Positions 1 through 64,000 of a DNA stretch of 64,000 nt are shown here, piece by piece; within the stretch, counting starts at the first letter, position 1; every line of letters begins with the position of its first letter. A program made the position numbers and the translations under genes. Below the pieces are notes generated by a model that did not search any database, had not been told where the DNA came from, and saw only the letters and a program-made list of their open reading frames with translations. Origin of the DNA: Verrucomicrobiota bacterium (GTDB lineage: Bacteria > Verrucomicrobiota > Verrucomicrobiia > Limisphaerales > UBA9464); contig JANYDN010000177.1 of assembly GCA_025363585.1 (NCBI GenBank), positions 7,749-71,748 of the forward strand. The letters run 5' to 3'.

Positions 1-2194
1 TGGTGAGCGCGGCGTTCGCGTCGCCCACGAGGGTCGTGGTCGAAGTGGTGCTCTTGGGAAAACCGGACACGACGGCGAGCGACGAGGTCGCGGTCAACGC
101 CGACGGGATCTGCGAGCGGACGAAGGCGTCGCGCGCGGCGTTGAGTGCCTTGTAGTTCTTCACCATCTGGTCGATGGCCGGCGTCGAGTCGAACTGGCCG
201 CGCCACTCGTCGAGAAAGGCGTCGAAATGGGCCGGGGCGAAGAAACCGTCGGCGAGCGCGGACAACTGCCGGTAATATTCGGGCGCGAATTCCGGATGCT
301 TGATGAGGCGCGAGACAGCGGCGATGTCGGCCGCCTTGAAGATGCCGGTCGTGGTCGGCGTGGTCGTGGTGCCGCTGCCGAGGATGGAGTCCATGTCATA
401 GGACCACACCTGGACGCGGGGATCCTTCGCCGGGAAGTACAGGATATAATCGTCGCCAACGCCGGTGCCGAGGCACGTCTCCTGGTTGTCGAGAAGCGAG
501 TTGATCGCGAAATAGCGCATCCACTCCGGGACGTTCACGGCGGAGCGGACCGCGGCCGCATAGGTTGCGGCGGGCGTGTTGTTCAGCACGCCGATGAAGC
601 CGACGAGATCGTTCCAATCGTCGGCGAAGGCATTGTTCTGCTTGAAATAGGTATTGGTATAAGAGCGGTAATCCGGGCCATGCCAGACGAGGTTCGGCGT
701 GATGGAGACGTCGAAGTCGCGGATGCCGCGGTAGAGGCTGCCGTTGGCGTCGCCCGGGATCTGCCGCTTGAGGAGGGCGGAATCGACGACCTCGTTGGCG
801 GCGTAGCTGCCCCATTGCGGCGCGTTGGGCGAGGCAAGGTTCACGCCATCCCAGCGAATCTGCACGAGCCGCGACTCGGCCATCGGGACGCCAAGCGAGC
901 GGAAGATGGCGCTGCCTAGGACCTGGCCGGGCGTGAACTGGCTGTTGAGGTTCAGCGCCGTGCGGTTCCGCCACGGGCGGTCGTTCGGGACCTTGACGAG
1001 GAAGTTGTGGGGCACCGACGAACGCGTGCCATGGCCGCGGTTGCGGAAACTCGAAAGGTACCGGACCTGGGGCGTTCCCTCGGCGGAAACGATCCCGTCC
1101 GACGCGACGAACGTTCCGTTGATCTGGGCGTCGCTAAGGGTCGATCCGTTCCAGACCTGGGTTTCCAGATAGGTCTTCTCGGCCTGGGTGGCGATGATCC
1201 TATAGAAGGGTTGGATGCCCGAATAAGCCTCGTTGTCGACCTGGTAGACCAGGTACGGGCTGCGCGCGTCGGCGGTCGGTTCGAACGCGGGATAGGTCCG
1301 GACATGGCCGGCCGTGTCGGAGGCGGTTATATAGAACTCGATGACGGTGCCGTTGGCGTGGACCGGAATCGAGGCGCCATGAATGCCGTCGCCCGGCAGA
1401 CCGTCGCCATGGGTGCCGTCGTCGGCCATCGGGACGGATGTGAAAGTCGTCGTGGTATCGACGCGCCAATGGAGGACGCCGGCGAGGCCCGACGCGCTTT
1501 CGTCGAGCAACCGTGCCGCGACCGTAACCACGTCGGTCGAACGGGGAACCGGCGGATAGTGACGGACCTCGGTCACGAGGGGCGCGGCGTCGGTGCTTGC
1601 GACGGAGTTGGGTTGGCCGGGGGTTCCGCCGGCGACGGTGCTGGACTTCCAGTTTTGGCCCTCGGAAAGCGGCATGGCCTCGTTGACCAACTCGAGGGAA
1701 CTGCCCTCGCCGTCGTGCGCCGCGTGCCATTCCCAGCCGCGTTTGCCGTATTTGTCGTTGGCGGAGATGCGACGGACGGCCCAATCGCCCTCGGTCTCGA
1801 AGGTGGCCTGGGCCTGCACGACGTCGGCGAGGTCGCGGAGTTCGATGGTGTCGCCATTGTCCCCGAGGGACCCCGTCCAGCCGCCGACGACATTGGCGAC
1901 GCCGGGGTGTTTGGAGGCGAAGAGGGGCACGTCGGCGGCGACGACGAGATAGCCGTTGGCGGGGACGGAGGTGTTGGCCGGAAGCACGAGGGAAACGCCC
2001 TTGGCGACGTGCCAACCCGAGACGTCGACGGCGGCGGGGTTGGGATTATGCACTTCGAACCACTCCGCGAGGACGTTGGTCCCGGGAGGGTGATACATGA
2101 TCTCGGTGACGACCAAGGGAGCCGAACGGACGGAAACGGCCGCGATTACGAGGCCGAAAACGACGGCCCAAAGGCGTCGGCAAGTGCGAGACAT
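1..2194 (-). CDS. Secreted lamin-tail-domain (LTD) + CotH-like protein, partial (C-terminus lies beyond window start)
   Basis: Not in the ORF track because it runs off the edge. Manual translation from the ATG (complement of 2192-2194) gives signal-like MSRTCRRLWAVVFGLVIAAVSVRSAP, then the LTD signature VVTEIMYHPPGTNVLAEWFEVHNPNPAAVDVSGWHV. Later SSFRNRGHGTRSS and GVGDDYILYF blocks are CotH-like. The frame stays open to position 2. Track ORFs 1007..2365(+) and 1200..2015(-) are R/G-rich shadow frames. Confidence 0.7.
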   Translation of the reverse strand, partial: MSRTCRRLWAVVFGLVIAAVSVRSAPLVVTEIMYHPPGTNVLAEWFEVHNPNPAAVDVSGWHVAKGVSLVLPANTSVPANGYLVVAADVPLFASKHPGVANVVGGWTGSLGDNGDTIELRDLADVVQAQATFETEGDWAVRRISANDKYGKRGWEWHAAHDGEGSSLELVNEAMPLSEGQNWKSSTVAGGTPGQPNSVASTDAAPLVTEVRHYPPVPRSTDVVTVAARLLDESASGLAGVLHWRVDTTTTFTSVPMADDGTHGDGLPGDGIHGASIPVHANGTVIEFYITASDTAGHVRTYPAFEPTADARSPYLVYQVDNEAYSGIQPFYRIIATQAEKTYLETQVWNGSTLSDAQINGTFVASDGIVSAEGTPQVRYLSSFRNRGHGTRSSVPHNFLVKVPNDRPWRNRTALNLNSQFTPGQVLGSAIFRSLGVPMAESRLVQIRWDGVNLASPNAPQWGSYAANEVVDSALLKRQIPGDANGSLYRGIRDFDVSITPNLVWHGPDYRSYTNTYFKQNNAFADDWNDLVGFIGVLNNTPAATYAAAVRSAVNVPEWMRYFAINSLLDNQETCLGTGVGDDYILYFPAKDPRVQVWSYDMDSILGSGTTTTPTTTGIFKAADIAAVSRLIKHPEFAPEYYRQLSALADGFFAPAHFDAFLDEWRGQFDSTPAIDQMVKNYKALNAARDAFVRSQIPSALTATSSLAVVSGFPKSTTSTTTLVGDANAALT

Positions 2195-2360
2195 GGGAAT
2201 TCCTTTAGCAAACCACGCGCCGAGTTGGGGAGTTCGGCCAAAGAGGCCGCCGAAGATCCGTGGGGCGCGCGTGGAAGGAGAGTAGGAGGAAAGGAAAGCC
2301 AGTGCGAGTCGCCGTGGCGCGGACGTCCCCGCCTCCGAGGCCTTCCCACCGCGCTCCAAA

Positions 2361-2423
2361 AGTAGGCCGGGTCCCCCGGTCTGGCGCCGAATTGTAGGCC
2401 GGGTCCCCTGACCCGGCGCCGAA
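2361..2423 (+). repeat. Tandem GTAGGCC-hairpin repeats
   Basis: AGTAGGCCGGGTCCCCCGGTCTGGCGCCGAA followed by TTGTAGGCCGGGTCCCCTGACCCGGCGCCGAA. Stem variants (GTAGGCCGCGTG-CCCC-CACGCGGC) lie at 2471-2496 (inverted) and 46075-46105. Confidence 0.8.
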
Positions 2424-2598
2424 ACGAATGGCAATACACGATACAAGGGGCCGAGATGCACCAAGGCCCGCCGCGTGGGGGCACGCGGCCTACAGGCGCC
2501 ATCGGCTCCTCGCGGCCCGCGCCACGACGGCACACTCCGAGCCGTCCCGGAGCGACCGGCCTCTTGAATCTTCAATCTTGAAACTTGAAACTCCCCCA

Positions 2599-3291
2599 TC
2601 ACTTCACGCCGGCGCTGGCCGCGGCCTCGGGATCGATCGCCTTGAGCGCCTTGGGGACGGCCCAGATGATTTCCTTCGAGCTGCGGTCGCCGCGGAGTCC
2701 GAGCAACCCCGGGAACGCGGGCCTGGCCTTCGGCCCGTATCCCGCGAGAGCCTCGACGATCGTTGGGTTCCCGGCGCCGGCGGCGTTGGTGAGCCGCGCG
2801 GTCAACAGCGGCACCATGGTTTCCGCGTCGGCACCCAATCCGGGAAGCACCTCGGCGGAGCCTTCCCAAAGGTCCTCGTCGTTGGACCGCACGAACTCGA
2901 GCAACACCGGGATCGCGGCTGCCGCGTTGGTGCCGAACAAATGGAGTTCGTGGATCGCCTGCGTGCGACGGCCCGTGGAGTCCGTCGCGTGGACGTCCAT
3001 TCCCGGGAGCGAGTTCAACGCCGAGGCGATGGACAACACGATCTGGGATTCGTTGGTGTCGGTGCGGATCCGATGGATCAGGTCGGGAACAATGACGGTG
3101 CGCGCGACATCGACGGCCTCGGCGCGGAGTTCGGGCGCGCCGTTGGTGGCGAGCTCGGCCCAAGCGAAGGTGGTCCGCCCCTTATATAAGTCATCGCGAT
3201 CGCGGACGATCTCGCCGAGGCCCCAGGCGATGGCAGGTATCAGGGCGAGGCCGAGGACGACCGATCCGGCGAGTTTTGCGGTGCGGTTCAT
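2599..3291 (-). CDS. Membrane-anchored HEAT-repeat protein
   Basis: Internal start MNRTAKLAGSVVLGLALIPAIAWG (N-terminal TM/signal anchor) at complement of 3291. The upstream part of track ORF 2599..3522 is translated repeat DNA (LKLETS). The body has HEAT-like helical repeats (AAIPVLLEFVRSNDEDLWEGSAEVL, MVPLLTARL, PTIVEALAGYGPKARPAFPGLLGL). Confidence 0.5.
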   Translation of the reverse strand: MNRTAKLAGSVVLGLALIPAIAWGLGEIVRDRDDLYKGRTTFAWAELATNGAPELRAEAVDVARTVIVPDLIHRIRTDTNESQIVLSIASALNSLPGMDVHATDSTGRRTQAIHELHLFGTNAAAAIPVLLEFVRSNDEDLWEGSAEVLPGLGADAETMVPLLTARLTNAAGAGNPTIVEALAGYGPKARPAFPGLLGLRGDRSSKEIIWAVPKALKAIDPEAAASAGVK

Positions 3292-3316
3292 GAGGGGGCG
3301 GGGCGGGGATGCGCTG

Positions 3317-3618
3317 GAAGTTTCAAGTTTCAAGATTGAAGTTTCAAGAGGCCAGTTGCTCCGAGATGCCTGGGAGCGCGGGCGTCTCGCCTGCACTGGC
3401 TGAGGCTGCGTTGGCTTGGTCCACCGTCTCACGACGGCGGCTACGGGTTGCTGCTTCGCGTGGGGTGCCGGTTCCAAATGGTTATACCTAATTGGTGGAG
3501 CTTCGCGCGGGCGGAACGCCACGTTTCATCTGGTCTGCACGGGCGGGGACGCCCTTGTTTTGCGCAGCCGAGGACGGCCGCTCTACGCTTCAAACTTGAA
3601 ACTTGAAACTTGAAACTC
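3317..3618. repeat. Heptamer-array-bounded intergenic cassette I
   Basis: GAAGTTTCAAGTTTCAAGATTGAAGTTTCAAGAG (3317-3350) and CTTCAAACTTGAAACTTGAAACTTGAAACTC (3588-3618) are inverted. The interior holds a GTGA hairpin (3421-3440) and a GGGGACGCCC module (3537-3587). Confidence 0.85.
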
Positions 3619-3691
3619 GGACGCAGCCAGAGACGCCCGCCGCCACGGCCGGCCAGTCCACCGTCTCACGACGGCGGCCACGTTGCTTGCT

Positions 3692-5539
3692 TCAGAACGC
3701 GCGCTTGCCGTTGAGGCGGACGTGGCCGCGGACCTCGTCCAGGAAAGCGTCGCCGTAGACGCGGAGCTTGGTCTCGCCCACGCCCGTGATCTCGCGCAAT
3801 GCGTCGTCGGTCTCCGGATATTCGCGCGCCATCTCGCGGAGCGTCACGTCGCCGAATACGATATAAGGCGGGACGCCCTGTTCGTCCGCGAGGCGTTTGC
3901 GGAGTTGGCGGAGTTTCTCGAACAACAACTCGTCGCACTCGATCTCGCCCGAGCGACGCGTCCGCGCGGCCTTGGGCGCCTCGCGCGGTTTGGTGAGCTT
4001 CACCGGCCGTCGTTCCTTGAGCACGGCCATGCCCTCGGGCGTGAGTTCGACGGTGGGGAATTGGCCGGTGGCCTGCGCGAGGAAGCCGAGCCGTATGAGT
4101 TCCCGTCCGATCGCCGCCCATTCGTTGCGCCCGTATTCGTGCCCAATGCCGAACGTCGTGATCTCGTGGTGTCCCCAACGGCGCACCTGCTCGCTGTCGC
4201 TGCCCGTGAGCACGTTGACGACGTGGTTGAGTCCCGTGGAAAACCCGCCGCGCTGGCGGACGCGATACACGCAGCTCAGGAATTTTTGCGCGGCCACCGT
4301 GCCATCGAACGTCTCGCGCGGCGTGAGGCAGTTGTCGCACGAACCGCAGTCCGGCTGCGGATAGATCTCGCCGAAGTAACGCAGCAACGACGCGCGCCGG
4401 CATTCGCCCGAATCGGCATAATGCACCATCTGCTGCAGCTGCTCGCGCGCGATCGCCTGTTCCTTCGGGTCCGTCTTCTCGTCGATGAAGTTGGTCTGCT
4501 TCATCACGTCGCCCGCGCTGAACAACAGCAGGCAATCGCCCGGCAACCCGTCGCGTCCGGCGCGCCCGGTTTCCTGGTAATAGCCCTCGATGTTCTTGGG
4601 AAGGTCGTGGTGGATGACGAATCGGACGTTGGGTTTGTTGATGCCCATGCCGAACGCGATCGTCGCGCAGACCACGCGGACCTCGTCGCGGAGGAACCGT
4701 TCCTGGTTTTTGGCGCGCGTCGCGGGCTCGAGGCCTGCGTGGTAAGGGACGGCCTTGATCCCCTCGCCGACTAGTTTCGCCGCAAGCGTCTCGGTGCCGG
4801 CGCGGCTCGCGCAGTAGACAATGCCGGCGTCGGCCGGGCGCGAACGGAGAAAGGCGATGAGTTGGCGTCCGCCCGATTGCCGGGGCTCGACGCGGTAATT
4901 GAGGTTCGGTCGGTTGAAGCTGGCGACGAAGACGGCGGGATCGCGGAGGCCGAGTTGCTTGAGGATGTCGACGCGGACGCGCTCGGTGGCGGTGGCGGTG
5001 AGCGCCATGAACGGGATGTCGGAAAGCTTTTTTCGGAACTCGCCGAGCTGCCGGTATTCGGGCCGGAAATCGTGGCCCCACTCGCTGATGCAATGGGCCT
5101 CGTCCACGGCGACGCAGCGGACGCCCCAGCGGTTGAGGTCGTCGGCGAGCGAGCCGGCGAGGAGGCGTTCGGGCGAGACGTAAAGGAGTTTGTACGCGCG
5201 CGTGTTGAGGCCGCGCCAACGGGCGCGACGTTCGTCGTCCGCGAGCGACGAATTGAGGAAGGTGGCGGCGATGCCGTTGGCGTGGAGCGAGTCGACCTGG
5301 TCCTTCATCAGCGCGATGAGCGGCGAGATGACGACGGTGAGGCCGGGCCGCACGAGCGCGGGCAACTGGAAGCAAAGCGACTTGCCGCCGCCGGTGGGAA
5401 GGAGCGCGAACACGTCGCGGCCCGCGAGCGAGTCGCGGATGATCTCCTCCTGGAGCGGGCGGAAGGCGGTGTAACCGAAGCAACGCTTCAGCGGGCCGAG
5501 GAGTTCCTCGGCGGCGGGCGTATCCGAAAGGACGGGCAT
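3692..5539 (-). CDS. recQ: ATP-dependent DNA helicase RecQ
   Basis: FGYTAFRPLQEEII, LLPTGGGKSLCFQLPAL (motif I), VAVDEAHCISEWGHDFRPEY (DEAH), Zn-finger CRRASLLRYFGE..CGSCDNC, and C-terminal HRDC-like LFEKLRQLRKRLADEQGVPPYIVFGDVTLREMA. The start at MPVLSD (5539) avoids overlap with the upstream gene's stop. Confidence 0.93.
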   Translation of the reverse strand: MPVLSDTPAAEELLGPLKRCFGYTAFRPLQEEIIRDSLAGRDVFALLPTGGGKSLCFQLPALVRPGLTVVISPLIALMKDQVDSLHANGIAATFLNSSLADDERRARWRGLNTRAYKLLYVSPERLLAGSLADDLNRWGVRCVAVDEAHCISEWGHDFRPEYRQLGEFRKKLSDIPFMALTATATERVRVDILKQLGLRDPAVFVASFNRPNLNYRVEPRQSGGRQLIAFLRSRPADAGIVYCASRAGTETLAAKLVGEGIKAVPYHAGLEPATRAKNQERFLRDEVRVVCATIAFGMGINKPNVRFVIHHDLPKNIEGYYQETGRAGRDGLPGDCLLLFSAGDVMKQTNFIDEKTDPKEQAIAREQLQQMVHYADSGECRRASLLRYFGEIYPQPDCGSCDNCLTPRETFDGTVAAQKFLSCVYRVRQRGGFSTGLNHVVNVLTGSDSEQVRRWGHHEITTFGIGHEYGRNEWAAIGRELIRLGFLAQATGQFPTVELTPEGMAVLKERRPVKLTKPREAPKAARTRRSGEIECDELLFEKLRQLRKRLADEQGVPPYIVFGDVTLREMAREYPETDDALREITGVGETKLRVYGDAFLDEVRGHVRLNGKRAF

Positions 5540-5558
5540 GCGGCGGCGTGTTGTCCGG

Positions 5559-7358
5559 TCACTCCCAACCGATCTTGCGGCCGGCATTTTCCTTCTCGAG
5601 CCATTGCTGGAGCGGGGCGAAGTACTCGACCATGGCGCGGGTGCTGAGATCCTCGCCCGTGGTCTCGCGGAGGAGCGCGCGCCAGTCGCGCGTGCCGCCG
5701 GCGGCGAGCATGCGGCGCAGGAACTCGCCGGTCTCGCGGCTGCCCTCGTAATTGCAGCGCTGCGGCGGTTGGCGGAGGATTTTCTTCGCGATGTAATCGT
5801 TGAACTGGAATTTCAAAACCGTCGCGATCGCATAGCTATAATAGTAGCAGGGATTGTCGTTGATATGCGTCTTCGTCGCGGGATCGCACCATTCCTCCCC
5901 GCGGGAATCCGGGCCGCCCGGGGGCTCGACGCCCTGGAAGTCGGCGACGTGCTTCCACCATCGTTTGTTCCACTCCGATTTGGGAAGCCCGCCCGCGTAC
6001 ACGTCGGCCTCCCAATGCGTCATCGTGCCGCTCGCCCAATAGAGGAACGGGATCGAGTGGGTCAACCCGTCGTTGAGGAGGACGGCGACCTCGTCGGGCG
6101 CGTAGTCCTTGGGAAGGATTCCCTTGGCCTTGAGATACGGCATCTGGCCGGACGCGAGGCCGATGAGCTCGCCGATGCCCTCATGGAAGGCGGGGTTGGC
6201 GCCGATGCGCAGCAGGGGCGGGACCTCGGGTCGGGTATAGGCGATGAAATAATACGCGTGGCCTAGCTCGTGGTGCGCGGTGGTGAACCACCACGGGTTG
6301 GCCTCGACGCTCATGAGCGAACGGATGTCGTTCTCGAGATCGACGTGCCAGCACGACGCGTGGGAATTCTTCAGGCGCGTCTCGCCCGGTTTCGCGGGGA
6401 ACAGGTCGGACTTGCTCCAGAACGTCTCCGGCAAGCGCGGGAAACCCAGTCCGACATAGAACTCCTCGGCGGTGCGCGTGATCCAGCCCGGGTCGCGTCC
6501 CTCGAAATAGGGATCGAGATTGGCGGCGTCGACGAGCCCGCCCCATTCCTGCGACCAGCGGTTGTTGATCCAATGGGCGGGAATGCGGTTGGGCACGGGC
6601 TGGCCGTATTTCTTGGCGAGGGTGTATTTGGTCCAGGTATGGAGCTGGAGATAGAGGGGCCGCATGGCCTTCATGAAGTCGTCGTTGAGCTTCACCATCT
6701 CCTCGGTCGTCATCCCGTAACCCGCGACCTGCAGCGCGAAGTAGTCGTGGTAACCCATCTCCTTCGCGCAGTCGTTGCGGAGATCGCGGAGGCGCTCGAG
6801 ACCGGGGCGCAGCACGGGGCCCGTGGCTTTGGAGGCTTCCCACGCGGCGCGGCGGTCGGCGAGGACGGTGGATTTGGAGAGGATGCGGTCGAGGTCGTTG
6901 GCGACGACGTTGGAACCGCCGAGATGGAACTGGAATCCGTTCAGGACGGAGTTCTGGGCGGTCTCGGCGGCGATGCGGTCGCCGACGAGTTTGGGATTGG
7001 TCATCGGCCCCTCGGCGGCGTTGAGGAGGCAACGCTCGAGTTGGCGGATCTGGAGGTCGGTGAGTTCGGAGCGGTGGGCGAGGAGATCGCGGGCCTCGCG
7101 GATGATGGCGGGATTGCCGTTGAAGGCGGCGCGGGCGCGTCCGGCGGTCTCGCTCGCGGCGTCATGCACGGGGGTAACATCGGTGGACGACTTCCACAGG
7201 GCCTCGTTCTCGACGCGGTAGAGGGCCTGGTAGCCGGCGTTGACAAGTCCGAGGAACTGGTCGGCGCGTTCGCTTGCGGGAACGGCGGCTCCCAAGGAAC
7301 CCGCCGCGAGCCCGACGACCAACCAGGCGCCGAGGCGGCGCGCGAGGTGACGCAACAT
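5559..7358 (-). CDS. Peptidase family M2 (angiotensin-converting-enzyme-like peptidyl-dipeptidase), secreted
   Basis: Zinc motif TAHHELGHAYYF plus downstream FHEGIGELIG (HEXXH...E as in ACE). Signal-like MLRHLARRLGAWLVVGLAAGSLGAA. The track start at 7400 (MKLET) lies inside the heptamer repeat, so I prefer the start at 7358. Confidence 0.8.
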   Translation of the reverse strand: MLRHLARRLGAWLVVGLAAGSLGAAVPASERADQFLGLVNAGYQALYRVENEALWKSSTDVTPVHDAASETAGRARAAFNGNPAIIREARDLLAHRSELTDLQIRQLERCLLNAAEGPMTNPKLVGDRIAAETAQNSVLNGFQFHLGGSNVVANDLDRILSKSTVLADRRAAWEASKATGPVLRPGLERLRDLRNDCAKEMGYHDYFALQVAGYGMTTEEMVKLNDDFMKAMRPLYLQLHTWTKYTLAKKYGQPVPNRIPAHWINNRWSQEWGGLVDAANLDPYFEGRDPGWITRTAEEFYVGLGFPRLPETFWSKSDLFPAKPGETRLKNSHASCWHVDLENDIRSLMSVEANPWWFTTAHHELGHAYYFIAYTRPEVPPLLRIGANPAFHEGIGELIGLASGQMPYLKAKGILPKDYAPDEVAVLLNDGLTHSIPFLYWASGTMTHWEADVYAGGLPKSEWNKRWWKHVADFQGVEPPGGPDSRGEEWCDPATKTHINDNPCYYYSYAIATVLKFQFNDYIAKKILRQPPQRCNYEGSRETGEFLRRMLAAGGTRDWRALLRETTGEDLSTRAMVEYFAPLQQWLEKENAGRKIGWE

Positions 7359-7384
7359 GGGACGGAGCGAAGCGGGGCGCGGAG

Positions 7385-7967
7385 GAGTTTCAAGTTTCAA
7401 GTTTGAAGTTTTCAGCAGCGGGGGAGTTTTCAGTGATCAGTTTTCAGTGTTCAGGGAGGGGCATGAGCGGGATTCAAGGGGCGGGTTTCAAGTTTCAGGC
7501 GGCCGCACAACCGTGGCAGCCGACGTGAGTCGGTGGACCGCGACATCGCCGTCGAGCCCTCCCGCCACACTCACGAGGCGGGCCACGGTCGCGGGTGGCG
7601 CGAGCCACTGCAACCGCCTCCCAAGAGTTGAGTTTCATGGAACACCCGGCCGTGGTAGCCGAGGACATGAGGGCGATCCGAACCTTTGCGACGTGCGTGG
7701 CGATCCTCGCGGCGACGACCGGGTTGGGCCAGGGGACGTTTCAATTCTCCAACATCGGGCTGCCCGGACGACCGCTCATCACGGCGGGCTGCTGATGGGG
7801 GTGGGGATGCTTGCGGGCATGTGGATTGTCCGTCGCAAGAACTGAACGCGGAACGCGGAGTCCTTCGTGTCGCCGCGATCCGGCGGAGAGGCGAGGAATA
7901 ACTTTCACGCCAACTCGAACCAAGAGGGGCCGGACTCTTGAAACCGAAAACTTGAAACTTGAAACTC
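7385..7967. repeat. Heptamer-array-bounded intergenic cassette II
   Basis: GAGTTTCAAGTTTCAAGTTTGAAGTTTTCAG (7385-7415) and CTTGAAACCGAAAACTTGAAACTTGAAACTC (7937-7967) are inverted. The interior includes a TCAGTNN array (7427-7454). Confidence 0.8.
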
Positions 7968-8103
7968 GGTGCCCCGGAAAATTCCTCATGGCCCGGGGCG
8001 CAACTCTTCATTTCCTCCGGCGCCCGTCGATGGCAACGTCGCCGCGTTTCCCATCGCAACAGCGAGTCACGAGTCAAGAGTCACGACACAGAACGTCAAC
8101 GCC

Positions 8104-9228
8104 ATGAGCAACCGCAAGATCAACATCGCCGTCGTCGGCCTCGGCTTCGGCGCCGAGTTCATCCCCATCTGGCAGCGCCATCCCGAAACGAACTGCTACG
8201 CCATCTGCCAGCGCAACGAGGACAAGCTGAACGCCATCGGCGACGCGTTCGGCATCAAGACGCGTTACCGTGAGTTCGAGCAGGTTCTCAAGGATCCCAG
8301 CGTCGACGCGGTCCACATCAACTCGCCCATTCCCGACCACGGCTGGATGTCGATCGCCGCGCTCAAGGCGGGCAAGCACGTGGCGTGCACGGTGCCGATG
8401 GCGACGAGCATTTCGGACTGCAAGAAGATCGTGGAGCTCGTGAAGAAGACCGGGCTCAAGTACATGATGATGGAGACCGTCGTGTACGCGCGGGAGTTCC
8501 TCTACATCCGCGAACTCAACGAGAAGGGCGTGCTCGGCAAGATCCAGTTCCTGCAGGCGTCGCACCAGCAGGACATGGACGGTTGGCCCAACTACTGGCC
8601 CGGGCTGCCGCCGATGTGGTACGCGACGCATTGCGTCGGTCCCGTTGCCGGCTTGCTCAAGCTCGACGCGGAATACGTGAGTTGCTTCGGGTCGGGCACG
8701 ATCCGTCCGGAGTTGGCGGAGAAATATAATTCGCCGTTCGCGGTCGAGACCACGCACATCAAGTTCGCGAAAAGCGATCTCAGCGCGCGCATCATCCGCT
8801 CGCTCTTCGACACGGCGCGACAGTACCGCGAGAGCTTCGATGTCTACGGATCGAAGGCGTCGATCGAATGGCCGTTGATCGAGCACGAGCCGCTGGTGTT
8901 GCACCGCGCGAAGTTGCCGGAGCCGAAGATTCCCAAGCACGTGAAGTCGCCGGACTACGCCAAGCTGCTGCCGAAGGAGATCCGCCGGTTCACGACGAAG
9001 GGCGTGTACGATCTCGGGAAAAAGACGCACCTGAGCTTCACCCAGGGCGCGGGCCATGGCGGCTCGCACCCGCATCTGGCGCACGAGTTCGCGTCGGCGG
9101 TCGCGGGCGGCCGCGATCCGTTCCCGAACGCCCGGCAATCGGCCAACTGGACCTGCGTGGGCCTGTGCTCGCACGAGTCCGCTTTGAAGGGCGGCAAGAT
9201 CGTCCCGTTGCCGGCGTTCACGCGGTGA
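8104..9228 (+). CDS. Gfo/Idh/MocA family oxidoreductase
   Basis: Start MSNRKINIAVVGLGFGAEF (Rossmann GxGxxG/A). Typical family body (DAVHINSPIPDHGWMSIAALKAGKHVACTVPMA). The track extension to 7969 covers repeat DNA. Confidence 0.85.
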   Translation: MSNRKINIAVVGLGFGAEFIPIWQRHPETNCYAICQRNEDKLNAIGDAFGIKTRYREFEQVLKDPSVDAVHINSPIPDHGWMSIAALKAGKHVACTVPMATSISDCKKIVELVKKTGLKYMMMETVVYAREFLYIRELNEKGVLGKIQFLQASHQQDMDGWPNYWPGLPPMWYATHCVGPVAGLLKLDAEYVSCFGSGTIRPELAEKYNSPFAVETTHIKFAKSDLSARIIRSLFDTARQYRESFDVYGSKASIEWPLIEHEPLVLHRAKLPEPKIPKHVKSPDYAKLLPKEIRRFTTKGVYDLGKKTHLSFTQGAGHGGSHPHLAHEFASAVAGGRDPFPNARQSANWTCVGLCSHESALKGGKIVPLPAFTR

Positions 9229-9241
9229 TCCCGGGAAACGT

Positions 9242-10396
9242 TTGAAGGCGTCCCGCAAGGTCGCGCTGTTGATCGAGACGTCGAACGCCTACGCGCGCGG
9301 CCTTCTCCAGGGCATCATCGCGTACCTGCACGAGAACCAACCGTGGTCGTTGTACCTCGCCGAGCACGGTCGGGGCGACCGGCCGCCCGGTTGGCTCGCG
9401 TCGTGGGACGGCGACGGGATCCTGGCGCGGATCGAGACGCCGGCGATGGCGCGGGCGTTGAAGAAGGTGCGGGTGCCGATCGTGGACGTGAGCGCGGGAC
9501 GGTTGTTGCCGGACCTGCCGTGGTTCGAGACCGACGACGCGGCGATCGCGGTGCTGGCGGTCGAACACCTGTTGGAACGGGGTTTCAAGCAGTTGGCGTT
9601 TTGCGGCGACCCGCGGTTCAACTGGTCGAATTGGCGCGGGGAAAATTTCGCGCGGATCGCGGCGGAGGCGGGAGTGCCGTGCCACGTGTACCAGCCGTCG
9701 AAGCGGTTCCCGCGCGACCACACGGGGCAGGTGGAGGACATCGCGCTGTGGCTGAAGGCGCTGCCGAAACCGGTGGGCGTGATGGCCTGCTACGATTTCC
9801 GCGGCCAACAGGTGCTGGACGCGTGCCGCGCGCACGGGTTGCACGTGCCCGACGAGGTCGCGGTCATCGGCGTCGACAACGACGAGGTGCTGTGCGAGCT
9901 GTCGAACCCGCCGCTCTCGAGCGTGATTCCCAACGCGCACCGCACGGGCTACGACGCGGCGGCGTTGCTGGCCTCGATCATGTCCGGCGCGAAGCCGGCG
10001 AACCTGGTGAACCTCGTCCCGCCGATCGGCGTCGCGACGCGGCAGAGCACGGACGTGATGGCGATCGACGACGTGTTGATCGTGCGGACGGTGCGTTACA
10101 TCCGGGAGAACGCGTGCCTGGGGATCAACGTGCAGGACGTGCTGGACGCGGTGCCGCAGTCGCGGCGCCGGCTGGAGAACCGGTTCCGGAAGCTGCTGGG
10201 CCGGACGCCGCACGAGGAGATCATCCGGGTGCAGTTGAACCGGGTGAAGCGGTTGTTGGGGGAGACGGATTTGTCGTTGGCGGAAATCGCGGAGCGCGCG
10301 GGATTCGAGCACGTGGAATACCTGAGCGTGGTGTTCAAGAAGGAGATCGGGAAGCCGCCGAGCCAATACCGGCATGAGAACCGAAGGAAGGCGTAG
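9242..10396 (+). CDS. XylR-like transcriptional regulator (periplasmic-binding-protein-like sensor domain + AraC-type HTH)
   Basis: TTG start. N-terminal LacI/PBP-like fold (KVALLIETSNAYARGLLQGI..., VAVIGVDNDEVLCELSNPPLSSV). C-terminal AraC HTH (LSLAEIAERAGFEHVEYLSVVFKKEIGKPPSQYR). Sits 13 nt after the oxidoreductase gene. Confidence 0.8.
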   Translation: MKASRKVALLIETSNAYARGLLQGIIAYLHENQPWSLYLAEHGRGDRPPGWLASWDGDGILARIETPAMARALKKVRVPIVDVSAGRLLPDLPWFETDDAAIAVLAVEHLLERGFKQLAFCGDPRFNWSNWRGENFARIAAEAGVPCHVYQPSKRFPRDHTGQVEDIALWLKALPKPVGVMACYDFRGQQVLDACRAHGLHVPDEVAVIGVDNDEVLCELSNPPLSSVIPNAHRTGYDAAALLASIMSGAKPANLVNLVPPIGVATRQSTDVMAIDDVLIVRTVRYIRENACLGINVQDVLDAVPQSRRRLENRFRKLLGRTPHEEIIRVQLNRVKRLLGETDLSLAEIAERAGFEHVEYLSVVFKKEIGKPPSQYRHENRRKA

Positions 10397-10408
10397 CGGC
10401 GGGCGTGG

Positions 10409-10783
10409 CCACCGTCGTGAGACGGTGGAGCGGGAGAAGCTTGGCCACATCGGGTCGCGCCGATCCACCGCGTTACCGCGGCGGCCACGAGGCGAAGCGT
10501 TCCGGGCGGTCGGGAGGCGTGGCCGCCGTCGTGAGACGGTGGAGCGAGACCCGTCGGCCGCGCGAAGCGTCCCGCCGTCGCGGGATGCGGCGGGAAGGAG
10601 CGCATCCTTCGTCCGGCAGGAGCCGGACTACGGCGGCCATGGGAGCGACGCCACGCCGCTTTCCTCGCTGCGTGTCTCCGAAGCATGCCGTCAGAGCCCG
10701 ACGCAGGCGAGACGCCCGCGACTACCGCAGGCGAGGACGCCCGCGCTACGGTGCGTGTCGTGGCCGCCGTCGTGAGACGGTGG
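10409..10783 (+). repeat. Three direct copies of the CCRCCGTC-GTGA-GACGGTGG hairpin upstream of tRNA-Pro
   Basis: Copies at 10409-10428, 10523-10542 and 10764-10783, each within CGTGGCCRCCGTCGTGAGACGGTGGAGCG. Confidence 0.9.
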
Positions 10784-10876
10784 AGCGGGGTGAAGGCGAG
10801 ACAACCGCAGCGGAACCCACGCCCCAAAAATCGCGGTTGCGGGCGCGAAAGAAGCGGGGCTAGCTTCGGGCCAGTT

Positions 10877-10953
10877 CGGGACGTAGCTCAGCCCGGTAGA
10901 GCACTTGGTTTGGGGCCAAGACGTCGCAGGTTCAAATCCTGTCGTCCCGACCA
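10877..10953 (+). tRNA. tRNA-Pro (anticodon UGG), CCA encoded
   Basis: 77-nt cloverleaf folded by hand. Acceptor CGGGACG/CGTCCCG; D arm GCTC-AGCCCGGTA-GAGC; anticodon arm CTTGG-TTTGGGG-CCAAG (TGG at positions 34-36); variable ACGTC; T arm GCAGG-TTCAAAT-CCTGT; discriminator A + CCA. Confidence 0.93.
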
Positions 10954-11129
10954 CTCCCTTTGTCAGTTGACGGTCAGAAAGGCCGAACGGACATTTAATC
11001 TGTCAAAACGACGGTTTCCCCAAACCAACTTTCTCAGTTCACCGGCGTAGCTCCTCCTCCCCCAGCCGTCCTCACGCCTCGAACGCGCCGCCAAATCCTG
11101 CACCTCAACCTCCAGAATTTGATTCGGCC

Positions 11130-11170
11130 AAAAAAAGAACCCCGGGCATGACCCCTCGGGGTTTTCTTTT
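11130..11170. terminator. Bidirectional intrinsic terminator
   Basis: A-run (11130-11136), stem AACCCCG (11138-11144) / CGGGGTT (11157-11163), then TTTTCTTTT. Reads as hairpin + U-tract on both strands. Confidence 0.6.
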
Positions 11171-11405
11171 CAGGCCGTATACAGAATCGTCAGACCATTC
11201 CCTGCTATTTCGTCACCACCGGAAACTGCGCCAGAACCTGCCGCAGGTGGGGTCCGTCAATCGCCTCCAGCTCACGCCAACGTAGTAACGAGATACGGGC
11301 CGACATCCGCATGTTGTGTGAGACGCACACTCGGTGTCGGACGGGCGGACGCAAAAGGCTCGTTGCATGCCACCCCCCACCGCCGCATTGTAGGCCCACT
11401 TCGGT

Positions 11406-11579
11406 ATGCCTGCCGCCACCGTCCAAAAGCGTTTGAAGCCGCAAACTCCTGAACAGGAGCTTCAGGATTTCCGTGCCGCTGCGCGACGCATCCTGAGCAA
11501 CAAGACGAGAATGCTGCAGCTTCTGCGCGCTACCGGCCTTCACGACGCCCGCGGCCGCCTGAAGCCCGAGTTCCGATGA
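11406..11579 (+). CDS. Small hypothetical protein (57 aa), upstream partner of the 194-aa ORF
   Basis: Below the track size cut-off. Manual translation: MPAATVQKRLKPQTPEQELQDFRAAARRILSNKTRMLQLLRATGLHDARGRLKPEFR. Its TGA (11577-11579) overlaps the ATG (11576-11578) of the next ORF (ATGA coupling). Confidence 0.5.
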   Translation: MPAATVQKRLKPQTPEQELQDFRAAARRILSNKTRMLQLLRATGLHDARGRLKPEFR

Positions 11580-12160
11580 CGCTTTCGCGGAACCTGGTAC
11601 TTGGGTACCACGGCTGCGATCGATCCGTTGCAGATGGCCTCGTGGATGGGTCCGTACCACCGGACCCAGGTAAAAAGCGGCACCACTGGCTTGGGCCAGG
11701 CATCTACTTTTGGGAGGAAAGCCCTTCCCGAGCACTGCGGTGGGCCGAAGACAGCAAAGAGGACGGGCGAATCACACAGCCGGCAGTCGTCGGAGCAGTC
11801 ATCAACATGGGCAACTGCCTCAACCTCATCGAGGCTGCCCACGTCGACCTGGTGACCGAAGCCCACCAAACCTACACGGAGATATGCAAGGCCACCTCTG
11901 TCACGATGGCGGAGAACAAAGGCCCCTTGCTGGAGCGTCGGTTCCTCGACCACGCTGTCTTCCAAACACTCCACGACGTTCGGGGGGAACAGAAACAATC
12001 TGCCTTCGACACAATCCGGGCCTTCTTCATCGAGGGCACCGCCATCTACCCCACCGCGGGCATCCGTTCTCTGGACCACATCCAAATCTGCGTCACCAAC
12101 CCCAGTCAGATCCTCGGCTTTTTCCACGTCCACGACCCGAACGCCGCGGCATTCCGCTGA
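11576..12160 (+). CDS. Hypothetical protein with an H-Y-E ADP-ribosyltransferase-like / DUF3990-like motif pattern
   Basis: 194 aa. Contains LGYHGC (H12), WLGPGIYFWEESPSRALRWA (Y44), FFIEGTAIY (E153) and LDHIQICVTNPSQILGF. Composition is protein-like and lower in GC than the flanks. The family assignment is from memory and is not searched. Confidence 0.6.
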   Translation: MTLSRNLVLGYHGCDRSVADGLVDGSVPPDPGKKRHHWLGPGIYFWEESPSRALRWAEDSKEDGRITQPAVVGAVINMGNCLNLIEAAHVDLVTEAHQTYTEICKATSVTMAENKGPLLERRFLDHAVFQTLHDVRGEQKQSAFDTIRAFFIEGTAIYPTAGIRSLDHIQICVTNPSQILGFFHVHDPNAAAFR

Positions 12161-12180
12161 GGCTGCAGCTTACGCAGTAG

Positions 12181-12197
12181 TTGTGTAACATACACAA
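12181..12197. promoter_or_regulatory. Palindrome TTGTGTA-ACA-TACACAA upstream of vapB (candidate operator)
   Basis: Perfect 7-bp inverted repeat seen directly, about 110 nt upstream of the vapB ATG in an AT-richer stretch. Confidence 0.3.
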
Positions 12198-12308
12198 CAC
12201 ACATCCGATCCACTCCAGGTGCAGAGGAGGAGATGCGGGAGAGTGGGCACTTCCTCACACACCCCAGCCACCTTGATTTGGGCCAATCGGTGGGCTAATC
12301 CCACGCAC

Positions 12309-12545
12309 ATGCCTACATGCACCACCGATTCCAAGGGGAGGGTTAGTCTGGGGAAACGGGCGGCACCTGGTGACGTCTGGCAGGTGATCGAGCGGGCACC
12401 CGACCGGATCGAGCTGGTCCGCCTGGCTCCCAAGGCCCGTGTGCCGCGTCGATCGCTGATCGAGTACGGCCGCCTGCTTCACGAACAAGGATTCGTGATG
12501 CCTCCACCCGACGAATCCCCCGTCAGCAACGAACCCCTCGGGTGA
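12309..12545 (+). CDS. vapB: AbrB/SpoVT-fold antitoxin (VapB-like)
   Basis: MPTCTTDSKGRVSLGKRAAPGDVWQVIERAPDRIELVRL matches the swapped-hairpin AbrB-type antitoxin pattern. Its stop forms GTGA with the remnant vapC start. Confidence 0.6.
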   Translation: MPTCTTDSKGRVSLGKRAAPGDVWQVIERAPDRIELVRLAPKARVPRRSLIEYGRLLHEQGFVMPPPDESPVSNEPLG

Positions 12546-12734
12546 CTTCCTCCTGGATACAAACGTCGTCTCCGAGGTCATCAAGGCGTCGCCGGATCGT
12601 GCCGTGCTTGGGTGGCTGACGTCCCACATGCCGGCGTTCCGGTGGTGACGCGCAACGTCCGCCATTTCCCCGGCATCACCGTGATCAACCCATGGGACGA
12701 AAAAGCCCCCGGGAAACGCTCCCAGGTGGCCTAG
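12542..12734 (+). pseudogene. vapC: PIN-domain toxin VapC, degraded (frameshift near start + internal deletion)
   Basis: Frame 1 reads FLLDTNVVSEVIKASPDRAVLGWLTSH, then a stop at 12646-12648 (PIN N-terminus). Another frame reads TRNVRHFPGITVINPWDE, then a stop at 12732-12734 (PIN C-terminus). About 70 central codons are missing, and the GTG at 12542 is out of frame with FLLDTN. Confidence 0.7.
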
Positions 12735-12897
12735 TCGGCGTCGGAAGGCTTCAGTCCTTCGAGGCGCCAGGCATGTTTGAAACGGTTGTTGGCGTTCAAC
12801 CCGGCTTCTCGGATACTGGGGCACCTCCTTCGCCTCAGTACGGACGGATGGAAACCACCACCGGGTAAAATGGAGGCTCCCGTGGCATCCCCCGCCA

Positions 12898-13341
12898 ATG
12901 AAAGAAGCCGCCGCCCGCATCAAGATCAACGAACTGCTCCAGGCAGCAGGCTGGCGCTTTTTCGACGGTCCCGCCGGTCCCACGAACATCCGTCTCGAGC
13001 CTTCTGTCCGCCTCAAGAACGAGGCTGAACTGGAGAACCTCGGAGCCAACTTCGAGAAGGCCAGCAAGGGCTTCGTTGACTTCCTTCTCCTCAACGAAAA
13101 GGGCTTTCCGCTCGTCGTTCTCGAGGCGAAAGCCGAGGATAAAAACCCCCTGAACGGCAAGGAACAGGCCCGCAAATACGCCCGGAGCCTCAATTGCCGT
13201 TTCGTCATCCTTTCCAACGGCAACGTCCATTACTTCTGGGATCTCGAACGCGGCTTATTTCCCGTCGCCAGCACATGGCGCAATGCGGATCCCAACCCGG
13301 AAAAGCGAAAGCTTGGGTCGACGTATTTCCCGATCACGTAG
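12898..13341 (+). pseudogene. HsdR_N-type PD-(D/E)xK nuclease domain (N-terminus of a type I/III restriction helicase subunit), apparently truncated
   Basis: KEAAARIKINELLQAAGWRF..., KGFVDFLLLNEKGFPLVVLEAKAEDKNPLNGKEQARKYARSLNCRFVILSNGNVHYFWD is the HsdR N-terminal pattern (D...EAK). No helicase motifs follow. The tail after about aa 117 is unrelated and overlaps the convergent gene at 13230-13341. Confidence 0.5.
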
Positions 13342-13508
13342 AACGCGAAGTAATACGCGCGGCAGAAAGACCAGGCCGCCAACGCGAGCAACATTGCGAT
13401 CCACGCGCGCGGTTCCTCGAACAGGATCAAGCCCGAGGACATCAGGCCGAGCACCAGAAACAGCACGGCCTTGGCATTCATCCAGCGGACATCGGTGAGA
13501 TCGCGCAT
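13230..13508 (-). CDS. Small two-TM membrane protein (hypothetical)
   Basis: From MRDLTDVRWMNAKAVLFLVLGLMSSGLILFEEPRAWIAMLLALAAWSFCRAYYFAFYVIGKYVDPSFRFSGL: two clear hydrophobic helices. The track extension to 13661 is S/R-rich. Confidence 0.5.
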   Translation of the reverse strand: MRDLTDVRWMNAKAVLFLVLGLMSSGLILFEEPRAWIAMLLALAAWSFCRAYYFAFYVIGKYVDPSFRFSGLGSALRHVLATGNKPRSRSQK

Positions 13509-13557
13509 GCCCGTCTGGACCGCGGCGCCGGCGGAACGTGCCGCGTGGAACCCGGTT

Positions 13558-13785
13558 TCACGCCTTTGCGGGCGCGTTCGTTCGCTTGCCGAAGCCCAGG
13601 ATGCGCGCCGGGAGGAACAGCAGCGCCTCGAGGAACGCGAGGATCGCGCGCACGACGACACCGAAGATCTTGAAGGGGATCGACAGCAGCCAGAGGAATG
13701 GGAGCAGCACCAAGGCCAGCAACGCGAACGGCCAGCAAACGAGGAAGAGCAGGCACCACAGCGGGATCGCCACCAGCAGTTTCAT
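13558..13785 (-). CDS. Small membrane protein (hypothetical)
   Basis: From MKLLVAIPLWCLLFLVCWPFALLALVLLPFLWLLSIPFKIFGVVVRAILAFLEALLFLPARILGF, which is strongly hydrophobic. Confidence 0.45.
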   Translation of the reverse strand: MKLLVAIPLWCLLFLVCWPFALLALVLLPFLWLLSIPFKIFGVVVRAILAFLEALLFLPARILGFGKRTNAPAKA

Positions 13786-13902
13786 ACGATGGATAGGTCG
13801 TACCCGTTGCCCCGGTGCGTCAACACCAAGGTCGCGGGTTGTTTTCACGACAACACCCCGTCGAACAAGAAAGTTTCAGTGTGCCCGACCAAGGGAACGG
13901 AG

Positions 13903-14499
13903 ATGACGGCGATCCAGTCGGGACGCATGTTCACCGGCTCCGAAGATGTTTCCGAAGATGTTCCGGGACCGGCCGGCAACGATCTCGAGCCCGGGCTTCC
14001 CATGATCGAATTGATACCCATCGATGCCGAATTGGCCCAAACGCTCGCCGACGGCGCGGCGGGTTTCGAGGCGCGCCATCGCGTGGTCCTCGGGAACGTC
14101 CACGGATCGCTCCATGACATCGTTCGGCAGACGCTCGACCACGAACGCCGCGTTCCCCGACCCCCGCCTTGGGTTGGCCAGATCGCGGTGGACCACGCGC
14201 GAAGGGTCGTCGGCGCGGGAGGGTTTTCGAACAACCCGGCGGCGGACGGCATGGCGGAAATCGCCTACCACACCTTCCCTGCTTTCGAGCGACGCGGCCA
14301 CGGGACGGCGATCGCGATCGCCCTGGTGCGTCTCGTGCGCGACGCGGGATCCGTCCCGTGGGTGATCGCGCACACGCTTCCCGTGGACGGTGCGTCCCCA
14401 CGGATACTCGCGCGGGTCGGGTTTCGGAACGAGGGCGAGATCACGCATCCCGAGGACGGACGGGTGTGGCGATGGAGCCTGCGCGTCGACGGGCTCTAG
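13903..14499 (+). CDS. GNAT family N-acetyltransferase
   Basis: AEIAYHTFPAFERRGHGTAIAIALVRLV (R-x-x-G-x-G/A acetyl-CoA motif). GGAG lies 4 nt upstream of the ATG at 13903 (alternative start 14002, MIELIP). The upstream part of track ORF 13471..14499 is E/R/Q-rich junk. Confidence 0.7.
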   Translation: MTAIQSGRMFTGSEDVSEDVPGPAGNDLEPGLPMIELIPIDAELAQTLADGAAGFEARHRVVLGNVHGSLHDIVRQTLDHERRVPRPPPWVGQIAVDHARRVVGAGGFSNNPAADGMAEIAYHTFPAFERRGHGTAIAIALVRLVRDAGSVPWVIAHTLPVDGASPRILARVGFRNEGEITHPEDGRVWRWSLRVDGL

Positions 14500-14522
14500 G
14501 CCGGAACCATGCGGTAGCGGCT

Positions 14523-14684
14523 GAGGAATTATCTCACGCCAAGGGGGACCAAGGCCGGCCAAGGCTTCATTCGAGTGGATTGGGACGCGTTCACCGAAAC
14601 CCACCGTTCGGTGAAACGACACCGCGGCGGTCGTTGCCCCCTTGGATGGCCTTGGTCCGGCTTGGCGTGAAATATTTCCCCTGC
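14523..14684. repeat. MITE-like head+hairpin element (CACGCCAAGG family), copy 1
   Basis: Left end GAGGAATTATCTCACGCCAAGGGGGACCAAGGCCGGCCAAGG. The right end is its imperfect reverse complement (CCTTGGATGGCCTTGGTCCGGCTTGGCGTGAAATATTTCCCC). The core arms 14534-14564 / 14640-14670 match at about 27 of 31 positions. Nested inner hairpin TTCACCGAA...TTCGGTGAA (14590-14615). Confidence 0.85.
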
Positions 14685-14745
14685 CGCGACTGCTGGGTTC
14701 CGGCTAAGCGGTGGACAGGCCCGCGGCGACGGCCGAGCCTCGGGC

Positions 14746-15354
14746 ATGCGCCTGGATCCCGGGACACTGTCGGTCCGCGATTTCTACCGTTGGATGATCC
14801 ACACGGTGGTGCCGCGGCCCATCGCGTGGGTGTCGACGCTCGACGCGTCGGGCGTGCCGAACCTCGCGCCCTTCAGCTTTTTCGCGCCGGTGGGCGCGAA
14901 TCCGCCGACGCTGATGTTTTGCCCGGCGAACGATCGCTTCGGTCGCCCGAAAGACACGCTGGCGAACATCGAGGCGACGGGGGAATTCGTGGTGAACCTC
15001 GTCCCGTTCGCGTTGGCGGAAAAGATGAACGCGACCTCGGCGACGTTGCCGCGCGGCGAGAGCGAGTTCGCGCGGTTCGACGTCGCTTCGGAGGCGTCGG
15101 CGGTCGTGAAACCGGCCCGGGTGAAGGGCGTGCCGATCGCCTACGAATGCCGGCTCGACCGGGTGATCCGTTTTGCCGAGGGACCCGCGGCGGCGAACGC
15201 CGTGTTCGGGCGGATCGTGTCGCTGCATGTCGACGACGCCACGATCGGTCCGGACGCTTGGCCGGGGATCGCGGCGATGGATCTGGTGGCGCGGGCCGGC
15301 GGCGAATTCTACATGCGGTCGGGCGAGGTGTTCGCGATGGAGCGGCCGGAGTGA
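14746..15354 (+). CDS. Flavin reductase-like FMN-binding domain protein
   Basis: FYRWMIHTVVPRPIAWVSTLDASGVPNLAPFSFFAPVGANPPTLMF is the classic flavin-reductase-like domain N-terminal pattern. Confidence 0.8.
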   Translation: MRLDPGTLSVRDFYRWMIHTVVPRPIAWVSTLDASGVPNLAPFSFFAPVGANPPTLMFCPANDRFGRPKDTLANIEATGEFVVNLVPFALAEKMNATSATLPRGESEFARFDVASEASAVVKPARVKGVPIAYECRLDRVIRFAEGPAAANAVFGRIVSLHVDDATIGPDAWPGIAAMDLVARAGGEFYMRSGEVFAMERPE

Positions 15355-15470
15355 AACGAGCGGGTGCGGATGTTGGGAAGGTGGTGGAGAGCTGGCTTGG
15401 TCCGCTCTCTCACGAGGGCTGCCACGTCGGCACGCTTTCCAAGCGGCGTCGCCCCGGACAATCTCCGCGC

Positions 15471-16346
15471 ATGAATCCGGTTCCACGACGCGCCTTCATT
15501 GCATCGGGTGCCCTCGCGGCGACCGCCATCGCGACCTCCGCCAACGCGGCCGAGGCGATGCCTTCGGCGGCGTTGCACGGACGCATCCGGCACAGCGTCT
15601 GTCATTGGTGCTTCAATCCGATGCCGCTCGAGGAATTGGCGTTGGCGGCGAAGGCGATGGGACTGGGCTCGGTGGAATTGGTGGCGCCGGAAAACTTCCC
15701 GGTCCTTCGCCGGCACGGACTCACCTGCGCGATCTTCGGACGGCATAGTTTCGACAAGGGTTTCGCGCACGTGGAGGAGCACGACGGGTGCGTGGAGGCC
15801 TGCACGCGGGCGCTGGACGAAGCGGCGGCGTTTGGGTCGCCCAACGTGATCACGTTCTCCGGATTCCGCCGTGGCCTCGACCGCGAGACCGGCAGGCGCA
15901 ACATGATCGACGGCTTGAAGAAGGTCGCCGCGCACGCCGAGAAGCGGGGCGTGAACCTTTGCCTGGAGATGCTGAACTCCCGCGTGCCCACGTCGATGAA
16001 GGGGCATCCCGATTATTTCTGCGACGACATCGACCTGAGCGTGGACATCGTGAAGTCGGTGGGGAGCGAGCGGGTGAAGGTGTTGTTCGACGTGTACCAC
16101 GTGCAGATCATGCACGGCGACGTGATCGCGCGGATCCGAGCGCACGCGCCGTGGATCGGTCACGTGCACACGGCGGGCGTGCCGGGACGCAACGATCTCG
16201 ACGACGCGCAGGAGATCAATTACCCGCCGATCATGCGGGCGTTGCTGGAGGCGGGATACAAGGGGCACGTCGGGCACGAGTTCATCCCGCGGGGACCGGA
16301 CAAGATCGCGGCCCTGCGGCAGGCGGTCGCGGTGTGCGATGTCTGA
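15471..16346 (+). CDS. Xylose-isomerase-like TIM-barrel sugar phosphate isomerase/epimerase (hydroxypyruvate-isomerase-like), Tat signal
   Basis: MNPVPRRAFIASGALAATAIATSANA (twin-arginine), then GLGSVELV..., NVITFSG, GVNLCLEMLN, FDVYHVQIMHGD, IGHVHTAGVPGRNDLDD. Only the last 292 codons of track ORF 14169..16346 are protein-like. Confidence 0.8.
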   Translation: MNPVPRRAFIASGALAATAIATSANAAEAMPSAALHGRIRHSVCHWCFNPMPLEELALAAKAMGLGSVELVAPENFPVLRRHGLTCAIFGRHSFDKGFAHVEEHDGCVEACTRALDEAAAFGSPNVITFSGFRRGLDRETGRRNMIDGLKKVAAHAEKRGVNLCLEMLNSRVPTSMKGHPDYFCDDIDLSVDIVKSVGSERVKVLFDVYHVQIMHGDVIARIRAHAPWIGHVHTAGVPGRNDLDDAQEINYPPIMRALLEAGYKGHVGHEFIPRGPDKIAALRQAVAVCDV

Positions 16347-16596
16347 GCCGGGAACGATGCATTCGGCAAGGGGGAATTTCTCACGCCAAGGGGAGGAAGG
16401 CCGACAATAAGCACGGCACTTGGGTTGGGATCCAAATAACGGATCCGAAGCAGGGCACGGGCGGGGACGCCCGTGTTTTGCGCAGGCGGGGACGCCCGCT
16501 CTACGTCGTGGACTGCCCACGGAAAACTGATTACTGACTACTGAAGTGGGTGAAATGATACCCGTCGGGATAGCGCTCCCTAGCCGGATCCAGCCA

Positions 16597-16741
16597 GGAG
16601 GATTTTCACGCCAAGGCGCCAAGACGCCAAGAAAGCGGGCAAAAAGGAACGTTTCCGTCGCTCCCATCACCCCAGCGAACGGTGGGCCTCGATTCCGGTT
16701 CCCAAAGCTCGGATCCTTGGCGTCTTGGCGCCTTGGCGTGA
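16597..16741. repeat. MITE-like head+hairpin element (CACGCCAAGG family), copy 2
   Basis: Head GGAGGATTTTCACGCC. Perfect 26-bp inverted repeat TCACGCCAAGGCGCCAAGACGCCAAG (16606-16631) / CTTGGCGTCTTGGCGCCTTGGCGTGA (16716-16741). A solo head+arm lies at 16371-16400. Confidence 0.9.
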
Positions 16742-16840
16742 TACCAAGTTTGGTTTTCATCGCATGCTTCCGGTTGATTCCACCCCCGCCGCGCTTCCAT
16801 CCCCGGGGGCAAGGCAGTAATAATTTGGCTCCGCCAACTC

Positions 16841-19800
16841 ATGTCGAAGCCACGGTCCTCCAGCCATGCCCACCGGGCGATCCGCGTCGCCGCGCTCGCG
16901 TTGTGCCTGGCCGCGTTTGGACAGAGCCGTCTTCGATGGGAACCGGGCCCTGGCCATCGCAGCGCCGCGTTGCCGGTGCCGGCGACCGGCCACACCGGGT
17001 TCACGCTGCTCGACGCGGCATCGATCGGCATCGACTTCACCAACGCCCTCGCGCCCGAGCGCGTCCAGGCGTTCCAGAACCTGATGAACGGCGCCGGACT
17101 GGCCGCGGCGGACGTCAACGGCGATGGCCTGGTCGATCTCTATTTCGTCCATCGCGAGGGCAGGAACCAATTGTTCCTGAACCTCGGCGAAGGCCGTTTC
17201 ACCAATGCCACCGCGGGTTCCGGCGCTGCCTGCACGAACCTCGTCTCGACCGGCGCCGTGTTCGCGGACGTGAACGGCGACGGCTCGCCCGACCTTCTCG
17301 TGTCCAGTTTCGGAGGCCCGCACGCGCTGCTGCTGAACGACGGCAAGGGACATTTCTCCGACGTCACAGCGTCGTCGGGCATCGGCGGCAAATCGGGATC
17401 GACGTCGCTCGCGCTGGCGGACCTCGATGGCGACGGCGCGCTCGACCTCTATTGGTGCAATTTCGCGGTGCAGGCGATCCTGCGCGACGGCGGGATGATC
17501 ACGACGCGGATGATCAACGGGCAGCCGCAGGTGACGGGACGCCACGCGAACCGCCTGCGGATCGTGGACGGGACGTTGTACGAGTACGGCGATCCCGACG
17601 TGCTGTACCACAACGACGGCAAGGGACATTTCACGCCGGTGCCATGGGAATCGGCATTCATCGATGGCTCCGGGCGCCCGGTTCCACCGCCGCCGGACTT
17701 TGGCCTAGCGGTGCAGATCCGCGACGTGAACGGCGACGGGTTTCCCGACATTTACGTCTGCAACGATTTCCAGACGCCGGACCATCTTTGGCTCGGCGAC
17801 GGGAAGGGACACTTCCGCGAGGCGCCGGACATGGCGTTGCGCAACATGAGCTACGCGTCGATGGGCGTGGACTTCGCGGATCTCGACCGCGACGGGCGGA
17901 TGGATTTCATCACCGTGGAGATGCTGGATCCGGACCTGAGGAAGCATCTGCGCACGATCGGTTCAGCCGGGCCGAACGCGCGTTCGCCGGGCCAATACCG
18001 GAACCGCGAGGATCTCCCGCGCAACGCGCTCTACCGGAACCGCGGCGACGGCACGTACGCCGAGATCGCGAATTTCTCCGGCGTGGCGGCGACCAGTTGG
18101 TCGTGGACCCCGCTGTTCCTCGACGTCGATCTCGACGGATGGGAAGACCTGCTCGTTTCGAACGGACACCTTCACGACGTCAACAACCGCGACATCACCG
18201 CGAAGGTGGTGCCGAAGCCGGGGCAAAGCCTGCAGGCGACGAAGGACCAGTTGCTGTCGTTCCCGCCGCTTGAGCCGCCGAAGTTCGCGTTCCGCAACCG
18301 CCACGACCTGACGTTCGAGAACACCAGCGAGCAGTGGGGCTTCGACACCCATCGCATGGCGCACGGCATGATCGCGGTCGATCTCGACGAGGACGGCGAC
18401 ATGGACATCGTGGCCAACACGCTGCGCGGACCGCCCCTCGTCTTCCGCAACGAATCGATCGCGCCGCGAGTCGCGGTCCGCGTGAAGGGCCTCGCGCCGA
18501 ACACCGGCGGCATCGGCGCGCGAATCACGCTTCGCGGCGGTCCGGTCACGCAGACCCAGGAGATCGTCGCCGGCGGGCAATACCTCTCGCACGGCGAGAT
18601 GCAGCGCACCTTCGCGGCGGGCACGGGGCCGATGACGCTGGAAGTCCGCTGGCGCTCGGGAAGGCGCAGCGAGGTCACCGGTGTCCGCGCGAACCGCATC
18701 TACGAGATCGACGAGACGGGCGCGGCCGACGGGCCGCCCGAACCGAAGCTCGACGCGGTGCCGCCACTGTTCGCCGACGTCTCCGCGTTGCTGGGCCACG
18801 CGCACGTCGAGGATGCGTTCGACGATTTCGAGCAACAGCCGTTGTTGCCGCAGCGTTATTCCCAACTCGGGCCCGGCGTCGCGTGGAGCGATATCGACGG
18901 CGACGGACACGTCGATCTCGCGATCGGGTCCGGCAAGGGCGGGCCGATCTCCGTTTTCGCCGGCGACGGCAAGGGCGGGTTTGCGAAGGTGCGGGAATCG
19001 GCGCCCGTGCCCGAAGACGCGGGCGCGTTGCTCGCGATGCCGGAAGCGGACGGGCGGCACTCGGTGATTGCGGCGATCGCGAACTACGTTTCCGGCGGCG
19101 AGTCGAACGCCCCGGCCGCGTTGCGATTCGTCCCGCGCGACGGCGTGGCCGCGGCGTTCGAACCGCTCGCGGGAAACAGCGCGAGTTTCGGCGCACTCGC
19201 CGCGGGCGACGTGGATGGCGACGGCGATCTCGACGTCTTCGCCGGGGCACGGCTCACGGCGCGGCGTTGGCCGCAACCCGGCGGTTCGATTTGGTTCCGC
19301 AACGACGGTGGGAAGCTGGTGCGCGACGAGGCGGCCAGCGCGCCGTTCGCCGCCGTCGGCCCGGTCGCCGATGCATTGCTGGTCGATCTCGATGGCGACG
19401 GCAAACCCGAACTCGTCCTCGCGTGCGAGCTCGGCCCGGTCCGCGTCTTTCATCGCGACGCGTCCGGCTGGAAGGAAACGGATCCGGGAGTGGACACCGC
19501 GGGCATTCCGGGAATCGCGCCGGGAATCACCCGGCTGCGCGCGCTCGAAGGTTGGTGGAACAGCGTCGCCGCGGCGGATTTCGACGGCGACGGGCGCATG
19601 GATCTCGTGGTGGGCAACCGCGGCCGGAACTCGTCCTGGGAAACATGGGGCGACCACCTGCCGCGCGTCGAATGGGCCGACGGGGGCGACGGGTCGGTCG
19701 CCGTGGTGGAAGGCGTGATGGAAACCGGCGTGGTGCGGCCGGTGCGGGCCCGCAACGTTCTGGGCGGCGTTCTGCAGGACCTCGCGACGCGGTACCCGAC

Positions 19801-20530
19801 GCACGCGTTGTTCGCGGAGGCGGACACCGCCTCGATCCTTGGGGTGCACGCGCCGCGGACGCCGCTCAAGGCCGCGACGCTGGCGTCGGTGGTGCTCCTC
19901 AACCGCGGCGACCATTTCGAGGCGCGCGCGTTGCCACCCGAGGCGCAGTGGGCACCGGCGTTCGGACTTGCCGCGGCGGATTTCGACGGGGACGGGAACA
20001 CCGATCTGTTCGTCGCGCAGAATCTCTTCGCGGTGCGTCGCGACGACCCGCGGTTGGACGCGGGACGCGGGCTACTGCTGTCGGGCGACGGGCGTGGTGG
20101 ATTCCGCGCGTTGACCGGGGAGGAATCGGGCGTGGTGCTCTACGGCGAACAGCGCGGCGCCGCCGCGGCGGACTACGACGGCGATGGACGCGTCGATTTG
20201 GTCGTGAGCCAGAACGGCGGCCAGACCGCGCTCTTCCACAATTTGCGCGCGAAGCCGGGGCTGCGCGTGAGGTTGCGGGGCGCGGCGGGAAATCCCGACG
20301 CGATCGGCGCGGTGGTGCGTCCGATGCGCGGCGGCGTGGGCGGCGCGGCGCAGGCGATCACCGCGGGCGGCGGATATTGGTCGCAGCCGGACGTGACGTT
20401 GGTGTTCGGCGGCGCGAGGCCGGAGAAACTCGAGATCCGTTGGCCGGGAGGGAAGACGGGGACGATCGAAGTGCCGGCGGACGCGCGGGAGATCGCGGTG
20501 ACCGTCGAAGGCGCGGTGAAGCGGCCGTAG
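16841..20530 (+). CDS. FG-GAP/VCBS repeat + ASPIC/UnbV domain protein (CRTAC1-like), secreted, duplicated architecture
   Basis: Repeated DVNGDGxxDL / DLDGDG / DFDGDG FG-GAP calcium loops. Two UnbV_ASPIC-like segments (GARITLRGGPVTQTQEIVAGGQYLSHGE; GAVVRPMRGGVGGAAQAITAGGGYWSQPD). Confidence 0.85.
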   Translation: MSKPRSSSHAHRAIRVAALALCLAAFGQSRLRWEPGPGHRSAALPVPATGHTGFTLLDAASIGIDFTNALAPERVQAFQNLMNGAGLAAADVNGDGLVDLYFVHREGRNQLFLNLGEGRFTNATAGSGAACTNLVSTGAVFADVNGDGSPDLLVSSFGGPHALLLNDGKGHFSDVTASSGIGGKSGSTSLALADLDGDGALDLYWCNFAVQAILRDGGMITTRMINGQPQVTGRHANRLRIVDGTLYEYGDPDVLYHNDGKGHFTPVPWESAFIDGSGRPVPPPPDFGLAVQIRDVNGDGFPDIYVCNDFQTPDHLWLGDGKGHFREAPDMALRNMSYASMGVDFADLDRDGRMDFITVEMLDPDLRKHLRTIGSAGPNARSPGQYRNREDLPRNALYRNRGDGTYAEIANFSGVAATSWSWTPLFLDVDLDGWEDLLVSNGHLHDVNNRDITAKVVPKPGQSLQATKDQLLSFPPLEPPKFAFRNRHDLTFENTSEQWGFDTHRMAHGMIAVDLDEDGDMDIVANTLRGPPLVFRNESIAPRVAVRVKGLAPNTGGIGARITLRGGPVTQTQEIVAGGQYLSHGEMQRTFAAGTGPMTLEVRWRSGRRSEVTGVRANRIYEIDETGAADGPPEPKLDAVPPLFADVSALLGHAHVEDAFDDFEQQPLLPQRYSQLGPGVAWSDIDGDGHVDLAIGSGKGGPISVFAGDGKGGFAKVRESAPVPEDAGALLAMPEADGRHSVIAAIANYVSGGESNAPAALRFVPRDGVAAAFEPLAGNSASFGALAAGDVDGDGDLDVFAGARLTARRWPQPGGSIWFRNDGGKLVRDEAASAPFAAVGPVADALLVDLDGDGKPELVLACELGPVRVFHRDASGWKETDPGVDTAGIPGIAPGITRLRALEGWWNSVAAADFDGDGRMDLVVGNRGRNSSWETWGDHLPRVEWADGGDGSVAVVEGVMETGVVRPVRARNVLGGVLQDLATRYPTHALFAEADTASILGVHAPRTPLKAATLASVVLLNRGDHFEARALPPEAQWAPAFGLAAADFDGDGNTDLFVAQNLFAVRRDDPRLDAGRGLLLSGDGRGGFRALTGEESGVVLYGEQRGAAAADYDGDGRVDLVVSQNGGQTALFHNLRAKPGLRVRLRGAAGNPDAIGAVVRPMRGGVGGAAQAITAGGGYWSQPDVTLVFGGARPEKLEIRWPGGKTGTIEVPADAREIAVTVEGAVKRP

Positions 20531-20697
20531 CACGGGTGTCTCGCCTGCGGTAGTCGCGGGCGTCCCCGCCTGCGTGAGGTGAGCCGGCGGAGAAACCAGT
20601 CTCCGCGCGAAGCGCCTTGGAGTACGGCGGAAAGGTCCTCGGCACTTCCTTGCAACGCCACGGGGGGAGCCCTTGCTGGCAGACTTCGCATGCTTCG

Positions 20698-20771
20698 GTG
20701 ACGGCAGGGCCGCCGTCACCCACGCAGGTTGAGGCCCCCGCCTCGGTGGGTGGCACCGGCTCGGGTGCCAC
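20698..20771 (-). repeat. Composite two-hairpin element (GTGACGGC-N6-GCCGTCAC + GTGGCACC-N6-GGTGCCAC)
   Basis: Hairpins at 20698-20719 and 20750-20771. The same composite occurs in reverse-complement arrangement at 27028-27100. Confidence 0.85.
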
Positions 20772-20912
20772 GGCTTGCGTGGGGAAAGCTCAATGCGGGC
20801 GAGGACGCCCTTGTTTGTGCAGCCGGGACGGCCGCCCTACGGCAAACGCAGGCGGGGACGCCCGCGCTACATCCGCCGCGTCACCGCGTCGGCCACGACT
20901 TGGACGCCCGCG

Positions 20913-22322
20913 CTACGCAACGACGTCGAGGATCGGCGTGCCGGAGGTGATGGAGACCGGACGGTTTCCCTGGCCGCGCACTTCCGCCGACGGATCGATC
21001 CCGAGCAGGTGGTACATCGTCGCCGCGACGTCGTCGGGCCGGACCATGTTCTCGGCCGGATACGCGCCGTGACGGTCGCTCGCGCCGTACGCATACCCGC
21101 GCTTCGTGCCGCCGCCCGCGAACAACACCGTGTAGCAATCGGGCCAATGGTCGCGGCTGATGTTGCCGTTGATCCGCGGCGTCCTTCCGAACTCGCCCAT
21201 CCACACCACCAGCGTCGAATCGAGCAGGCCGCGTTCGTCGAGATCGACCAGCAACGTCGGGAGCGTCTGGTCCATCATCGGCAGGTGGCGCTTCTCGATG
21301 ATCGGGAACATCCGCGTGTTGTTGAACCCGTGCGTGTCCCAACCGCCCTCGGTCATCGATTGGCCGCCGATGGATTGGTCGAGGTAGACCGTGACGAACT
21401 TCACGCCGGCCTCCACGAGACGCCGCGCCATCAGGCAGCTTTGGCCGTAGGTCGTGCGACCGTAGCGTTCGCGCGCCTTCTCGGATTCCGCCGACAGGTT
21501 GAACGCGCCGCGAAGCTTGTCGGAATGCAGCATCGCCATCGCCTTGTCGTAGTAGGCGTCCAATCCACGCGCCGGCGCGGAGTGGTCGAGCAACCGCGAT
21601 TGTTGGTCCACCAACTTCTGCAACTCGCGCCGCGCGGACAACCGCTCGTAGCTCACGCCCGCCGGCAGGCTCAATTCCGGCAACGAGAAATCCGTCGCGT
21701 TCGGATCGCGCCGCACCAAAAACGGATCGTGCTCGCGCCCGAGAAAACTCGCGTGCTGCCCCGGCGTCACCGAGCCGTCGCTGATCACGTGCGGGAACGC
21801 GACCGAGGTCGGCAACTCCGGATCCGACAGCGGCGCGAGTCGATCGACGGTCGATCCGTACGCCGGATACAAGTCGAGGGAGTCCTTCAGGCGGATGTCG
21901 TCGAGCGGCGGCGCGTGTCCGGTGAGCGCGTAGTACGCGGCGGAATTGTGGTTCCGCATGGTGTGGTGCACGGACCGCACGAGGCAGACCTTGTCCATGA
22001 CCTTGGCCATCCGCGGCAGCCGTTCGTTGACCATCAAGCCCGCGACGTTCGAGGCCATCGGCTTGTGCAACCCGCGGATTCCCTCGGGCGCATCCGGTTT
22101 CATGTCGAAGGTCTCGAGATGGCTCGGGCCGCCCCACTGGAAAAGGAAGATCACGGACTTCGCCTTCGCGGCGGCGCGCGCGATGCCCGCGGGACCGGCC
22201 GCGCGGGCCATGCGCGGGAGCGTGAGGCCCAGCAAGCCTAGGCCACCGACACGCAGCGCGGCGCGGCGCGTCATCACGCGGCGCACGGCGGCATCGAGGT
22301 CGGAAGAAGGGTTTGGGTTCAT
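20913..22322 (-). CDS. DUF1501 domain protein (sulfatase-fold), Tat signal
   Basis: MNPNPSSDLDAAVRRVMTRRAALRVGGLGLLGLTLP, then SVIFLFQWGGPSHLETFDMKPDAP..., GGWDTHG..., DHWP motifs typical of DUF1501. The ATG overlaps the upstream stop (ATGA at 22319-22322). Confidence 0.85.
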   Translation of the reverse strand: MNPNPSSDLDAAVRRVMTRRAALRVGGLGLLGLTLPRMARAAGPAGIARAAAKAKSVIFLFQWGGPSHLETFDMKPDAPEGIRGLHKPMASNVAGLMVNERLPRMAKVMDKVCLVRSVHHTMRNHNSAAYYALTGHAPPLDDIRLKDSLDLYPAYGSTVDRLAPLSDPELPTSVAFPHVISDGSVTPGQHASFLGREHDPFLVRRDPNATDFSLPELSLPAGVSYERLSARRELQKLVDQQSRLLDHSAPARGLDAYYDKAMAMLHSDKLRGAFNLSAESEKARERYGRTTYGQSCLMARRLVEAGVKFVTVYLDQSIGGQSMTEGGWDTHGFNNTRMFPIIEKRHLPMMDQTLPTLLVDLDERGLLDSTLVVWMGEFGRTPRINGNISRDHWPDCYTVLFAGGGTKRGYAYGASDRHGAYPAENMVRPDDVAATMYHLLGIDPSAEVRGQGNRPVSITSGTPILDVVA

Positions 22323-24583
22323 CGGCGCAGGACGAATTCCTTCGCGTTGACGAGGCTCCAGGCGAGGTCCTCGAGCGCGGCGCGCGGTGTGGGCGCGCTT
22401 GCGAAAAGTTTTTCGGCGGCCGCGGTCTCGCCGCGCGTGGGCGGACGCGAAAGCACGGACCAGAAAAGCTCGTCGGCGATCCGTGGGACCGACAATCCGG
22501 ACGCGGCGAGTTTGCCGAGACGGTTGTCCGGTTGGACGAGCAATTCCTGGAACATCGGCCCGCTCACCATCTGGAACGCCTGGGACATCGTCACCGCGTC
22601 CGATCGCTCGCACTCGCACGTGAGCACGCGCGAGGGCTTGCCGAAGGCGTCGAGGAAGCGGTCGGTCGACGTGCGTTTGCCGGCGCGTTGCGGCGCCACG
22701 CCGGGCACCTGCGACGCGCGCGTGCCCGCCGGTTGCCCCGGGAAATCAAGGTGGCCGCCGAGGGCGATGGCCTGGCAGTCCGCGAGTTGTTCCGCCCCGA
22801 GCCGCCGCACCACGACGTGCGAATGGTTGGACTCGTCCGATCCGTTCGTCGCGTCCGGCGTGCTGTCGAGGCCGTAGGCCCGCGACGTCGCGATGAGCCG
22901 CACCGTCCGCCGCAGATCGTGGCCGTGCCGCACGAAGTCGTCGGCCAGCGCGTCGAGCAGTTCCGGATGCGACGCGGGATTCGTGGCACGGAAATCGTCG
23001 ACGGGATCGACAAGGCCGCGGCCCATCAGGTGGAACCAGATGCGATTCGCCATCACGCGCGGGAACTGCGGCTGCACGACGAGCCACCGCGCCACCGCGT
23101 CGAGTTCGTCGCCGTCGGGGTCGGCGTTGCCCGGCGCGACCATCCCGGTGGTGCCGAGGAAGCGCGGCACGGCGGGCTTTCCGGTGCGCGGATTCTTCAC
23201 GTCGCCTTTCGCCGCGACGTACACGACCTGCTCGCCCTTGAACTCGTGGTTGTCGTTGTCGTCCTTCCGGTCGTTGCGCAGCACCTTGGTGTTCACGCGG
23301 GCGAACACCGCCGCCCAATCGTGGTAATCGTCCTGCGACCAATGGTCGAACGGATGGTTGTGGCACTGCGCGCAGGTCAGGCGCGTGCCGAGGAAGACCT
23401 CGGAGACGGCCAGCGCGCGCTCGACGGGCGTGCGGTTCGCGCGATGGAAGTTCGCCGGCGGGTTGGCGTAGGTGCTGCCGCGGGCGGAGACCAGTTCGCG
23501 CGCGAACCGATCCATCGGCATGTGGTCCGCGATCGCGTCGCGGATCCACCGGTGGAAAACCACCATGCCCTTGCGGTCGAGCGCGCGTTCCTCGACGCGC
23601 AGCAGGTCGGCCCACTTCAACGCCCAGAATTCGGGGAACTCCGGACGTTCCATCAACGCGTCGACGAGCCGCGACCGCTTGTCCTTGCGTCGGTCGGCGA
23701 CGTAGGCGCGCGCCTCGTCGGCGGTCGGCGGCATGCCGAGCAGGTCGAGGTACAGACGCCGGACCAGGACCGTGTCGGGCGCGTCGGCGCTCGGGTTTAG
23801 TCGCAGCGTGCGGAGCTTTGCGAAGAGATGTTCGTCGATGAATCCCGCCGGCTTCGGCCCGGCCCAACGGTAGTCGGGACGCGCCGGCACGAACGCGACG
23901 CGCACCGGTTCCTGTTTGGAAAGGTAGCGCACCAACACGACGGCCTCGCCGGACTGCGTGCGCTGGACGTCGCCGTCGGGCGTGACGCGGACGTTCGCGC
24001 CGGTGGGTTCGTACACGACCTCGCGGGTGACGTCGCGCCGCGCGCCGTCGGCAAACACGGCGACCGCGTGGATGTGGGCGTTGGTCTTGGGTTCGACGAG
24101 CACCACCGACGACGGCGTCACCTCGAGCCGGGCGAGAACCGGGGCGTTGGTGGCGTCGTCGGGCAGTCCGGATGCGATCCATTCGCGGAGCGTCCGGTAC
24201 TCGCGGGAGTCGGCGGCGAAACGTCGTCCGCCCTCGTGGGGCAGGGCCGCGGTGGCCTTGAGCAGAGCGAGGCTGTGATCGGGGTCGAAGGAATCCACGC
24301 GACGGCCACCCTCGCCCAGCGCGATCGCCGAGTGGTCCGCGACGGGATCCTCCGCGCGGAGCGACAGCTTGAAACCGCCCTTGCCGCTGGCGTTGCCGTG
24401 GCACGCGCCCGCGTTGCATCCCGCGCGGTTCAGGATCTGCATGACGTCGCGCCGGAACGAGACGTCGTTCGTGGCACCGACGGCTGGAACCGCGCCCGCC
24501 GCGGCGACGACCATTCCGGCCGCGAGCAAGGCGCGGAGAAATGTACGCGGGGCGGGGAACATCCGCGCAGTCTTACAGTGCAT
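22319..24583 (-). CDS. DUF1549 (PSCyt2) + Big_2-like + DUF1553 (PSD1) protein
   Basis: ILNRAGCNAGACHGNASGKGGFKLSL, FIDEHLFAKLRTLRLNPS, LTCAQCHNHPFDHWSQDDYH, and the C-terminal LVNAKEFVLRR ending characteristic of the family. Alternative start at 24562. Confidence 0.85.
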   Translation of the reverse strand: MHCKTARMFPAPRTFLRALLAAGMVVAAAGAVPAVGATNDVSFRRDVMQILNRAGCNAGACHGNASGKGGFKLSLRAEDPVADHSAIALGEGGRRVDSFDPDHSLALLKATAALPHEGGRRFAADSREYRTLREWIASGLPDDATNAPVLARLEVTPSSVVLVEPKTNAHIHAVAVFADGARRDVTREVVYEPTGANVRVTPDGDVQRTQSGEAVVLVRYLSKQEPVRVAFVPARPDYRWAGPKPAGFIDEHLFAKLRTLRLNPSADAPDTVLVRRLYLDLLGMPPTADEARAYVADRRKDKRSRLVDALMERPEFPEFWALKWADLLRVEERALDRKGMVVFHRWIRDAIADHMPMDRFARELVSARGSTYANPPANFHRANRTPVERALAVSEVFLGTRLTCAQCHNHPFDHWSQDDYHDWAAVFARVNTKVLRNDRKDDNDNHEFKGEQVVYVAAKGDVKNPRTGKPAVPRFLGTTGMVAPGNADPDGDELDAVARWLVVQPQFPRVMANRIWFHLMGRGLVDPVDDFRATNPASHPELLDALADDFVRHGHDLRRTVRLIATSRAYGLDSTPDATNGSDESNHSHVVVRRLGAEQLADCQAIALGGHLDFPGQPAGTRASQVPGVAPQRAGKRTSTDRFLDAFGKPSRVLTCECERSDAVTMSQAFQMVSGPMFQELLVQPDNRLGKLAASGLSVPRIADELFWSVLSRPPTRGETAAAEKLFASAPTPRAALEDLAWSLVNAKEFVLRR

Positions 24584-25144
24584 CCCGCGCGGCGTCCACC
24601 GGGGTGGGGTGGCGTTCCTCCCACTGCTCGTGGCGGCCGTGGTGACACGGCGGATCCGCAGTCCCTAGCGCGGGCTTCGTCGCCTGCGATTGGGTCTTCC
24701 GCGTTCCCGCGGCGGGGACGCCTTTGGAGTGCGGCGGGAAGCCATCGGATGGCGCCACGCCGCTTTGAGGCCGGCGATGCGGAACATCGTTGAAAGCGGT
24801 GTGGCGCTTTCGCCTGGCCGCCATAGTCCGGCTCTCGCCGGACGAAGTAGGCGAGCGCTTCCCGTCGCACGGCTCCAAAGCCGCTTCTTGCGGCCGACTG
24901 GTTTCGATCCACCGTCTCACCACGGCGGCCACGACACGTGCCGTAGCGAGGGCTTCCCTGCTTGCGATTGATTTTTGCGAATTCGGCAACTCGCCTGAAA
25001 GCGGTGTGGCGTCGCTCCGCTCCTTCCCACCGCACTCTCCAAGGCGCTTCGCGCGGCAACTGGTTTCGACCCACCGTCTCACGACGGCGGCCACCCCTCG
25101 CCACCCGCCTCGACTTCCGTCCGCGCATTTTCCATTTTCTTCCC

Positions 25145-25816
25145 ATGCCGTCGCCGTTTCCCGCCCCGTTGCTCGGACGGTTCCGCCGCGCGGGCGTCGT
25201 CGCCGTGGTCGTCATCGATGATCCCGAGCGCGCCGAACCGCTCGCCGGGGCCTTGCTCGAGGGAGGCGTCGATTTGATCGAGTTGACGCTTCGCACGCCC
25301 GCCGCGCTCGAATCGATGCGTCGCATCCGCCGCGCGTTTCCCGCCATCGGGCTCGGAGCGGGAACGGTGCTGCGTCCCGACCAGATCGCGGAAGTCGTCG
25401 ATGCGGGCGGTTCGTTCGGCGTCGCGCCAGGGTTGAATCCGTCCGTCGTTCACGCCGCGGATTCCGCCGGACTCCCGTTCGCTCCCGGCATCTGCACGCC
25501 GAGCGAGATCGAGCGCGCCGTCGAACTCGGCTGCACGTTGCTGAAGTTTTTCCCGGCCGAACCGCTCGGCGGCGTCCGGTTTCTCAAGACCATTGCCGCG
25601 CCGTACGCGCACCTCGGCATCGGCTATCTCCCGCTCGGCGGGATCAACGCGCGGAACGCCGGGGACTATCTCCGCGAACCGTCGGTCGTCGCGCTCGGCG
25701 GTTCCTGGATCGCGCCTCGCGAGGCGATCGCCGCGGGCGACTGGGCGCTCATCCGCGCGAATGCCCGCGCCGTCTCCGATCTTGCCAAATCCCTTCGCGG
25801 AAATTCCAACGCATGA
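25145..25816 (+). CDS. eda: 2-dehydro-3-deoxyphosphogluconate (KDPG) / 4-hydroxy-2-oxoglutarate aldolase
   Basis: GVVAVVVIDDPERAEPLAGALLEGGVDLIELTLRTPAALESM, LGAGTVL, PGICTPSEIERAVELGCTLLKFFPAE, LPLGGI. Confidence 0.88.
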   Translation: MPSPFPAPLLGRFRRAGVVAVVVIDDPERAEPLAGALLEGGVDLIELTLRTPAALESMRRIRRAFPAIGLGAGTVLRPDQIAEVVDAGGSFGVAPGLNPSVVHAADSAGLPFAPGICTPSEIERAVELGCTLLKFFPAEPLGGVRFLKTIAAPYAHLGIGYLPLGGINARNAGDYLREPSVVALGGSWIAPREAIAAGDWALIRANARAVSDLAKSLRGNSNA

Positions 25817-26907
25817 AAACGATCGTCGCCTTCGGCGAAATCATGGGCCGGATCTCGATGCCCGGTTACCTCCGTTTCGCGCAGGCCATGCCGGGGCATG
25901 TCGACGTCGAGTTCGCCGGTGCCGAGGCGAACGTCGCGACGTCGCTCGCGTTGCTCGGCGCGCCGTCTGCGTTCGTCACGGCGTTGCCGACGAACGAACT
26001 GGCCGATGCGTGCGTGGCGAGCCTGCGGCGGCACGGCATCGACGTCCGGAACGTTCTCCGCGTGCCGTCCGGTCGGCTCGGACTCTATTTCCTGGAGAAG
26101 GGCGCGAACCAACGCGGCGGGAACGTTGTGTACGACCGCGAGGGAAGCTCGGTCTCGGTCACTCCTGCCGACGCGTACGACTGGAATGCGATCCTGCGCG
26201 ACGCCGGTTGGCTGCATCTCACGGGCATCACGACCGCGGTTTCGGAGACCGCGGCCGAGGCGAACCTCGCGGCCGCGCGGGCCGCGCGTCGCTTGTGCAT
26301 TCCGGTTTCGTGCGACCTCAATTTCCGCGCGAAACTCTGGAGATGGAACCCGGCGTTGGCGCCGCGCGCGTTGGCGATGGAACAAATGTCGCGCCTTCTT
26401 CCCGAGGTGACGCATCTGGTGGGCGGACGCGAGGACGCGGCGGAAATGCTCGGGATCCGTCCGCGGACGACGGCGCGCGCGGACGACGGTCCCGATCCCG
26501 AGGCGATGCTCGACGTCGCCCGCCAACTCCACACGCGGTTTCCCGCTTTGCAGGCGGTCGCCATCGCGTTGCGCGAGACGCGGTCGGCGTCGCATCACCG
26601 GTGGGCCGGATTCCTCTTCGAGACCGCGTCGGGGGAATTCCACGTGGCGCCGAGCGGGCCCGACGGAAACCTGGCGCCCTACGACATCACGCACATCGTG
26701 GATCGCGTCGGGGGCGGCGACGCGTTTTCCGCGGGATTGATTTTCGCGCTGAACACCCCGGAACTCCGCGATCCCGCGACGGCCTTGCGTTTCGCGACGG
26801 CGTCGTCCTGCCTGGCGCATTCGATCGAGGGCGACGCGAACCTGAGCACGCGCGCGGAGATCGAGATGTTGATGGGCGGAGGTCCGTCGGGCCGCGTCAG
26901 GCGGTGA
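25813..26907 (+). CDS. kdgK: 2-dehydro-3-deoxygluconokinase (PfkB family)
   Basis: MKTIVAFGEIMGRISMPG...FAGAEANVATSLALLG, WLHLTGITTAVS, DRVGGGDAFSAGLIFAL. ATGA overlap with the eda stop. Confidence 0.85.
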   Translation: MKTIVAFGEIMGRISMPGYLRFAQAMPGHVDVEFAGAEANVATSLALLGAPSAFVTALPTNELADACVASLRRHGIDVRNVLRVPSGRLGLYFLEKGANQRGGNVVYDREGSSVSVTPADAYDWNAILRDAGWLHLTGITTAVSETAAEANLAAARAARRLCIPVSCDLNFRAKLWRWNPALAPRALAMEQMSRLLPEVTHLVGGREDAAEMLGIRPRTTARADDGPDPEAMLDVARQLHTRFPALQAVAIALRETRSASHHRWAGFLFETASGEFHVAPSGPDGNLAPYDITHIVDRVGGGDAFSAGLIFALNTPELRDPATALRFATASSCLAHSIEGDANLSTRAEIEMLMGGGPSGRVRR

Positions 26908-26912
26908 GGGAC

Positions 26913-26990
26913 GGGGATTTTTACAAAAGGCAACGAAGGCACGGAAAAAGGCCGGCCGCTTGCTGGTCCGTCCTTCGTTTCCTTCTCCAA
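26913..26990 (+). repeat. Head+hairpin element (GGATTTTTACA head, CGAAGG-type arms)
   Basis: GGGGATTTTTACAAAAGGCAACGAAGGCACGGA ... TCCGTCCTTCGTTTCCTTCT (imperfect inverted arms). The same head occurs at 63362-63377 in the opposite orientation. Confidence 0.7.
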
Positions 26991-27027
26991 AAACATTCGG
27001 ATTCCGTGGACCGAAAACCACCGCCGA

Positions 27028-27100
27028 GTGGCACCAGGGCCGGTGCCACCCACCGTGGCTCAGCCCAGACCCGCGTGGGTGACGGCGGCCCTGCCGTCAC
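27028..27100 (+). repeat. Composite two-hairpin element (GTGGCACC-N6-GGTGCCAC + GTGACGGC-N6-GCCGTCAC)
   Basis: Hairpins at 27028-27049 and 27079-27100, joined by CCACCG...GCGTGG as in the 20698-20771 copy. Confidence 0.85.
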
Positions 27101-27148
27101 TGGAGCCATGCGAAGCCACGGGCCAGGCTTCTGGCACGGGCCCACCGC

Positions 27149-28921
27149 CTAGTCCCGGAACTTCGTGTGCGGCTTCCAGCCCGGCGGACGCGTCGAGTCC
27201 GATCGCGGTGCGGCGGCGGGGCGCGGGCCGGTCGAGGGTCGCCGGTCTTGGGAACGCGGCCCGTCCTGACGGAAACCACCGCCGCCACCCGGACGCGGAC
27301 CCGTGGGCGCGGGCCCACGGAACGGCGGACGTCCACCGGGAGCCGCGTCGTCGCGACGCATCGGCGCGCCACCGCGGGGCGCGGACCTGGAATCGACCGG
27401 ACGCGCGTCATGGGGCCGCGCCTGATTGTCCCGCGGACCGCGGAATTGCGGCCGGTTGTCGGGCGCGCCCGGCGACTGCCACCGCGGCCCGTCGGATGCG
27501 GGACGCCGATCGTCCGGACGGGGACCGCGGGCCGGCGGACGCGAATCCGAGTGGCGCGGGGGTTGGCCGGCGAACGGAGCGGGGCCGGGGCGGGCGGAAG
27601 GCCGTTGGAACTCCGGGCGGGCCGCGCGATCCCACGAGCCCTGCGGACGCTGCGGCGACTGCGGGCGCGGCGCGTGCGATTCGGAGGGCGACTCGCGTCG
27701 GCGCGGCGCGCCGGAATCGTGGCGCTCCTGGCGATGGCGGTCGGGTCGGCGCGAATCCTCGCGGCGCGGCGCGGTCTCCTCGACGGGCTTCGCGTCTGCG
27801 TCGAATCCCTCCGCCTTTTTGCGGACCAGACCGCGCCCGATGAATTTCTCCAGAGCCCGCACGTGCGCGCGGTCGTCGGGCGTGACGAGGCTGACGGCAT
27901 CGCCGACCGCGTGCGCCCTTCCGGTCCGGCCGATGCGATGGACGTAATCCTCCACGTGGATCGGGAAATCGAAGTTCACCACGTGCGAGATCGCGTCGAC
28001 ATCGATGCCGCGCGACGCGATGTCGGTGGCCACGAGCACGCGGACGAGTCCGGCCTTGAAGTCCTTCAACGCGCGCAGGCGTTGGTTTTGCGAGCGGTTC
28101 GAGTGGAGCGTCGCGGTGCGGACGCCGCTCTTCTCGAGTTGCTTCGCGATGCGGTCGGCCGAGTGCTTGGTCCGCGCGAAGGCGAGGACCATGTTCATCT
28201 TCGGATCCGAAAGGAGATGGACGAAGAGCGACATCTTGAGGTGGCGCGGCACCTCGTAGACGAACTGCGTCACGGTCTCGGCGGGATTCGAGCGGCGCCC
28301 GATCTGCACGATCTTCGGGCTTTGCTGGAACTTGTGGATCAATGCCTCGATCTCGCGCGAAAGGGTGGCCGAGAACATCAGCGTCTGGCGTTGGCGCGGC
28401 AGGACCTGGACGATGCGCTGGATGCTCGGTAGGAACCCCATGTCCAGCATGCGGTCCGCCTCGTCGAGCACGAGGAAACGGAGCGACGCGAAATCCGCGT
28501 GGCGCCGGCCCATCAGGTCGATGAGGCGTCCCGGCGTGGCGACGACGATGTCGACCCCGCCGCGGAGCGCGTCGATCTGGGGCTTCTCGGAAACGCCGCC
28601 GTAAACCAAGGCGATGCGCACCGGAAGGTGTTTCGCGTAGGCGCGGACGTTCTCGTCGATCTGGACCACGAGTTCGCGGGTCGGGGCGAGGATGAGGGCG
28701 GAGATGCCACGTCGGGCGCCGGGTGCGGACGCGAGTTTGGATAGGAGCGGCAGGGTGAACGCGGCGGTCTTGCCGGTGCCGGTCTGGGCGATCCCGACGA
28801 TGTCCTGGCCCGCGAGGATCGGGGGGATCGCGGCGGTCTGGATGGGCGTCGGCTCCGTGTAGCCAACCTCCTGGATGGCCTTGAGGATTCTGGAATCAAG
28901 GGCGAGCGAACTGAATGCCAT
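27149..28921 (-). CDS. DEAD-box ATP-dependent RNA helicase (RhlE-like) with a long R/P/G-rich C-terminal tail
   Basis: Start MAFSSLALDSRILKAIQEVGYTEPTPIQ (Q motif), AQTGTGKTAAF (motif I), VLDEADRMLD (DEAD), SAT, HRIGRTGRA. The last ~220 aa are low-complexity R/P/G/D/S. Confidence 0.9.
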   Translation of the reverse strand: MAFSSLALDSRILKAIQEVGYTEPTPIQTAAIPPILAGQDIVGIAQTGTGKTAAFTLPLLSKLASAPGARRGISALILAPTRELVVQIDENVRAYAKHLPVRIALVYGGVSEKPQIDALRGGVDIVVATPGRLIDLMGRRHADFASLRFLVLDEADRMLDMGFLPSIQRIVQVLPRQRQTLMFSATLSREIEALIHKFQQSPKIVQIGRRSNPAETVTQFVYEVPRHLKMSLFVHLLSDPKMNMVLAFARTKHSADRIAKQLEKSGVRTATLHSNRSQNQRLRALKDFKAGLVRVLVATDIASRGIDVDAISHVVNFDFPIHVEDYVHRIGRTGRAHAVGDAVSLVTPDDRAHVRALEKFIGRGLVRKKAEGFDADAKPVEETAPRREDSRRPDRHRQERHDSGAPRRRESPSESHAPRPQSPQRPQGSWDRAARPEFQRPSARPGPAPFAGQPPRHSDSRPPARGPRPDDRRPASDGPRWQSPGAPDNRPQFRGPRDNQARPHDARPVDSRSAPRGGAPMRRDDAAPGGRPPFRGPAPTGPRPGGGGGFRQDGPRSQDRRPSTGPRPAAAPRSDSTRPPGWKPHTKFRD

Positions 28922-28976
28922 CCGCACAGGGTACCGCTTTTCGGGCGCGAGGGAACCCAAGACATTGAAAAGAGAG

Positions 28977-29097
28977 GGCCGGAACCCGCGGGGGGATGCA
29001 GGGTCGTGCGCCGTGGTGCATAAGGGGAAACGAGTCAGGTTGGATTGAGCGCGGCACCGAGGCAGGCGCAGCAGGGACCCTGCGGCGGGTTCCGGCC
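28977..29097 (-). promoter_or_regulatory. Long-range stem in the putative 5-prime leader of the DEAD-box helicase gene
   Basis: GGCCGGAACCCG (28977-28988) pairs with CGGGTTCCGGCC (29086-29097). GCAGGGTC (28998-29005) pairs with GACCCTGC (29076-29083). Together they enclose about 70 nt, 56-176 nt upstream of the ATG. Confidence 0.35.
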
Positions 29098-29326
29098 GGT
29101 ATGGTTTCGCACGCCGCGGAAGCCGGACGACGGGCGATCTGCAAGGGAACAACTGGCTTCCACCCATTGCTACATCGGGCCGATCCCGAGGTTACGGAAG
29201 AATCCGCGCGTCCGACGGATGCGTCCCGCCCTGGGAGCGCCGACGCCCTTCCGGGTACGGGAGCAGGCCCCGCTTTTCCCCCCGGATTCGCATTGCCCCG
29301 TCCCCAACAATTTCTAGGCTCGGCAC

Positions 29327-30025
29327 ATGCTCTACACGCCCCGGGACCTCTTCGACTTGAACGAGACGGAGCACAAATCACTCTTCGAGGGCGTCGAATT
29401 TCCGTGGGACGTGCTCAAGCGGCTTTCCGACTACGTCCGCGAGAATGTCCGGCCGATCCAACGGCACCGCGCGGTGGGCCAGGTCTTCATCGGCAACGAG
29501 GTCTCCATCGGCGAGGGCACCATCGTCGAGCACGGCGCGATGATCGTCGGACCCGCCATCATCGGCGACAACTGCCACATCCGGCACAATGCCTTCATCC
29601 GCGAGAACGTGATCCTCGGCGACGGCTGCACGGTCGGCAACGCGTGCGAGCTCAAGAACACCCTGCTGTTCAACCGCGCCGCCGTCCCGCATTTCAATTA
29701 CGTCGGCGATTCCGTCCTCGGCCACAAAGCCCATCTGGGCGCCGGGGCCATCGTCTCCAACCTCAAGCTTCACGGGGACAACATCTGGATCGAGATGGAC
29801 GGGCGTTGCATCGACTCGGGCCTCCGCAAATTCGGCGCCCTCATCGGCGACTTCGCCGAGATCGGCTGCAATTCCGTCCTCAACCCGGGCTCCATCATCG
29901 GCCGCGGGGCCCTGGTCTATCCCGGCATCGCGTGGCGCGGCATCCTCCCCGACAACATGATCGCCAAAAGCCGCGCTCCCCAGGACGTCGCCGTGCGTCG
30001 TCCCCGCGGTCCCGTCACCGGCTGA
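29327..30025 (+). CDS. Left-handed beta-helix (hexapeptide-repeat) transferase, GlmU C-terminal-like
   Basis: Consecutive hexapeptide turns (IGNEVSIGEGTIVEHGAMIVGPAIIGDNCHIRHNAFIRENVILGDGCTVGNACELKN...). Confidence 0.75.
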   Translation: MLYTPRDLFDLNETEHKSLFEGVEFPWDVLKRLSDYVRENVRPIQRHRAVGQVFIGNEVSIGEGTIVEHGAMIVGPAIIGDNCHIRHNAFIRENVILGDGCTVGNACELKNTLLFNRAAVPHFNYVGDSVLGHKAHLGAGAIVSNLKLHGDNIWIEMDGRCIDSGLRKFGALIGDFAEIGCNSVLNPGSIIGRGALVYPGIAWRGILPDNMIAKSRAPQDVAVRRPRGPVTG

Positions 30026-30040
30026 GTCCCCTTTCCCGCC

Positions 30041-30955
30041 ATGTCCCGGTTTCCAACGCTGCCTGGTCTTGCCGCCCTCCTGCTCTGGGTCGTTCCCGCG
30101 ACCATGGCCCGCGCGGATCGGTTCCAGATCCATCGGGACGAAGCCTCCGTCGTGATCGTCGGACCCGAGGGCCGCGAGACGTTGCGGTACCAACTCCAGC
30201 GTCCCAAGGACTCGCCCTGCGCGTCGGAATCCGCGGGCTACTTCCATCCGCTCGCGACGCCGTCGGGACGCGTGGTGACGGACATCGGGCCGAAGGACCA
30301 TCCGCATCACCGCGGGGTTTTCCTGGGGTTCGTGGAGATGCACGGCGCGCGGGACGCGGATTTCTGGGGATGGGGCGAGCACGCGCCGCGGACGAACCGG
30401 GCGATCGTGAACCGGGCGGTGCGCAACCTGACGTCGACGGCGCACGGGGCGCGTTTCGTGGCGGAGAACGAATGGATGGCGGACGGAATGGTCCTGATGC
30501 GCGAGCGTTTGGACGCGCGGGTGACGCGCCAGGGAACGGCGAACATCCTCGACCTCGTGTACGTGCTCACGCCGACGGCGGACACGACGTTTTCGCGCTG
30601 GGCGTTCGGTGGTTTCGCGGTGCGGTTGCGCAAGGACGCCGCGCTCTCGCCGATCGGTCCCGACGGTGCCGCCGTGTTTCCCTCGCCGGTCCACACGAAT
30701 CCGGACGCGAACTGGCCGGCGAGCCCGTGGTACGCGTACCGGATGGCGTTTCCCGACAACGGCATCGCGTACGTGGGGGTGCGGTCGTCGGACCAAAACC
30801 CCGCGACGACCTGGCACAATGCCCTTTCGATCGCGCTGTTGAATCCCGCCGTCACCGCGCCGGCGGAATTGCGGATGAAGGCCTCGAAGCCGATCGAACT
30901 GCGGTACCGCGTCGTGGCGGCGGACGGCGAGTTGCCGCCGCATGTGCTGGATTGA
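30041..30955 (+). CDS. DUF6807 / PmoA-family protein, secreted
   Basis: Signal MSRFPTLPGLAALLLWVVPATMARA. GYFHPLATPSGRVVTDIGPKDHPHHRGVFLGF is the family hallmark as I recall it. This family is commonly near Gfo/Idh/MocA genes in PVC bacteria. Confidence 0.7.
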   Translation: MSRFPTLPGLAALLLWVVPATMARADRFQIHRDEASVVIVGPEGRETLRYQLQRPKDSPCASESAGYFHPLATPSGRVVTDIGPKDHPHHRGVFLGFVEMHGARDADFWGWGEHAPRTNRAIVNRAVRNLTSTAHGARFVAENEWMADGMVLMRERLDARVTRQGTANILDLVYVLTPTADTTFSRWAFGGFAVRLRKDAALSPIGPDGAAVFPSPVHTNPDANWPASPWYAYRMAFPDNGIAYVGVRSSDQNPATTWHNALSIALLNPAVTAPAELRMKASKPIELRYRVVAADGELPPHVLD

Positions 30956-30966
30956 GGGGCCAAGTA

Positions 30967-31015
30967 GTCAGTGGTCAGTGGTCAGTGGTCAGTGGTCAGT
31001 GGTCAGTGGTCAGTG
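30967..31015. repeat. Perfect heptanucleotide microsatellite (GTCAGTG)x7
   Basis: Counted directly: 49 nt, 7 identical units, starting 12 nt after the DUF6807 stop. Confidence 0.95.
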
Positions 31016-31035
31016 CGGATCGAGAAAGGAAAGAC

Positions 31036-31194
31036 GTGAGGGCCTTCAAGGTTCTGCTGCTGGCGGGCGCATGCATTGCCATTTCCGCGACGGTTTTGAG
31101 AAGCCCAAGCGACATGGCTTTGAAGTTCTGGCTTCCGCTCATGTGGGCGGTGTTTGCCGCGTTCGCGTGGAGGGTTTGGAAAACCTCGAAATAG
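31036..31194 (+). CDS. Possible small two-TM protein (52 aa)
   Basis: GTG start preceded by AAGGAAAG. VRAFKVLLLAGACIAISATVLRSPSDMALKFWLPLMWAVFAAFAWRVWKTSK. Locally lower GC. No homology recognised. Confidence 0.25.
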   Translation: MRAFKVLLLAGACIAISATVLRSPSDMALKFWLPLMWAVFAAFAWRVWKTSK

Positions 31195-31509
31195 GACACC
31201 AGCGCTGCGTGGCGTGGCGTACGCGTCCCACGTGTGGTCGTCGCGGGCTTCTCGCCTTCGCAAATCACTTCGAGACGCACCGGGACGGTGCTTTCCGCGG
31301 CGGGCCGCCGTGGGTGCGGCGTAGGGCGGGCGTCCTCGCCTGCACAAATCACGGGCGTCCTCGCCTTCGCCGGGCTTCGGCGGAGCAAGCCCGCCCGTGC
31401 CCCGCACCTCGCGGCGAGACGCACCGGGACGGTGCTTTGCGCGCAGCCGGCCTGCGCGCCGAAGCTCGGCGAAGGCGGGGGACCGCCGCTCCACCTCATG
31501 CCGCGGGCG

Positions 31510-32850
31510 CTACGCGACGTGCGCGTAGTCGTAGGGCGCGCGTTGCGCGCGGGCGAGCCAGCGGTTGGCCTCGGCGTCCCCGGTGAATTCCTCCCGCGCC
31601 GGATTCCATTTCAGCGGACGTCCCAACCGAAGCGCGATCGCCCCGATGTGGCAGACGCTCACGCTGCGGTGTCCGATGCCCACGTGGGCCACCGGATCGC
31701 GCCGCGACCGGATGCACCCGAAGAAATTCCCCATGTGGTTGTCGCTCGCCGCCAGGTTGACGGTCCGTCGCACGAGGGGTTCGCGGAGGATCTCCGGATC
31801 GCTGGCCTCGATCTTCAGGCGCGAGACGAAGATCCAGCCGTCGGTCCCGGTGAACTTCACGCCGTTGGCCATTTGTCCCGGCAACGGCGGCTCGGTGATC
31901 ACGTTGCCCGCGGGGCCCTCGGTCACGACGGTCTGGCAGGTGTGCGTCACGCCGTTGGCGTACGCGTATTCCACGCGGTACGTGGACGGGAACGAGAACC
32001 CGCCCGGGATCGGCGCCAGGAGCGCCTCGGCGTGCGTCGACACCGGACCGGAGTCCTCGAGTCCCATTCCCCAAAGCGCGATGTCGTTGTGGTGCGCGCC
32101 CCAGTCCGTGAGCGTCCCGGCACTGTAGTCCCACCAATAGCGGAAGGATCCGTGGCAACGCTGGGTCACGTAGTCGACCGTCGGCGTCTGTCCCTGCCAT
32201 CGGTCCCAATCGAGTCCCGCGGGAACGGGAGACGACGCGAATGGTCCGCCGTGTTGGCCCGACGGCAACGAGGTGAGCACGTGCCGGAGCCGGCCGATGC
32301 GCCCGTTGCGAACGAGCTCGCAGGCGAGGCGGAATCGTTTGTCGCTGCGTTGCTGGCTTCCGGTTTGCAGGACGCGTTTGCCGGCGCGCACCGCTTTCAC
32401 CAGGCGTTTGCCCTCGTCGATCGTGAGCGTCAGCGGCTTCTCGCTGTAGATGTCGAGACCCGCGCGGACCGCGGCGAGATTCACCAGCGTGTGCCAGTGG
32501 TCGGGCGTGCCGTTGATCACGACGTGCGTGCCCGGAGCGTGCATGGCCTCGCGGAAATCCGCGAACGTCCGCGCCTTCGGATACAACGACGCGGCCTTCG
32601 CCAGCCGCGTTTGGTCGAGATCGCAAAGCCCGACGACGTCCCCGAATTTCGCCGCGAGCGAAAGGTCGTGCGAACCCATCCCGCCGCAGCCGACCAGCAG
32701 GATTCCGGGACGATCGTTCGCGGAGAGCGGGGTCGTCGGCGCGGGACGATCGGCCGCCTCGGCCTCATGCCACGCGGGCAGGGCGGCGCCGGCGAGAATC
32801 ACGGCGGACGAACGCAGGAGCGCGCGGCGCGACAGGCGGGGAAAGTTCAT
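31510..32850 (-). CDS. Gfo/Idh/MocA family oxidoreductase with Tat signal
   Basis: MNFPRLSRRALLRSSAVILAGAALPA, GILLVGCGGMGSHDL, INGTPDHWHTLVNLAAVRAGLDIYSEKPL. Confidence 0.85.
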   Translation of the reverse strand: MNFPRLSRRALLRSSAVILAGAALPAWHEAEAADRPAPTTPLSANDRPGILLVGCGGMGSHDLSLAAKFGDVVGLCDLDQTRLAKAASLYPKARTFADFREAMHAPGTHVVINGTPDHWHTLVNLAAVRAGLDIYSEKPLTLTIDEGKRLVKAVRAGKRVLQTGSQQRSDKRFRLACELVRNGRIGRLRHVLTSLPSGQHGGPFASSPVPAGLDWDRWQGQTPTVDYVTQRCHGSFRYWWDYSAGTLTDWGAHHNDIALWGMGLEDSGPVSTHAEALLAPIPGGFSFPSTYRVEYAYANGVTHTCQTVVTEGPAGNVITEPPLPGQMANGVKFTGTDGWIFVSRLKIEASDPEILREPLVRRTVNLAASDNHMGNFFGCIRSRRDPVAHVGIGHRSVSVCHIGAIALRLGRPLKWNPAREEFTGDAEANRWLARAQRAPYDYAHVA

Positions 32851-32989
32851 GGACGAATCATGCCCAACGCCGGGGCCCTCGCGCAACGCCCGCGGGGGTG
32901 GGTGACGGCGGCCCTGCCGTCACCGGAGCAGGGTTTGTGTCAAGCCATGCACCCAAAGGTGACGGCAGGGCAGCCGTCACCCACGAAGG

Positions 32990-35900
32990 TTATTTCAACG
33001 TCCCGAGGAACTCGATGACGTCGCGCAATTCCTGGCGCGTGATCAATTGCCCGAGCCCGTCCGGCATCCCGCTCAGACCCTTCTCGCGGGTCTTCACGTC
33101 GCCTTTTTTCAGGTGGACCTCCCCGTCCTCGGGCGACAGCAGGACGATCTCCGCGTCGGTCTCCGATTTCACCACGCCCGCCAGTCCCTGGCCGTTGTTG
33201 AGCGTGATCATCGAGGTCTCGAATCCCGCCGCGACCTGCTTGTTCGGCAACACGACGGATTCCAGGAGATACTCGCGCGGTTGGCGCGTCGCGATGCCGA
33301 CGAGGGACGGGCCTGCGTTGCCGCCGCCGTCGGTGCCGATCTGGTGGCAACGCGTGCACGCGACGGACGCGTTCTCGTAGAAGATTTTCCGGCCGCGCGC
33401 GGCATCGCCGCCGGCGAGCGCCTCGCGGTACGGCGTCAATTCGTCCTTCGGCAATTTCCAATCCTGGTAGGTGGCCAACCGCGATTTCACCGCGTCGGAC
33501 GTTCGCTTTCCCGCGGCCTCGACGAGGTCGAGCATCACCTCGTTCGCGACCGCGCGGTTCATCAGCTTGTCGAGCCACTCGGCGAGGATGGCGTCCGCGG
33601 CCTCGCTCTTGAGATCGCCGAGCGAGGCGAACGCGGATTGCTGTTCGGCGAGCGTGCCCGACACCAGCGTCGCCGCGAGTTGTCCCGCGGCGTCGCCGGG
33701 ATTCAGGCGCGCGTTGATCCGGGACGCGACGAGGCGGAGCGTGTCGGCGGGATCTGCCGACGCGACCTTGAGAAGATCAGCCGTTTCCGCGGCGTTGACA
33801 TCGGCCAACGACTGCAGGGCGGCGGCCCGCGCGGGCACCGCGTTGTTCGTGTCGCGCACGACGCCGGCGAGCACCGGTCCGGAATTGGTCAAAGCGAGCC
33901 GTGCGGAGGCACCGATCGCCGCGATCGCCGCGGGCCCGCCGGCACGGGTCGCCGTCGCGTCGAGGACCGCGGGAAGGATCCCGGCCAACGCGTCGCGCGC
34001 CGGCAGCGGATCCCGCGCGGGCAACGGTCGGTACACGCCGACGACGTGGTCGCGCGCCGGCGGTTTGGCCCATTGCGACAGCGCGTTCAACGCGTCGGCG
34101 CGGATCGATTCGGGAAGGTCGGCGCGGGTGGCGAGCGTGGCGAGGCGGGCGGCGGATTCGGCATCGCCGACGCGGAAGTTGGCGTTCACCACGCGCAGCA
34201 ACATCGGGGAAAGCTGGTCGAGGGGCGCGTTGGTCCACGGCAACGGCTGCGCGGCGCGGAGGTCGCGGATCGTTCCCGCGGCGACCTCGTAGGCGCCGGT
34301 GTTGGTGGTCGCCAGCGCCGCGAACTGTTTCAGCAACGAGGGCAGGCGCGCGGCGTCGGCCATGTTGGCCAAGGCGGGAAGGGCGCCCGGGATCGGCGTG
34401 TCGTTGATCGCGCGCGCCGCTTCCAGGACGAGCCACGGATCGGGGTCGTCGAGCAACGCGCGCACCGACTCCGAGCCGGTCCGGCGAAGCGACAGCAACG
34501 CGGTGAGGCGCACGGATCGGTTGGTGCTGGCGGTCCACGCCGACAAGTCTTTCGCCGCGGGATGCCGCGACAACGCCGTCGCCGCGACCGAACGCCACAC
34601 CGGGTCGGCATCGACCGGATGCGACGAGACGGCCTCGCGCAACGCCGCGTCGAAGCCTTTCCAACCCGCGAGCCCCAGGGCTTCCGCGGCGGCCGCGCGT
34701 TGGCGTGGATTGCCGCCGGCCAGAAGCTCGCCCAGCGCCTCGTTGAGGAAGCGGTTCCACGGGGCGGAATGGTCCGGGTTCGCGAGGCGGGCGTCGCGGG
34801 CGCGGCTTTCGCCGGCCCACCAGGCGATCGCGCGCGCGGCCTGCACCGCGGTCTCGCCGTGTTCGGGACGGAGCACCGAAAGCAACGCGGGCCGCCATTG
34901 GGAGGAACGCCCTTCCATGCCCAGGCACCACACCGCGTGGATGCGCGCGAACTCGTTCGGTCCGTCCTGCGCCATGCGTCCGAGGCGCCGCTCGATGTCG
35001 GCCACGGGATACGCGCCGCCCTTGGCGCCGCGGTTCACGCGGAGGCGATTCGCCAATTCATACTGCGCGGCCAGGCGGACGCGCAGGTCGCGGTGCGCGA
35101 ACAGCCGCATCAATTCGTCCTCCGGCCGCGCGGCCATTCCCTCGTCGATCAACCGGCGCGTCTCGGCGATCACCGGGTCCTTGTTGTCGGGGAACGTCGC
35201 GCGGTAGATGCGGCCCTTGTTGCTCTTCGGCCAACCCTCGTGCCAATCGGCGAACCACAACGCGCCGTCGGGACCGATGTCCACGTCCGGCACCAGCGTG
35301 TTCCACAGGAACTCGTCGTGCGCGAACATCTCGTAGCCGCTGCCCGCGGGCCGGACCGCGATGGAGCCGATGCCACTCTTGGCGCTGGTGCCCTTGAAGT
35401 AGGCGAGGAAGAAGCGCTGGCGGCTGCGTTCGTCGAGGCCGGTGCCGTAGTCGTAGACCAACCCGCTCGGGCCGTCGCCGATGTTCGCCACGGGCGGGAG
35501 CAGGTAGGCCGCCTGTCCGTCGAACCGCGGCACCCAGAGGCGTTCCATGTTCCACGGACCCGCGTTGCCGAGCGGCGCGTGCTGGTAGCCGACGCGCCAT
35601 CCGCTGTCCGCGCCGTCGACGATCTGCACCCAGCGCTCGCGGTCGCCCTGGTCGGAATCGTTGTCCCCCGTGAACCAATCGCCGAGCTCGTTGAACGCGA
35701 GTTCCTGCGGGTTGCGCAGCCCGCGGTGCACGATCTCGAGACCGCTGCCATCCGGCTCGCACCGGAACACCGCGCCCTCGTCCGGGACGTCCACCACGGT
35801 TCCTTCCCGCGTGGCCACGTGCACGCCGCGGTCGCCGCACGAAAAATAAAGCCTTCCGTCGGGCCCGAATTTCAGCCCGTGCAGGTCGTGTCCCGTGAAG

Positions 35901-36622
35901 TTGAACCGCAACCCGAAACCACGCGCCAGTTCCTCCGCCTTGAACCCGTCCGCCACCCGCGGCGACGAGGCCAACGACGTTGGTTTGCGGGGCTGCGCCT
36001 TGCCGGGGACGAATCGCCACAGGCTCGGGATGTCCGTCAACCACACCTTGCCGTCGCGCGCCAGCACGCCGGACGCTATGCCGTCGAGCGGCGACGAAAG
36101 GTTGTCCGCGAAGACCGTGGATTTGTCCGCCTCGCCGTCGTGGTCCGTGTCCTCGATCAACCGGATCACCTCGGTTTCCCGCGCCAGCGCTTGCTCGCCC
36201 TCCGGCCCGAACCATTTCCGGATCAGCGCGAGCCGGTCGTTGATCGTGCGCGCCGCCAGATCGTCCTCCAGGAAAAACATGTAGTGCCGGATGTCGAGGA
36301 CGCTCGTGCGGTACCGGTACGTCTCGCAGGTGAAAACCCGGCCGTGCTCGTCGATGGAGAACGCGACCGGATTCGCAAGCATCGGTTCCTCCGCCCACAG
36401 CTCGACCTTCATCCCGGGCATCGTCTTGAATTGCCGGATGCGCGCCTGTCCCTCGCGGCTCGTCGGCGCGAGCACCGGCGAGATCGACCGGTCGTCCTTC
36501 ACCAATTGGCGGAATCCCGGGGCGTCGGCGGCCGCGGCGTCTTTCGGTTTGTCGATGTCGGCGGCGAGCACGGCGGGACCCGCGGCAAGCAGGCCTGCGA
36601 GGAAGGGTCGGGCGAACGGCAT
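32990..36622 (-). CDS. PVC-type haem-binding protein: beta-propeller dehydrogenase-like domain + HEAT repeats + C-terminal cytochrome c (CxxCH)
   Basis: Start MPFARPFLAGLLAAGPAVLA. Propeller-like N-terminal half (DGRLYFSCGDRG, GDNDSDQGD). HEAT-like middle. C-terminal GRKIFYENASVACTRCHQIGTDGGGNAGPSL...REKGLSGMPDGLGQLITRQELRDVIEFL. Confidence 0.85.
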   Translation of the reverse strand: MPFARPFLAGLLAAGPAVLAADIDKPKDAAAADAPGFRQLVKDDRSISPVLAPTSREGQARIRQFKTMPGMKVELWAEEPMLANPVAFSIDEHGRVFTCETYRYRTSVLDIRHYMFFLEDDLAARTINDRLALIRKWFGPEGEQALARETEVIRLIEDTDHDGEADKSTVFADNLSSPLDGIASGVLARDGKVWLTDIPSLWRFVPGKAQPRKPTSLASSPRVADGFKAEELARGFGLRFNFTGHDLHGLKFGPDGRLYFSCGDRGVHVATREGTVVDVPDEGAVFRCEPDGSGLEIVHRGLRNPQELAFNELGDWFTGDNDSDQGDRERWVQIVDGADSGWRVGYQHAPLGNAGPWNMERLWVPRFDGQAAYLLPPVANIGDGPSGLVYDYGTGLDERSRQRFFLAYFKGTSAKSGIGSIAVRPAGSGYEMFAHDEFLWNTLVPDVDIGPDGALWFADWHEGWPKSNKGRIYRATFPDNKDPVIAETRRLIDEGMAARPEDELMRLFAHRDLRVRLAAQYELANRLRVNRGAKGGAYPVADIERRLGRMAQDGPNEFARIHAVWCLGMEGRSSQWRPALLSVLRPEHGETAVQAARAIAWWAGESRARDARLANPDHSAPWNRFLNEALGELLAGGNPRQRAAAAEALGLAGWKGFDAALREAVSSHPVDADPVWRSVAATALSRHPAAKDLSAWTASTNRSVRLTALLSLRRTGSESVRALLDDPDPWLVLEAARAINDTPIPGALPALANMADAARLPSLLKQFAALATTNTGAYEVAAGTIRDLRAAQPLPWTNAPLDQLSPMLLRVVNANFRVGDAESAARLATLATRADLPESIRADALNALSQWAKPPARDHVVGVYRPLPARDPLPARDALAGILPAVLDATATRAGGPAAIAAIGASARLALTNSGPVLAGVVRDTNNAVPARAAALQSLADVNAAETADLLKVASADPADTLRLVASRINARLNPGDAAGQLAATLVSGTLAEQQSAFASLGDLKSEAADAILAEWLDKLMNRAVANEVMLDLVEAAGKRTSDAVKSRLATYQDWKLPKDELTPYREALAGGDAARGRKIFYENASVACTRCHQIGTDGGGNAGPSLVGIATRQPREYLLESVVLPNKQVAAGFETSMITLNNGQGLAGVVKSETDAEIVLLSPEDGEVHLKKGDVKTREKGLSGMPDGLGQLITRQELRDVIEFLGTLK

Positions 36623-36796
36623 GGTGGGAACCCTGCACGAATGGCCCGTCGCAACCAAGCGGGCATTGGCAGGGATCCCTTCCCCTCAAGGCCGAGCCGC
36701 GTGCCCGGGGCGGGGTTTCTTTCCTTAACCGAAAGATAAGGTCGCCCGCCTGCGTTTGACCCCCCGACGGATCCCGGGTACGCAACCCGCCCCCCA

Positions 36797-39064
36797 ATGA
36801 ACCCGACAGACGACGGCAAAACCAATTCCCCCACCTACCTCGTCACCGTTTGGTGGAAAACCCTGCGCGTTGCCTACCGGGTCATCGAACCGGCCCGCGC
36901 GAGCTTTTTGGCGTCGGCCTTGGTGCCCATCCTGTTTTGCGTCGTTCTACAGGGACAGGAACTCCTTCGCCGGACCGTTTCGCCGCCCGACGAGACGTGG
37001 ACGCGCAGCTTCCTTCTTTTCGGTGCCCTGTTCCTTGCAGGCGGCACCAGTTGGGCCTGGGCGCGCTTCCTCCTGAATTGCGACTTCGGGACCACCGAGA
37101 CGGATCCGGCATCCGCGGCGAAAGCCGACCGGCTCCGGATGGTGATGCGCCGGACCTGCGGGGTGATCCCTCCCATCGGTTTGTCGGTTGCCTTCCTCTT
37201 TCTGGGCCCGGGCGACCGTCCCCCGTGGAAATTTGGGATCGGGGGCACCTCGGGACTTCTCATCGTGTTCGTCCTGGTGGTCGACACCTGGATCCGGAAT
37301 CGCCGCGGCATCGCGGACGGGGACGCGCCGGTCCGCAAGTCCGTCCCGCTCGCGATTCTGGTGAGCATCGTGATCACGGCGTCGATGGACCCGGGAGCGA
37401 CCGGCTGGCACGCGGCCATATCGACGTGGATCGCCGGCATCCTGTGGACGAGCTTCGAATTCTACCATCGGATCGACCGGAACCTTCGCGCTGCCGGGTC
37501 CCAGGCGCGCGTCTCGTCGGTCCTGGCGGATACCGTGGAGAATCGGTTCGCCCGGCGATGGATCGTGGGGTCCGTCGTCGTGTCGGTGGCGGTCTTCGTG
37601 GCGTTGACGTGCGCGCCGGTCGTCCTGGGCGGGCTGTTGGGTTCGCCCGCGATCGTCCTCGTGGCGATCGCCATCTGGATCTCACTCGGGAGCGTCCTGA
37701 TCTACTGGGGGCACCGCTACAGCGTGCCGATCTTCACGATGCTCGCGGGGTTGGTCATCGCGTCCGGTTACTTCAACGACAACCACACGATCCGCGTGCT
37801 GGGACCGGAGCGAATGGCCGGTGTCACCCACCGACTCGACATCGCTGAGGCGCTCAAGGAGTGGAAAGCGCGCGTCGAAAAAAAGTATCCGATGACGAAC
37901 GAGCACCGCCCGCTCTACCTCGTGGCATCGGCCGGCGGCGGGATTCGCGCGGCGTACTGGACCGCCATCGTGCTGGGAAGGATCGAGGACGAGGCGCGGA
38001 CGAACGGGACGAGCTTCGCGGACCATTGCTTCGCGATGAGCGGCGTCTCCGGCGGCTCGCTCGGCGAATTGACGTTTGCGGCCCTGCTGGCGCATCCGCC
38101 CCTCCATGGACGATCGTTTTTCGAAGCCTCGAAAACGCTGCTCCAGGAGGACTTCCTTTCGGCGGATCTCTCGCGGATGGCGTACGGCGACATGCTCCAG
38201 CGCGCGATCCCGGTGCCGTTCGAAAGCCTCGACCGCGCGCGGGCGCTGGAGGACGCGTGGGCCCGACCCTGGAATGCCGTCGTCGGAACCAACGCATTCG
38301 ACCATAGCATCGAGGAACTGTATCGCGATGGCGCGGACCGGAATCGGATCATGCCGCACCTGTTGTTGAACGGGACTTCCGTGGAGACGGGCGGACGGAT
38401 CCTGACCAGCGACCTCGAGATCGTTCCCAAGAGCCCGTTCGACCCCAGCAAGATCCCGAGCGGCGATTTCATCGACGTGATCCCGGCCTCTCTGAAGCTC
38501 TCCAACGCGCCGATCCGGCTGAGCACGGCCGCGCACCAAAGCGCGCGGTTCACGTACTTCAGCCCGGCGGGACGGTTTCCCAAGAGCGACTCGCGGATCG
38601 TCGACGGCGGGTACTTCGAGAACTCGGGCGCTGCGACCGCGGCCGAGGTCGTGGCCATCATCGAGACTATGGGTTGGACCAACGTCGACGTGCACTGGAT
38701 CCTGATCGACAACGAACCGATCGATCTCGGCGAGAACCCGAAGCCGCCGGGCCGTGTGCCGCGGGGAGGTTTTCTCGACGAGACACTCGCGCCGGTCCAG
38801 GCCCTGCTGAAGACCCGCGACGCCCACGGCCGGTTTTCCTTCGCCTGGGTGGAGACGGAAGCGCCGGATTCCGTCGACGAATTCCGGCTGTACCGACGCC
38901 CTGGAACCAACGTGGTCCTCCCGTTGGGCTGGACCCTTTCCCTGCGGGCGATGGACGAGATGGTGCTGCAATTGACCGAGCCGTTCGCCGAGATCGACCA
39001 TCCGGCGGCGGTGTCGAAAATCGTGAAGTCGTTGCCGCTGCCGGCAGAGCCGGCGATTCGCTGA
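36797..39064 (+). CDS. Polytopic membrane domain (~8-9 TM, ~350 aa) fused to a patatin-like phospholipase domain
   Basis: The C-terminal half has the three patatin motifs in order: LVASAGGGIRAAYW (oxyanion G-G-G-x-R), FAMSGVSGGSLG (G-x-S-x-G), and RIVDGGYFENSG (D-G-G). The N-terminal half has many long hydrophobic segments. Confidence 0.8.
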   Translation: MNPTDDGKTNSPTYLVTVWWKTLRVAYRVIEPARASFLASALVPILFCVVLQGQELLRRTVSPPDETWTRSFLLFGALFLAGGTSWAWARFLLNCDFGTTETDPASAAKADRLRMVMRRTCGVIPPIGLSVAFLFLGPGDRPPWKFGIGGTSGLLIVFVLVVDTWIRNRRGIADGDAPVRKSVPLAILVSIVITASMDPGATGWHAAISTWIAGILWTSFEFYHRIDRNLRAAGSQARVSSVLADTVENRFARRWIVGSVVVSVAVFVALTCAPVVLGGLLGSPAIVLVAIAIWISLGSVLIYWGHRYSVPIFTMLAGLVIASGYFNDNHTIRVLGPERMAGVTHRLDIAEALKEWKARVEKKYPMTNEHRPLYLVASAGGGIRAAYWTAIVLGRIEDEARTNGTSFADHCFAMSGVSGGSLGELTFAALLAHPPLHGRSFFEASKTLLQEDFLSADLSRMAYGDMLQRAIPVPFESLDRARALEDAWARPWNAVVGTNAFDHSIEELYRDGADRNRIMPHLLLNGTSVETGGRILTSDLEIVPKSPFDPSKIPSGDFIDVIPASLKLSNAPIRLSTAAHQSARFTYFSPAGRFPKSDSRIVDGGYFENSGAATAAEVVAIIETMGWTNVDVHWILIDNEPIDLGENPKPPGRVPRGGFLDETLAPVQALLKTRDAHGRFSFAWVETEAPDSVDEFRLYRRPGTNVVLPLGWTLSLRAMDEMVLQLTEPFAEIDHPAAVSKIVKSLPLPAEPAIR

Positions 39065-39065
39065 G

Positions 39066-41876
39066 GTGGTGTCCCCGTCGGCGTTGGATGGAGACGGGAC
39101 TCGTGCGCGATGCCGGACGCTTGGATTCGTCCTAACATACGCCGTTTTCCGCCTAGGCCGCAGGCCGGGTCGCGGCCATATTCGCTCCAACGTGTCCCCC
39201 GCTCGAAAGTCACCCGTGGCCCTCGCCTGCATCCGCCGTCGCGCGGTGACGGTGTGGCTGGGTGTCGCCGTGATCGCGACGCGGCTCGCCGCGTTCGAGG
39301 GCACGACGGTCCTTCATTCGGGCCCCGACAGGATCGACCTCGCCGGCGCGTCGGATTCGTCGGGCATCGTCGCGTGGACCAGGATGGGGATAAATCCATC
39401 CATCGACCGTACGCTGTCGGTGCGATTGGTGACTTCGGATGCGTCCGTCTTCTCGGTGGGTCCGGACCGGCGGATCAGACCGGTGGGCGACGGGACGGCC
39501 GAACTGAGGGTGATCGACGACGGGGACGGGGAACTCCTGACGAATCGAATCCCCGTCGCGGTCCGTGGCGCGCGGGTGCAGTCGCCGCCCGATTTCCGTC
39601 GCGAGATCGAGCCGTTGCTGACGCGCCAAGGCTGCAACCAAGGCGGGTGCCACGGGAAAATGGCGGGCCAGAACGGATTCCGCCTCAGCCTTCGCGGCTA
39701 CGCGCCGGAGCTCGACCACGCCTGGATCACGCAGGAACTCGGCGGGCGCCGGATCAATCCCGCCGTGCCGGGCGAATCCCTTCTGGTGACGAAGCCGTTG
39801 GGAATCGTGCCGCACGAGGGACTGGTGCGCTTCGCGGAGGACTCGCGGTACCACCGGACCCTGGTGGACTGGGTCGCGGCGCGCGCCCCGGGACCGGGAG
39901 ACGAAGCGGACGCGGCGGCGGTCGCGCTCGAGGTCTATCCGGGCGAGCGGACGTGGCAGGTGGGCTCGACGCAGCAATTGCTGGTGCGGGCGCGTTGGGC
40001 GGACGGGCACGCGCGGGACGTGACGTGGCTCGCGCAATTCTTCTCGAATGACGTCGTGACCGCGACCGTGACGCCGGACGGGCAGGTGAAGACGCTGCGT
40101 CCCGGCGAAACGTCGGTGCGCGCGCACTATCAGGGATTGGTGGCGGTGATCCGCGTGACGGTCCCGTTCGTGCGCGAGATCGAGCCGTGGCGGTTCGCGA
40201 AACGGCAGAACGCGGTGGATGACGCGGTGTTCGCCAAGCTCGCGGCCCTGCGGATCCCGCCGTCCCCGCGTTGCGACGACGCGACGTTCCTGCGGCGCGC
40301 GATGCTGGACGTGCTGGGCGTGCTGCCGACCGTCGCCGAGGCGCGGCAATTCGCGGAGGATGCCACGCCGGACAAGCGGGCGAAGTTGGTGGACGCGCTG
40401 TTGGACCGGCCTGAATTCGCGGACTACTGGACGCTGCAGTTGGCGGATCTTTTCCAGAACCGCAAGGAACGCGACCACGACGTCCGCGGGACCAAGGGCG
40501 TGCGCGGCTTCCACGCGTGGCTCCACGACCAAGTCGCGGCGAACACGCCGTGGGACGTCCTCGCGCGGCGCGTGCTCACCGCGCGCGGCGACGTGCAGGC
40601 GGTGCCGGAGGCCGGATACTTCGTGACGCTGGTCGGGGAGAAGCCGCCGGTCGAATCCGAGGCCACCGACGCGGTCGCGCAGGGGTTTCTCGGCACGCGG
40701 ATCGGCTGCGCGCGTTGCCACAACCACCCGCTCGAGCGCTACACGCAGGATGATTTCTACCGCTTCGCCGCGTTCTTCAGCCGGATGCATCTCGACCGGA
40801 AGGAGCCGGCGGCGGGCACGACCGAGTTGGTGGCGTTCAACAAGGAGCATTGGGAAAAATCACGCCGCCTCGCCGAACTCGGCGCCAAGCTCGACGAGAC
40901 GAGGGCGTCCGCGTTGTCGGGAACGGCGGCGGATCCGGCGAAGGCGAGGGGCGAAGCCGAGGAGAAGCGGCGCGAGTTCGCGAAGGTGAAGCGCGAGATG
41001 GAGGAGTCGGACGCAAGCAAGCCCGAGGCGTGGCAACCGCGCCTGCGACGCAACCTCGACGCGCGCACGTTCGATCGCCAGCCGTTGGAATGGACGCCCG
41101 GGGAGGATCCGCGCGAACGACTCGCGTCGTGGATCACGTCGACGAACAACCCGTATTTCCGCGGTGCGCTGGTGAACCGCCTGTGGCGGCATTTCATGGG
41201 CGTCGGGATGGTCGAGCCCGTCGACGACCTCCGCGCGAGCAACCCGCCGTCCAACCAGGAACTCTGGGATCTCCTCGGCCGCGAGTTGGTGTCGCACGGC
41301 CACGACTGGAAGCACGTGATGCGGTTGATCCTGAACTCGCGGACGTACCAACTGTCGTCGGCGACGACGAAGGGAAACGAGGACGACCGTCGGTTCCACT
41401 CGCACTACTTCGCGCGGCGTTTGCCGGCGGAGGTCCTGGCGGACGCGATCGCGCGCGCGACGGACATTCCGGATCGGTTCGAGGGTTACCCGGTGGGATT
41501 GCGTTCCGTGCAATTGCCGGAACCGCAGGTGAAGAGCTATTTCCTCGGGCTCTTCGGGCGGAGCGAGCGCGTGACGGCGTGCGCGTGCGAGCGCAACGGC
41601 GAGGTCACGCTCCCGCAATTGCTCTACCTGCAGAACGGCGCCGACGTCGCGCGCAAGGTCGCCGACGGGGAGGGTCGCCTGCGCCGGTTGCTCCGCGCGA
41701 AACGACCGACCGAGGCGGTCGTCGGGGAGATGTATCTTTGCACGCTGTCGCGGATGCCGACGCCCGCGGAACGCGCGGCGATCGACGGCGCGATCGCGGG
41801 AGCGAAGCCGGAAGAGGCGCTGGACGATCTTTTCTGGGCGTTGCTCAACACCAAGGAATTCGCCTTCAACCACTGA
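39066..41876 (+). CDS. DUF1549 (PSCyt2) + Big_2-like + DUF1553 (PSD1) protein
   Basis: REIEPLLTRQGCNQGGCHGKMAGQNGFRLSL, VDDAVFAKLAALRIPPS, RIGCARCHNHPLERYTQDDFY, and the C-terminal LLNTKEFAFNH. Start is uncertain (in-frame GTG at 39066 or 39216). Confidence 0.85.
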   Translation: MVSPSALDGDGTRARCRTLGFVLTYAVFRLGRRPGRGHIRSNVSPARKSPVALACIRRRAVTVWLGVAVIATRLAAFEGTTVLHSGPDRIDLAGASDSSGIVAWTRMGINPSIDRTLSVRLVTSDASVFSVGPDRRIRPVGDGTAELRVIDDGDGELLTNRIPVAVRGARVQSPPDFRREIEPLLTRQGCNQGGCHGKMAGQNGFRLSLRGYAPELDHAWITQELGGRRINPAVPGESLLVTKPLGIVPHEGLVRFAEDSRYHRTLVDWVAARAPGPGDEADAAAVALEVYPGERTWQVGSTQQLLVRARWADGHARDVTWLAQFFSNDVVTATVTPDGQVKTLRPGETSVRAHYQGLVAVIRVTVPFVREIEPWRFAKRQNAVDDAVFAKLAALRIPPSPRCDDATFLRRAMLDVLGVLPTVAEARQFAEDATPDKRAKLVDALLDRPEFADYWTLQLADLFQNRKERDHDVRGTKGVRGFHAWLHDQVAANTPWDVLARRVLTARGDVQAVPEAGYFVTLVGEKPPVESEATDAVAQGFLGTRIGCARCHNHPLERYTQDDFYRFAAFFSRMHLDRKEPAAGTTELVAFNKEHWEKSRRLAELGAKLDETRASALSGTAADPAKARGEAEEKRREFAKVKREMEESDASKPEAWQPRLRRNLDARTFDRQPLEWTPGEDPRERLASWITSTNNPYFRGALVNRLWRHFMGVGMVEPVDDLRASNPPSNQELWDLLGRELVSHGHDWKHVMRLILNSRTYQLSSATTKGNEDDRRFHSHYFARRLPAEVLADAIARATDIPDRFEGYPVGLRSVQLPEPQVKSYFLGLFGRSERVTACACERNGEVTLPQLLYLQNGADVARKVADGEGRLRRLLRAKRPTEAVVGEMYLCTLSRMPTPAERAAIDGAIAGAKPEEALDDLFWALLNTKEFAFNH

Positions 41877-41906
41877 CGCGGCCCCGCCGCGCAAACCACA
41901 CCCGCC

Positions 41907-43250
41907 ATGCTCGACATTGCCCTCGGACGACTTGCCCGCACCCGGTGCGACGGCGTGACGCGTCGTGACTTCCTGCGCGTCGGCGCGCTCGCGCCGCTCG
42001 GACTCTCGCTGCCCGCGTTGCTGGCCGCGCAGTCGGCGTCGGCCGCGACGGCCGCGCCCTCGGTGCGTCGCGGTGCCCATGCGAAATCCGTCCTGCTCGT
42101 GTATCTCGGGGGCGGATTGTCCCATCACGATTCGTTCGACCCGAAGGCGGACGCCGTCTCGGAAATCCGCGGCAAGTACGGCGAGATCCGCACGGTGGTG
42201 CCGGGACTGCACGTCGGGGAGAAGCTGCCGCGGATGGCGCGGATGATGGACAAGGTGTGCCTCGTGCGTTCGGGCACCCACGAGAACGACCATCACGAGA
42301 CCGCGACGAACTGGGTGTTGAGCGGGCGGTTCGGCTCGCCGTTCGGCGACCATCCGTCGATCGGTTCGGTGGTGGCGCACGAGACCGGATTCGCCGGCCA
42401 ATTGCCGCCGTACGTCGCGGTGCCGAAGAACCCGTCGTTCACCTGGGAATTGGGTCGGAGCGCGTGGTTGGGCGGGCGTTACGAGTCCTTCAAGGCGGGC
42501 GACCCGAACGAGAAAGGCTGGCGTGTCCGCGATCTATCCCGCACGCAGCCGCTGCCCGAAGGTTCGGGGGAACGACGCCAGACATTGCTCAAGGCGGTCG
42601 ACAATCTGGCGGCCAAGGTCCACGGCAACGACCAGATCGCGACCTACGACGAGTTCTCGCGCAAGGCCACCGAGATGGTGCTGTCCACGTCGGCGCAGAA
42701 CGCGTTCGCGCTTGATCGCGAGACGGACTCCGTGCGCGACGAATACGGGCGCACCGAATTCGGCCAGTCGTGCCTGTTGGGGCGGCGCCTCGTCGAGGCG
42801 GGCGTCCGCTTCGTCACGGTCAACTACGGCGGTTGGGATCATCACGCGAAGATCTTCGAGGGCCTCGACAAAAAGTTGCCGGAGCTCGACCGCGGTTTGT
42901 CCGCGTTGGTCGCCGATCTCGACCGGCGCGGCCTTTTTTCGGAGACGCTGTTGTTGGTGATGGGCGAATTCGGCCGGACGCCGAAGATCAACAAGGACGC
43001 GGGCCGCGACCATTGGGGCCGCGCCGGTTCGCTCCTGTTCGCGGGCGCGGGCGTCCAGGGCGGGCGGGTCGTCGGGGCGACCGACAAGGACGGCGCGTTC
43101 GTCACTGATCGTCCCGTGCGACCGGCCGACGTCGCGTGGACCGTCTTCGAATCGCTCGGCATCGATCCCCGGAAAGTCCTGCACACGCCCGAGGGCCGGC
43201 CCGTGGAAATCCTCGACCAAGGCGGGATGATCTCCGAGTTGTTCGCGTGA
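41907..43250 (+). CDS. DUF1501 domain protein, Tat signal
   Basis: VTRRDFLRVGALAPLGLSLPALLA, SVLLVYLGGGLSHHDSFDPK, GGWDHH, GRDHWG. Confidence 0.85.
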   Translation: MLDIALGRLARTRCDGVTRRDFLRVGALAPLGLSLPALLAAQSASAATAAPSVRRGAHAKSVLLVYLGGGLSHHDSFDPKADAVSEIRGKYGEIRTVVPGLHVGEKLPRMARMMDKVCLVRSGTHENDHHETATNWVLSGRFGSPFGDHPSIGSVVAHETGFAGQLPPYVAVPKNPSFTWELGRSAWLGGRYESFKAGDPNEKGWRVRDLSRTQPLPEGSGERRQTLLKAVDNLAAKVHGNDQIATYDEFSRKATEMVLSTSAQNAFALDRETDSVRDEYGRTEFGQSCLLGRRLVEAGVRFVTVNYGGWDHHAKIFEGLDKKLPELDRGLSALVADLDRRGLFSETLLLVMGEFGRTPKINKDAGRDHWGRAGSLLFAGAGVQGGRVVGATDKDGAFVTDRPVRPADVAWTVFESLGIDPRKVLHTPEGRPVEILDQGGMISELFA

Positions 43251-43261
43251 GAGTCGACGCG

Positions 43262-44122
43262 ATGGGGCCCATTTTTCCGGGGCGGCGAAGCCCGACGCGA
43301 GCGTGCCCGGTCCGAAATGGATCCTTCGTGGCGGCCGGTGCCGTCGCGGGGATTCTGTTCGCTGCGCTTGCGTTGCCGGCGGCGGACGATGCGAAGGACG
43401 CGAAGGACGCGAAGGACGCGGCGAAGAAGAAACCCGATCCACCGCGCGTGCTCGTGGTCCAGCCGTTGGGCATCGAGGTCGGTACTTTGGCCAAACTGCG
43501 CGTGCGCGGGACGGCGTTGACGAACGCGACCTCGGTTCGGTTGACGGGACCCGGATCCAACGCGCCCGTCGTGCTCGGCGCGCGCGGCGACGCGGTGAAG
43601 ATCGAGGGCTTCGACGCGGCGCGGGTCGGTGACCAGCGGCTCGAGATCGAGTTCACCCTGCCCGTGGGAACGGACGCGGGAACGAACACGGCGTTGGTGG
43701 TCGAGGGTCCGAACGGCGCGTCGGCTTCGTTCCCGTTGGTCGTGCTGCCCGCGGGATGGGTCCTCGGGGAGAAGGAACCGAACAACGGTTTCCGCGAGGC
43801 GCCCGGTGCCAAACCGCCGGTCAATCTCCGTGGGGCGCTCGATAGTTCCGGCGACGTCGACGTGTTCCGCGTGGAGTTGGAGTCGGGTCAGACGCTGCAC
43901 GCCGAGGTGCTCGCGGCGCGGTTCGGGTCGACGCTCGACGCGATGCTGACGCTCTACACGGGCGACGGCGCGGTCGTGGCGTCGAACGACGACGCGTTCG
44001 GACGCGATCCGTCGATCGATCGCAAAGTGGCGGCGACGGGCGATTATTTCGTGGCGGTGAGCTACGCGAACGAGAAGGCGGCGGCCACGCACGAGTACGT
44101 GTTGCAACTGCGCGTGCGATGA
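43262..44122 (+). CDS. Secreted protein with a pre-peptidase C-terminal (PPC)-type domain
   Basis: Hydrophobic anchor/signal, (DAK)3 linker, then EKEPNNGFREAPGAKPPVNLRGALDSSGDVDVFRVELESGQTLHAEV...LYTGDGAVVASNDDAFGRDPSI (PPC pattern). Confidence 0.65.
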   Translation: MGPIFPGRRSPTRACPVRNGSFVAAGAVAGILFAALALPAADDAKDAKDAKDAAKKKPDPPRVLVVQPLGIEVGTLAKLRVRGTALTNATSVRLTGPGSNAPVVLGARGDAVKIEGFDAARVGDQRLEIEFTLPVGTDAGTNTALVVEGPNGASASFPLVVLPAGWVLGEKEPNNGFREAPGAKPPVNLRGALDSSGDVDVFRVELESGQTLHAEVLAARFGSTLDAMLTLYTGDGAVVASNDDAFGRDPSIDRKVAATGDYFVAVSYANEKAAATHEYVLQLRVR

Positions 44123-45522
44123 ACACGGAGTCGAGAAACCGCGGATGGATCGGGTCGGCATTCCGCGCGCTGGCGTTGGGTTCGGCGTTGGGTTCGGCCG
44201 CGTTGGGCGCGACGCCGGCGGCGGTTTCGTACACGCGGGACGTCGCGCCGCTGCTGCGGTTGAACTGCAACGGCTGCCACCGACCCGGGAAAGAGAAGGG
44301 CGGGGTCGATCTCACGTCGGTGGGGACGATGCTGAAGGGCGGGAAACACGGGCCCGCGGTGGTGCCGGGCGATCCGAAGACGGGGACGTTGCTCGGCGAG
44401 GTTTCCGGTCCCGACGCCGCGATGCCGAAGGAAGGCGACCGCCTTCAAGATGCGGGCGTGGCATTGCTGGAACGATGGATCCGCGAGGGAGCGAGGGACG
44501 ACACGCCTCCCGAGGTGGACTTGGGTCCGACGCGGTACGCCGCGCCGCCGGTGATCCCGTCGATGGCATTCTCTCCCGACGGACGTTTTCTGGCGGTGGC
44601 GGCGGTGCGCGAGGTGGTGTTGCTGGACGCGACGAATCTCTCGCGGATCGCGCGGTGGCCCGGGAGCGCGACGCGACCCGAGAGCCTGGCGTTCTCGCCG
44701 GAAGGGAAACGATTGGCGGTCGCGGGCGGAACGCCGGGGGTCTCCGGCATCGTGCAGGTGTGGGAGGTCGATTCGGGCAAACGTTCGGGTCAATGGCGGC
44801 TGGCGAACGATTCGCTCCTCGGCGTTTCGTGGTCGCCCGACGGCACGCGGTTGGCGTGCGGGGGTTCGGACAAAATCGCGCGCGTGATCTCGGCGGCGGA
44901 CGGACACGAGGAGACGCGGTTCGCGCAGCACTCGGACTGGGTGATGGGCGCGGTGTTCCTCCGCGACGGCCGTCGCATGGTCACGGGCGGCAGGGACCGC
45001 GCGTTGAAACTGGTGACGGTGCCGGAAGGGAGGTTGGTGGACGGGGTGAACCGCGAGATCGAACCGGTGGTGGCGATGGCGCGGCATCCGTTGGAAGACT
45101 GGGTGGCGTTCGGTGGACCCGAGGCGCGGGTGCGGATGTACAAGGCCGAGGCGAAGCCGGACAACAACGATCCGGGACGCGATCCCAACTTCATCCGGGA
45201 ATTTGAGCACTTCGACGGCGGGACGACGGCGCTGGCGTTCTCGGCGGACGGAAAACAAATGGCGATCGCCGGGTTGCCGGCGGGCGAGGTCCGCGTGCAC
45301 GCGGTGGCCGACGCCCGCAGGACCGCGACGTTGAAAGGGCACGGCGGCGCGGTGTTCGCGCTGGCATTCGCCCCGGATGGAAACCGTCTCGCGACGGCGG
45401 GATTCGAGGGGATGATCCGGGTCTTCGGATTGCCCAAGGGACAATTGCTGACGAATGCCGTCCCCGTGCCGGTGGATTTCGTCCATGCTGCGTTTGCAAA
45501 CCCCGTACCCACGCCGCCATGA
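44119..45522 (+). CDS. Planctomycete-type cytochrome c (PSCyt1, CxxCH) + WD40 repeat protein
   Basis: YTRDVAPLLRLNCNGCHRPGKEKGGVDLTS, LLERWIREGA, then WD40-like blades (AFSPDGRFLAVAA, AFSPEGKRLAVAGG, SWSPDGTRLACGG, AFSADGKQMAIAG, AFAPDGNRLATAG). ATGA overlap with the previous gene. Confidence 0.85.
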   Translation: MNTESRNRGWIGSAFRALALGSALGSAALGATPAAVSYTRDVAPLLRLNCNGCHRPGKEKGGVDLTSVGTMLKGGKHGPAVVPGDPKTGTLLGEVSGPDAAMPKEGDRLQDAGVALLERWIREGARDDTPPEVDLGPTRYAAPPVIPSMAFSPDGRFLAVAAVREVVLLDATNLSRIARWPGSATRPESLAFSPEGKRLAVAGGTPGVSGIVQVWEVDSGKRSGQWRLANDSLLGVSWSPDGTRLACGGSDKIARVISAADGHEETRFAQHSDWVMGAVFLRDGRRMVTGGRDRALKLVTVPEGRLVDGVNREIEPVVAMARHPLEDWVAFGGPEARVRMYKAEAKPDNNDPGRDPNFIREFEHFDGGTTALAFSADGKQMAIAGLPAGEVRVHAVADARRTATLKGHGGAVFALAFAPDGNRLATAGFEGMIRVFGLPKGQLLTNAVPVPVDFVHAAFANPVPTPP

Positions 45523-46067
45523 AACCCGAGTCGTCCGCGCCCGCCGCCACCCATTCGTCCGATGGCCCGCACTTTCGTTTCCACCGGCCGCACCTGCATC
45601 TCGCGTCCGCGTTCGGACAGGATTGGTTCGCGCTGAAGGCGGAGGCGTTCGCGCGGTTTTTCGGGACGCCGGCGTTTCTCGTGGGCCAAACGGCGATCGT
45701 CGTGGTGTGGATCGCGCTGAACGTCGCCGGCGTCGTGAGCTTCGACGCGTATCCGTTCATCCTCCTGAACCTCGCGTTCAGCCTGCAGGCGGCCTACGCG
45801 GCGCCACTCATCCTGCTGGCCCAAACCCGCCAGGCGGATCGGGACAAAGCGCATGCCGACGCCGATGCGTTGCATCGCGAGGATCTCGCGCGGGCGAACG
45901 AGGAGCGACAGGCACTCGCGGCGCAGCAGACCGCGATGCTGGTCGATCTTCTGCAACAAAACACGCGGTTGACCTCGGTCACCAAGGATCTCGCCGAACG
46001 GGTCGAGTCGTTGACCGCCGAGTTGCACGCCCGACTGATGAAGGGCCCCGGGCCGGCGTCGAGCTGA
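45519..46067 (+). CDS. DUF1003 family membrane protein
   Basis: FGTPAFLVGQTAIVVVWIALNV...FDAYPFILLNLAFSLQAAYAAPLILLAQTRQADRDK matches my recollection of DUF1003. ATGA overlap with the previous gene. Confidence 0.7.
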   Translation: MKPESSAPAATHSSDGPHFRFHRPHLHLASAFGQDWFALKAEAFARFFGTPAFLVGQTAIVVVWIALNVAGVVSFDAYPFILLNLAFSLQAAYAAPLILLAQTRQADRDKAHADADALHREDLARANEERQALAAQQTAMLVDLLQQNTRLTSVTKDLAERVESLTAELHARLMKGPGPASS

Positions 46068-46362
46068 GAGCCCGTTGTAGGCCGCGTGCCCCCACGCGGC
46101 GTTCCACCACGGGGTTCCGGCCTGATGGATATCTATTGCCGGTCCCGGCTACAAGTCTATGGACGCGCAATTCCTGCCGCCCCTTGGCGACTGGTTTCGA
46201 ATCGCAGGGCTGGCGTCTAGTGGCGGCAATCCCTCGGCCACCCACGCATATTTGAACCCATCGCCCCTTGGGTTAACGCCCCTGCGCGGCCGCGGGACAG
46301 AGGGTCCGCTCGGCCCTCGCCGCAGGACCCCTTTCGTGCTTTTCAGGCGGGCTCCGAGGCGG

Positions 46363-46400
46363 AAAAAAGAAAAGGGCCGGAACCCTTGCGGGCCCGGCCC
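46363..46400 (-). terminator. Intrinsic terminator (minus strand)
   Basis: Minus strand reads GGGCCGGGCCC-GCAA-GGGTTCCGGCCC followed by TTTTCTTTTTT: a GC-rich stem, a GNRA loop and a U-tract. Confidence 0.75.
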
Positions 46401-46759
46401 ATGGTGACGAGGTCATTGACGCCTTCACCCAGACGCTCAGATCGGCGATGAGGCCAACTGGAGTCTCGGTGCCCGCAACCTCACCGCCTAGCAAGACCTC
46501 TCTGCCAACCCTTAGCGGACACCCATCCAACCAACGCCATGAAAGACCGGGCTGCCCCCCATTCTGTTCAAGGGAATTTCCCCAAGGGGCGAAGCGTTTG
46601 GGTCGCCAACAAAACAGGGGATTTCACGCCGGCCTTCGGCGACTAAGCACGTTTGGATGAAGGCGGGCGTTGCATTGCGCGACTTATATCGTTGGGTTTT
46701 TTGGTGGGCGCTTGCTGCGTGTCGCCGGATGGGCGGGGAACAATCGCGGCGGGCAGGGC

Positions 46760-47482
46760 TCAACCGGGCTCGATGTCGGTGAACACGAGGGTCTGCGAAC
46801 GCCCTTCGATGACCCGCGCCAATGACGTTCCTCCCGAATTCATCGAACGTCGCAACGCTTCCTCCTTGCCGCTTCCCGACGCCATGACCCAGACCTCCCG
46901 CGCCGCGAGAATCGCCGCGAAGGTCAGCGAGATCCGGCGCGGCGGGGGTTTGGGCCCGGTCACCGCAAGATACGTGGCGCGGCTTTCGGTCACTTCCGGC
47001 GGAGCCCCGGGAAACAACGACGCCACGTGGCCATCCTCGCCCATCCCGAGAAACACGAGGTCCAACACGGGCAGCTCGCCGGCCTTGGCCGCGGTCACCC
47101 GACGCAAGTCCGCCTCGGCCTCGAGCGCCGCATCCGTCGGGTCGATCTCGCCGCGGATCCGGTGGATTCCCTCGGCGCGGATACCGGCGACTTGGAAGAG
47201 CGCTTCGTCCGCCAACCGATAATTGCTCTCCGCATCGTCCGGTGGAACGCAGCGCTCGTCCCCCCAGAAGAAGTCGACGCCGTCCAACGCGACCGACCGC
47301 CGAGCGGCCTCGTGCGCGGCGGCAGACAGGAAGCGCCGGGTGATCCGCCCGCCCGGGAGGGCCACGCGATGACGCGAGCCGGCGGCGCGTGAGCCCTCGA
47401 TCCGGTCGATCCATCGTTTGGCAACGGCGAGCGCGAGCGCGTCGGCATCGGCGTGGCGGAGCAAAGTGCCGGCGGTTCCCAT
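46760..47482 (-). CDS. pgl: 6-phosphogluconolactonase
   Basis: VALPGGRITRRFL, VDFFWGDERCVPPDDAESNY, DLVFLGMGEDGHVASLFPG, ISLTFAAILAAREVWVMASGSGKEEAL. Confidence 0.88.
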   Translation of the reverse strand: MGTAGTLLRHADADALALAVAKRWIDRIEGSRAAGSRHRVALPGGRITRRFLSAAAHEAARRSVALDGVDFFWGDERCVPPDDAESNYRLADEALFQVAGIRAEGIHRIRGEIDPTDAALEAEADLRRVTAAKAGELPVLDLVFLGMGEDGHVASLFPGAPPEVTESRATYLAVTGPKPPPRRISLTFAAILAAREVWVMASGSGKEEALRRSMNSGGTSLARVIEGRSQTLVFTDIEPG

Positions 47483-47485
47483 TGC

Positions 47486-48262
47486 TCAGTGCCGTTTCAT
47501 CGGGGCCAAGGGCGCGAGCGCGACCGTCGGGTTGTTTTGCGCGAAATAGTTCATCGACCATTCGGTCGGGAACAAGGCCACCGCGTTTTGCTCGAGGTCG
47601 AACGCGAAACGCCCGCCGGTCGGCAGCGACAACGCGTCGAGGTCTTCCGGCTTGGTGCCTTCCGGAAGCCAACGCACGGTCGTGAACGGGGCCGGTTCGC
47701 GCCGGGTTTCCGCGCCATACTCGGTCTCGAGACGAAATTGAAGCACCTCGAATTGCAACGGGCCGACCGCCGCCAGCAACGGCACGCGACTCGCCGTGTC
47801 CTTGAGATGGAACGCCTGCGCGACGCCTTCGAGCAGCAGTTGGTCGAGCCCCTGCCGGAATTGTTTGAACTTCGCCGTGTTCGGATTGTGGAAGTACTCG
47901 AACACCTCCGGCGTGAACCGCGGGATCTCGTCGAACCGGACCGACGCGTCCGTCGTCAGCGTGTCCCCGATGCCGAATCCGTCGTGCCCGACGAGCCCGA
48001 TGATGTCTCCGGGATACGCCTCGTCGACGGTCTCGCGTTCGTTGCCGAAGAGCTTGTGCGAGGAACTGAGGCGCACTTTGCGGCCGGACTGCACGTGCAG
48101 GACGGTCATGTCGCGCTCGAACTTGCCGCTCACCACGCGGACGAACGCGATGCGGTCGCGGTGGCGCGGATCCATGTTGGCCTGGATCTTGAAAATGAAC
48201 CCGCTGAACTGCGGGTGTTCCGGCGCGATGAATCGCCCATCAGACGTTGGTTCGCTCGACAT
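47486..48262 (-). pseudogene. prfC: Peptide chain release factor 3 (PrfC), C-terminal ~half only; GTPase domain missing
   Basis: FSGFIFKIQANMDPRHRDRIAFVRVVSGKFERDM...EAYPGDIIGLVGHDGFGIGDTLT...FTPEVF...LLAAVGPLQFEVLQFRLETEYG aligns by eye to E. coli RF3 from about residue 285 to the end. Upstream in-frame sequence is translated hairpin repeats, and the next gene ends at 48473, so no G1-G5 motifs are present. Confidence 0.65.
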
Positions 48263-48334
48263 GACACGTGGGCCGCACCGGCGGCCCGGCGGAGGAAACC
48301 AAATCCGGCCGGGTCGGCGCGAGTTTTTGTGGCG

Positions 48335-48466
48335 GCGATCGTGAGATCGCGGACCCAGACGTAGCAGCGATCGTGAGATCGTGGACCTGCTTGCCGTGGC
48401 AGCGATCGTGAGATCGCGGATCACGACCGGATCACGGCCGCCGGTTCCGCCGTCTCACGACGTCCG
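48335..48466. repeat. Cluster of four GTGA-loop hairpin repeats
   Basis: GCGATC-GTGA-GATCGC at 48335-48350, 48367-48382 (GATCGT variant) and 48402-48417. A degenerate inverted copy CCGCCGTCTCACGACGTCCG lies at 48447-48466. Confidence 0.9.
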
Positions 48467-48472
48467 CCACGT

Positions 48473-51115
48473 TTACTGTCGCGTCGCCCGGTAGAAACGC
48501 GGCACGTCCGTCGCCGGCAACGCATCGTGCGCAAACGACGCCGCGGAACCGTTCGTGAAATCGCCCAGCGGCGCCCAATGCTTGAGATCGGTGCTGTATT
48601 CCAGACGGAGCGTCGCGCCCGGTTCCGCCGCCGGATCTTCCGCCACGATTTCCATGCCGCCCTCCATGCCGCCGATCGCCACCAATCGCGGACCGCCCGA
48701 TCCGCCCGTCGTCGCCAGCGCTTTCACCAGCGCAACCGGCCGGCCATCGAACGAGGCCCTGCCCGACAAAGTTGCCTTGCCGGCGTCGGCAAAGGTGCAG
48801 CGCATCGTCCGGGAATTGCCGTCCGTGAACGGCCCCCAGCGCACGACGCCCGCGCCCGCGTCGTAGCTTCCGTCGGCGGTGATCGTCGAGGGCTTCGTCG
48901 CCACGCGGACCTCAAGCGCCTGGGCCGATACCGTTGGTCCCGGGATGAGACGCAACTCGAGGATTGAAGCGGAGCCGTTGGTCCCGGGCGTCCACGACGC
49001 CGTCGCGAGACCGGAATGGCGCGGCGGCCGGGCCGGCCCGGTTCCGGCCGAGGCGTCGCCTCCGGTCGAGGGCACCAGGAGAGGCGCGCTGACCCACCAG
49101 AGCGGCGCCGGGCCCGCAGAGGGATCGAATCGATAGGTCTCTCCCTCGCTCCACAGTTCGCCGGCGCGCGTCACGAAATCCATCGGGATGGTTCCGCCCG
49201 CCCACGCCTTGCCCGAACGCCACGCGGCGGCATACGACGTCAACTCCTCCGCAGTGATCCGGTCGTCCGCGGGAGCGATGTCCGCCGGATGCCGCCTGCC
49301 GCCTTGGATCAGCAGATCCCCGCCGATCGGGGCGGAGTTTCCATCGGCCACGTATTCCCCGTCGAATACCGCTTGGTCGACCCACGCGTCGTTGGGCGTG
49401 ACGTGATAGGTCAACGTCCGCTGGGCATCGCCGAAGAACGGCCCGAATTTCACCGCGCGGTTGGGCCCGTCGAAGACCCCGTCGTCGACTCCCGTCACGT
49501 GCCACCACGGCATGTCCGGCGGAGGCACCGCGCCGCCCTCGTGCAGGAAAGGCGGGTGATCCAGAATCACCCACGCCTGCGTTCCCGGTGCCGGGGTCAC
49601 GTCGATCGTCACCGCGAACGCCGTCCCGCCCGCGGCCGACGCCGGCAGATGCCGTATCGCCGCTCCCTTGGGCGGAACGATGTCTTCCACCACGATCGTG
49701 ATGGGCGCCGAAGTCACCCGCGTTCCCGCCGCGTCGATTCCCTCGGCGTGGAGCGTGTGGATGCCGGCCGGCGCGTCCTTCCAGACGAAAGAAATGGGAA
49801 GCTCCGCGCCCGGGGCCATTTTGCAGGTGATGCAACTCCAGTCCCCGCCGCCGATCAACCGGTCGCCCGCAAGGAAATCCACGTGCGTCAAAAGTCCCGC
49901 CGGGTCCCGCGCTGTCACCTTCAACTCGATCGGTGTTCCAACCGGGAAACGCGCGCCGTTCGCCGGGTGGATCCAAGTGATCGTCGCCGGATCGATGACG
50001 GGACCGTCGATGATCTCGCCGCGGGCGCGCGCGGGATCGCCGAGGACGTACGTGGGAAGGATTCCCGCCGACGGCGAATCCACGAGCTTCAGTTCGACCG
50101 TCTCCGTGCCTTCGGCGAGGGAATCGGCGACCGTCCAAAACGTGACGGTCGTCCCGGTTTGGCCGGCCGGCATGAGGACGTGCAACAGCGTCGTCGGGTC
50201 GATGAACGGGCCGTTGGGACCCGCGAGCGCGACGTAGTCGAGACCCGGGGTCGCGGTGCCGCCCAGGGAATAAAACACGGCGAGGTCGTGCGCCGCCGGG
50301 GCCGACAACGCGAAGCGGAAGATCAACGCTCGGCTCTTGAGATCGCCTGATTCCGACGCGTTCGCCTTCTCGGCGAAGACCGTCGCCACCGGCGTGTCGG
50401 TCGAACCCTGGACCAGGAATTTCCAAGCCGACTCCAGCTTAGTACCGTCGGCCGAGACCGCGGTGGCAACGACCGCGTGAGGTCCCGCCGGCGGATTCGT
50501 CCAGGGCCAGGTGAGGGTCCGCGGGCGGCCCGGGAAGATCGCGTCCTTGGTGAGAATCTCGGCGACGCCGATCAAAACCGTTCCCTCGTGGAATTCGACG
50601 CGTCGGATTTCAGAGAGCGGATCGAACGTGGTCACGACGAGCGGCACGATGCCGGGAGTCTTGACGGTGTCCCCCGGAAGGGGTCCCAGCCAGACCAACG
50701 ACGGCCCGCCGGTCAGGAGTTTCAGGACGTTCACCTTGGTCGGATCCGACGTGGCGAGATTCCCCGAGGCGTCGATGTGGCGCACCGTCAGCGCGTGGAT
50801 GCCGGGAGCCGCTCCATTCCACACGAACTCGTGCCGGACGGGAACGCCGGGAGGGACGGCCACCAGCGTGTCGATGTGCGACCTGCCGATGAAGTGGCCG
50901 TCCGCCAGGAAATCGAGGGTGTACGCCGCCTCGCCGCTGCTGACGGCGGTGGCGACGATCGGGATGGGCGACCCGGCGGGGAACATCGCGTTGGCCTTGG
51001 GCTGGATGATCGCCAGTTTGTAGACCGGCAGCGGTCCGTCGGTTTGTGCGAGGCCCGCGAACGACGCGATCCAGATCGCGGAAAGGAACGGAAGGATGCG
51101 GAAAATGGCTTTCAT
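48473..51115 (-). CDS. Large secreted protein with several Ig-like (Big_7-type) domains, a Calx-beta domain and a conserved C-terminal STDL..W..FYR tail
   Basis: Signal MKAIFRILPFLSAIWIASFAGLA. Three Ig-like units (FPAGSPIPIVATAV...VWNGAAPGIHALTVRHIDASGN; FPVGTPIELKVTARDPAGLLTHVDFLAGDRLIG...GIHTLHAEGIDAAGT). Calx-beta-like FYSLGGTATPGLDYVAL...ADSLAEGTETVELKL. Confidence 0.8.
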   Translation of the reverse strand: MKAIFRILPFLSAIWIASFAGLAQTDGPLPVYKLAIIQPKANAMFPAGSPIPIVATAVSSGEAAYTLDFLADGHFIGRSHIDTLVAVPPGVPVRHEFVWNGAAPGIHALTVRHIDASGNLATSDPTKVNVLKLLTGGPSLVWLGPLPGDTVKTPGIVPLVVTTFDPLSEIRRVEFHEGTVLIGVAEILTKDAIFPGRPRTLTWPWTNPPAGPHAVVATAVSADGTKLESAWKFLVQGSTDTPVATVFAEKANASESGDLKSRALIFRFALSAPAAHDLAVFYSLGGTATPGLDYVALAGPNGPFIDPTTLLHVLMPAGQTGTTVTFWTVADSLAEGTETVELKLVDSPSAGILPTYVLGDPARARGEIIDGPVIDPATITWIHPANGARFPVGTPIELKVTARDPAGLLTHVDFLAGDRLIGGGDWSCITCKMAPGAELPISFVWKDAPAGIHTLHAEGIDAAGTRVTSAPITIVVEDIVPPKGAAIRHLPASAAGGTAFAVTIDVTPAPGTQAWVILDHPPFLHEGGAVPPPDMPWWHVTGVDDGVFDGPNRAVKFGPFFGDAQRTLTYHVTPNDAWVDQAVFDGEYVADGNSAPIGGDLLIQGGRRHPADIAPADDRITAEELTSYAAAWRSGKAWAGGTIPMDFVTRAGELWSEGETYRFDPSAGPAPLWWVSAPLLVPSTGGDASAGTGPARPPRHSGLATASWTPGTNGSASILELRLIPGPTVSAQALEVRVATKPSTITADGSYDAGAGVVRWGPFTDGNSRTMRCTFADAGKATLSGRASFDGRPVALVKALATTGGSGGPRLVAIGGMEGGMEIVAEDPAAEPGATLRLEYSTDLKHWAPLGDFTNGSAASFAHDALPATDVPRFYRATRQ

Positions 51116-51257
51116 GAGGGTCGCGTCGATCCCGCGGGACACGCGGGGAATTTGCATCGATTGAATGGCACGAACGGGCGTGATCCGCAAGACGAGTTCC
51201 GGGAACGGCAATCTCTCCTTGCCCGCCGGCGCGTTCGCGGGAAGCTGTCGGCACCGC

Positions 51258-52187
51258 ATGAAATTCCCGTTCCGTCTTCTCGCGTTCGCGGCGTTCTCGC
51301 TGCTCGCCGGCCCGTTGCTCCACGCGGCCGACAAAAAAGTCGTCGTGATCGCCGGTCGCCCGAGCCATCCGCCGGGCATGCACGAGTTCCGCGCGGGATC
51401 GCTGCTGTTCGAGAAGTGCCTTGCCGGGTTTCCCGGACTGAAGGTCGTCGTCGCCAGCAACGGTTGGCCGACGAAGGTGGTGGACGGCAAGACCGTCGAC
51501 GACAACTCGGTCTTCGACGACGCCGCGGCCGTGGTGGTCTACGCGGACGGCGGCGGCGGGCACCCGGCGATCCAGGGCGACCGCCTCGCGTTGTTCGACC
51601 GGTTGGCGAAACAGGGGGTCGGCCTTGGGTTCGCGCATTATGGCGTGGAGGTGCCGGCAGGCGATCCCGGCGAGGCGATGCATCGCTGGGCCGGCGGGTA
51701 TTACGAGCACAAGTTCAGCGTGAACCCGATGTGGAAGCCGAGCTTCGAAAAATTTCCCGAACATGCGGTGACGCGCGGCGTGAAGCCGTTCGCCACGCAC
51801 GACGAATGGTACTTCAACATGCGCTGGGTTCCCGCGGGCAAAGGCGTGACGCCGATCCTGGTCTCGACGCCGAGCGACGCGGTGCGCAAGGGGCCGTACG
51901 TCTATCCCGCCGGACCCTACGACCACATCGTGGCGTCCAGTGGTCGCGAGGAGACCATGATGTGGGTTTTCGACCGTCCCTCAGGCGGACGGGGTTTTGG
52001 TTTCACGGGCGGGCACACCCACAAGAACTGGTCCGATCCGAGCCAACGCAAGGTGTTGTTGAACGCCGTCGTATGGCTCGCTGGGCTCGAGGTACCGGCC
52101 GGCGGCGTCGATTCCAATCCGACGGACGCGGAGCTCGTCGCGAACCTGGACGAGAAGGGCCCGAAGCCGGCCAAGAAGGCGAACTGA
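51258..52187 (+). CDS. ThuA (trehalose-utilisation-like) domain protein, secreted
   Basis: Signal MKFPFRLLAFAAFSLLAGPLLHA. HEFRAGSLLFEKCL, DAAAVVVYADGGGGHP, ATHDEWYFNMRW, RGFGFTGGHTHKNWSDPSQRKVLLNAVVWLAG. Confidence 0.8.
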   Translation: MKFPFRLLAFAAFSLLAGPLLHAADKKVVVIAGRPSHPPGMHEFRAGSLLFEKCLAGFPGLKVVVASNGWPTKVVDGKTVDDNSVFDDAAAVVVYADGGGGHPAIQGDRLALFDRLAKQGVGLGFAHYGVEVPAGDPGEAMHRWAGGYYEHKFSVNPMWKPSFEKFPEHAVTRGVKPFATHDEWYFNMRWVPAGKGVTPILVSTPSDAVRKGPYVYPAGPYDHIVASSGREETMMWVFDRPSGGRGFGFTGGHTHKNWSDPSQRKVLLNAVVWLAGLEVPAGGVDSNPTDAELVANLDEKGPKPAKKAN

Positions 52188-52288
52188 CCGCAACGGCGCG
52201 GACGCATGGATCCCAAACGAAGTAAGAATCTTCTAACGGTGTTCGTTCGCGCCGACTAACCGGTCCGTGTGTATCCTGCTCGCCAAGG

Positions 52289-53602
52289 ATGCACATGTGC
52301 TCGTCATCGGCGACGGCCGGCGGGAACCGACCGCGACTCCGCGCGGCTTCCGCGACCGGCATGCTCGCGCTGTTGCTGGCGCTGTGGCCATTGCGTCGGG
52401 CCCAGGCCGAGAACCGCGCCGAGTACCGGTTTTCCGACTACATCGAGGATTCTGACCGCATCAAGGTGCAGACCCACTCGGTGTGGTTCGAGTACGATCT
52501 CCAGAGCAAGGTCGCCCTGCACGGATCGTACGTGAACGACGCCATCTCCGGGGCGACGCCCACGGGCGGGCTGGTGAAGGACGCGGCGGGAAAGACATTG
52601 CCGGAACTCGTCACGATCAAGGACGAGCGCAACGCCGGGTTCCTGGAAACCGCGATCCGCGCCGGCCGCACCACGACGACGCCGCAGATCTCCTACAGCG
52701 AGGAGAGCGATTACCGGTCGCTTGGGCTTTCGTTGACCGAAGCCATCGATTTCAACGAGCGCAACACGACGCTCATCCTAGGGCTCGCGCGGAACAACGA
52801 CAGCGTCGGCAAGTCCTCGGATTCCACGTTCTGGCGATACAAGGGTTCGTGGGACGCGATGATCGGGCTCAACCAGATCCTCGGTCCGAAGACGGTGATG
52901 ACGGCGAACCTGACGTTCGGCTATTCGGACGGCTTTCTCGCCGACCCGTACAAGGGCATTGGGTTCGTGTTCGACCTGCCGCCGGCCGGCGATTCGGCGT
53001 TCGACACGTTCACGTTCGACTCGGAGCACCGGCCCCACCACAAGTTCAAGCAGGTCCTTTTCCTCGGGCTGAACCAGGCGGTACCGCAAGTCGACGCGAG
53101 CCTCGACCTGGGCTACCGGTTCCATCACGACGACTGGGGAACGATCGCGAACACAGGGGAAGTGACGTGGCACCAACGCCTGTTCAAGCGCGTCACGGTC
53201 TCGCCGATGTTCCGCTACCACCGCCAGACCGCGGCGGATTTCTACATGACGAAGATCAACTCGGATCCGGCGCTGGCGGGATCGAGGATCGCGTTCACGC
53301 CCGACGACCAGCCGTACGCGGTGGAAGGCGACGGGGTTTTTGAATCGGACGTCCTGACGCATCCGGGCGACTTCAACATCGTTTCCGTCCCGACCTTGCC
53401 CCGCTATTATTCCGCGGACTATCGGTTGAGCGAACTCGAGACGTTCACGTACGGCGTGACGGTGGCCATCAAGCTCTGCGAGAAGGCCACGCTGAACCTC
53501 GGGTACCAGCGCTACGAGATGCACGGTCTGGACGGCGTGACGCCGCAATCGGTCTATCCGAGGGCGCACGTCTTCAGCATCGGGCTCGGCGCCACCTTCT
53601 GA
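52289..53602 (+). CDS. DUF3570 family predicted outer-membrane beta-barrel protein carrying an ApbE-type flavinylation motif
   Basis: Signal (alternative start 52361, MLALLLALWPLRRAQA). Alternating-hydrophobic strands and a terminal aromatic (SIGLGATF), as in OM barrels. D-A-I-S-G-A-T at aa 84-90 (52538-52558). The family call is from memory of DUF3570 and its usual neighbours. Confidence 0.7.
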   Translation: MHMCSSSATAGGNRPRLRAASATGMLALLLALWPLRRAQAENRAEYRFSDYIEDSDRIKVQTHSVWFEYDLQSKVALHGSYVNDAISGATPTGGLVKDAAGKTLPELVTIKDERNAGFLETAIRAGRTTTTPQISYSEESDYRSLGLSLTEAIDFNERNTTLILGLARNNDSVGKSSDSTFWRYKGSWDAMIGLNQILGPKTVMTANLTFGYSDGFLADPYKGIGFVFDLPPAGDSAFDTFTFDSEHRPHHKFKQVLFLGLNQAVPQVDASLDLGYRFHHDDWGTIANTGEVTWHQRLFKRVTVSPMFRYHRQTAADFYMTKINSDPALAGSRIAFTPDDQPYAVEGDGVFESDVLTHPGDFNIVSVPTLPRYYSADYRLSELETFTYGVTVAIKLCEKATLNLGYQRYEMHGLDGVTPQSVYPRAHVFSIGLGATF

Positions 53603-53604
53603 CC

Positions 53605-54645
53605 ATGACGACGCGACCGCACGACGGGGGCCCCAAGGACGGCGGATTGCCGGTGGCGGCACCGCGGCCTTGGCCCATCGCGTCGGTCCTCGCCCGCGTT
53701 CGCGGAAGCTCGCGGCTGGTCGAGCAGGGCAACGCCAACGAACTGACCTTCGCCGCGATGGGAACCCAGTGCCGCGTCCAATTCGCGACGCCCCGTGTCG
53801 GCGCCCGCCGCGTGTCCGATGCGGTCCTCGAATGGGTCGCCGGGTTCGAGGCGAAGTATTCGCGGTTCCTCGACGATTCGTTGGTGTCGCAGATCAATGC
53901 CGCCGCCGGAGGCCCGTGGATGGCGCTCGATCCGGAAGCCGAACGGCTGGTCGCGCTCTGCGACCAACTCGTCTTCATGACGCGTGGCATCCTCGATCCC
54001 ACGGCGCTTCCCGTGATCCGGCTTTGGGATTGGAAGAAGGCCAGGATTCCTACCGACGCCGAGGTCGCGTCGGGTCTGGCGTTGGTGGGATGGCGCCAAG
54101 TCCAGCGCGTGCCGGGACGGTTTCGTCTGCCCCGCGCCGGCATGGCCATCGATCTTGGCGGGGTCGGGAAGGAATACGCCGTCGACCAAGTCATCCTGCT
54201 TCTCGCGCAGGCGGGCGTCGTGTCCGCGCTCGTGGATTTTGGCGCCGACGTCCGCGTGCTCGGTCTCCCTTCCGACGGGCGTCCGGCATGGAAGATCGGA
54301 CTCGAGGACGCGCTTCGGCCCGGGACACCGTGGACCCACCTTGTCCTTCGCGACGGCGCCGTGGCGACGTCCGGGGACTATCTCCGCGGGTTCGACGCGG
54401 GTGGCCGGCGTTACGGCCACATCGTCGATCCGCGTACGGGCCGTCCGGTCGACCAGGACGTCCTCGCGGCGAGCGTCTTCGCCCCGAGTTGCACCCAAGC
54501 CGGCATGTTGAGCACCGCCGCGTGCGTGCTCGGACCCGTCGAGGGACGGCGTCTGCTGGAATCTTCCCCCGGTGTCCATGGCTGCATCGTCACCCGCAAG
54601 GGCACGGTCACAACATCCCGCTTCCATGAATTCGTATCGACCTAG
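53605..54645 (+). CDS. apbE: FAD:protein FMN transferase (ApbE family)
   Basis: FAAMGTQCRV, YSRFLDDSLVSQIN, GILDPTALPVIRLW, MAIDLGGVGKEYAVD, AVATSGDYLRGFDAGGRRYGHIVDPRTGRP. Confidence 0.85.
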   Translation: MTTRPHDGGPKDGGLPVAAPRPWPIASVLARVRGSSRLVEQGNANELTFAAMGTQCRVQFATPRVGARRVSDAVLEWVAGFEAKYSRFLDDSLVSQINAAAGGPWMALDPEAERLVALCDQLVFMTRGILDPTALPVIRLWDWKKARIPTDAEVASGLALVGWRQVQRVPGRFRLPRAGMAIDLGGVGKEYAVDQVILLLAQAGVVSALVDFGADVRVLGLPSDGRPAWKIGLEDALRPGTPWTHLVLRDGAVATSGDYLRGFDAGGRRYGHIVDPRTGRPVDQDVLAASVFAPSCTQAGMLSTAACVLGPVEGRRLLESSPGVHGCIVTRKGTVTTSRFHEFVST

Positions 54646-55132
54646 CCCGTTCTGGGCGGCATTGGCCGCCGTTTTGATTTTAGTGCACGCCGCGGTCGCG
54701 GCGCCGGTGCGCGTCGGCGACGCGTTTCCCGATCTCGCCGCCGCCGGCTTCGAGGGCGCGCTGCCCGACCTTGCCGGCAAGATCGTCATCGTCGACTTCT
54801 GGGCGTCGTGGTGCGTGCCCTGCAAGAAGGCGCTGCCGATGTACGCCGAGCTCCAGAAGGAATACGGCGACCGCGGCGTCGTCGTGATCGCGGTGAACCT
54901 CGACGAGGAAAAGGGCAAGATGGAGGCCTTCCTCAAGAAGATCCCGCTCCCCTTCACGACGGTCCGCGATGCGAAGGGAAGGTTTGCCGAGAAGATCGGG
55001 GTCGCCGGCATCCCGACCAGCTACGTGCTCTCGCCCGACGGCAAGGTCCACGCGCTCCACCGCGATTTCGAGGGCGAGAAGACGCGCCACAAACTCACCG
55101 TCGAGCTCGACGCGATCCTGAAATCCAAGTGA
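54626..55132 (+). CDS. TlpA-like thiol:disulfide oxidoreductase (thioredoxin fold), membrane-anchored/periplasmic
   Basis: Start MNSYRPSPFWAALAAVLILVHAAVA. IVIVDFWASWCVPCKKALP (WCxxC). AGIPTSYVLSPDGKV. Overlaps the apbE 3-prime end by 20 nt. Confidence 0.85.
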   Translation: MNSYRPSPFWAALAAVLILVHAAVAAPVRVGDAFPDLAAAGFEGALPDLAGKIVIVDFWASWCVPCKKALPMYAELQKEYGDRGVVVIAVNLDEEKGKMEAFLKKIPLPFTTVRDAKGRFAEKIGVAGIPTSYVLSPDGKVHALHRDFEGEKTRHKLTVELDAILKSK

Positions 55133-55140
55133 AAGATGCC

Positions 55141-55374
55141 ATGAAGCCGAATCGCAACCCCCGCATGTTTATGGCCGTCGTCCTCGTCGCCGTCGCGGCG
55201 GGCGCGTCCGGTTGCCAGACGGTGAAACCGTGGCAACGCGGCACGTTGGGCGACGAATTGATGCGTCCCGACCGCGACCCGCTGGGCCTGGCGTTCTCCG
55301 AACATGTCTGGTTCTCGCGCGAGGCCGCTTCGGGCGGACGCGGCGTCGGCGGCGGTGGCTGCGGCTGCAATTGA
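55141..55374 (+). CDS. DUF4266-like small lipoprotein with a Gly/Cys C-terminus
   Basis: MKPNRNPRMFMAVVLVAVAAGASGC (lipobox AGASGC), QTVKPWQRGTLGDELMRPDRDP, ends GGRGVGGGGCGCN. 77 aa; hidden inside track ORF 54808..55374. Confidence 0.7.
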   Translation: MKPNRNPRMFMAVVLVAVAAGASGCQTVKPWQRGTLGDELMRPDRDPLGLAFSEHVWFSREAASGGRGVGGGGCGCN

Positions 55375-55455
55375 TATCGAACCCGATTTTTTCCCCGGGG
55401 AACCCGCGCGACCGAAACCGTCCGGGTTCCCATTCCCACTTCAAATTACCCCACC

Positions 55456-56655
55456 ATGCACTACCGCAGATTGCCGTCGTTGTTCGTGGCCCTGTTCCTC
55501 CAGTTCTCCCCGCTGGTGCGGACTTTCCAACCCGTGCTGACGGGCATCCTCCAGCCGATCGCCGCGCTCCTGCGGCTGGCGACGGCCGCCACCGCCATGG
55601 CCGGCGGTGCGCACGCGTTGTCCGGCGCGACCGGACTCCTGAGCGCCGGCTCCGTCCGCGGGACCAACGGCGTCGCGCTCAGCTACCGCGCCCAGATCAG
55701 TTCGACCGAGTACGGTGCCGCGAAGTCCTACAAGATCATCTCCGGCGCCCCGGCCGGCATGAAGATCACGAGCATCACGCTGGGCAGCGTCTCCGGAACG
55801 ATCACCGCGACGCCCGGGATTTACTTGACCACCTTCCGGGGATACCAAAACAACAACCAGAGCGGGTTTACCTTCGATGCCGTCGTCGACTTCACCATCG
55901 TCGGCGTCGCACCGACGATCACCCAGGATCCGCTGACCCAGACGGTCAATGAGGGCGACAACGTGACGTTGTCGGTCGTCGTCAAAAGCGTCGGCGAAAC
56001 CCCGACGTACCAATGGATCAAGGACGGCATCGAGCTCGATTCGCGGACGGATTCCTCGATCGTGTTCTCGCCGGTGACGATCGGCGACCAAGGCTCGTAC
56101 ACGTGCCGCGTCGAAAACAGCGGCGGGATCGCGGTCAGCGGCCCGGGCGTCCTCACCGTCAACCCCGCGGCGCAGTCCCCAGTGATCCAGTCGTTCGTCG
56201 CGTCGCCGGCCGACACGTTGCATCCCGGCGAGACGCTCACGCTCACGGTCGCGGCAACCGCCGGCTCCGCGCTTTCGTACCAATGGTTCCTCGACACCCA
56301 CCCCGTCGCCGGTGCCACCGACCCGACGCTCGTCGTCCCGAAGGTCGGGCCCGGCAACTCGGGTTCGTACACGGTCACCGCGACCGCCAACTCCCGCGCG
56401 ACCACATCGGCGCCGATCGTGGTTGCCCTGGGCCCTTCGCTCGTCGCGGGCACGCCGACTCCCGGTGCCGCGGCCACCACGATCCCGTTCGGCGCGATCG
56501 TCGGGCGACACTATTTCCTCGAGACATCGACGGCGTTCGATGCGTCTTCCTGGACGCCGGTCGTCGATCAGGTCGCGTCGGACGCGAATGCTTCGCTGGT
56601 CGATCCGACGGCGTCGGACGCCGAGATCCGCCTGTATCGGATCCGCGTGCAATAA
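55456..56655 (+). CDS. Secreted protein with two immunoglobulin I-set-like domains and a C-terminal ST..W..YR tail
   Basis: APTITQDPLTQTVNEGDNVTLSVVVKSVGETPTYQWIKDGIELDSRTDSSIVFSPVTIGDQGSYTCRVENSGG (classic I-set pattern). A second unit ALSYQWFLDTHPVAGATDPTLVVPKVGPGNSGSYTVTA. Confidence 0.75.
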   Translation: MHYRRLPSLFVALFLQFSPLVRTFQPVLTGILQPIAALLRLATAATAMAGGAHALSGATGLLSAGSVRGTNGVALSYRAQISSTEYGAAKSYKIISGAPAGMKITSITLGSVSGTITATPGIYLTTFRGYQNNNQSGFTFDAVVDFTIVGVAPTITQDPLTQTVNEGDNVTLSVVVKSVGETPTYQWIKDGIELDSRTDSSIVFSPVTIGDQGSYTCRVENSGGIAVSGPGVLTVNPAAQSPVIQSFVASPADTLHPGETLTLTVAATAGSALSYQWFLDTHPVAGATDPTLVVPKVGPGNSGSYTVTATANSRATTSAPIVVALGPSLVAGTPTPGAAATTIPFGAIVGRHYFLETSTAFDASSWTPVVDQVASDANASLVDPTASDAEIRLYRIRVQ

Positions 56656-56685
56656 TCCCGTCGTGCCGCGCCCGCCGCGTTGCCG

Positions 56686-59013
56686 TCAGCGTCCGCCGCG
56701 TCGCCGGAGCCGCAGCGCGTTGCCGATCACCACCACGTCGCTGAGGCCCATCGCCACCGCGCACAATACCGGGCTCACCATTCCGAGCGCGGCCAACGGC
56801 ACCGCCGCGGCGTTGTAAAAGAAGGCCCAGAACAGATTCTGGCGGATCGTCCGCAACGTCGCGCGGGCCAATGCCAGCGCTTCCGGAACCGCACGGAGAT
56901 CCGCGCGCAGCAACACCAATCCCGCCGCTTCCCGCGCGACGTCGCTCGCCGCGGCCATCGCGATCCCGAGGTCCGCCGCGGCGAGGGCCGGGCCGTCGTT
57001 GATGCCGTCGCCCACGAACGCCACGCGTTTTCCCGCGGCCTGGAGACGCCGGAGTTCCGCGACCTTCCCGTCGGGTTTCACCTCGGCGAACACGTGGTCC
57101 TCCGCGATTCCCGCGGTCGTTGCCGCCGCGGCCGCGACCCTTGGGTGGTCGCCGGTCAACAGGTAGACGTCGATGCCGGACCCGCGCAGCGCCGCGACCA
57201 CCGCGGACGCCTCGGCCCGCACCTCGTCGCGCACCGCGAACGCGCCCCAGAGTTTTCCGTCGGCGAACACCAGCGTCGGGGTGGCGCCTTTCGCAAGCCA
57301 CGCCTCGACGAATCCCGACGCCGCGGAGAAATCGTGTCCCCGCTCGCGGAACGACGCGATGGAACCGATCTCGACGGCGTGTCCCCACCACGTGCCCGCG
57401 ATGCCCGCGCCACGGCGCTCCGTCCAATCGGAAACCTCGAGCGAACCCGGCGCGAGGGCCGCGAGCGCGCGTGCAAGCGGGTGTTGCGAATGGCGCGCGA
57501 ACGACGCGGCGACCTCGGCCAGCGGCACCACGCGTTCGTTCGCCGCGCGATGATCCTCCTCGGCGACGACCACGGGCCGCCCGTGGGTCAGGGTGCCGGT
57601 CTTGTCGAACACCACCGTGTCGACGCGGCCGCAGGTTTCCAACGAGACGGCGTCCCGGATCAGGATGCCGCGTCGCGCACCGGCGTTGACGCCCGCCATC
57701 AACGCGACGGGCGTGGCGAGTCCCATCGCGCACGGGCAGGCCACGACGAGGACCGCGCACGCCACGACGATTCCCGCCGCGAGCGGTGTTTCCGGCGGAT
57801 GCGCGTGCCAAAGAAACGCCGCGATCGAATCATGCGCGGCCCGCGCGGATTCCGGCGCGAGCCACCACCACGCGCCGGCGCCGAGCGCGACCAGCAGGAT
57901 CACCGGGACGAACACCGCGCTGACGCGGTCCGCGAGGCGTTGAACCCCCGCGCGGGTGCCTTGCGCGTGACGCACCAGTTCGACGATCCGCGCGAGAGAG
58001 GTCGATTCTCCGGTCGCGGTCACGCGCGCCACCAATCGTCCGGATTGGTTCATCGAGCCTGCCAATAGGTTCGCGCCGGCTTCCTTCTCGACGGGTATCG
58101 ATTCACCGGTGAGCAACGATTCGTCGACGGCGGAATTCCCGTCGTCGACGAGAGCGTCCACCGGGATGCGGTCGCCCGGACGGATCGCGACGAGGTCGCC
58201 CGGGACCAACGTCTGCACGGGCACTTCGGATTCCGAGCCGTCGGGCGCGAGGCGTCGCGCTGTGGCCGGCGCGAGCTCGAGCAACGCGCGCACGGCGGAA
58301 CCGGCCTGCGCGGCCATGCGTGCCTCGAGGAAATGCCCGAGGCTCACGAACGTGAGGATCGTGGCGGCCTCGGCAAAGAAGACGTGCCCCGGCGTTCCCG
58401 AGATCACGACGACCGCGGAATAGACGAATGCGACCGTGGATCCGAGCGCGACCAGCGTGTCCATGTTCGCGCCGCCCGCGCGGAGTTGGTTCCACGCGCC
58501 GCGCTGGAAGCGTCCGCCAAGCCAGAGTTGCACCGGAAGCGCGAGGGCGAACGCGATCCACCGGAACGCGGGGTTCATCCCGAGCCCGAAGGCCCAGTCG
58601 CCCGCCAGCAAAACCACGGTGACCGGCACGCCCAGATAAAGCGGGAGGCGCCACGGATTCGACGCGGGAGCCTCCGCCGCGCCTTCCGCGATGGGGGTTG
58701 CCTCGTAGCCGGCGTCGCGGACCGATCGCGTCGCCAGTTCGGGATCGGGAGCGACGCCGGGTTTCCATTGCACGACCGCGGTGCCGGCCTCGAGCGAGAC
58801 GTCCGCATGGGCGACACCGGCCACGCCAGCGAGCGCGTTGGTGACCGTCAGGACGCAATGCTGGCAGGTGATGCCGCCGACGCGCAGGCGGGTTCGGAGC
58901 CCGTTGGCAGGCGGCGAAACGACCGGCGCGGGGGGCTGTGGCGATGGTGGCCGGATACGCGGCGCGGCCCCGCCGTCTTGGCGTCGATGGAATTGGACCG
59001 GACTTTCGGCCAT
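56686..59013 (-). CDS. copA: Copper-translocating P1B-type ATPase
   Basis: Start MAESPVQF. HMA domain LRVGGITCQHCVLTVTNAL. TM CPC motif VVACPCAMGLATP. DKTGTLT. GDGINDGPALAAADLGIAM. The track extension to 59157 is repeat DNA. Confidence 0.9.
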   Translation of the reverse strand: MAESPVQFHRRQDGGAAPRIRPPSPQPPAPVVSPPANGLRTRLRVGGITCQHCVLTVTNALAGVAGVAHADVSLEAGTAVVQWKPGVAPDPELATRSVRDAGYEATPIAEGAAEAPASNPWRLPLYLGVPVTVVLLAGDWAFGLGMNPAFRWIAFALALPVQLWLGGRFQRGAWNQLRAGGANMDTLVALGSTVAFVYSAVVVISGTPGHVFFAEAATILTFVSLGHFLEARMAAQAGSAVRALLELAPATARRLAPDGSESEVPVQTLVPGDLVAIRPGDRIPVDALVDDGNSAVDESLLTGESIPVEKEAGANLLAGSMNQSGRLVARVTATGESTSLARIVELVRHAQGTRAGVQRLADRVSAVFVPVILLVALGAGAWWWLAPESARAAHDSIAAFLWHAHPPETPLAAGIVVACAVLVVACPCAMGLATPVALMAGVNAGARRGILIRDAVSLETCGRVDTVVFDKTGTLTHGRPVVVAEEDHRAANERVVPLAEVAASFARHSQHPLARALAALAPGSLEVSDWTERRGAGIAGTWWGHAVEIGSIASFRERGHDFSAASGFVEAWLAKGATPTLVFADGKLWGAFAVRDEVRAEASAVVAALRGSGIDVYLLTGDHPRVAAAAATTAGIAEDHVFAEVKPDGKVAELRRLQAAGKRVAFVGDGINDGPALAAADLGIAMAAASDVAREAAGLVLLRADLRAVPEALALARATLRTIRQNLFWAFFYNAAAVPLAALGMVSPVLCAVAMGLSDVVVIGNALRLRRRGGR

Positions 59014-59073
59014 GCGCGGAACCTCGTTCCACACCGTGGCCGCGGCAACTTGGAACTCCGTAGGGGAGGGGGT

Positions 59074-59198
59074 GAGTTTCAAGTTTTCAGTTTCAAGTTT
59101 GAAGCGGCAGGGGATGAAGCCCGCGTGGGTGACGGCGGCCCTGCCGTCACTCGACAACCTGCGCCGGCTTCAAACTTGAAACTTGAATCTTGAAACTC
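59074..59198. repeat. 125-bp hairpin cassette: 31-nt heptamer-array inverted repeats flanking a GTGACGGC hairpin
   Basis: GAGTTTCAAGTTTTCAGTTTCAAGTTTGAAG (59074-59104) and CTTCAAACTTGAAACTTGAATCTTGAAACTC (59168-59198) are near-perfect reverse complements. GTGACGGC-GGCCCT-GCCGTCAC lies at 59129-59150. Confidence 0.9.
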
Positions 59199-61085
59199 CC
59201 GCGCCAGCGGGCCCCAAAACCCGCCTTGCCACTCGGGCTTCTCTCCCGAGACTGGCAGAGAGTGTTCCGCTTTCTCGGCCAGCTTTGGCAATACGTGCAT
59301 CCGTACCGGATCCGCCTGTTCGTGGGCGTGGCCTGCGGCATCGCCTACGGCGTGATGACCGGCGTCTTCCTGAGCACCGTCAACTTCGTCCCGAAGGTCG
59401 TGTTCGCGGCGCCCGGCGAGAATCCGCTGAGCGACATGCTGGCAAAACTAAAGTGGGCGCCCGCCGGCCTTCGTGCCCAACTCGCGGAATGGGTCCCTCT
59501 CTTCGCCGAGGGACATGTTTCCCGTCGCGCCCTCACCGTCGTCATCGCGTTGCTCCCCGTCGTCGCGTTGCTCCGCGCGATCCTTGCGCAGACGAATGCC
59601 TATCTCATGAACTGGGTCGGCATCCGCGCCGTCACCGACATCCGCTCCGCGCTGTTCGCGCATCTCCAGTATCTGTCCGTTGATTTCTCCAACCGCGCCC
59701 GCGTCGGCGAGCTGATCTCGCGCATCGCCAACGATTGCAACGCGCTCCTGACCGTCATCTCCGAGTCGTTCGGCGTGATGATGCGCGATCCCGTCACCAT
59801 CGTGGCGCTCGTCGGGTGGCTCCTCTGGCAGCAGCCGCGCCTGACCCTGATCGCGCTGCTGGTTTTCCCGCTGTGCGCGATTCCCATCGCGGTCTTCACG
59901 CGCCGGATCCGCCGCTCGGTCCGCAGCACCCGCGAACTCTCCGCCGAACTCACGCAGATCATGACCGAGGCGTTCACCTCGCAACGCGTCGTGAAGGCCT
60001 ACAACCTCGAGAAGAAACTCTCCGGCGATTTCTCCGCCACCGCCGGGCGCATCGCGCGCCAACTGCTCCGCAGCATCCAGGCGAAGGATGCCTCGGGCCA
60101 GGTGATCGAGGTCATGGGCGCCGTCGGGATCGCGATGGTGCTGCTCTACGTGGCCCGTGGCGGCGCGCCCGGGATGAAGCTGGCCGACTTCATCGGCTTC
60201 TTCGGGGCGATGGTGCTGGTGTATCCCGGATTCAAGGCGCTGACCCGGCTCCACGGCCAACTCGAGCAGGCGCGCACGGCCAGCGAGCACGTGTTCACGC
60301 TGCTCGGCCAGCATTCCGACGTCCGCGATCCCGCGAAACCCGTCGAACTCCACGCCGCCGGGGCAGAGGTGCGTTTCGACCGCGTGACCTTCGGATACGG
60401 CGACACGCCGTTGCTCCGTGATTTTGACCTCGTCATCCGGCCCGGTGAATTCGTCGCGCTCGTCGGCGGCAGCGGCGCCGGCAAGACCACGCTCACCAGC
60501 CTGCTGCTTCGTTTCTACGATCCCAACGCGGGCGCGGTGCGCATCGGTGGCGTCGATCTCCGCGATTGCCTCCAGCACGACCTGCGCGCGCAGATCGCCG
60601 TGGTCACCCAGGAAGTCCTCCTCTTCAACGACACCATCGGCGCCAACATCGGGCTCGGTCGTCCCGGCGCCACGCCCGCGGAGATCGAGGCCGCCGCGCG
60701 CCACGCGCACGCGCATGACTTCGTCGTCGCGAGGCCGGAAGGATACGCCTCGGTCATCGGCGACAAGGGCGCGCTTCTTTCCGGCGGCCAAAAACAGCGG
60801 CTGGCCATCGCGCGCGCGCTGCTGAAGGACGCGCCGATCCTGATCCTCGACGAGGCGACGAGCGCGCTCGACACGGAGTCGGAACGCGCCGTGCAGGCGG
60901 GCCTCGAGGTGCTGATGCGCGGCCGCACCACGGTGTGCATCGCGCACCGGCTTTCCACCGTGCAGCACGCGGACCGCATCATCGTGCTGGAGAAGGGCCG
61001 GATCGTGGAGGAAGGCCGGCACGCGGAATTGCTCGCGCGCGGCGGCGCCTACGCGCGTCTCCACGCGATGCAGTTCGCGGCGTGA
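59190..61085 (+). CDS. ABC transporter, fused permease/ATPase (MsbA-like exporter)
   Basis: Six-TM N-terminal half. GGSGAGKTT (Walker A), LSGGQKQRLAIARAL (signature), ILILDEATSALD (Walker B). The track TTG start at 59190 lies inside the repeat, so the true start is probably downstream (for example TTG at 59226). Confidence 0.88.
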   Translation: MKLPRQRAPKPALPLGLLSRDWQRVFRFLGQLWQYVHPYRIRLFVGVACGIAYGVMTGVFLSTVNFVPKVVFAAPGENPLSDMLAKLKWAPAGLRAQLAEWVPLFAEGHVSRRALTVVIALLPVVALLRAILAQTNAYLMNWVGIRAVTDIRSALFAHLQYLSVDFSNRARVGELISRIANDCNALLTVISESFGVMMRDPVTIVALVGWLLWQQPRLTLIALLVFPLCAIPIAVFTRRIRRSVRSTRELSAELTQIMTEAFTSQRVVKAYNLEKKLSGDFSATAGRIARQLLRSIQAKDASGQVIEVMGAVGIAMVLLYVARGGAPGMKLADFIGFFGAMVLVYPGFKALTRLHGQLEQARTASEHVFTLLGQHSDVRDPAKPVELHAAGAEVRFDRVTFGYGDTPLLRDFDLVIRPGEFVALVGGSGAGKTTLTSLLLRFYDPNAGAVRIGGVDLRDCLQHDLRAQIAVVTQEVLLFNDTIGANIGLGRPGATPAEIEAAARHAHAHDFVVARPEGYASVIGDKGALLSGGQKQRLAIARALLKDAPILILDEATSALDTESERAVQAGLEVLMRGRTTVCIAHRLSTVQHADRIIVLEKGRIVEEGRHAELLARGGAYARLHAMQFAA

Positions 61086-61209
61086 CGCGACCGCAACATG
61101 GGTGGGTGGTGTGGCAGCCATCGTGAGATGGCGGACTTCGCAATCCGTCGGGAATTATCCGCAACCGCCCGTTAGCCAGGATCGCCGCGGTTCCTTCATC
61201 GTGGCGCCG

Positions 61210-62064
61210 ATGCAATTCTCGAAGTGTCGTTGGTTCGTCCCCGCGCTCGCCGCCGCGGCGGGCCTCGTCGCGCAGGCCCACGAGGAACCGTTCGGTTATG
61301 TCCGCGGCGCGCAGGTCGAGCCCAAGGGAGAGTGGGAAATCACCCAGTGGAGCACCGCGCGCATCGGCAAGGAGACGGGCCGTTACCTCGGCATGGATTT
61401 CGCCACCGAGCTCGAGTACGGCGTCTCCGACCGCTTCCAGACCGCCGTGTACCTGACGTCGAACTACCATTTCCTCCACGATGCCACCGGCAGTTCGGAG
61501 ACCTTCGACGACCGCAACCGCTTCGGCATATCGGGCACCTCGCTCGAGTTGAAATACCAACTCGCCTCGCCGGAGTCCGCGCCGCTCGGCGTCGCGCTCT
61601 ATTTCGAACCCGGCTACGGCACCATCGGCGGCGTTTCCGGCGAACGGAAACTGGAGATCGAGCTCGAGACCCGTCTCATCCTCCAGAAGAACTTCTTCAA
61701 GGGACGCCTCATCACCGCGTTCAACTACACCGTCGAACCCGAGTGGGAACGCCAGGGCGGCCGATGGGAATCGGAGCTCTGGATGGAGGGATCGCTCGGC
61801 GCAAGCTGGGCGTTGAACCACCGCTGGCGCATCGGCGTCGAGGGACGCGTCCGCTCCGTCTTCGGCCATTCCAATCTCAACGACGCCGGGGCCGTCATGT
61901 TCCATCTCGGGCCGACGCTCTTCTACGCGCGCGACCGTTGGTACGCGTCGCTCACCGTCCTGCCGCAAGTCGCGGGCTGGCCCGATACGCGCGGCAAGGG
62001 CGGCCTGCACCTCGACGAGGGCGAGCGCACCGAGATCCGGCTCAGGCTCGGCTTCGAGTTCTGA
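61210..62064 (+). CDS. Predicted outer-membrane beta-barrel protein (MetA-pathway/transporter-like), hypothetical
   Basis: Signal MQFSKCRWFVPALAAAAGLVAQA. Alternating beta-strand pattern. Terminal RLRLGFEF aromatic ending. Confidence 0.55.
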   Translation: MQFSKCRWFVPALAAAAGLVAQAHEEPFGYVRGAQVEPKGEWEITQWSTARIGKETGRYLGMDFATELEYGVSDRFQTAVYLTSNYHFLHDATGSSETFDDRNRFGISGTSLELKYQLASPESAPLGVALYFEPGYGTIGGVSGERKLEIELETRLILQKNFFKGRLITAFNYTVEPEWERQGGRWESELWMEGSLGASWALNHRWRIGVEGRVRSVFGHSNLNDAGAVMFHLGPTLFYARDRWYASLTVLPQVAGWPDTRGKGGLHLDEGERTEIRLRLGFEF

Positions 62065-62141
62065 CGCGGCTCGCATTCCGGTGCGTCGCGCCGCGTGCTT
62101 TCCTTCTTCCCACCGCGTCCGCGCGCCGCACTCTCCGGCGC

Positions 62142-63254
62142 ATGTCCGCCGCGCCCCGGCTCGCCTCGCGCCCGATCCATTCGCCCTACATGGAGTGGGC
62201 CAAAACCCGCGCCGCCGCGCGGTTCGGCCTTGCCGCCAGCGCGGTCGCTTCCGTCGGTCCCGGCGAATTCCCGCTGCCCATCGACGGCGGCGATTTCACG
62301 GGTCCCAGCTTTTACGGATGGCCTCCGCTGCAGGAAGCGCTCGCGACGCATCTGCGCGTCCCGTCCCGTCGCATCGTGCACACCGTCGGGACGTCCCTCG
62401 CCAACCACCTCGCGCTCGCCGTGCTCGCGGATCCCGGCGACGCGGTCCTCGTCGAGCACCCGACCTACGGGTTGATCGGCGACACCGCGCGCTTCCTCGG
62501 CCTCGAGGTCGTCCGCTTCGACCGCGATCCGGCCCGTGGCGGTGTTCCCGATCCGGACGAGATCGCATCACGGATGACGCCGCGGACGCGGGTGGTGGTC
62601 GTGACGAATCTCCACAATCCAACGAGCGCCGCGCTCGACCCCGTGCTGCTGCGGCACATTGCCGGCATCGTCGGGGAACGCGGCGCGTGGCTGTTGGTGG
62701 ACGAGGTGTACCTCGACGCGGCGTTCGCGGAACCGTTGTCGTCCGCATGCGATCTCTCGCCCAACGTGGTGGTCACCTCGAGCCTCACCAAAGTGTACGG
62801 CCTTCCCGGACTGCGTTGCGGATGGATCGTCGCGCCGGAAGAAGTCGCCGATGCCGCGTGGCGGCTGACCGACCTGTTCCACGTGGTTCCGTCGCACGCC
62901 GCCGAACGGCAGTCGGTCCTCGCGCTCGCCCGCGCGGACGTGCTGCGGCAACGCGCGCACGGGTTGCTCGCGACGAACCACGCGCTGTTCGGCTCGTTCC
63001 TCGCGTCGCGCCCGGAACTCGAATGCGTCCCGCCGGCCGGTGGAACCGTCGTGTTCCCGCGGTTGCGCGAGGGATCGGTCGAGGCCCTGGCGCGCGCGTT
63101 GCGGGAACACCACGAGACGTCCGTCGTCCCCGGCGGTTTCTTCGGGAGCCCCGACCACTTCCGGATCGGCGTTGGCATTGCCACCGCGACGCTGACGGAA
63201 GGCCTCGACCGCATCGGCCGCGTTCTCGACGCCCGCGCGCATCTCGGTGCTTGA
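62142..63254 (+). CDS. Class I/II pyridoxal-phosphate-dependent aminotransferase
   Basis: VVVVTNLHNPTSAAL, LLVDEVYLD, VVVTSSLTKVYGLPGLRCGWIVAP (PLP-lysine motif), HFRIGVG. Confidence 0.8.
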   Translation: MSAAPRLASRPIHSPYMEWAKTRAAARFGLAASAVASVGPGEFPLPIDGGDFTGPSFYGWPPLQEALATHLRVPSRRIVHTVGTSLANHLALAVLADPGDAVLVEHPTYGLIGDTARFLGLEVVRFDRDPARGGVPDPDEIASRMTPRTRVVVVTNLHNPTSAALDPVLLRHIAGIVGERGAWLLVDEVYLDAAFAEPLSSACDLSPNVVVTSSLTKVYGLPGLRCGWIVAPEEVADAAWRLTDLFHVVPSHAAERQSVLALARADVLRQRAHGLLATNHALFGSFLASRPELECVPPAGGTVVFPRLREGSVEALARALREHHETSVVPGGFFGSPDHFRIGVGIATATLTEGLDRIGRVLDARAHLGA

Positions 63255-63261
63255 GGCAACG

Positions 63262-63377
63262 AGAGGACTTTTCCACACGAGGAAAGGGAGAGAAGGGAGG
63301 TCGGGTTTGCCGCTCCGTCTTGGTGGCAAACAAGCCGACACCTCCCTTTTCTCCCTTACCTCCTGTAAAAATCCTCG
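63262..63377. repeat. Head+hairpin element with purine-rich arms
   Basis: Left GAGGACTTTTCCACACGAGGAAAGGGAGAGAAGGGAGGTCGGGTTTGCC. Right GGCAAACAAGCCGACACCTCCCTTTTCTCCCTTACCTCCTGTAAAAATCCTC (imperfect reverse complement, with the head GAGGATTTTTACAGGAG on the minus strand). Confidence 0.8.
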
Positions 63378-63454
63378 GGCGCAGCGGTACGGCCGCTGGA
63401 AAAACTTCCGGTTTCGCGAAGCCGGCATTTCGGCAACGCTCGCGCACTTCTTCC

Positions 63455-64000
63455 ATGGACTCGCCACTTGCCGTCACCACCGCGCGGCCCGGTTCGGCCT
63501 TGTTGATCCGGGATCTGCTGCATCGCGCGCGCCGCTGGGCCCCGCTCGAGACGGTCACGTACCGCAACCTGCGCACGCTGACCTACGCCGAACTCCTCGC
63601 GCGAATGGAGCGCCTCGGCGGCTTGCTCCGCGACCTCGGCGTGAAGCCCGGCGACCGCGTCGGGGTCCTCGACTGGGACAGCCATCGCTACCTGGAACTT
63701 TTTTTCGCCGTCCCGATGACCGGGGCCGCGATCCACACCGTCAACGTCCGGCTCACGCCCGAGCAGATGGCGTGGACCATCCGCCATGCCAACGACACGG
63801 TGCTCTTCGTCCACGTCGATTTCCTGCCGCTCGTCCGGGCTTGCCGCGACGCGATGCCCGCGGTCCGCAAGGTCGTCGTGATCTCCGACGACGACGTGGC
63901 CCCCGCCGTGGAAGACACCGACGGCGACTATGAGAGCGGCGTCGCCAACGCGCGTCCCGTCGAGTCCTGGCCGGACTTCGACGAGAACACGGTCGCGACG
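63455..64000 (+). CDS. AMP-dependent synthetase/ligase (fatty-acid-CoA ligase-like), partial (continues beyond window end)
   Basis: Not in the track (no stop in window). Manual translation: MDSPLAVTTARPGSALLIRDLLHRARRWAPLETVTYRNLRTLTYAELLARMERLGGLLRDLGVKPGDRVGVLDWDSHRYLELFFAVPMTGAAIHTVNVRLTPEQMAWTIRHANDTVLFV, a typical N-terminus of the family. Confidence 0.75.
   Translation, partial: MDSPLAVTTARPGSALLIRDLLHRARRWAPLETVTYRNLRTLTYAELLARMERLGGLLRDLGVKPGDRVGVLDWDSHRYLELFFAVPMTGAAIHTVNVRLTPEQMAWTIRHANDTVLFVHVDFLPLVRACRDAMPAVRKVVVISDDDVAPAVEDTDGDYESGVANARPVESWPDFDENTVAT

Follow-up and report, generated by a model that had tools for sequence, protein, structure and literature searches.

The 64-kb stretch of DNA analysed here (the window) contains, at 10409-10783, a group of short hairpins whose relatives recur at other places along it. 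The question that this locus raises is what these hairpins are: dispersed DNA repeats read as folded single strands, RNA elements of transcript ends, local duplicates kept paired by repair, or binding sites for a host protein. The initial annotation listed at least 12 copies (at 3421, 3658, 10409, 10523, 10764, 24909, 25071, 48335, 48367, 48402, 48447 and 61117), and a hairpin was confirmed at all 12 places. In the window as a whole, a 26-nt unit was found in 17 clear copies and in one degenerate version; those absent from the initial list are 7513+, 10464-, 15401-, 20872-, 24630+ and the degenerate 7559-7586(-).

Anatomy and distribution of the hairpin unit

The unit consists of a GTRG head, an 8-bp stem, a 4-nt loop (GTGA or GTAA) and a GGA(C) tail. 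Read from 5′ to 3′, it runs GTGGC, one free base, a 6-nt arm, GTGA, the complementary arm and GGA(C). The tail GG can pair with the free base and with the C that ends the head, giving a stem of up to 8 bp that begins directly after GTGG. In an alignment of the 17 clear copies made without gaps and with the 8-bp helix imposed (alignment A1), the head was GTGG in 15 copies and GTAG in two, with G5, T6 and G8 invariant. The 5′ head GTGGC (GTAGC twice) and the 3′ GGA tail are conserved in sequence, not in pairing. The initial annotation had taken the hairpin core, C-GTGA-G with an invariant GNRA loop, as the unit. This core does recur in most copies, but the conserved unit is longer, taking in the GTGGC head and the GGA tail, and the core itself varies: the loop is GTGA in 16 of the 17 copies and GTAA in one (all fit GNRA), while the loop-closing pair is C-G in 13, G-C in three and a G/G mismatch in one. 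The third stem pair is G·T in nine copies, G-C in seven and A-T in one.

The G+C content of the window is 61-71%. The octamer TCGTGAGA occurs 12 times in the 64-kb window against 2.24 expected, a count reached in none of 100 shuffles, and all 12 occurrences fall within members of the family. The 25-nt pattern GTGGCNGCNNNCGTGAGNNNGNGGA, with up to three mismatches allowed, gave 19 matches in the window (0.75 expected), 17 of them true members, and an independent structural regular expression retrieved 16 of the 17 copies. A covariance model, an approach that the initial annotation had suggested, was built from A1 and searched against the window; it recovered the 17 copies at 30-50 bits, the next non-member scoring 24 bits. 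The copies, together with the degenerate one and one doubtful match, are as follows:

3420-3444, minus strand: REP copy GTAGCCGCCGTCGTGAGACGGTGGA with a GTAG head; 45.3 bits; intergenic, flanked by two minus-strand genes
3657-3681, minus strand: REP copy; 46.3 bits; 10 nt past the recQ stop and co-oriented with recQ
7513-7537, plus strand: REP copy, stem GCCGAC/GTCGGT; 43.9 bits; divergent intergenic region
7559-7586, minus strand: degenerate copy GTGGCCCGCCTCGTGAGTGTGGCGGGAG, read directly; 7.7 bits with the covariance model; stem type CGCCTC/GAGGCG, as in locus L124 (see below), with a 2-nt indel; inverted pair with 7513+
10405-10429, plus strand: REP copy with A-T replacing G·T and a perfect 8-bp stem; 45.7 bits; starts 8 nt past the stop of the xylR-like gene
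10464-10488, minus strand: REP copy with a GTAA loop and G-C closing pair, stem GCCGCG/CGCGGT; 41.3 bits; inverted partner to 10405+ and 10519+
10519-10543, plus strand: REP copy of consensus type; 49.7 bits; single-strand DNA fold -8.0 kcal/mol on the head strand, -5.2 kcal/mol on the complement
10760-10784, plus strand: REP copy of consensus type; 49.9 bits; 92 nt upstream of tRNA-Pro, head-to-head with a copy of a second REP family (10727-)
15401-15425, minus strand: REP copy, stem GCCCTC/GAGAGC with one C/A mismatch; 42.5 bits; orientation opposite to both neighbour genes
18079-18111, plus strand: doubtful match GTGGCGGCGACCAGTTGGTCGTGGAC with an AGTT loop; 23.9 bits, E 7e-4 (rough calibration); inside the ASPIC/UnbV gene
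20872-20896, minus strand: REP copy, stem GACGCG/CGCGGC, G-C closing pair; 40.8 bits; 16 nt past the stop of the DUF1501 gene, co-oriented with it and directly adjoining a second-family REP
24630-24654, plus strand: REP copy, stem GCCGTG/CACGGC, G-C closing pair; 44.0 bits; divergent region
24908-24932, minus strand: REP copy whose loop is closed by a G/G mismatch; 47.1 bits
25070-25094, minus strand: REP copy; 43.5 bits; 3′ flank common with 24908- (repeat family D3, 94%)
48329-48353, plus strand: REP copy, stem GCGATC/GATCGC; 30.7 bits; repeat family D5, first of a head-to-tail trio
48361-48385, plus strand: REP copy with a GTAG head, stem GCGATC/GATCGT; 43.1 bits
48396-48420, plus strand: REP copy, stem GCGATC/GATCGC; 43.9 bits; inverted pair with 48446-
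48446-48470, minus strand: REP copy, stem GACGTC/GACGGC; 42.8 bits; 2 nt past the stop of the Big_7 gene and co-oriented
61111-61135, plus strand: REP copy, stem GCCATC/GATGGC; 41.2 bits; 25 nt past the stop of the ABC-transporter gene and co-oriented

The match at 18079-18111 was the only non-member in the window that the covariance model returned with E < 0.01. It was considered as an intragenic REP, like those in Opitutus terrae, and rejected, given its AGTT loop, its score of 24 bits and the conserved protein motif that it covers; it is probably a chance match, or else an old intragenic copy.

All 17 copies lie outside the gene calls based on codon usage and checked with Pfam, and both strands carry them (nine plus, eight minus), in agreement with the initial annotation. 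They span 58 kb of the window and are spread over eight intergenic regions, five between genes of the same direction, one convergent and two divergent; intergenic DNA makes up 15.6% of the window. The genes that flank the copies share no common function: recQ, peptidase M2, a GFO/IDH/MocA oxidoreductase, the xylR-like regulator, tRNA-Pro, a flavin reductase, a sugar-phosphate isomerase-like gene, ASPIC/UnbV, DUF1501, PSCyt2/PSD1, KDPG aldolase, the Big_7 protein, the ABC transporter and DUF6662.

The arrangement of the copies varies from one region to another. Those at 15401, 20872 and 61111 are single, while those at 48329, 48361 and 48396 form a head-to-tail run with 7-10 nt between copies. 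The common 3′ flank of 24908- and 25070- points to a local duplication, the two being 162 bp apart. Inverted pairs (10405+/10464-/10519+, 48396+/48446- and 7513+/7559-) were found in three of the eight regions, with unrelated spacers of 21, 25, 30 and 34 nt, a small sample in which tandem and single copies are also frequent. The interval at 10409-10783 is a cluster of four copies and two second-family repeats, and occupies 480 bp from the stop codon of the xylR-like gene to tRNA-Pro. A duplicate of a tRNA-Pro att site, which would mark an island, was searched for and none was found. The second REP family present in the window has the form GTAG-CGCGGGCG-TCCC-CGCCTGCG.

Covariation of the stem and folding of the single strand

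The stems of the family differ in sequence and stay paired. Standard pairs occupied 91.2% of the stem cells of A1, compared with 78.0% in shuffles, and pairing fell to 18-54% when the 3′ partner was shifted by 1-3 columns. Two-sided change was seen at four of the eight pairs (14 cells), and the covariation score was 0.421 against 0.160 in shuffles, a value that none of 500 shuffles reached. The covariation of the stem in the window family is real, and the compensatory stems described in the initial annotation are borne out by these figures. Since tandem copies share ancestry, being recent duplicates, the number of independent stem variants was put at about five to six (CGT/ACG, GAT/ATC, CAT/ATG, CGA/TCG, CGCG/CGCG and CGTG/CACG).

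Over all stem cells of the window copies, G·T was found nine times and C·A once. When the head strand and its complement were folded as single-stranded DNA, the energies were -8.0 vs -5.2, -6.5 vs -5.7 and -6.7 vs -5.5 kcal/mol, the head-strand folds (-6.5 to -8.0 kcal/mol) having z-scores of -2.3 to -3.8. By these energies, the strand with GTGG at its 5′ end is the one on which the fold is favoured.

Relatives of the hairpin unit and their association with RAYT-like genes

The defining features of a REP are a short palindrome and, ahead of it, the tetranucleotide GTAG or GTGG (Nunvar et al. 2010, PMC2817692). The REP/BIME-like element proposed in the initial annotation is upheld by the GT[AG]G head, the short imperfect palindrome, the extragenic location, the two orientations, and the dimers and clusters. 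The window family belongs to this known kind of element, already described in O. terrae, and does not represent a new kind of system.

When the 25-nt pattern was scanned over 185,579 species genomes, at least 106 loci were found. Among the matches listed, about half belonged to Verrucomicrobiota or to other members of the PVC superphylum (Opitutaceae, Limisphaerales, Verrucomicrobiae, Victivallales). The other listed matches were scattered among high-GC phyla and had zero to two of the three free pairs complementary, as chance predicts; these chance matches served as an informal control. The dominant verrucomicrobial form among the listed matches was GTGGC-N-GCGAGC-GTGA-GCGAGT-GGA. As a hairpin, this form agrees with the window family in its four outer pairs, the G·T among them, in its loop and in its closing pairs; in the middle it has a tandem G·A/A·G mismatch in place of two pairs.

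Close relatives of the window differ in whether they carry the repeat. Locus L194 encodes a RecQ with 88% identity to that of the window, and its genes follow in the order of the window (GFO, M2 peptidase, RecQ). The two intergenic regions that measure 745 bp and 400 bp in the window, where they contain REPs, are 127 bp and 13 bp long in L194, and a search of its 12.5 kb with the covariance model gave no match. No copy was found either in locus L107, which has 84% XylR identity. Locus L109 has three copies of a related form, GTAGC-G-GACGTG-GTAA-CACGGC, which were missed by a first regular expression that demanded the GGA tail and were found by the covariance model. The absence of the repeat from L194 and L107 makes for a patchy distribution, specific to lineages, of the kind shown by DNA that moves or expands rather than by a conserved regulatory RNA. 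The family would thus be lineage-specific, which fits mobile DNA, mobility being judged here from presence and absence in relatives.

A tblastn search of the 64-kb window with the RAYT sequences of Additional file 5 of PMC3733652 found no RAYT gene, RAYT being the REP-associated HUH/Y1 tyrosine transposase. Related repeats were found beside RAYT-like genes elsewhere. In an uncultured Opitutus (locus L065), an inverted REP pair begins at the stop codon of a RAYT-like gene with 40% identity to Rhodopirellula baltica RB11751 (E 2e-35). The L065 protein has 389 database homologs at E<=1e-20, and several homologs of this clade have been named 'REP element-mobilizing transposase RayT' by JGI. In an alignment of the clade (alignment A2), the HUH motif LMPDHxH and the motif AxYIxENPVRAGL are invariant. 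The clade matches the NCBIfam model REP_Tyr_transpos (NF047646) at E 1e-11 to 1e-16 and 44-59 bits, below the curated cutoff of 80, and no Pfam match to it was found. Its only PDB match was 4ER8 (E. coli TnpA_REP; E 1e-5), with the HUH motif and the catalytic Tyr aligned.

At four genome loci and about forty metagenome loci (L110-L153), RAYT genes are flanked on both sides by units of the form GTRGC-N-[6]-[4]-[6]; in L110 and L113 the RAYT gene lies directly after gcvP. The stems at these loci differ and stay paired (CTGAGC/GCTCAG, CGCCTC/GAGGCG, GCTTTC/GAAAGC, GAACGC/GCGTTT, GCCGCT/AGCGGT and GCGCTC/GAGCGC). Among 92 distinct units, two-sided change was found at seven of the eight pairs (188 cells, compared with 65 in shuffles), and the covariation score was 0.659 against 0.165, reached by none of 500 shuffles; this set had been pre-selected for at least six of eight pairs with G·T counted, which inflates its percentage of paired cells and its G·T excess. 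Two metagenome loci from a different organism (L149 and L150; 54-55% G+C) contain TCCGTC-GTGA-GACGGG and TCGATC-GTMA-GATCGG, alternating as inverted pairs around the RAYT gene. Both of these stem cores also occur in the window, and the units of the two loci score 21-34 bits with the model trained on it. The link of the window repeats to RAYT would thus come from homology of the repeat. From this we infer that a RAYT is present in the source genome and acts on the window units, and that the units are mobile now or were so recently.

The hairpins are therefore very probably REP elements of the GTAG/GTGG-tagged type, read as single-stranded DNA hairpins by a RAYT. According to this proposal, the RAYT would recognise the unit folded on the single DNA strand that bears the head and would cut at or near the head, so that units are copied or moved into intergenic DNA. 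Such spread could give rise to singles, inverted pairs and tandem clusters like the BIMEs of E. coli. If recognition depends on the fold, stems would drift only through changes that preserve base pairs, as the covariation indicates. Transcribed copies lying just past stop codons might in addition protect mRNA 3′ ends, as has been reported for E. coli REPs.

The closest description is that of the O. terrae families GTAG-17 to -20, from the same phylum, in Di Nocera et al. 2013 (PMC3733652), who also note GTGG-headed REPs in this species. These families have a GT[AG]G head, GTGG predominating in one of them, and, as in the window, stems of 6-9 bp with G-T pairs, sub-families with complementary stem changes, dimers and clusters, and several families in one genome. 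The same paper describes G-T pairing as frequent in GTAG-type REPs and places REPs mainly downstream of genes, between same-direction and convergent ORFs. The likeness of the window family to the O. terrae families is point by point in description, and the window family may itself be one of those named. The second family of the window resembles the O. terrae repeats that encode 'GTGVPPV/HGRDARAT'. The window DNA is not that of O. terrae, its best named homologs being from Verrucomicrobiales and Limisphaerales (about 70%), and R. baltica RB11751 (40% identity) is nearer to the RAYT-like clade than O. terrae Oter_2468 (30%) is. Neither Opitutus nor Verrucomicrobia is mentioned in RepRanger (PMC12306157) or in Nunvar et al. 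2010 (PMC2817692).

Better-known systems have both likenesses and differences. The E. coli REP/BIME, like the window unit, has a head tetranucleotide followed by an imperfect hairpin, and the pairs 48396+/48446- and those of L149 and L150 combine two different REP types in inverted orientation, comparable to Y and Z of BIMEs. At about 35 nt the E. coli REP is, however, the longer of the two, its stem being bulged and its loop larger; the window unit is compact, with a stem of 8 bp, a loop of four nucleotides (G..A) and GGA(C) as its conserved tail. The RAYT-like protein of the sister loci has the HUH motif and a Y-x-x-x-N-P motif, as does E. coli TnpA_REP (4ER8), to which it is only distantly related (E 1e-5). 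The REPINs of P. fluorescens SBW25 (Bertels and Rainey 2011, PMC3116915) are, like the window repeats, GTGG-headed REPs in inverted doublets, and the SBW25 RAYT is single-copy and vertically inherited (PMC3116915), to which the RAYT beside gcvP in L110 and L113 would be the counterpart. A REPIN is an inverted doublet that replicates as one unit; in the window only three of the eight regions have inverted pairs, with spacers of 21-34 nt, and tandem and single copies are common. The subterminal hairpins of IS200/IS605 are single-stranded DNA hairpins read by a Y1 HUH transposase, as proposed here, but they bound the transposase gene in a multi-copy IS, whereas the window hairpins are dispersed on their own.

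Alternative readings and implications

Several other classes of element were looked for at the copies. A terminator scan found no intrinsic (Rho-independent) terminator at any of them, and no T-run follows any copy, the tails reading GGAGCGGG, GGACCAAG, GGATCACG and similar. A CRISPR array was rejected on account of the 7-10 nt spacers of the tandem run and the dispersal of the remaining copies; the lone Rfam CRISPR match scored 18.6 bits, the gathering score being 42, and lay outside the copies. Among the curated structured RNAs of Rfam 15, tRNA-Pro alone reached the gathering score, and nothing relevant was returned at E<=1 in 10380-10880.

The hairpins might instead be primarily RNA elements of 3′ UTRs, selected at the RNA level as terminators lacking a U-tract or as barriers to 3′-5′ exonucleases; their tetraloop, C(GUGA)G of the GNRA type, would be a stable one. 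The stop-proximal copies agree with this, since five of the six are co-oriented with the upstream gene and are found 2-25 nt past its stop, an excess that is not significant. Agreement also comes from the window loops, all of the GNRA type, from the G·T positions, which would be G·U pairs in RNA, and from the argument, made in PMC3733652, that many REPs are transcribed. The orientation of the copies relative to the flanking genes, for which the initial annotation had proposed a strand-bias test, was however mixed overall: eight copies run with the gene and five against it, and five are in the promoter regions of divergent genes, in which one would not expect a 3′ end. No T-run and no Rfam match was found, the hairpins are absent behind these genes in close relatives, and the same units flank RAYT genes. 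The loops of the sister families include GCCA, GTCA, GGCA and GGTA, so that the wider family, GTGA and GTAA included, has loops of the form G-N-N-A, those of the window all being GNRA; this suggests that the RNA-specific GNRA fold is not the conserved feature of the wider family. Selection acting mainly on RNA is thus considered unlikely. The suggestion of a hairpin recognised by the ribosome, also made in the initial annotation, found no support.

A variant of this idea is compatible with the REP reading. The family might have been co-opted as an RNA element, the stop-proximal, co-oriented copies setting or protecting mRNA 3′ ends through the C(GUGA)G hairpin. We regard such co-option as doubtful, a little less so than a primarily RNA-level role. 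If it were true, the widespread verrucomicrobial RAYT clade would keep supplying 3′-end hairpins to a phylum with seemingly few classical U-tract terminators.

Templated correction of quasi-palindromes is an established mutational process. The hairpins might accordingly have neither function nor mobility, being local duplicates whose arms are kept complementary by template-switch repair, with a purely mutational covariation. The copies at 24908/25070 and the 48329-48420 run are indeed plain local duplicates with common flanks. Such repair would nevertheless erase mismatches, whereas the G·T at the third pair and the tandem G·A/A·G of the sister families are kept across many genomes. The unpaired head and tail are also conserved, the copies are dispersed over 58 kb and eight regions, and the association with RAYT genes would be left unexplained. 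This explanation is therefore very improbable. We give hardly any credence to the idea that a host protein, be it gyrase, a regulator or a protein of the nucleoid, binds the units as duplex DNA: E. coli REPs do bind gyrase and IHF (cited in PMC3733652) and the head and tail sequences are conserved in the window family, but the neighbours are functionally unrelated (recQ, peptidase M2, xylR-like, flavin reductase, DUF1501, ABC transporter), and the pair-preserving changes, together with the asymmetry between G·T and C·A, point to a fold of the single strand and not to readout of the duplex.

With the hairpins read as REP elements, about 18 short hairpins and several over-long ORF predictions of the window would be explained at once. 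ORFs that run through the REPs would be artefacts, and contigs may break or be mis-joined at them. A truncated prfC near the REP cluster at 48.2-48.5 kb may be real or may reflect such a mis-join. In this survey the compact 26-nt REP architecture proved common to many Verrucomicrobiota and linked to a single divergent clade of RAYTs. Its stems, which change in a compensatory manner from lineage to lineage, would provide a ready comparative data set on how a RAYT reads its hairpin.

A second REP family with a TCCC loop

Besides the GTGA family of repetitive extragenic palindromes (REPs) in the window, a second REP family of the form GTAG-(N)-CGCGGGCG-TCCC-CGCCTGCG was found, together with a relative, CACGGGCG-TCCCC-GCCCGTG. 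The second family has the same layout as the GTGA family, a head plus an 8-bp stem, but its loop is TCCC. The following sites were assigned to the second family or its relative:

3537-3587, REP
10703-10749 (-), REP
16450-16505, REP
20550 (+), REP
20848 (-), REP
31321 (+), REP

Members often immediately adjoin GTGA-family copies (10749/10760, 20870/20872), and the family is similar to those O. terrae repeats whose intragenic copies encode GTGVPPV/HGRDARAT.

The prfC gene at the 48-kb REP cluster

The release-factor-3 gene prfC (47486-48470, - strand) is broken off at a cluster of GTGA-family copies. It comprises EF-G domain 2 and RF3_C only, and the sole part of E. coli RF3 that aligned was residues 275-503, to 48301-47600 (the query being an approximate sequence). 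No G domain is present anywhere in the window. A Big_7 gene unrelated to prfC has its end at 48473 on the same strand. Residues 304-318 of the O. terrae RF3, Oter_2700, are encoded by an in-frame REP dimer (PMC3733652, supplement); this position seems to correspond to the same linker between domains. Possible causes of the truncation are rearrangement through the REPs, splitting of the gene, and mis-assembly at the repeat.

Other intergenic repeats and the region following tRNA-Pro

The window also contains a third family of intergenic palindromes, of the form GGGTGACGGC-GGCCCT-GCCGTCAC(C), in five copies with 76-97% identity. Runs of CTTGAAACTTGAAACTC with an imperfect 8-nt period closely precede the starts of genes in either direction, and may represent a promoter or 5′-leader motif of the source lineage.

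20697-20730, third palindrome
27070-27104, third palindrome
32893-32934, third palindrome
32958-32991, third palindrome
59120-59154, third palindrome
2550-2593, run
3568-3611, run
7924-7967, run
59155-59198, run
3300-3351, inverse run
7374-7425, inverse run
59063-59114, inverse run

The 7-nt unit CAGTGGT forms a tandem array of about seven copies between two genes (30963-31015), to which AGTTTTCAGTGATCAGTTTTCAGTG at 7425-7449 is related. Two intergenic regions share a 25-nt motif, CC(C)CCTTGGCGTGAGA(T/A)AATTCC (14533 and 16380, -), upstream of the + strand genes 14746 and 16841; although it contains CGTGAG, this motif bears no relation to the REP hairpin.

Immediately after tRNA-Pro, the G+C content of 10954-14600 is reduced (61-64%). 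Coding scores of the ORFs there are weak, and a GNAT domain is the one Pfam match among them. The region may be an island integrated at tRNA-Pro; a second copy of the tRNA-Pro 3′ end, sought as an island mark, was not found.

The RAYT-like gene in related loci

Among the loci compared from other genomes, REP pairs form long tandem arrays around or near the RAYT (REP-associated tyrosine transposase) gene in L112 (9750-11010) and L099 (2426-2650), with periods of 60 nt and 101 nt; these arrays are similar to the large enterobacterial BIME clusters. Gene callers over-extended the N-terminus of the RAYT-like gene through upstream REPs, generating spurious ‘SRERERV...’ leaders. In separate genomes, the verrucomicrobial RAYT-like gene lies immediately downstream of gcvP (glycine dehydrogenase):

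L110, 7034-10603, gcvP/RAYT-like gene
L113, 7010-10621, gcvP/RAYT-like gene
L111, 1-1456, gcvP/RAYT-like gene

Since this adjacency recurs in separate genomes, it suggests the RAYT-like gene to be a vertically inherited, single-copy locus.
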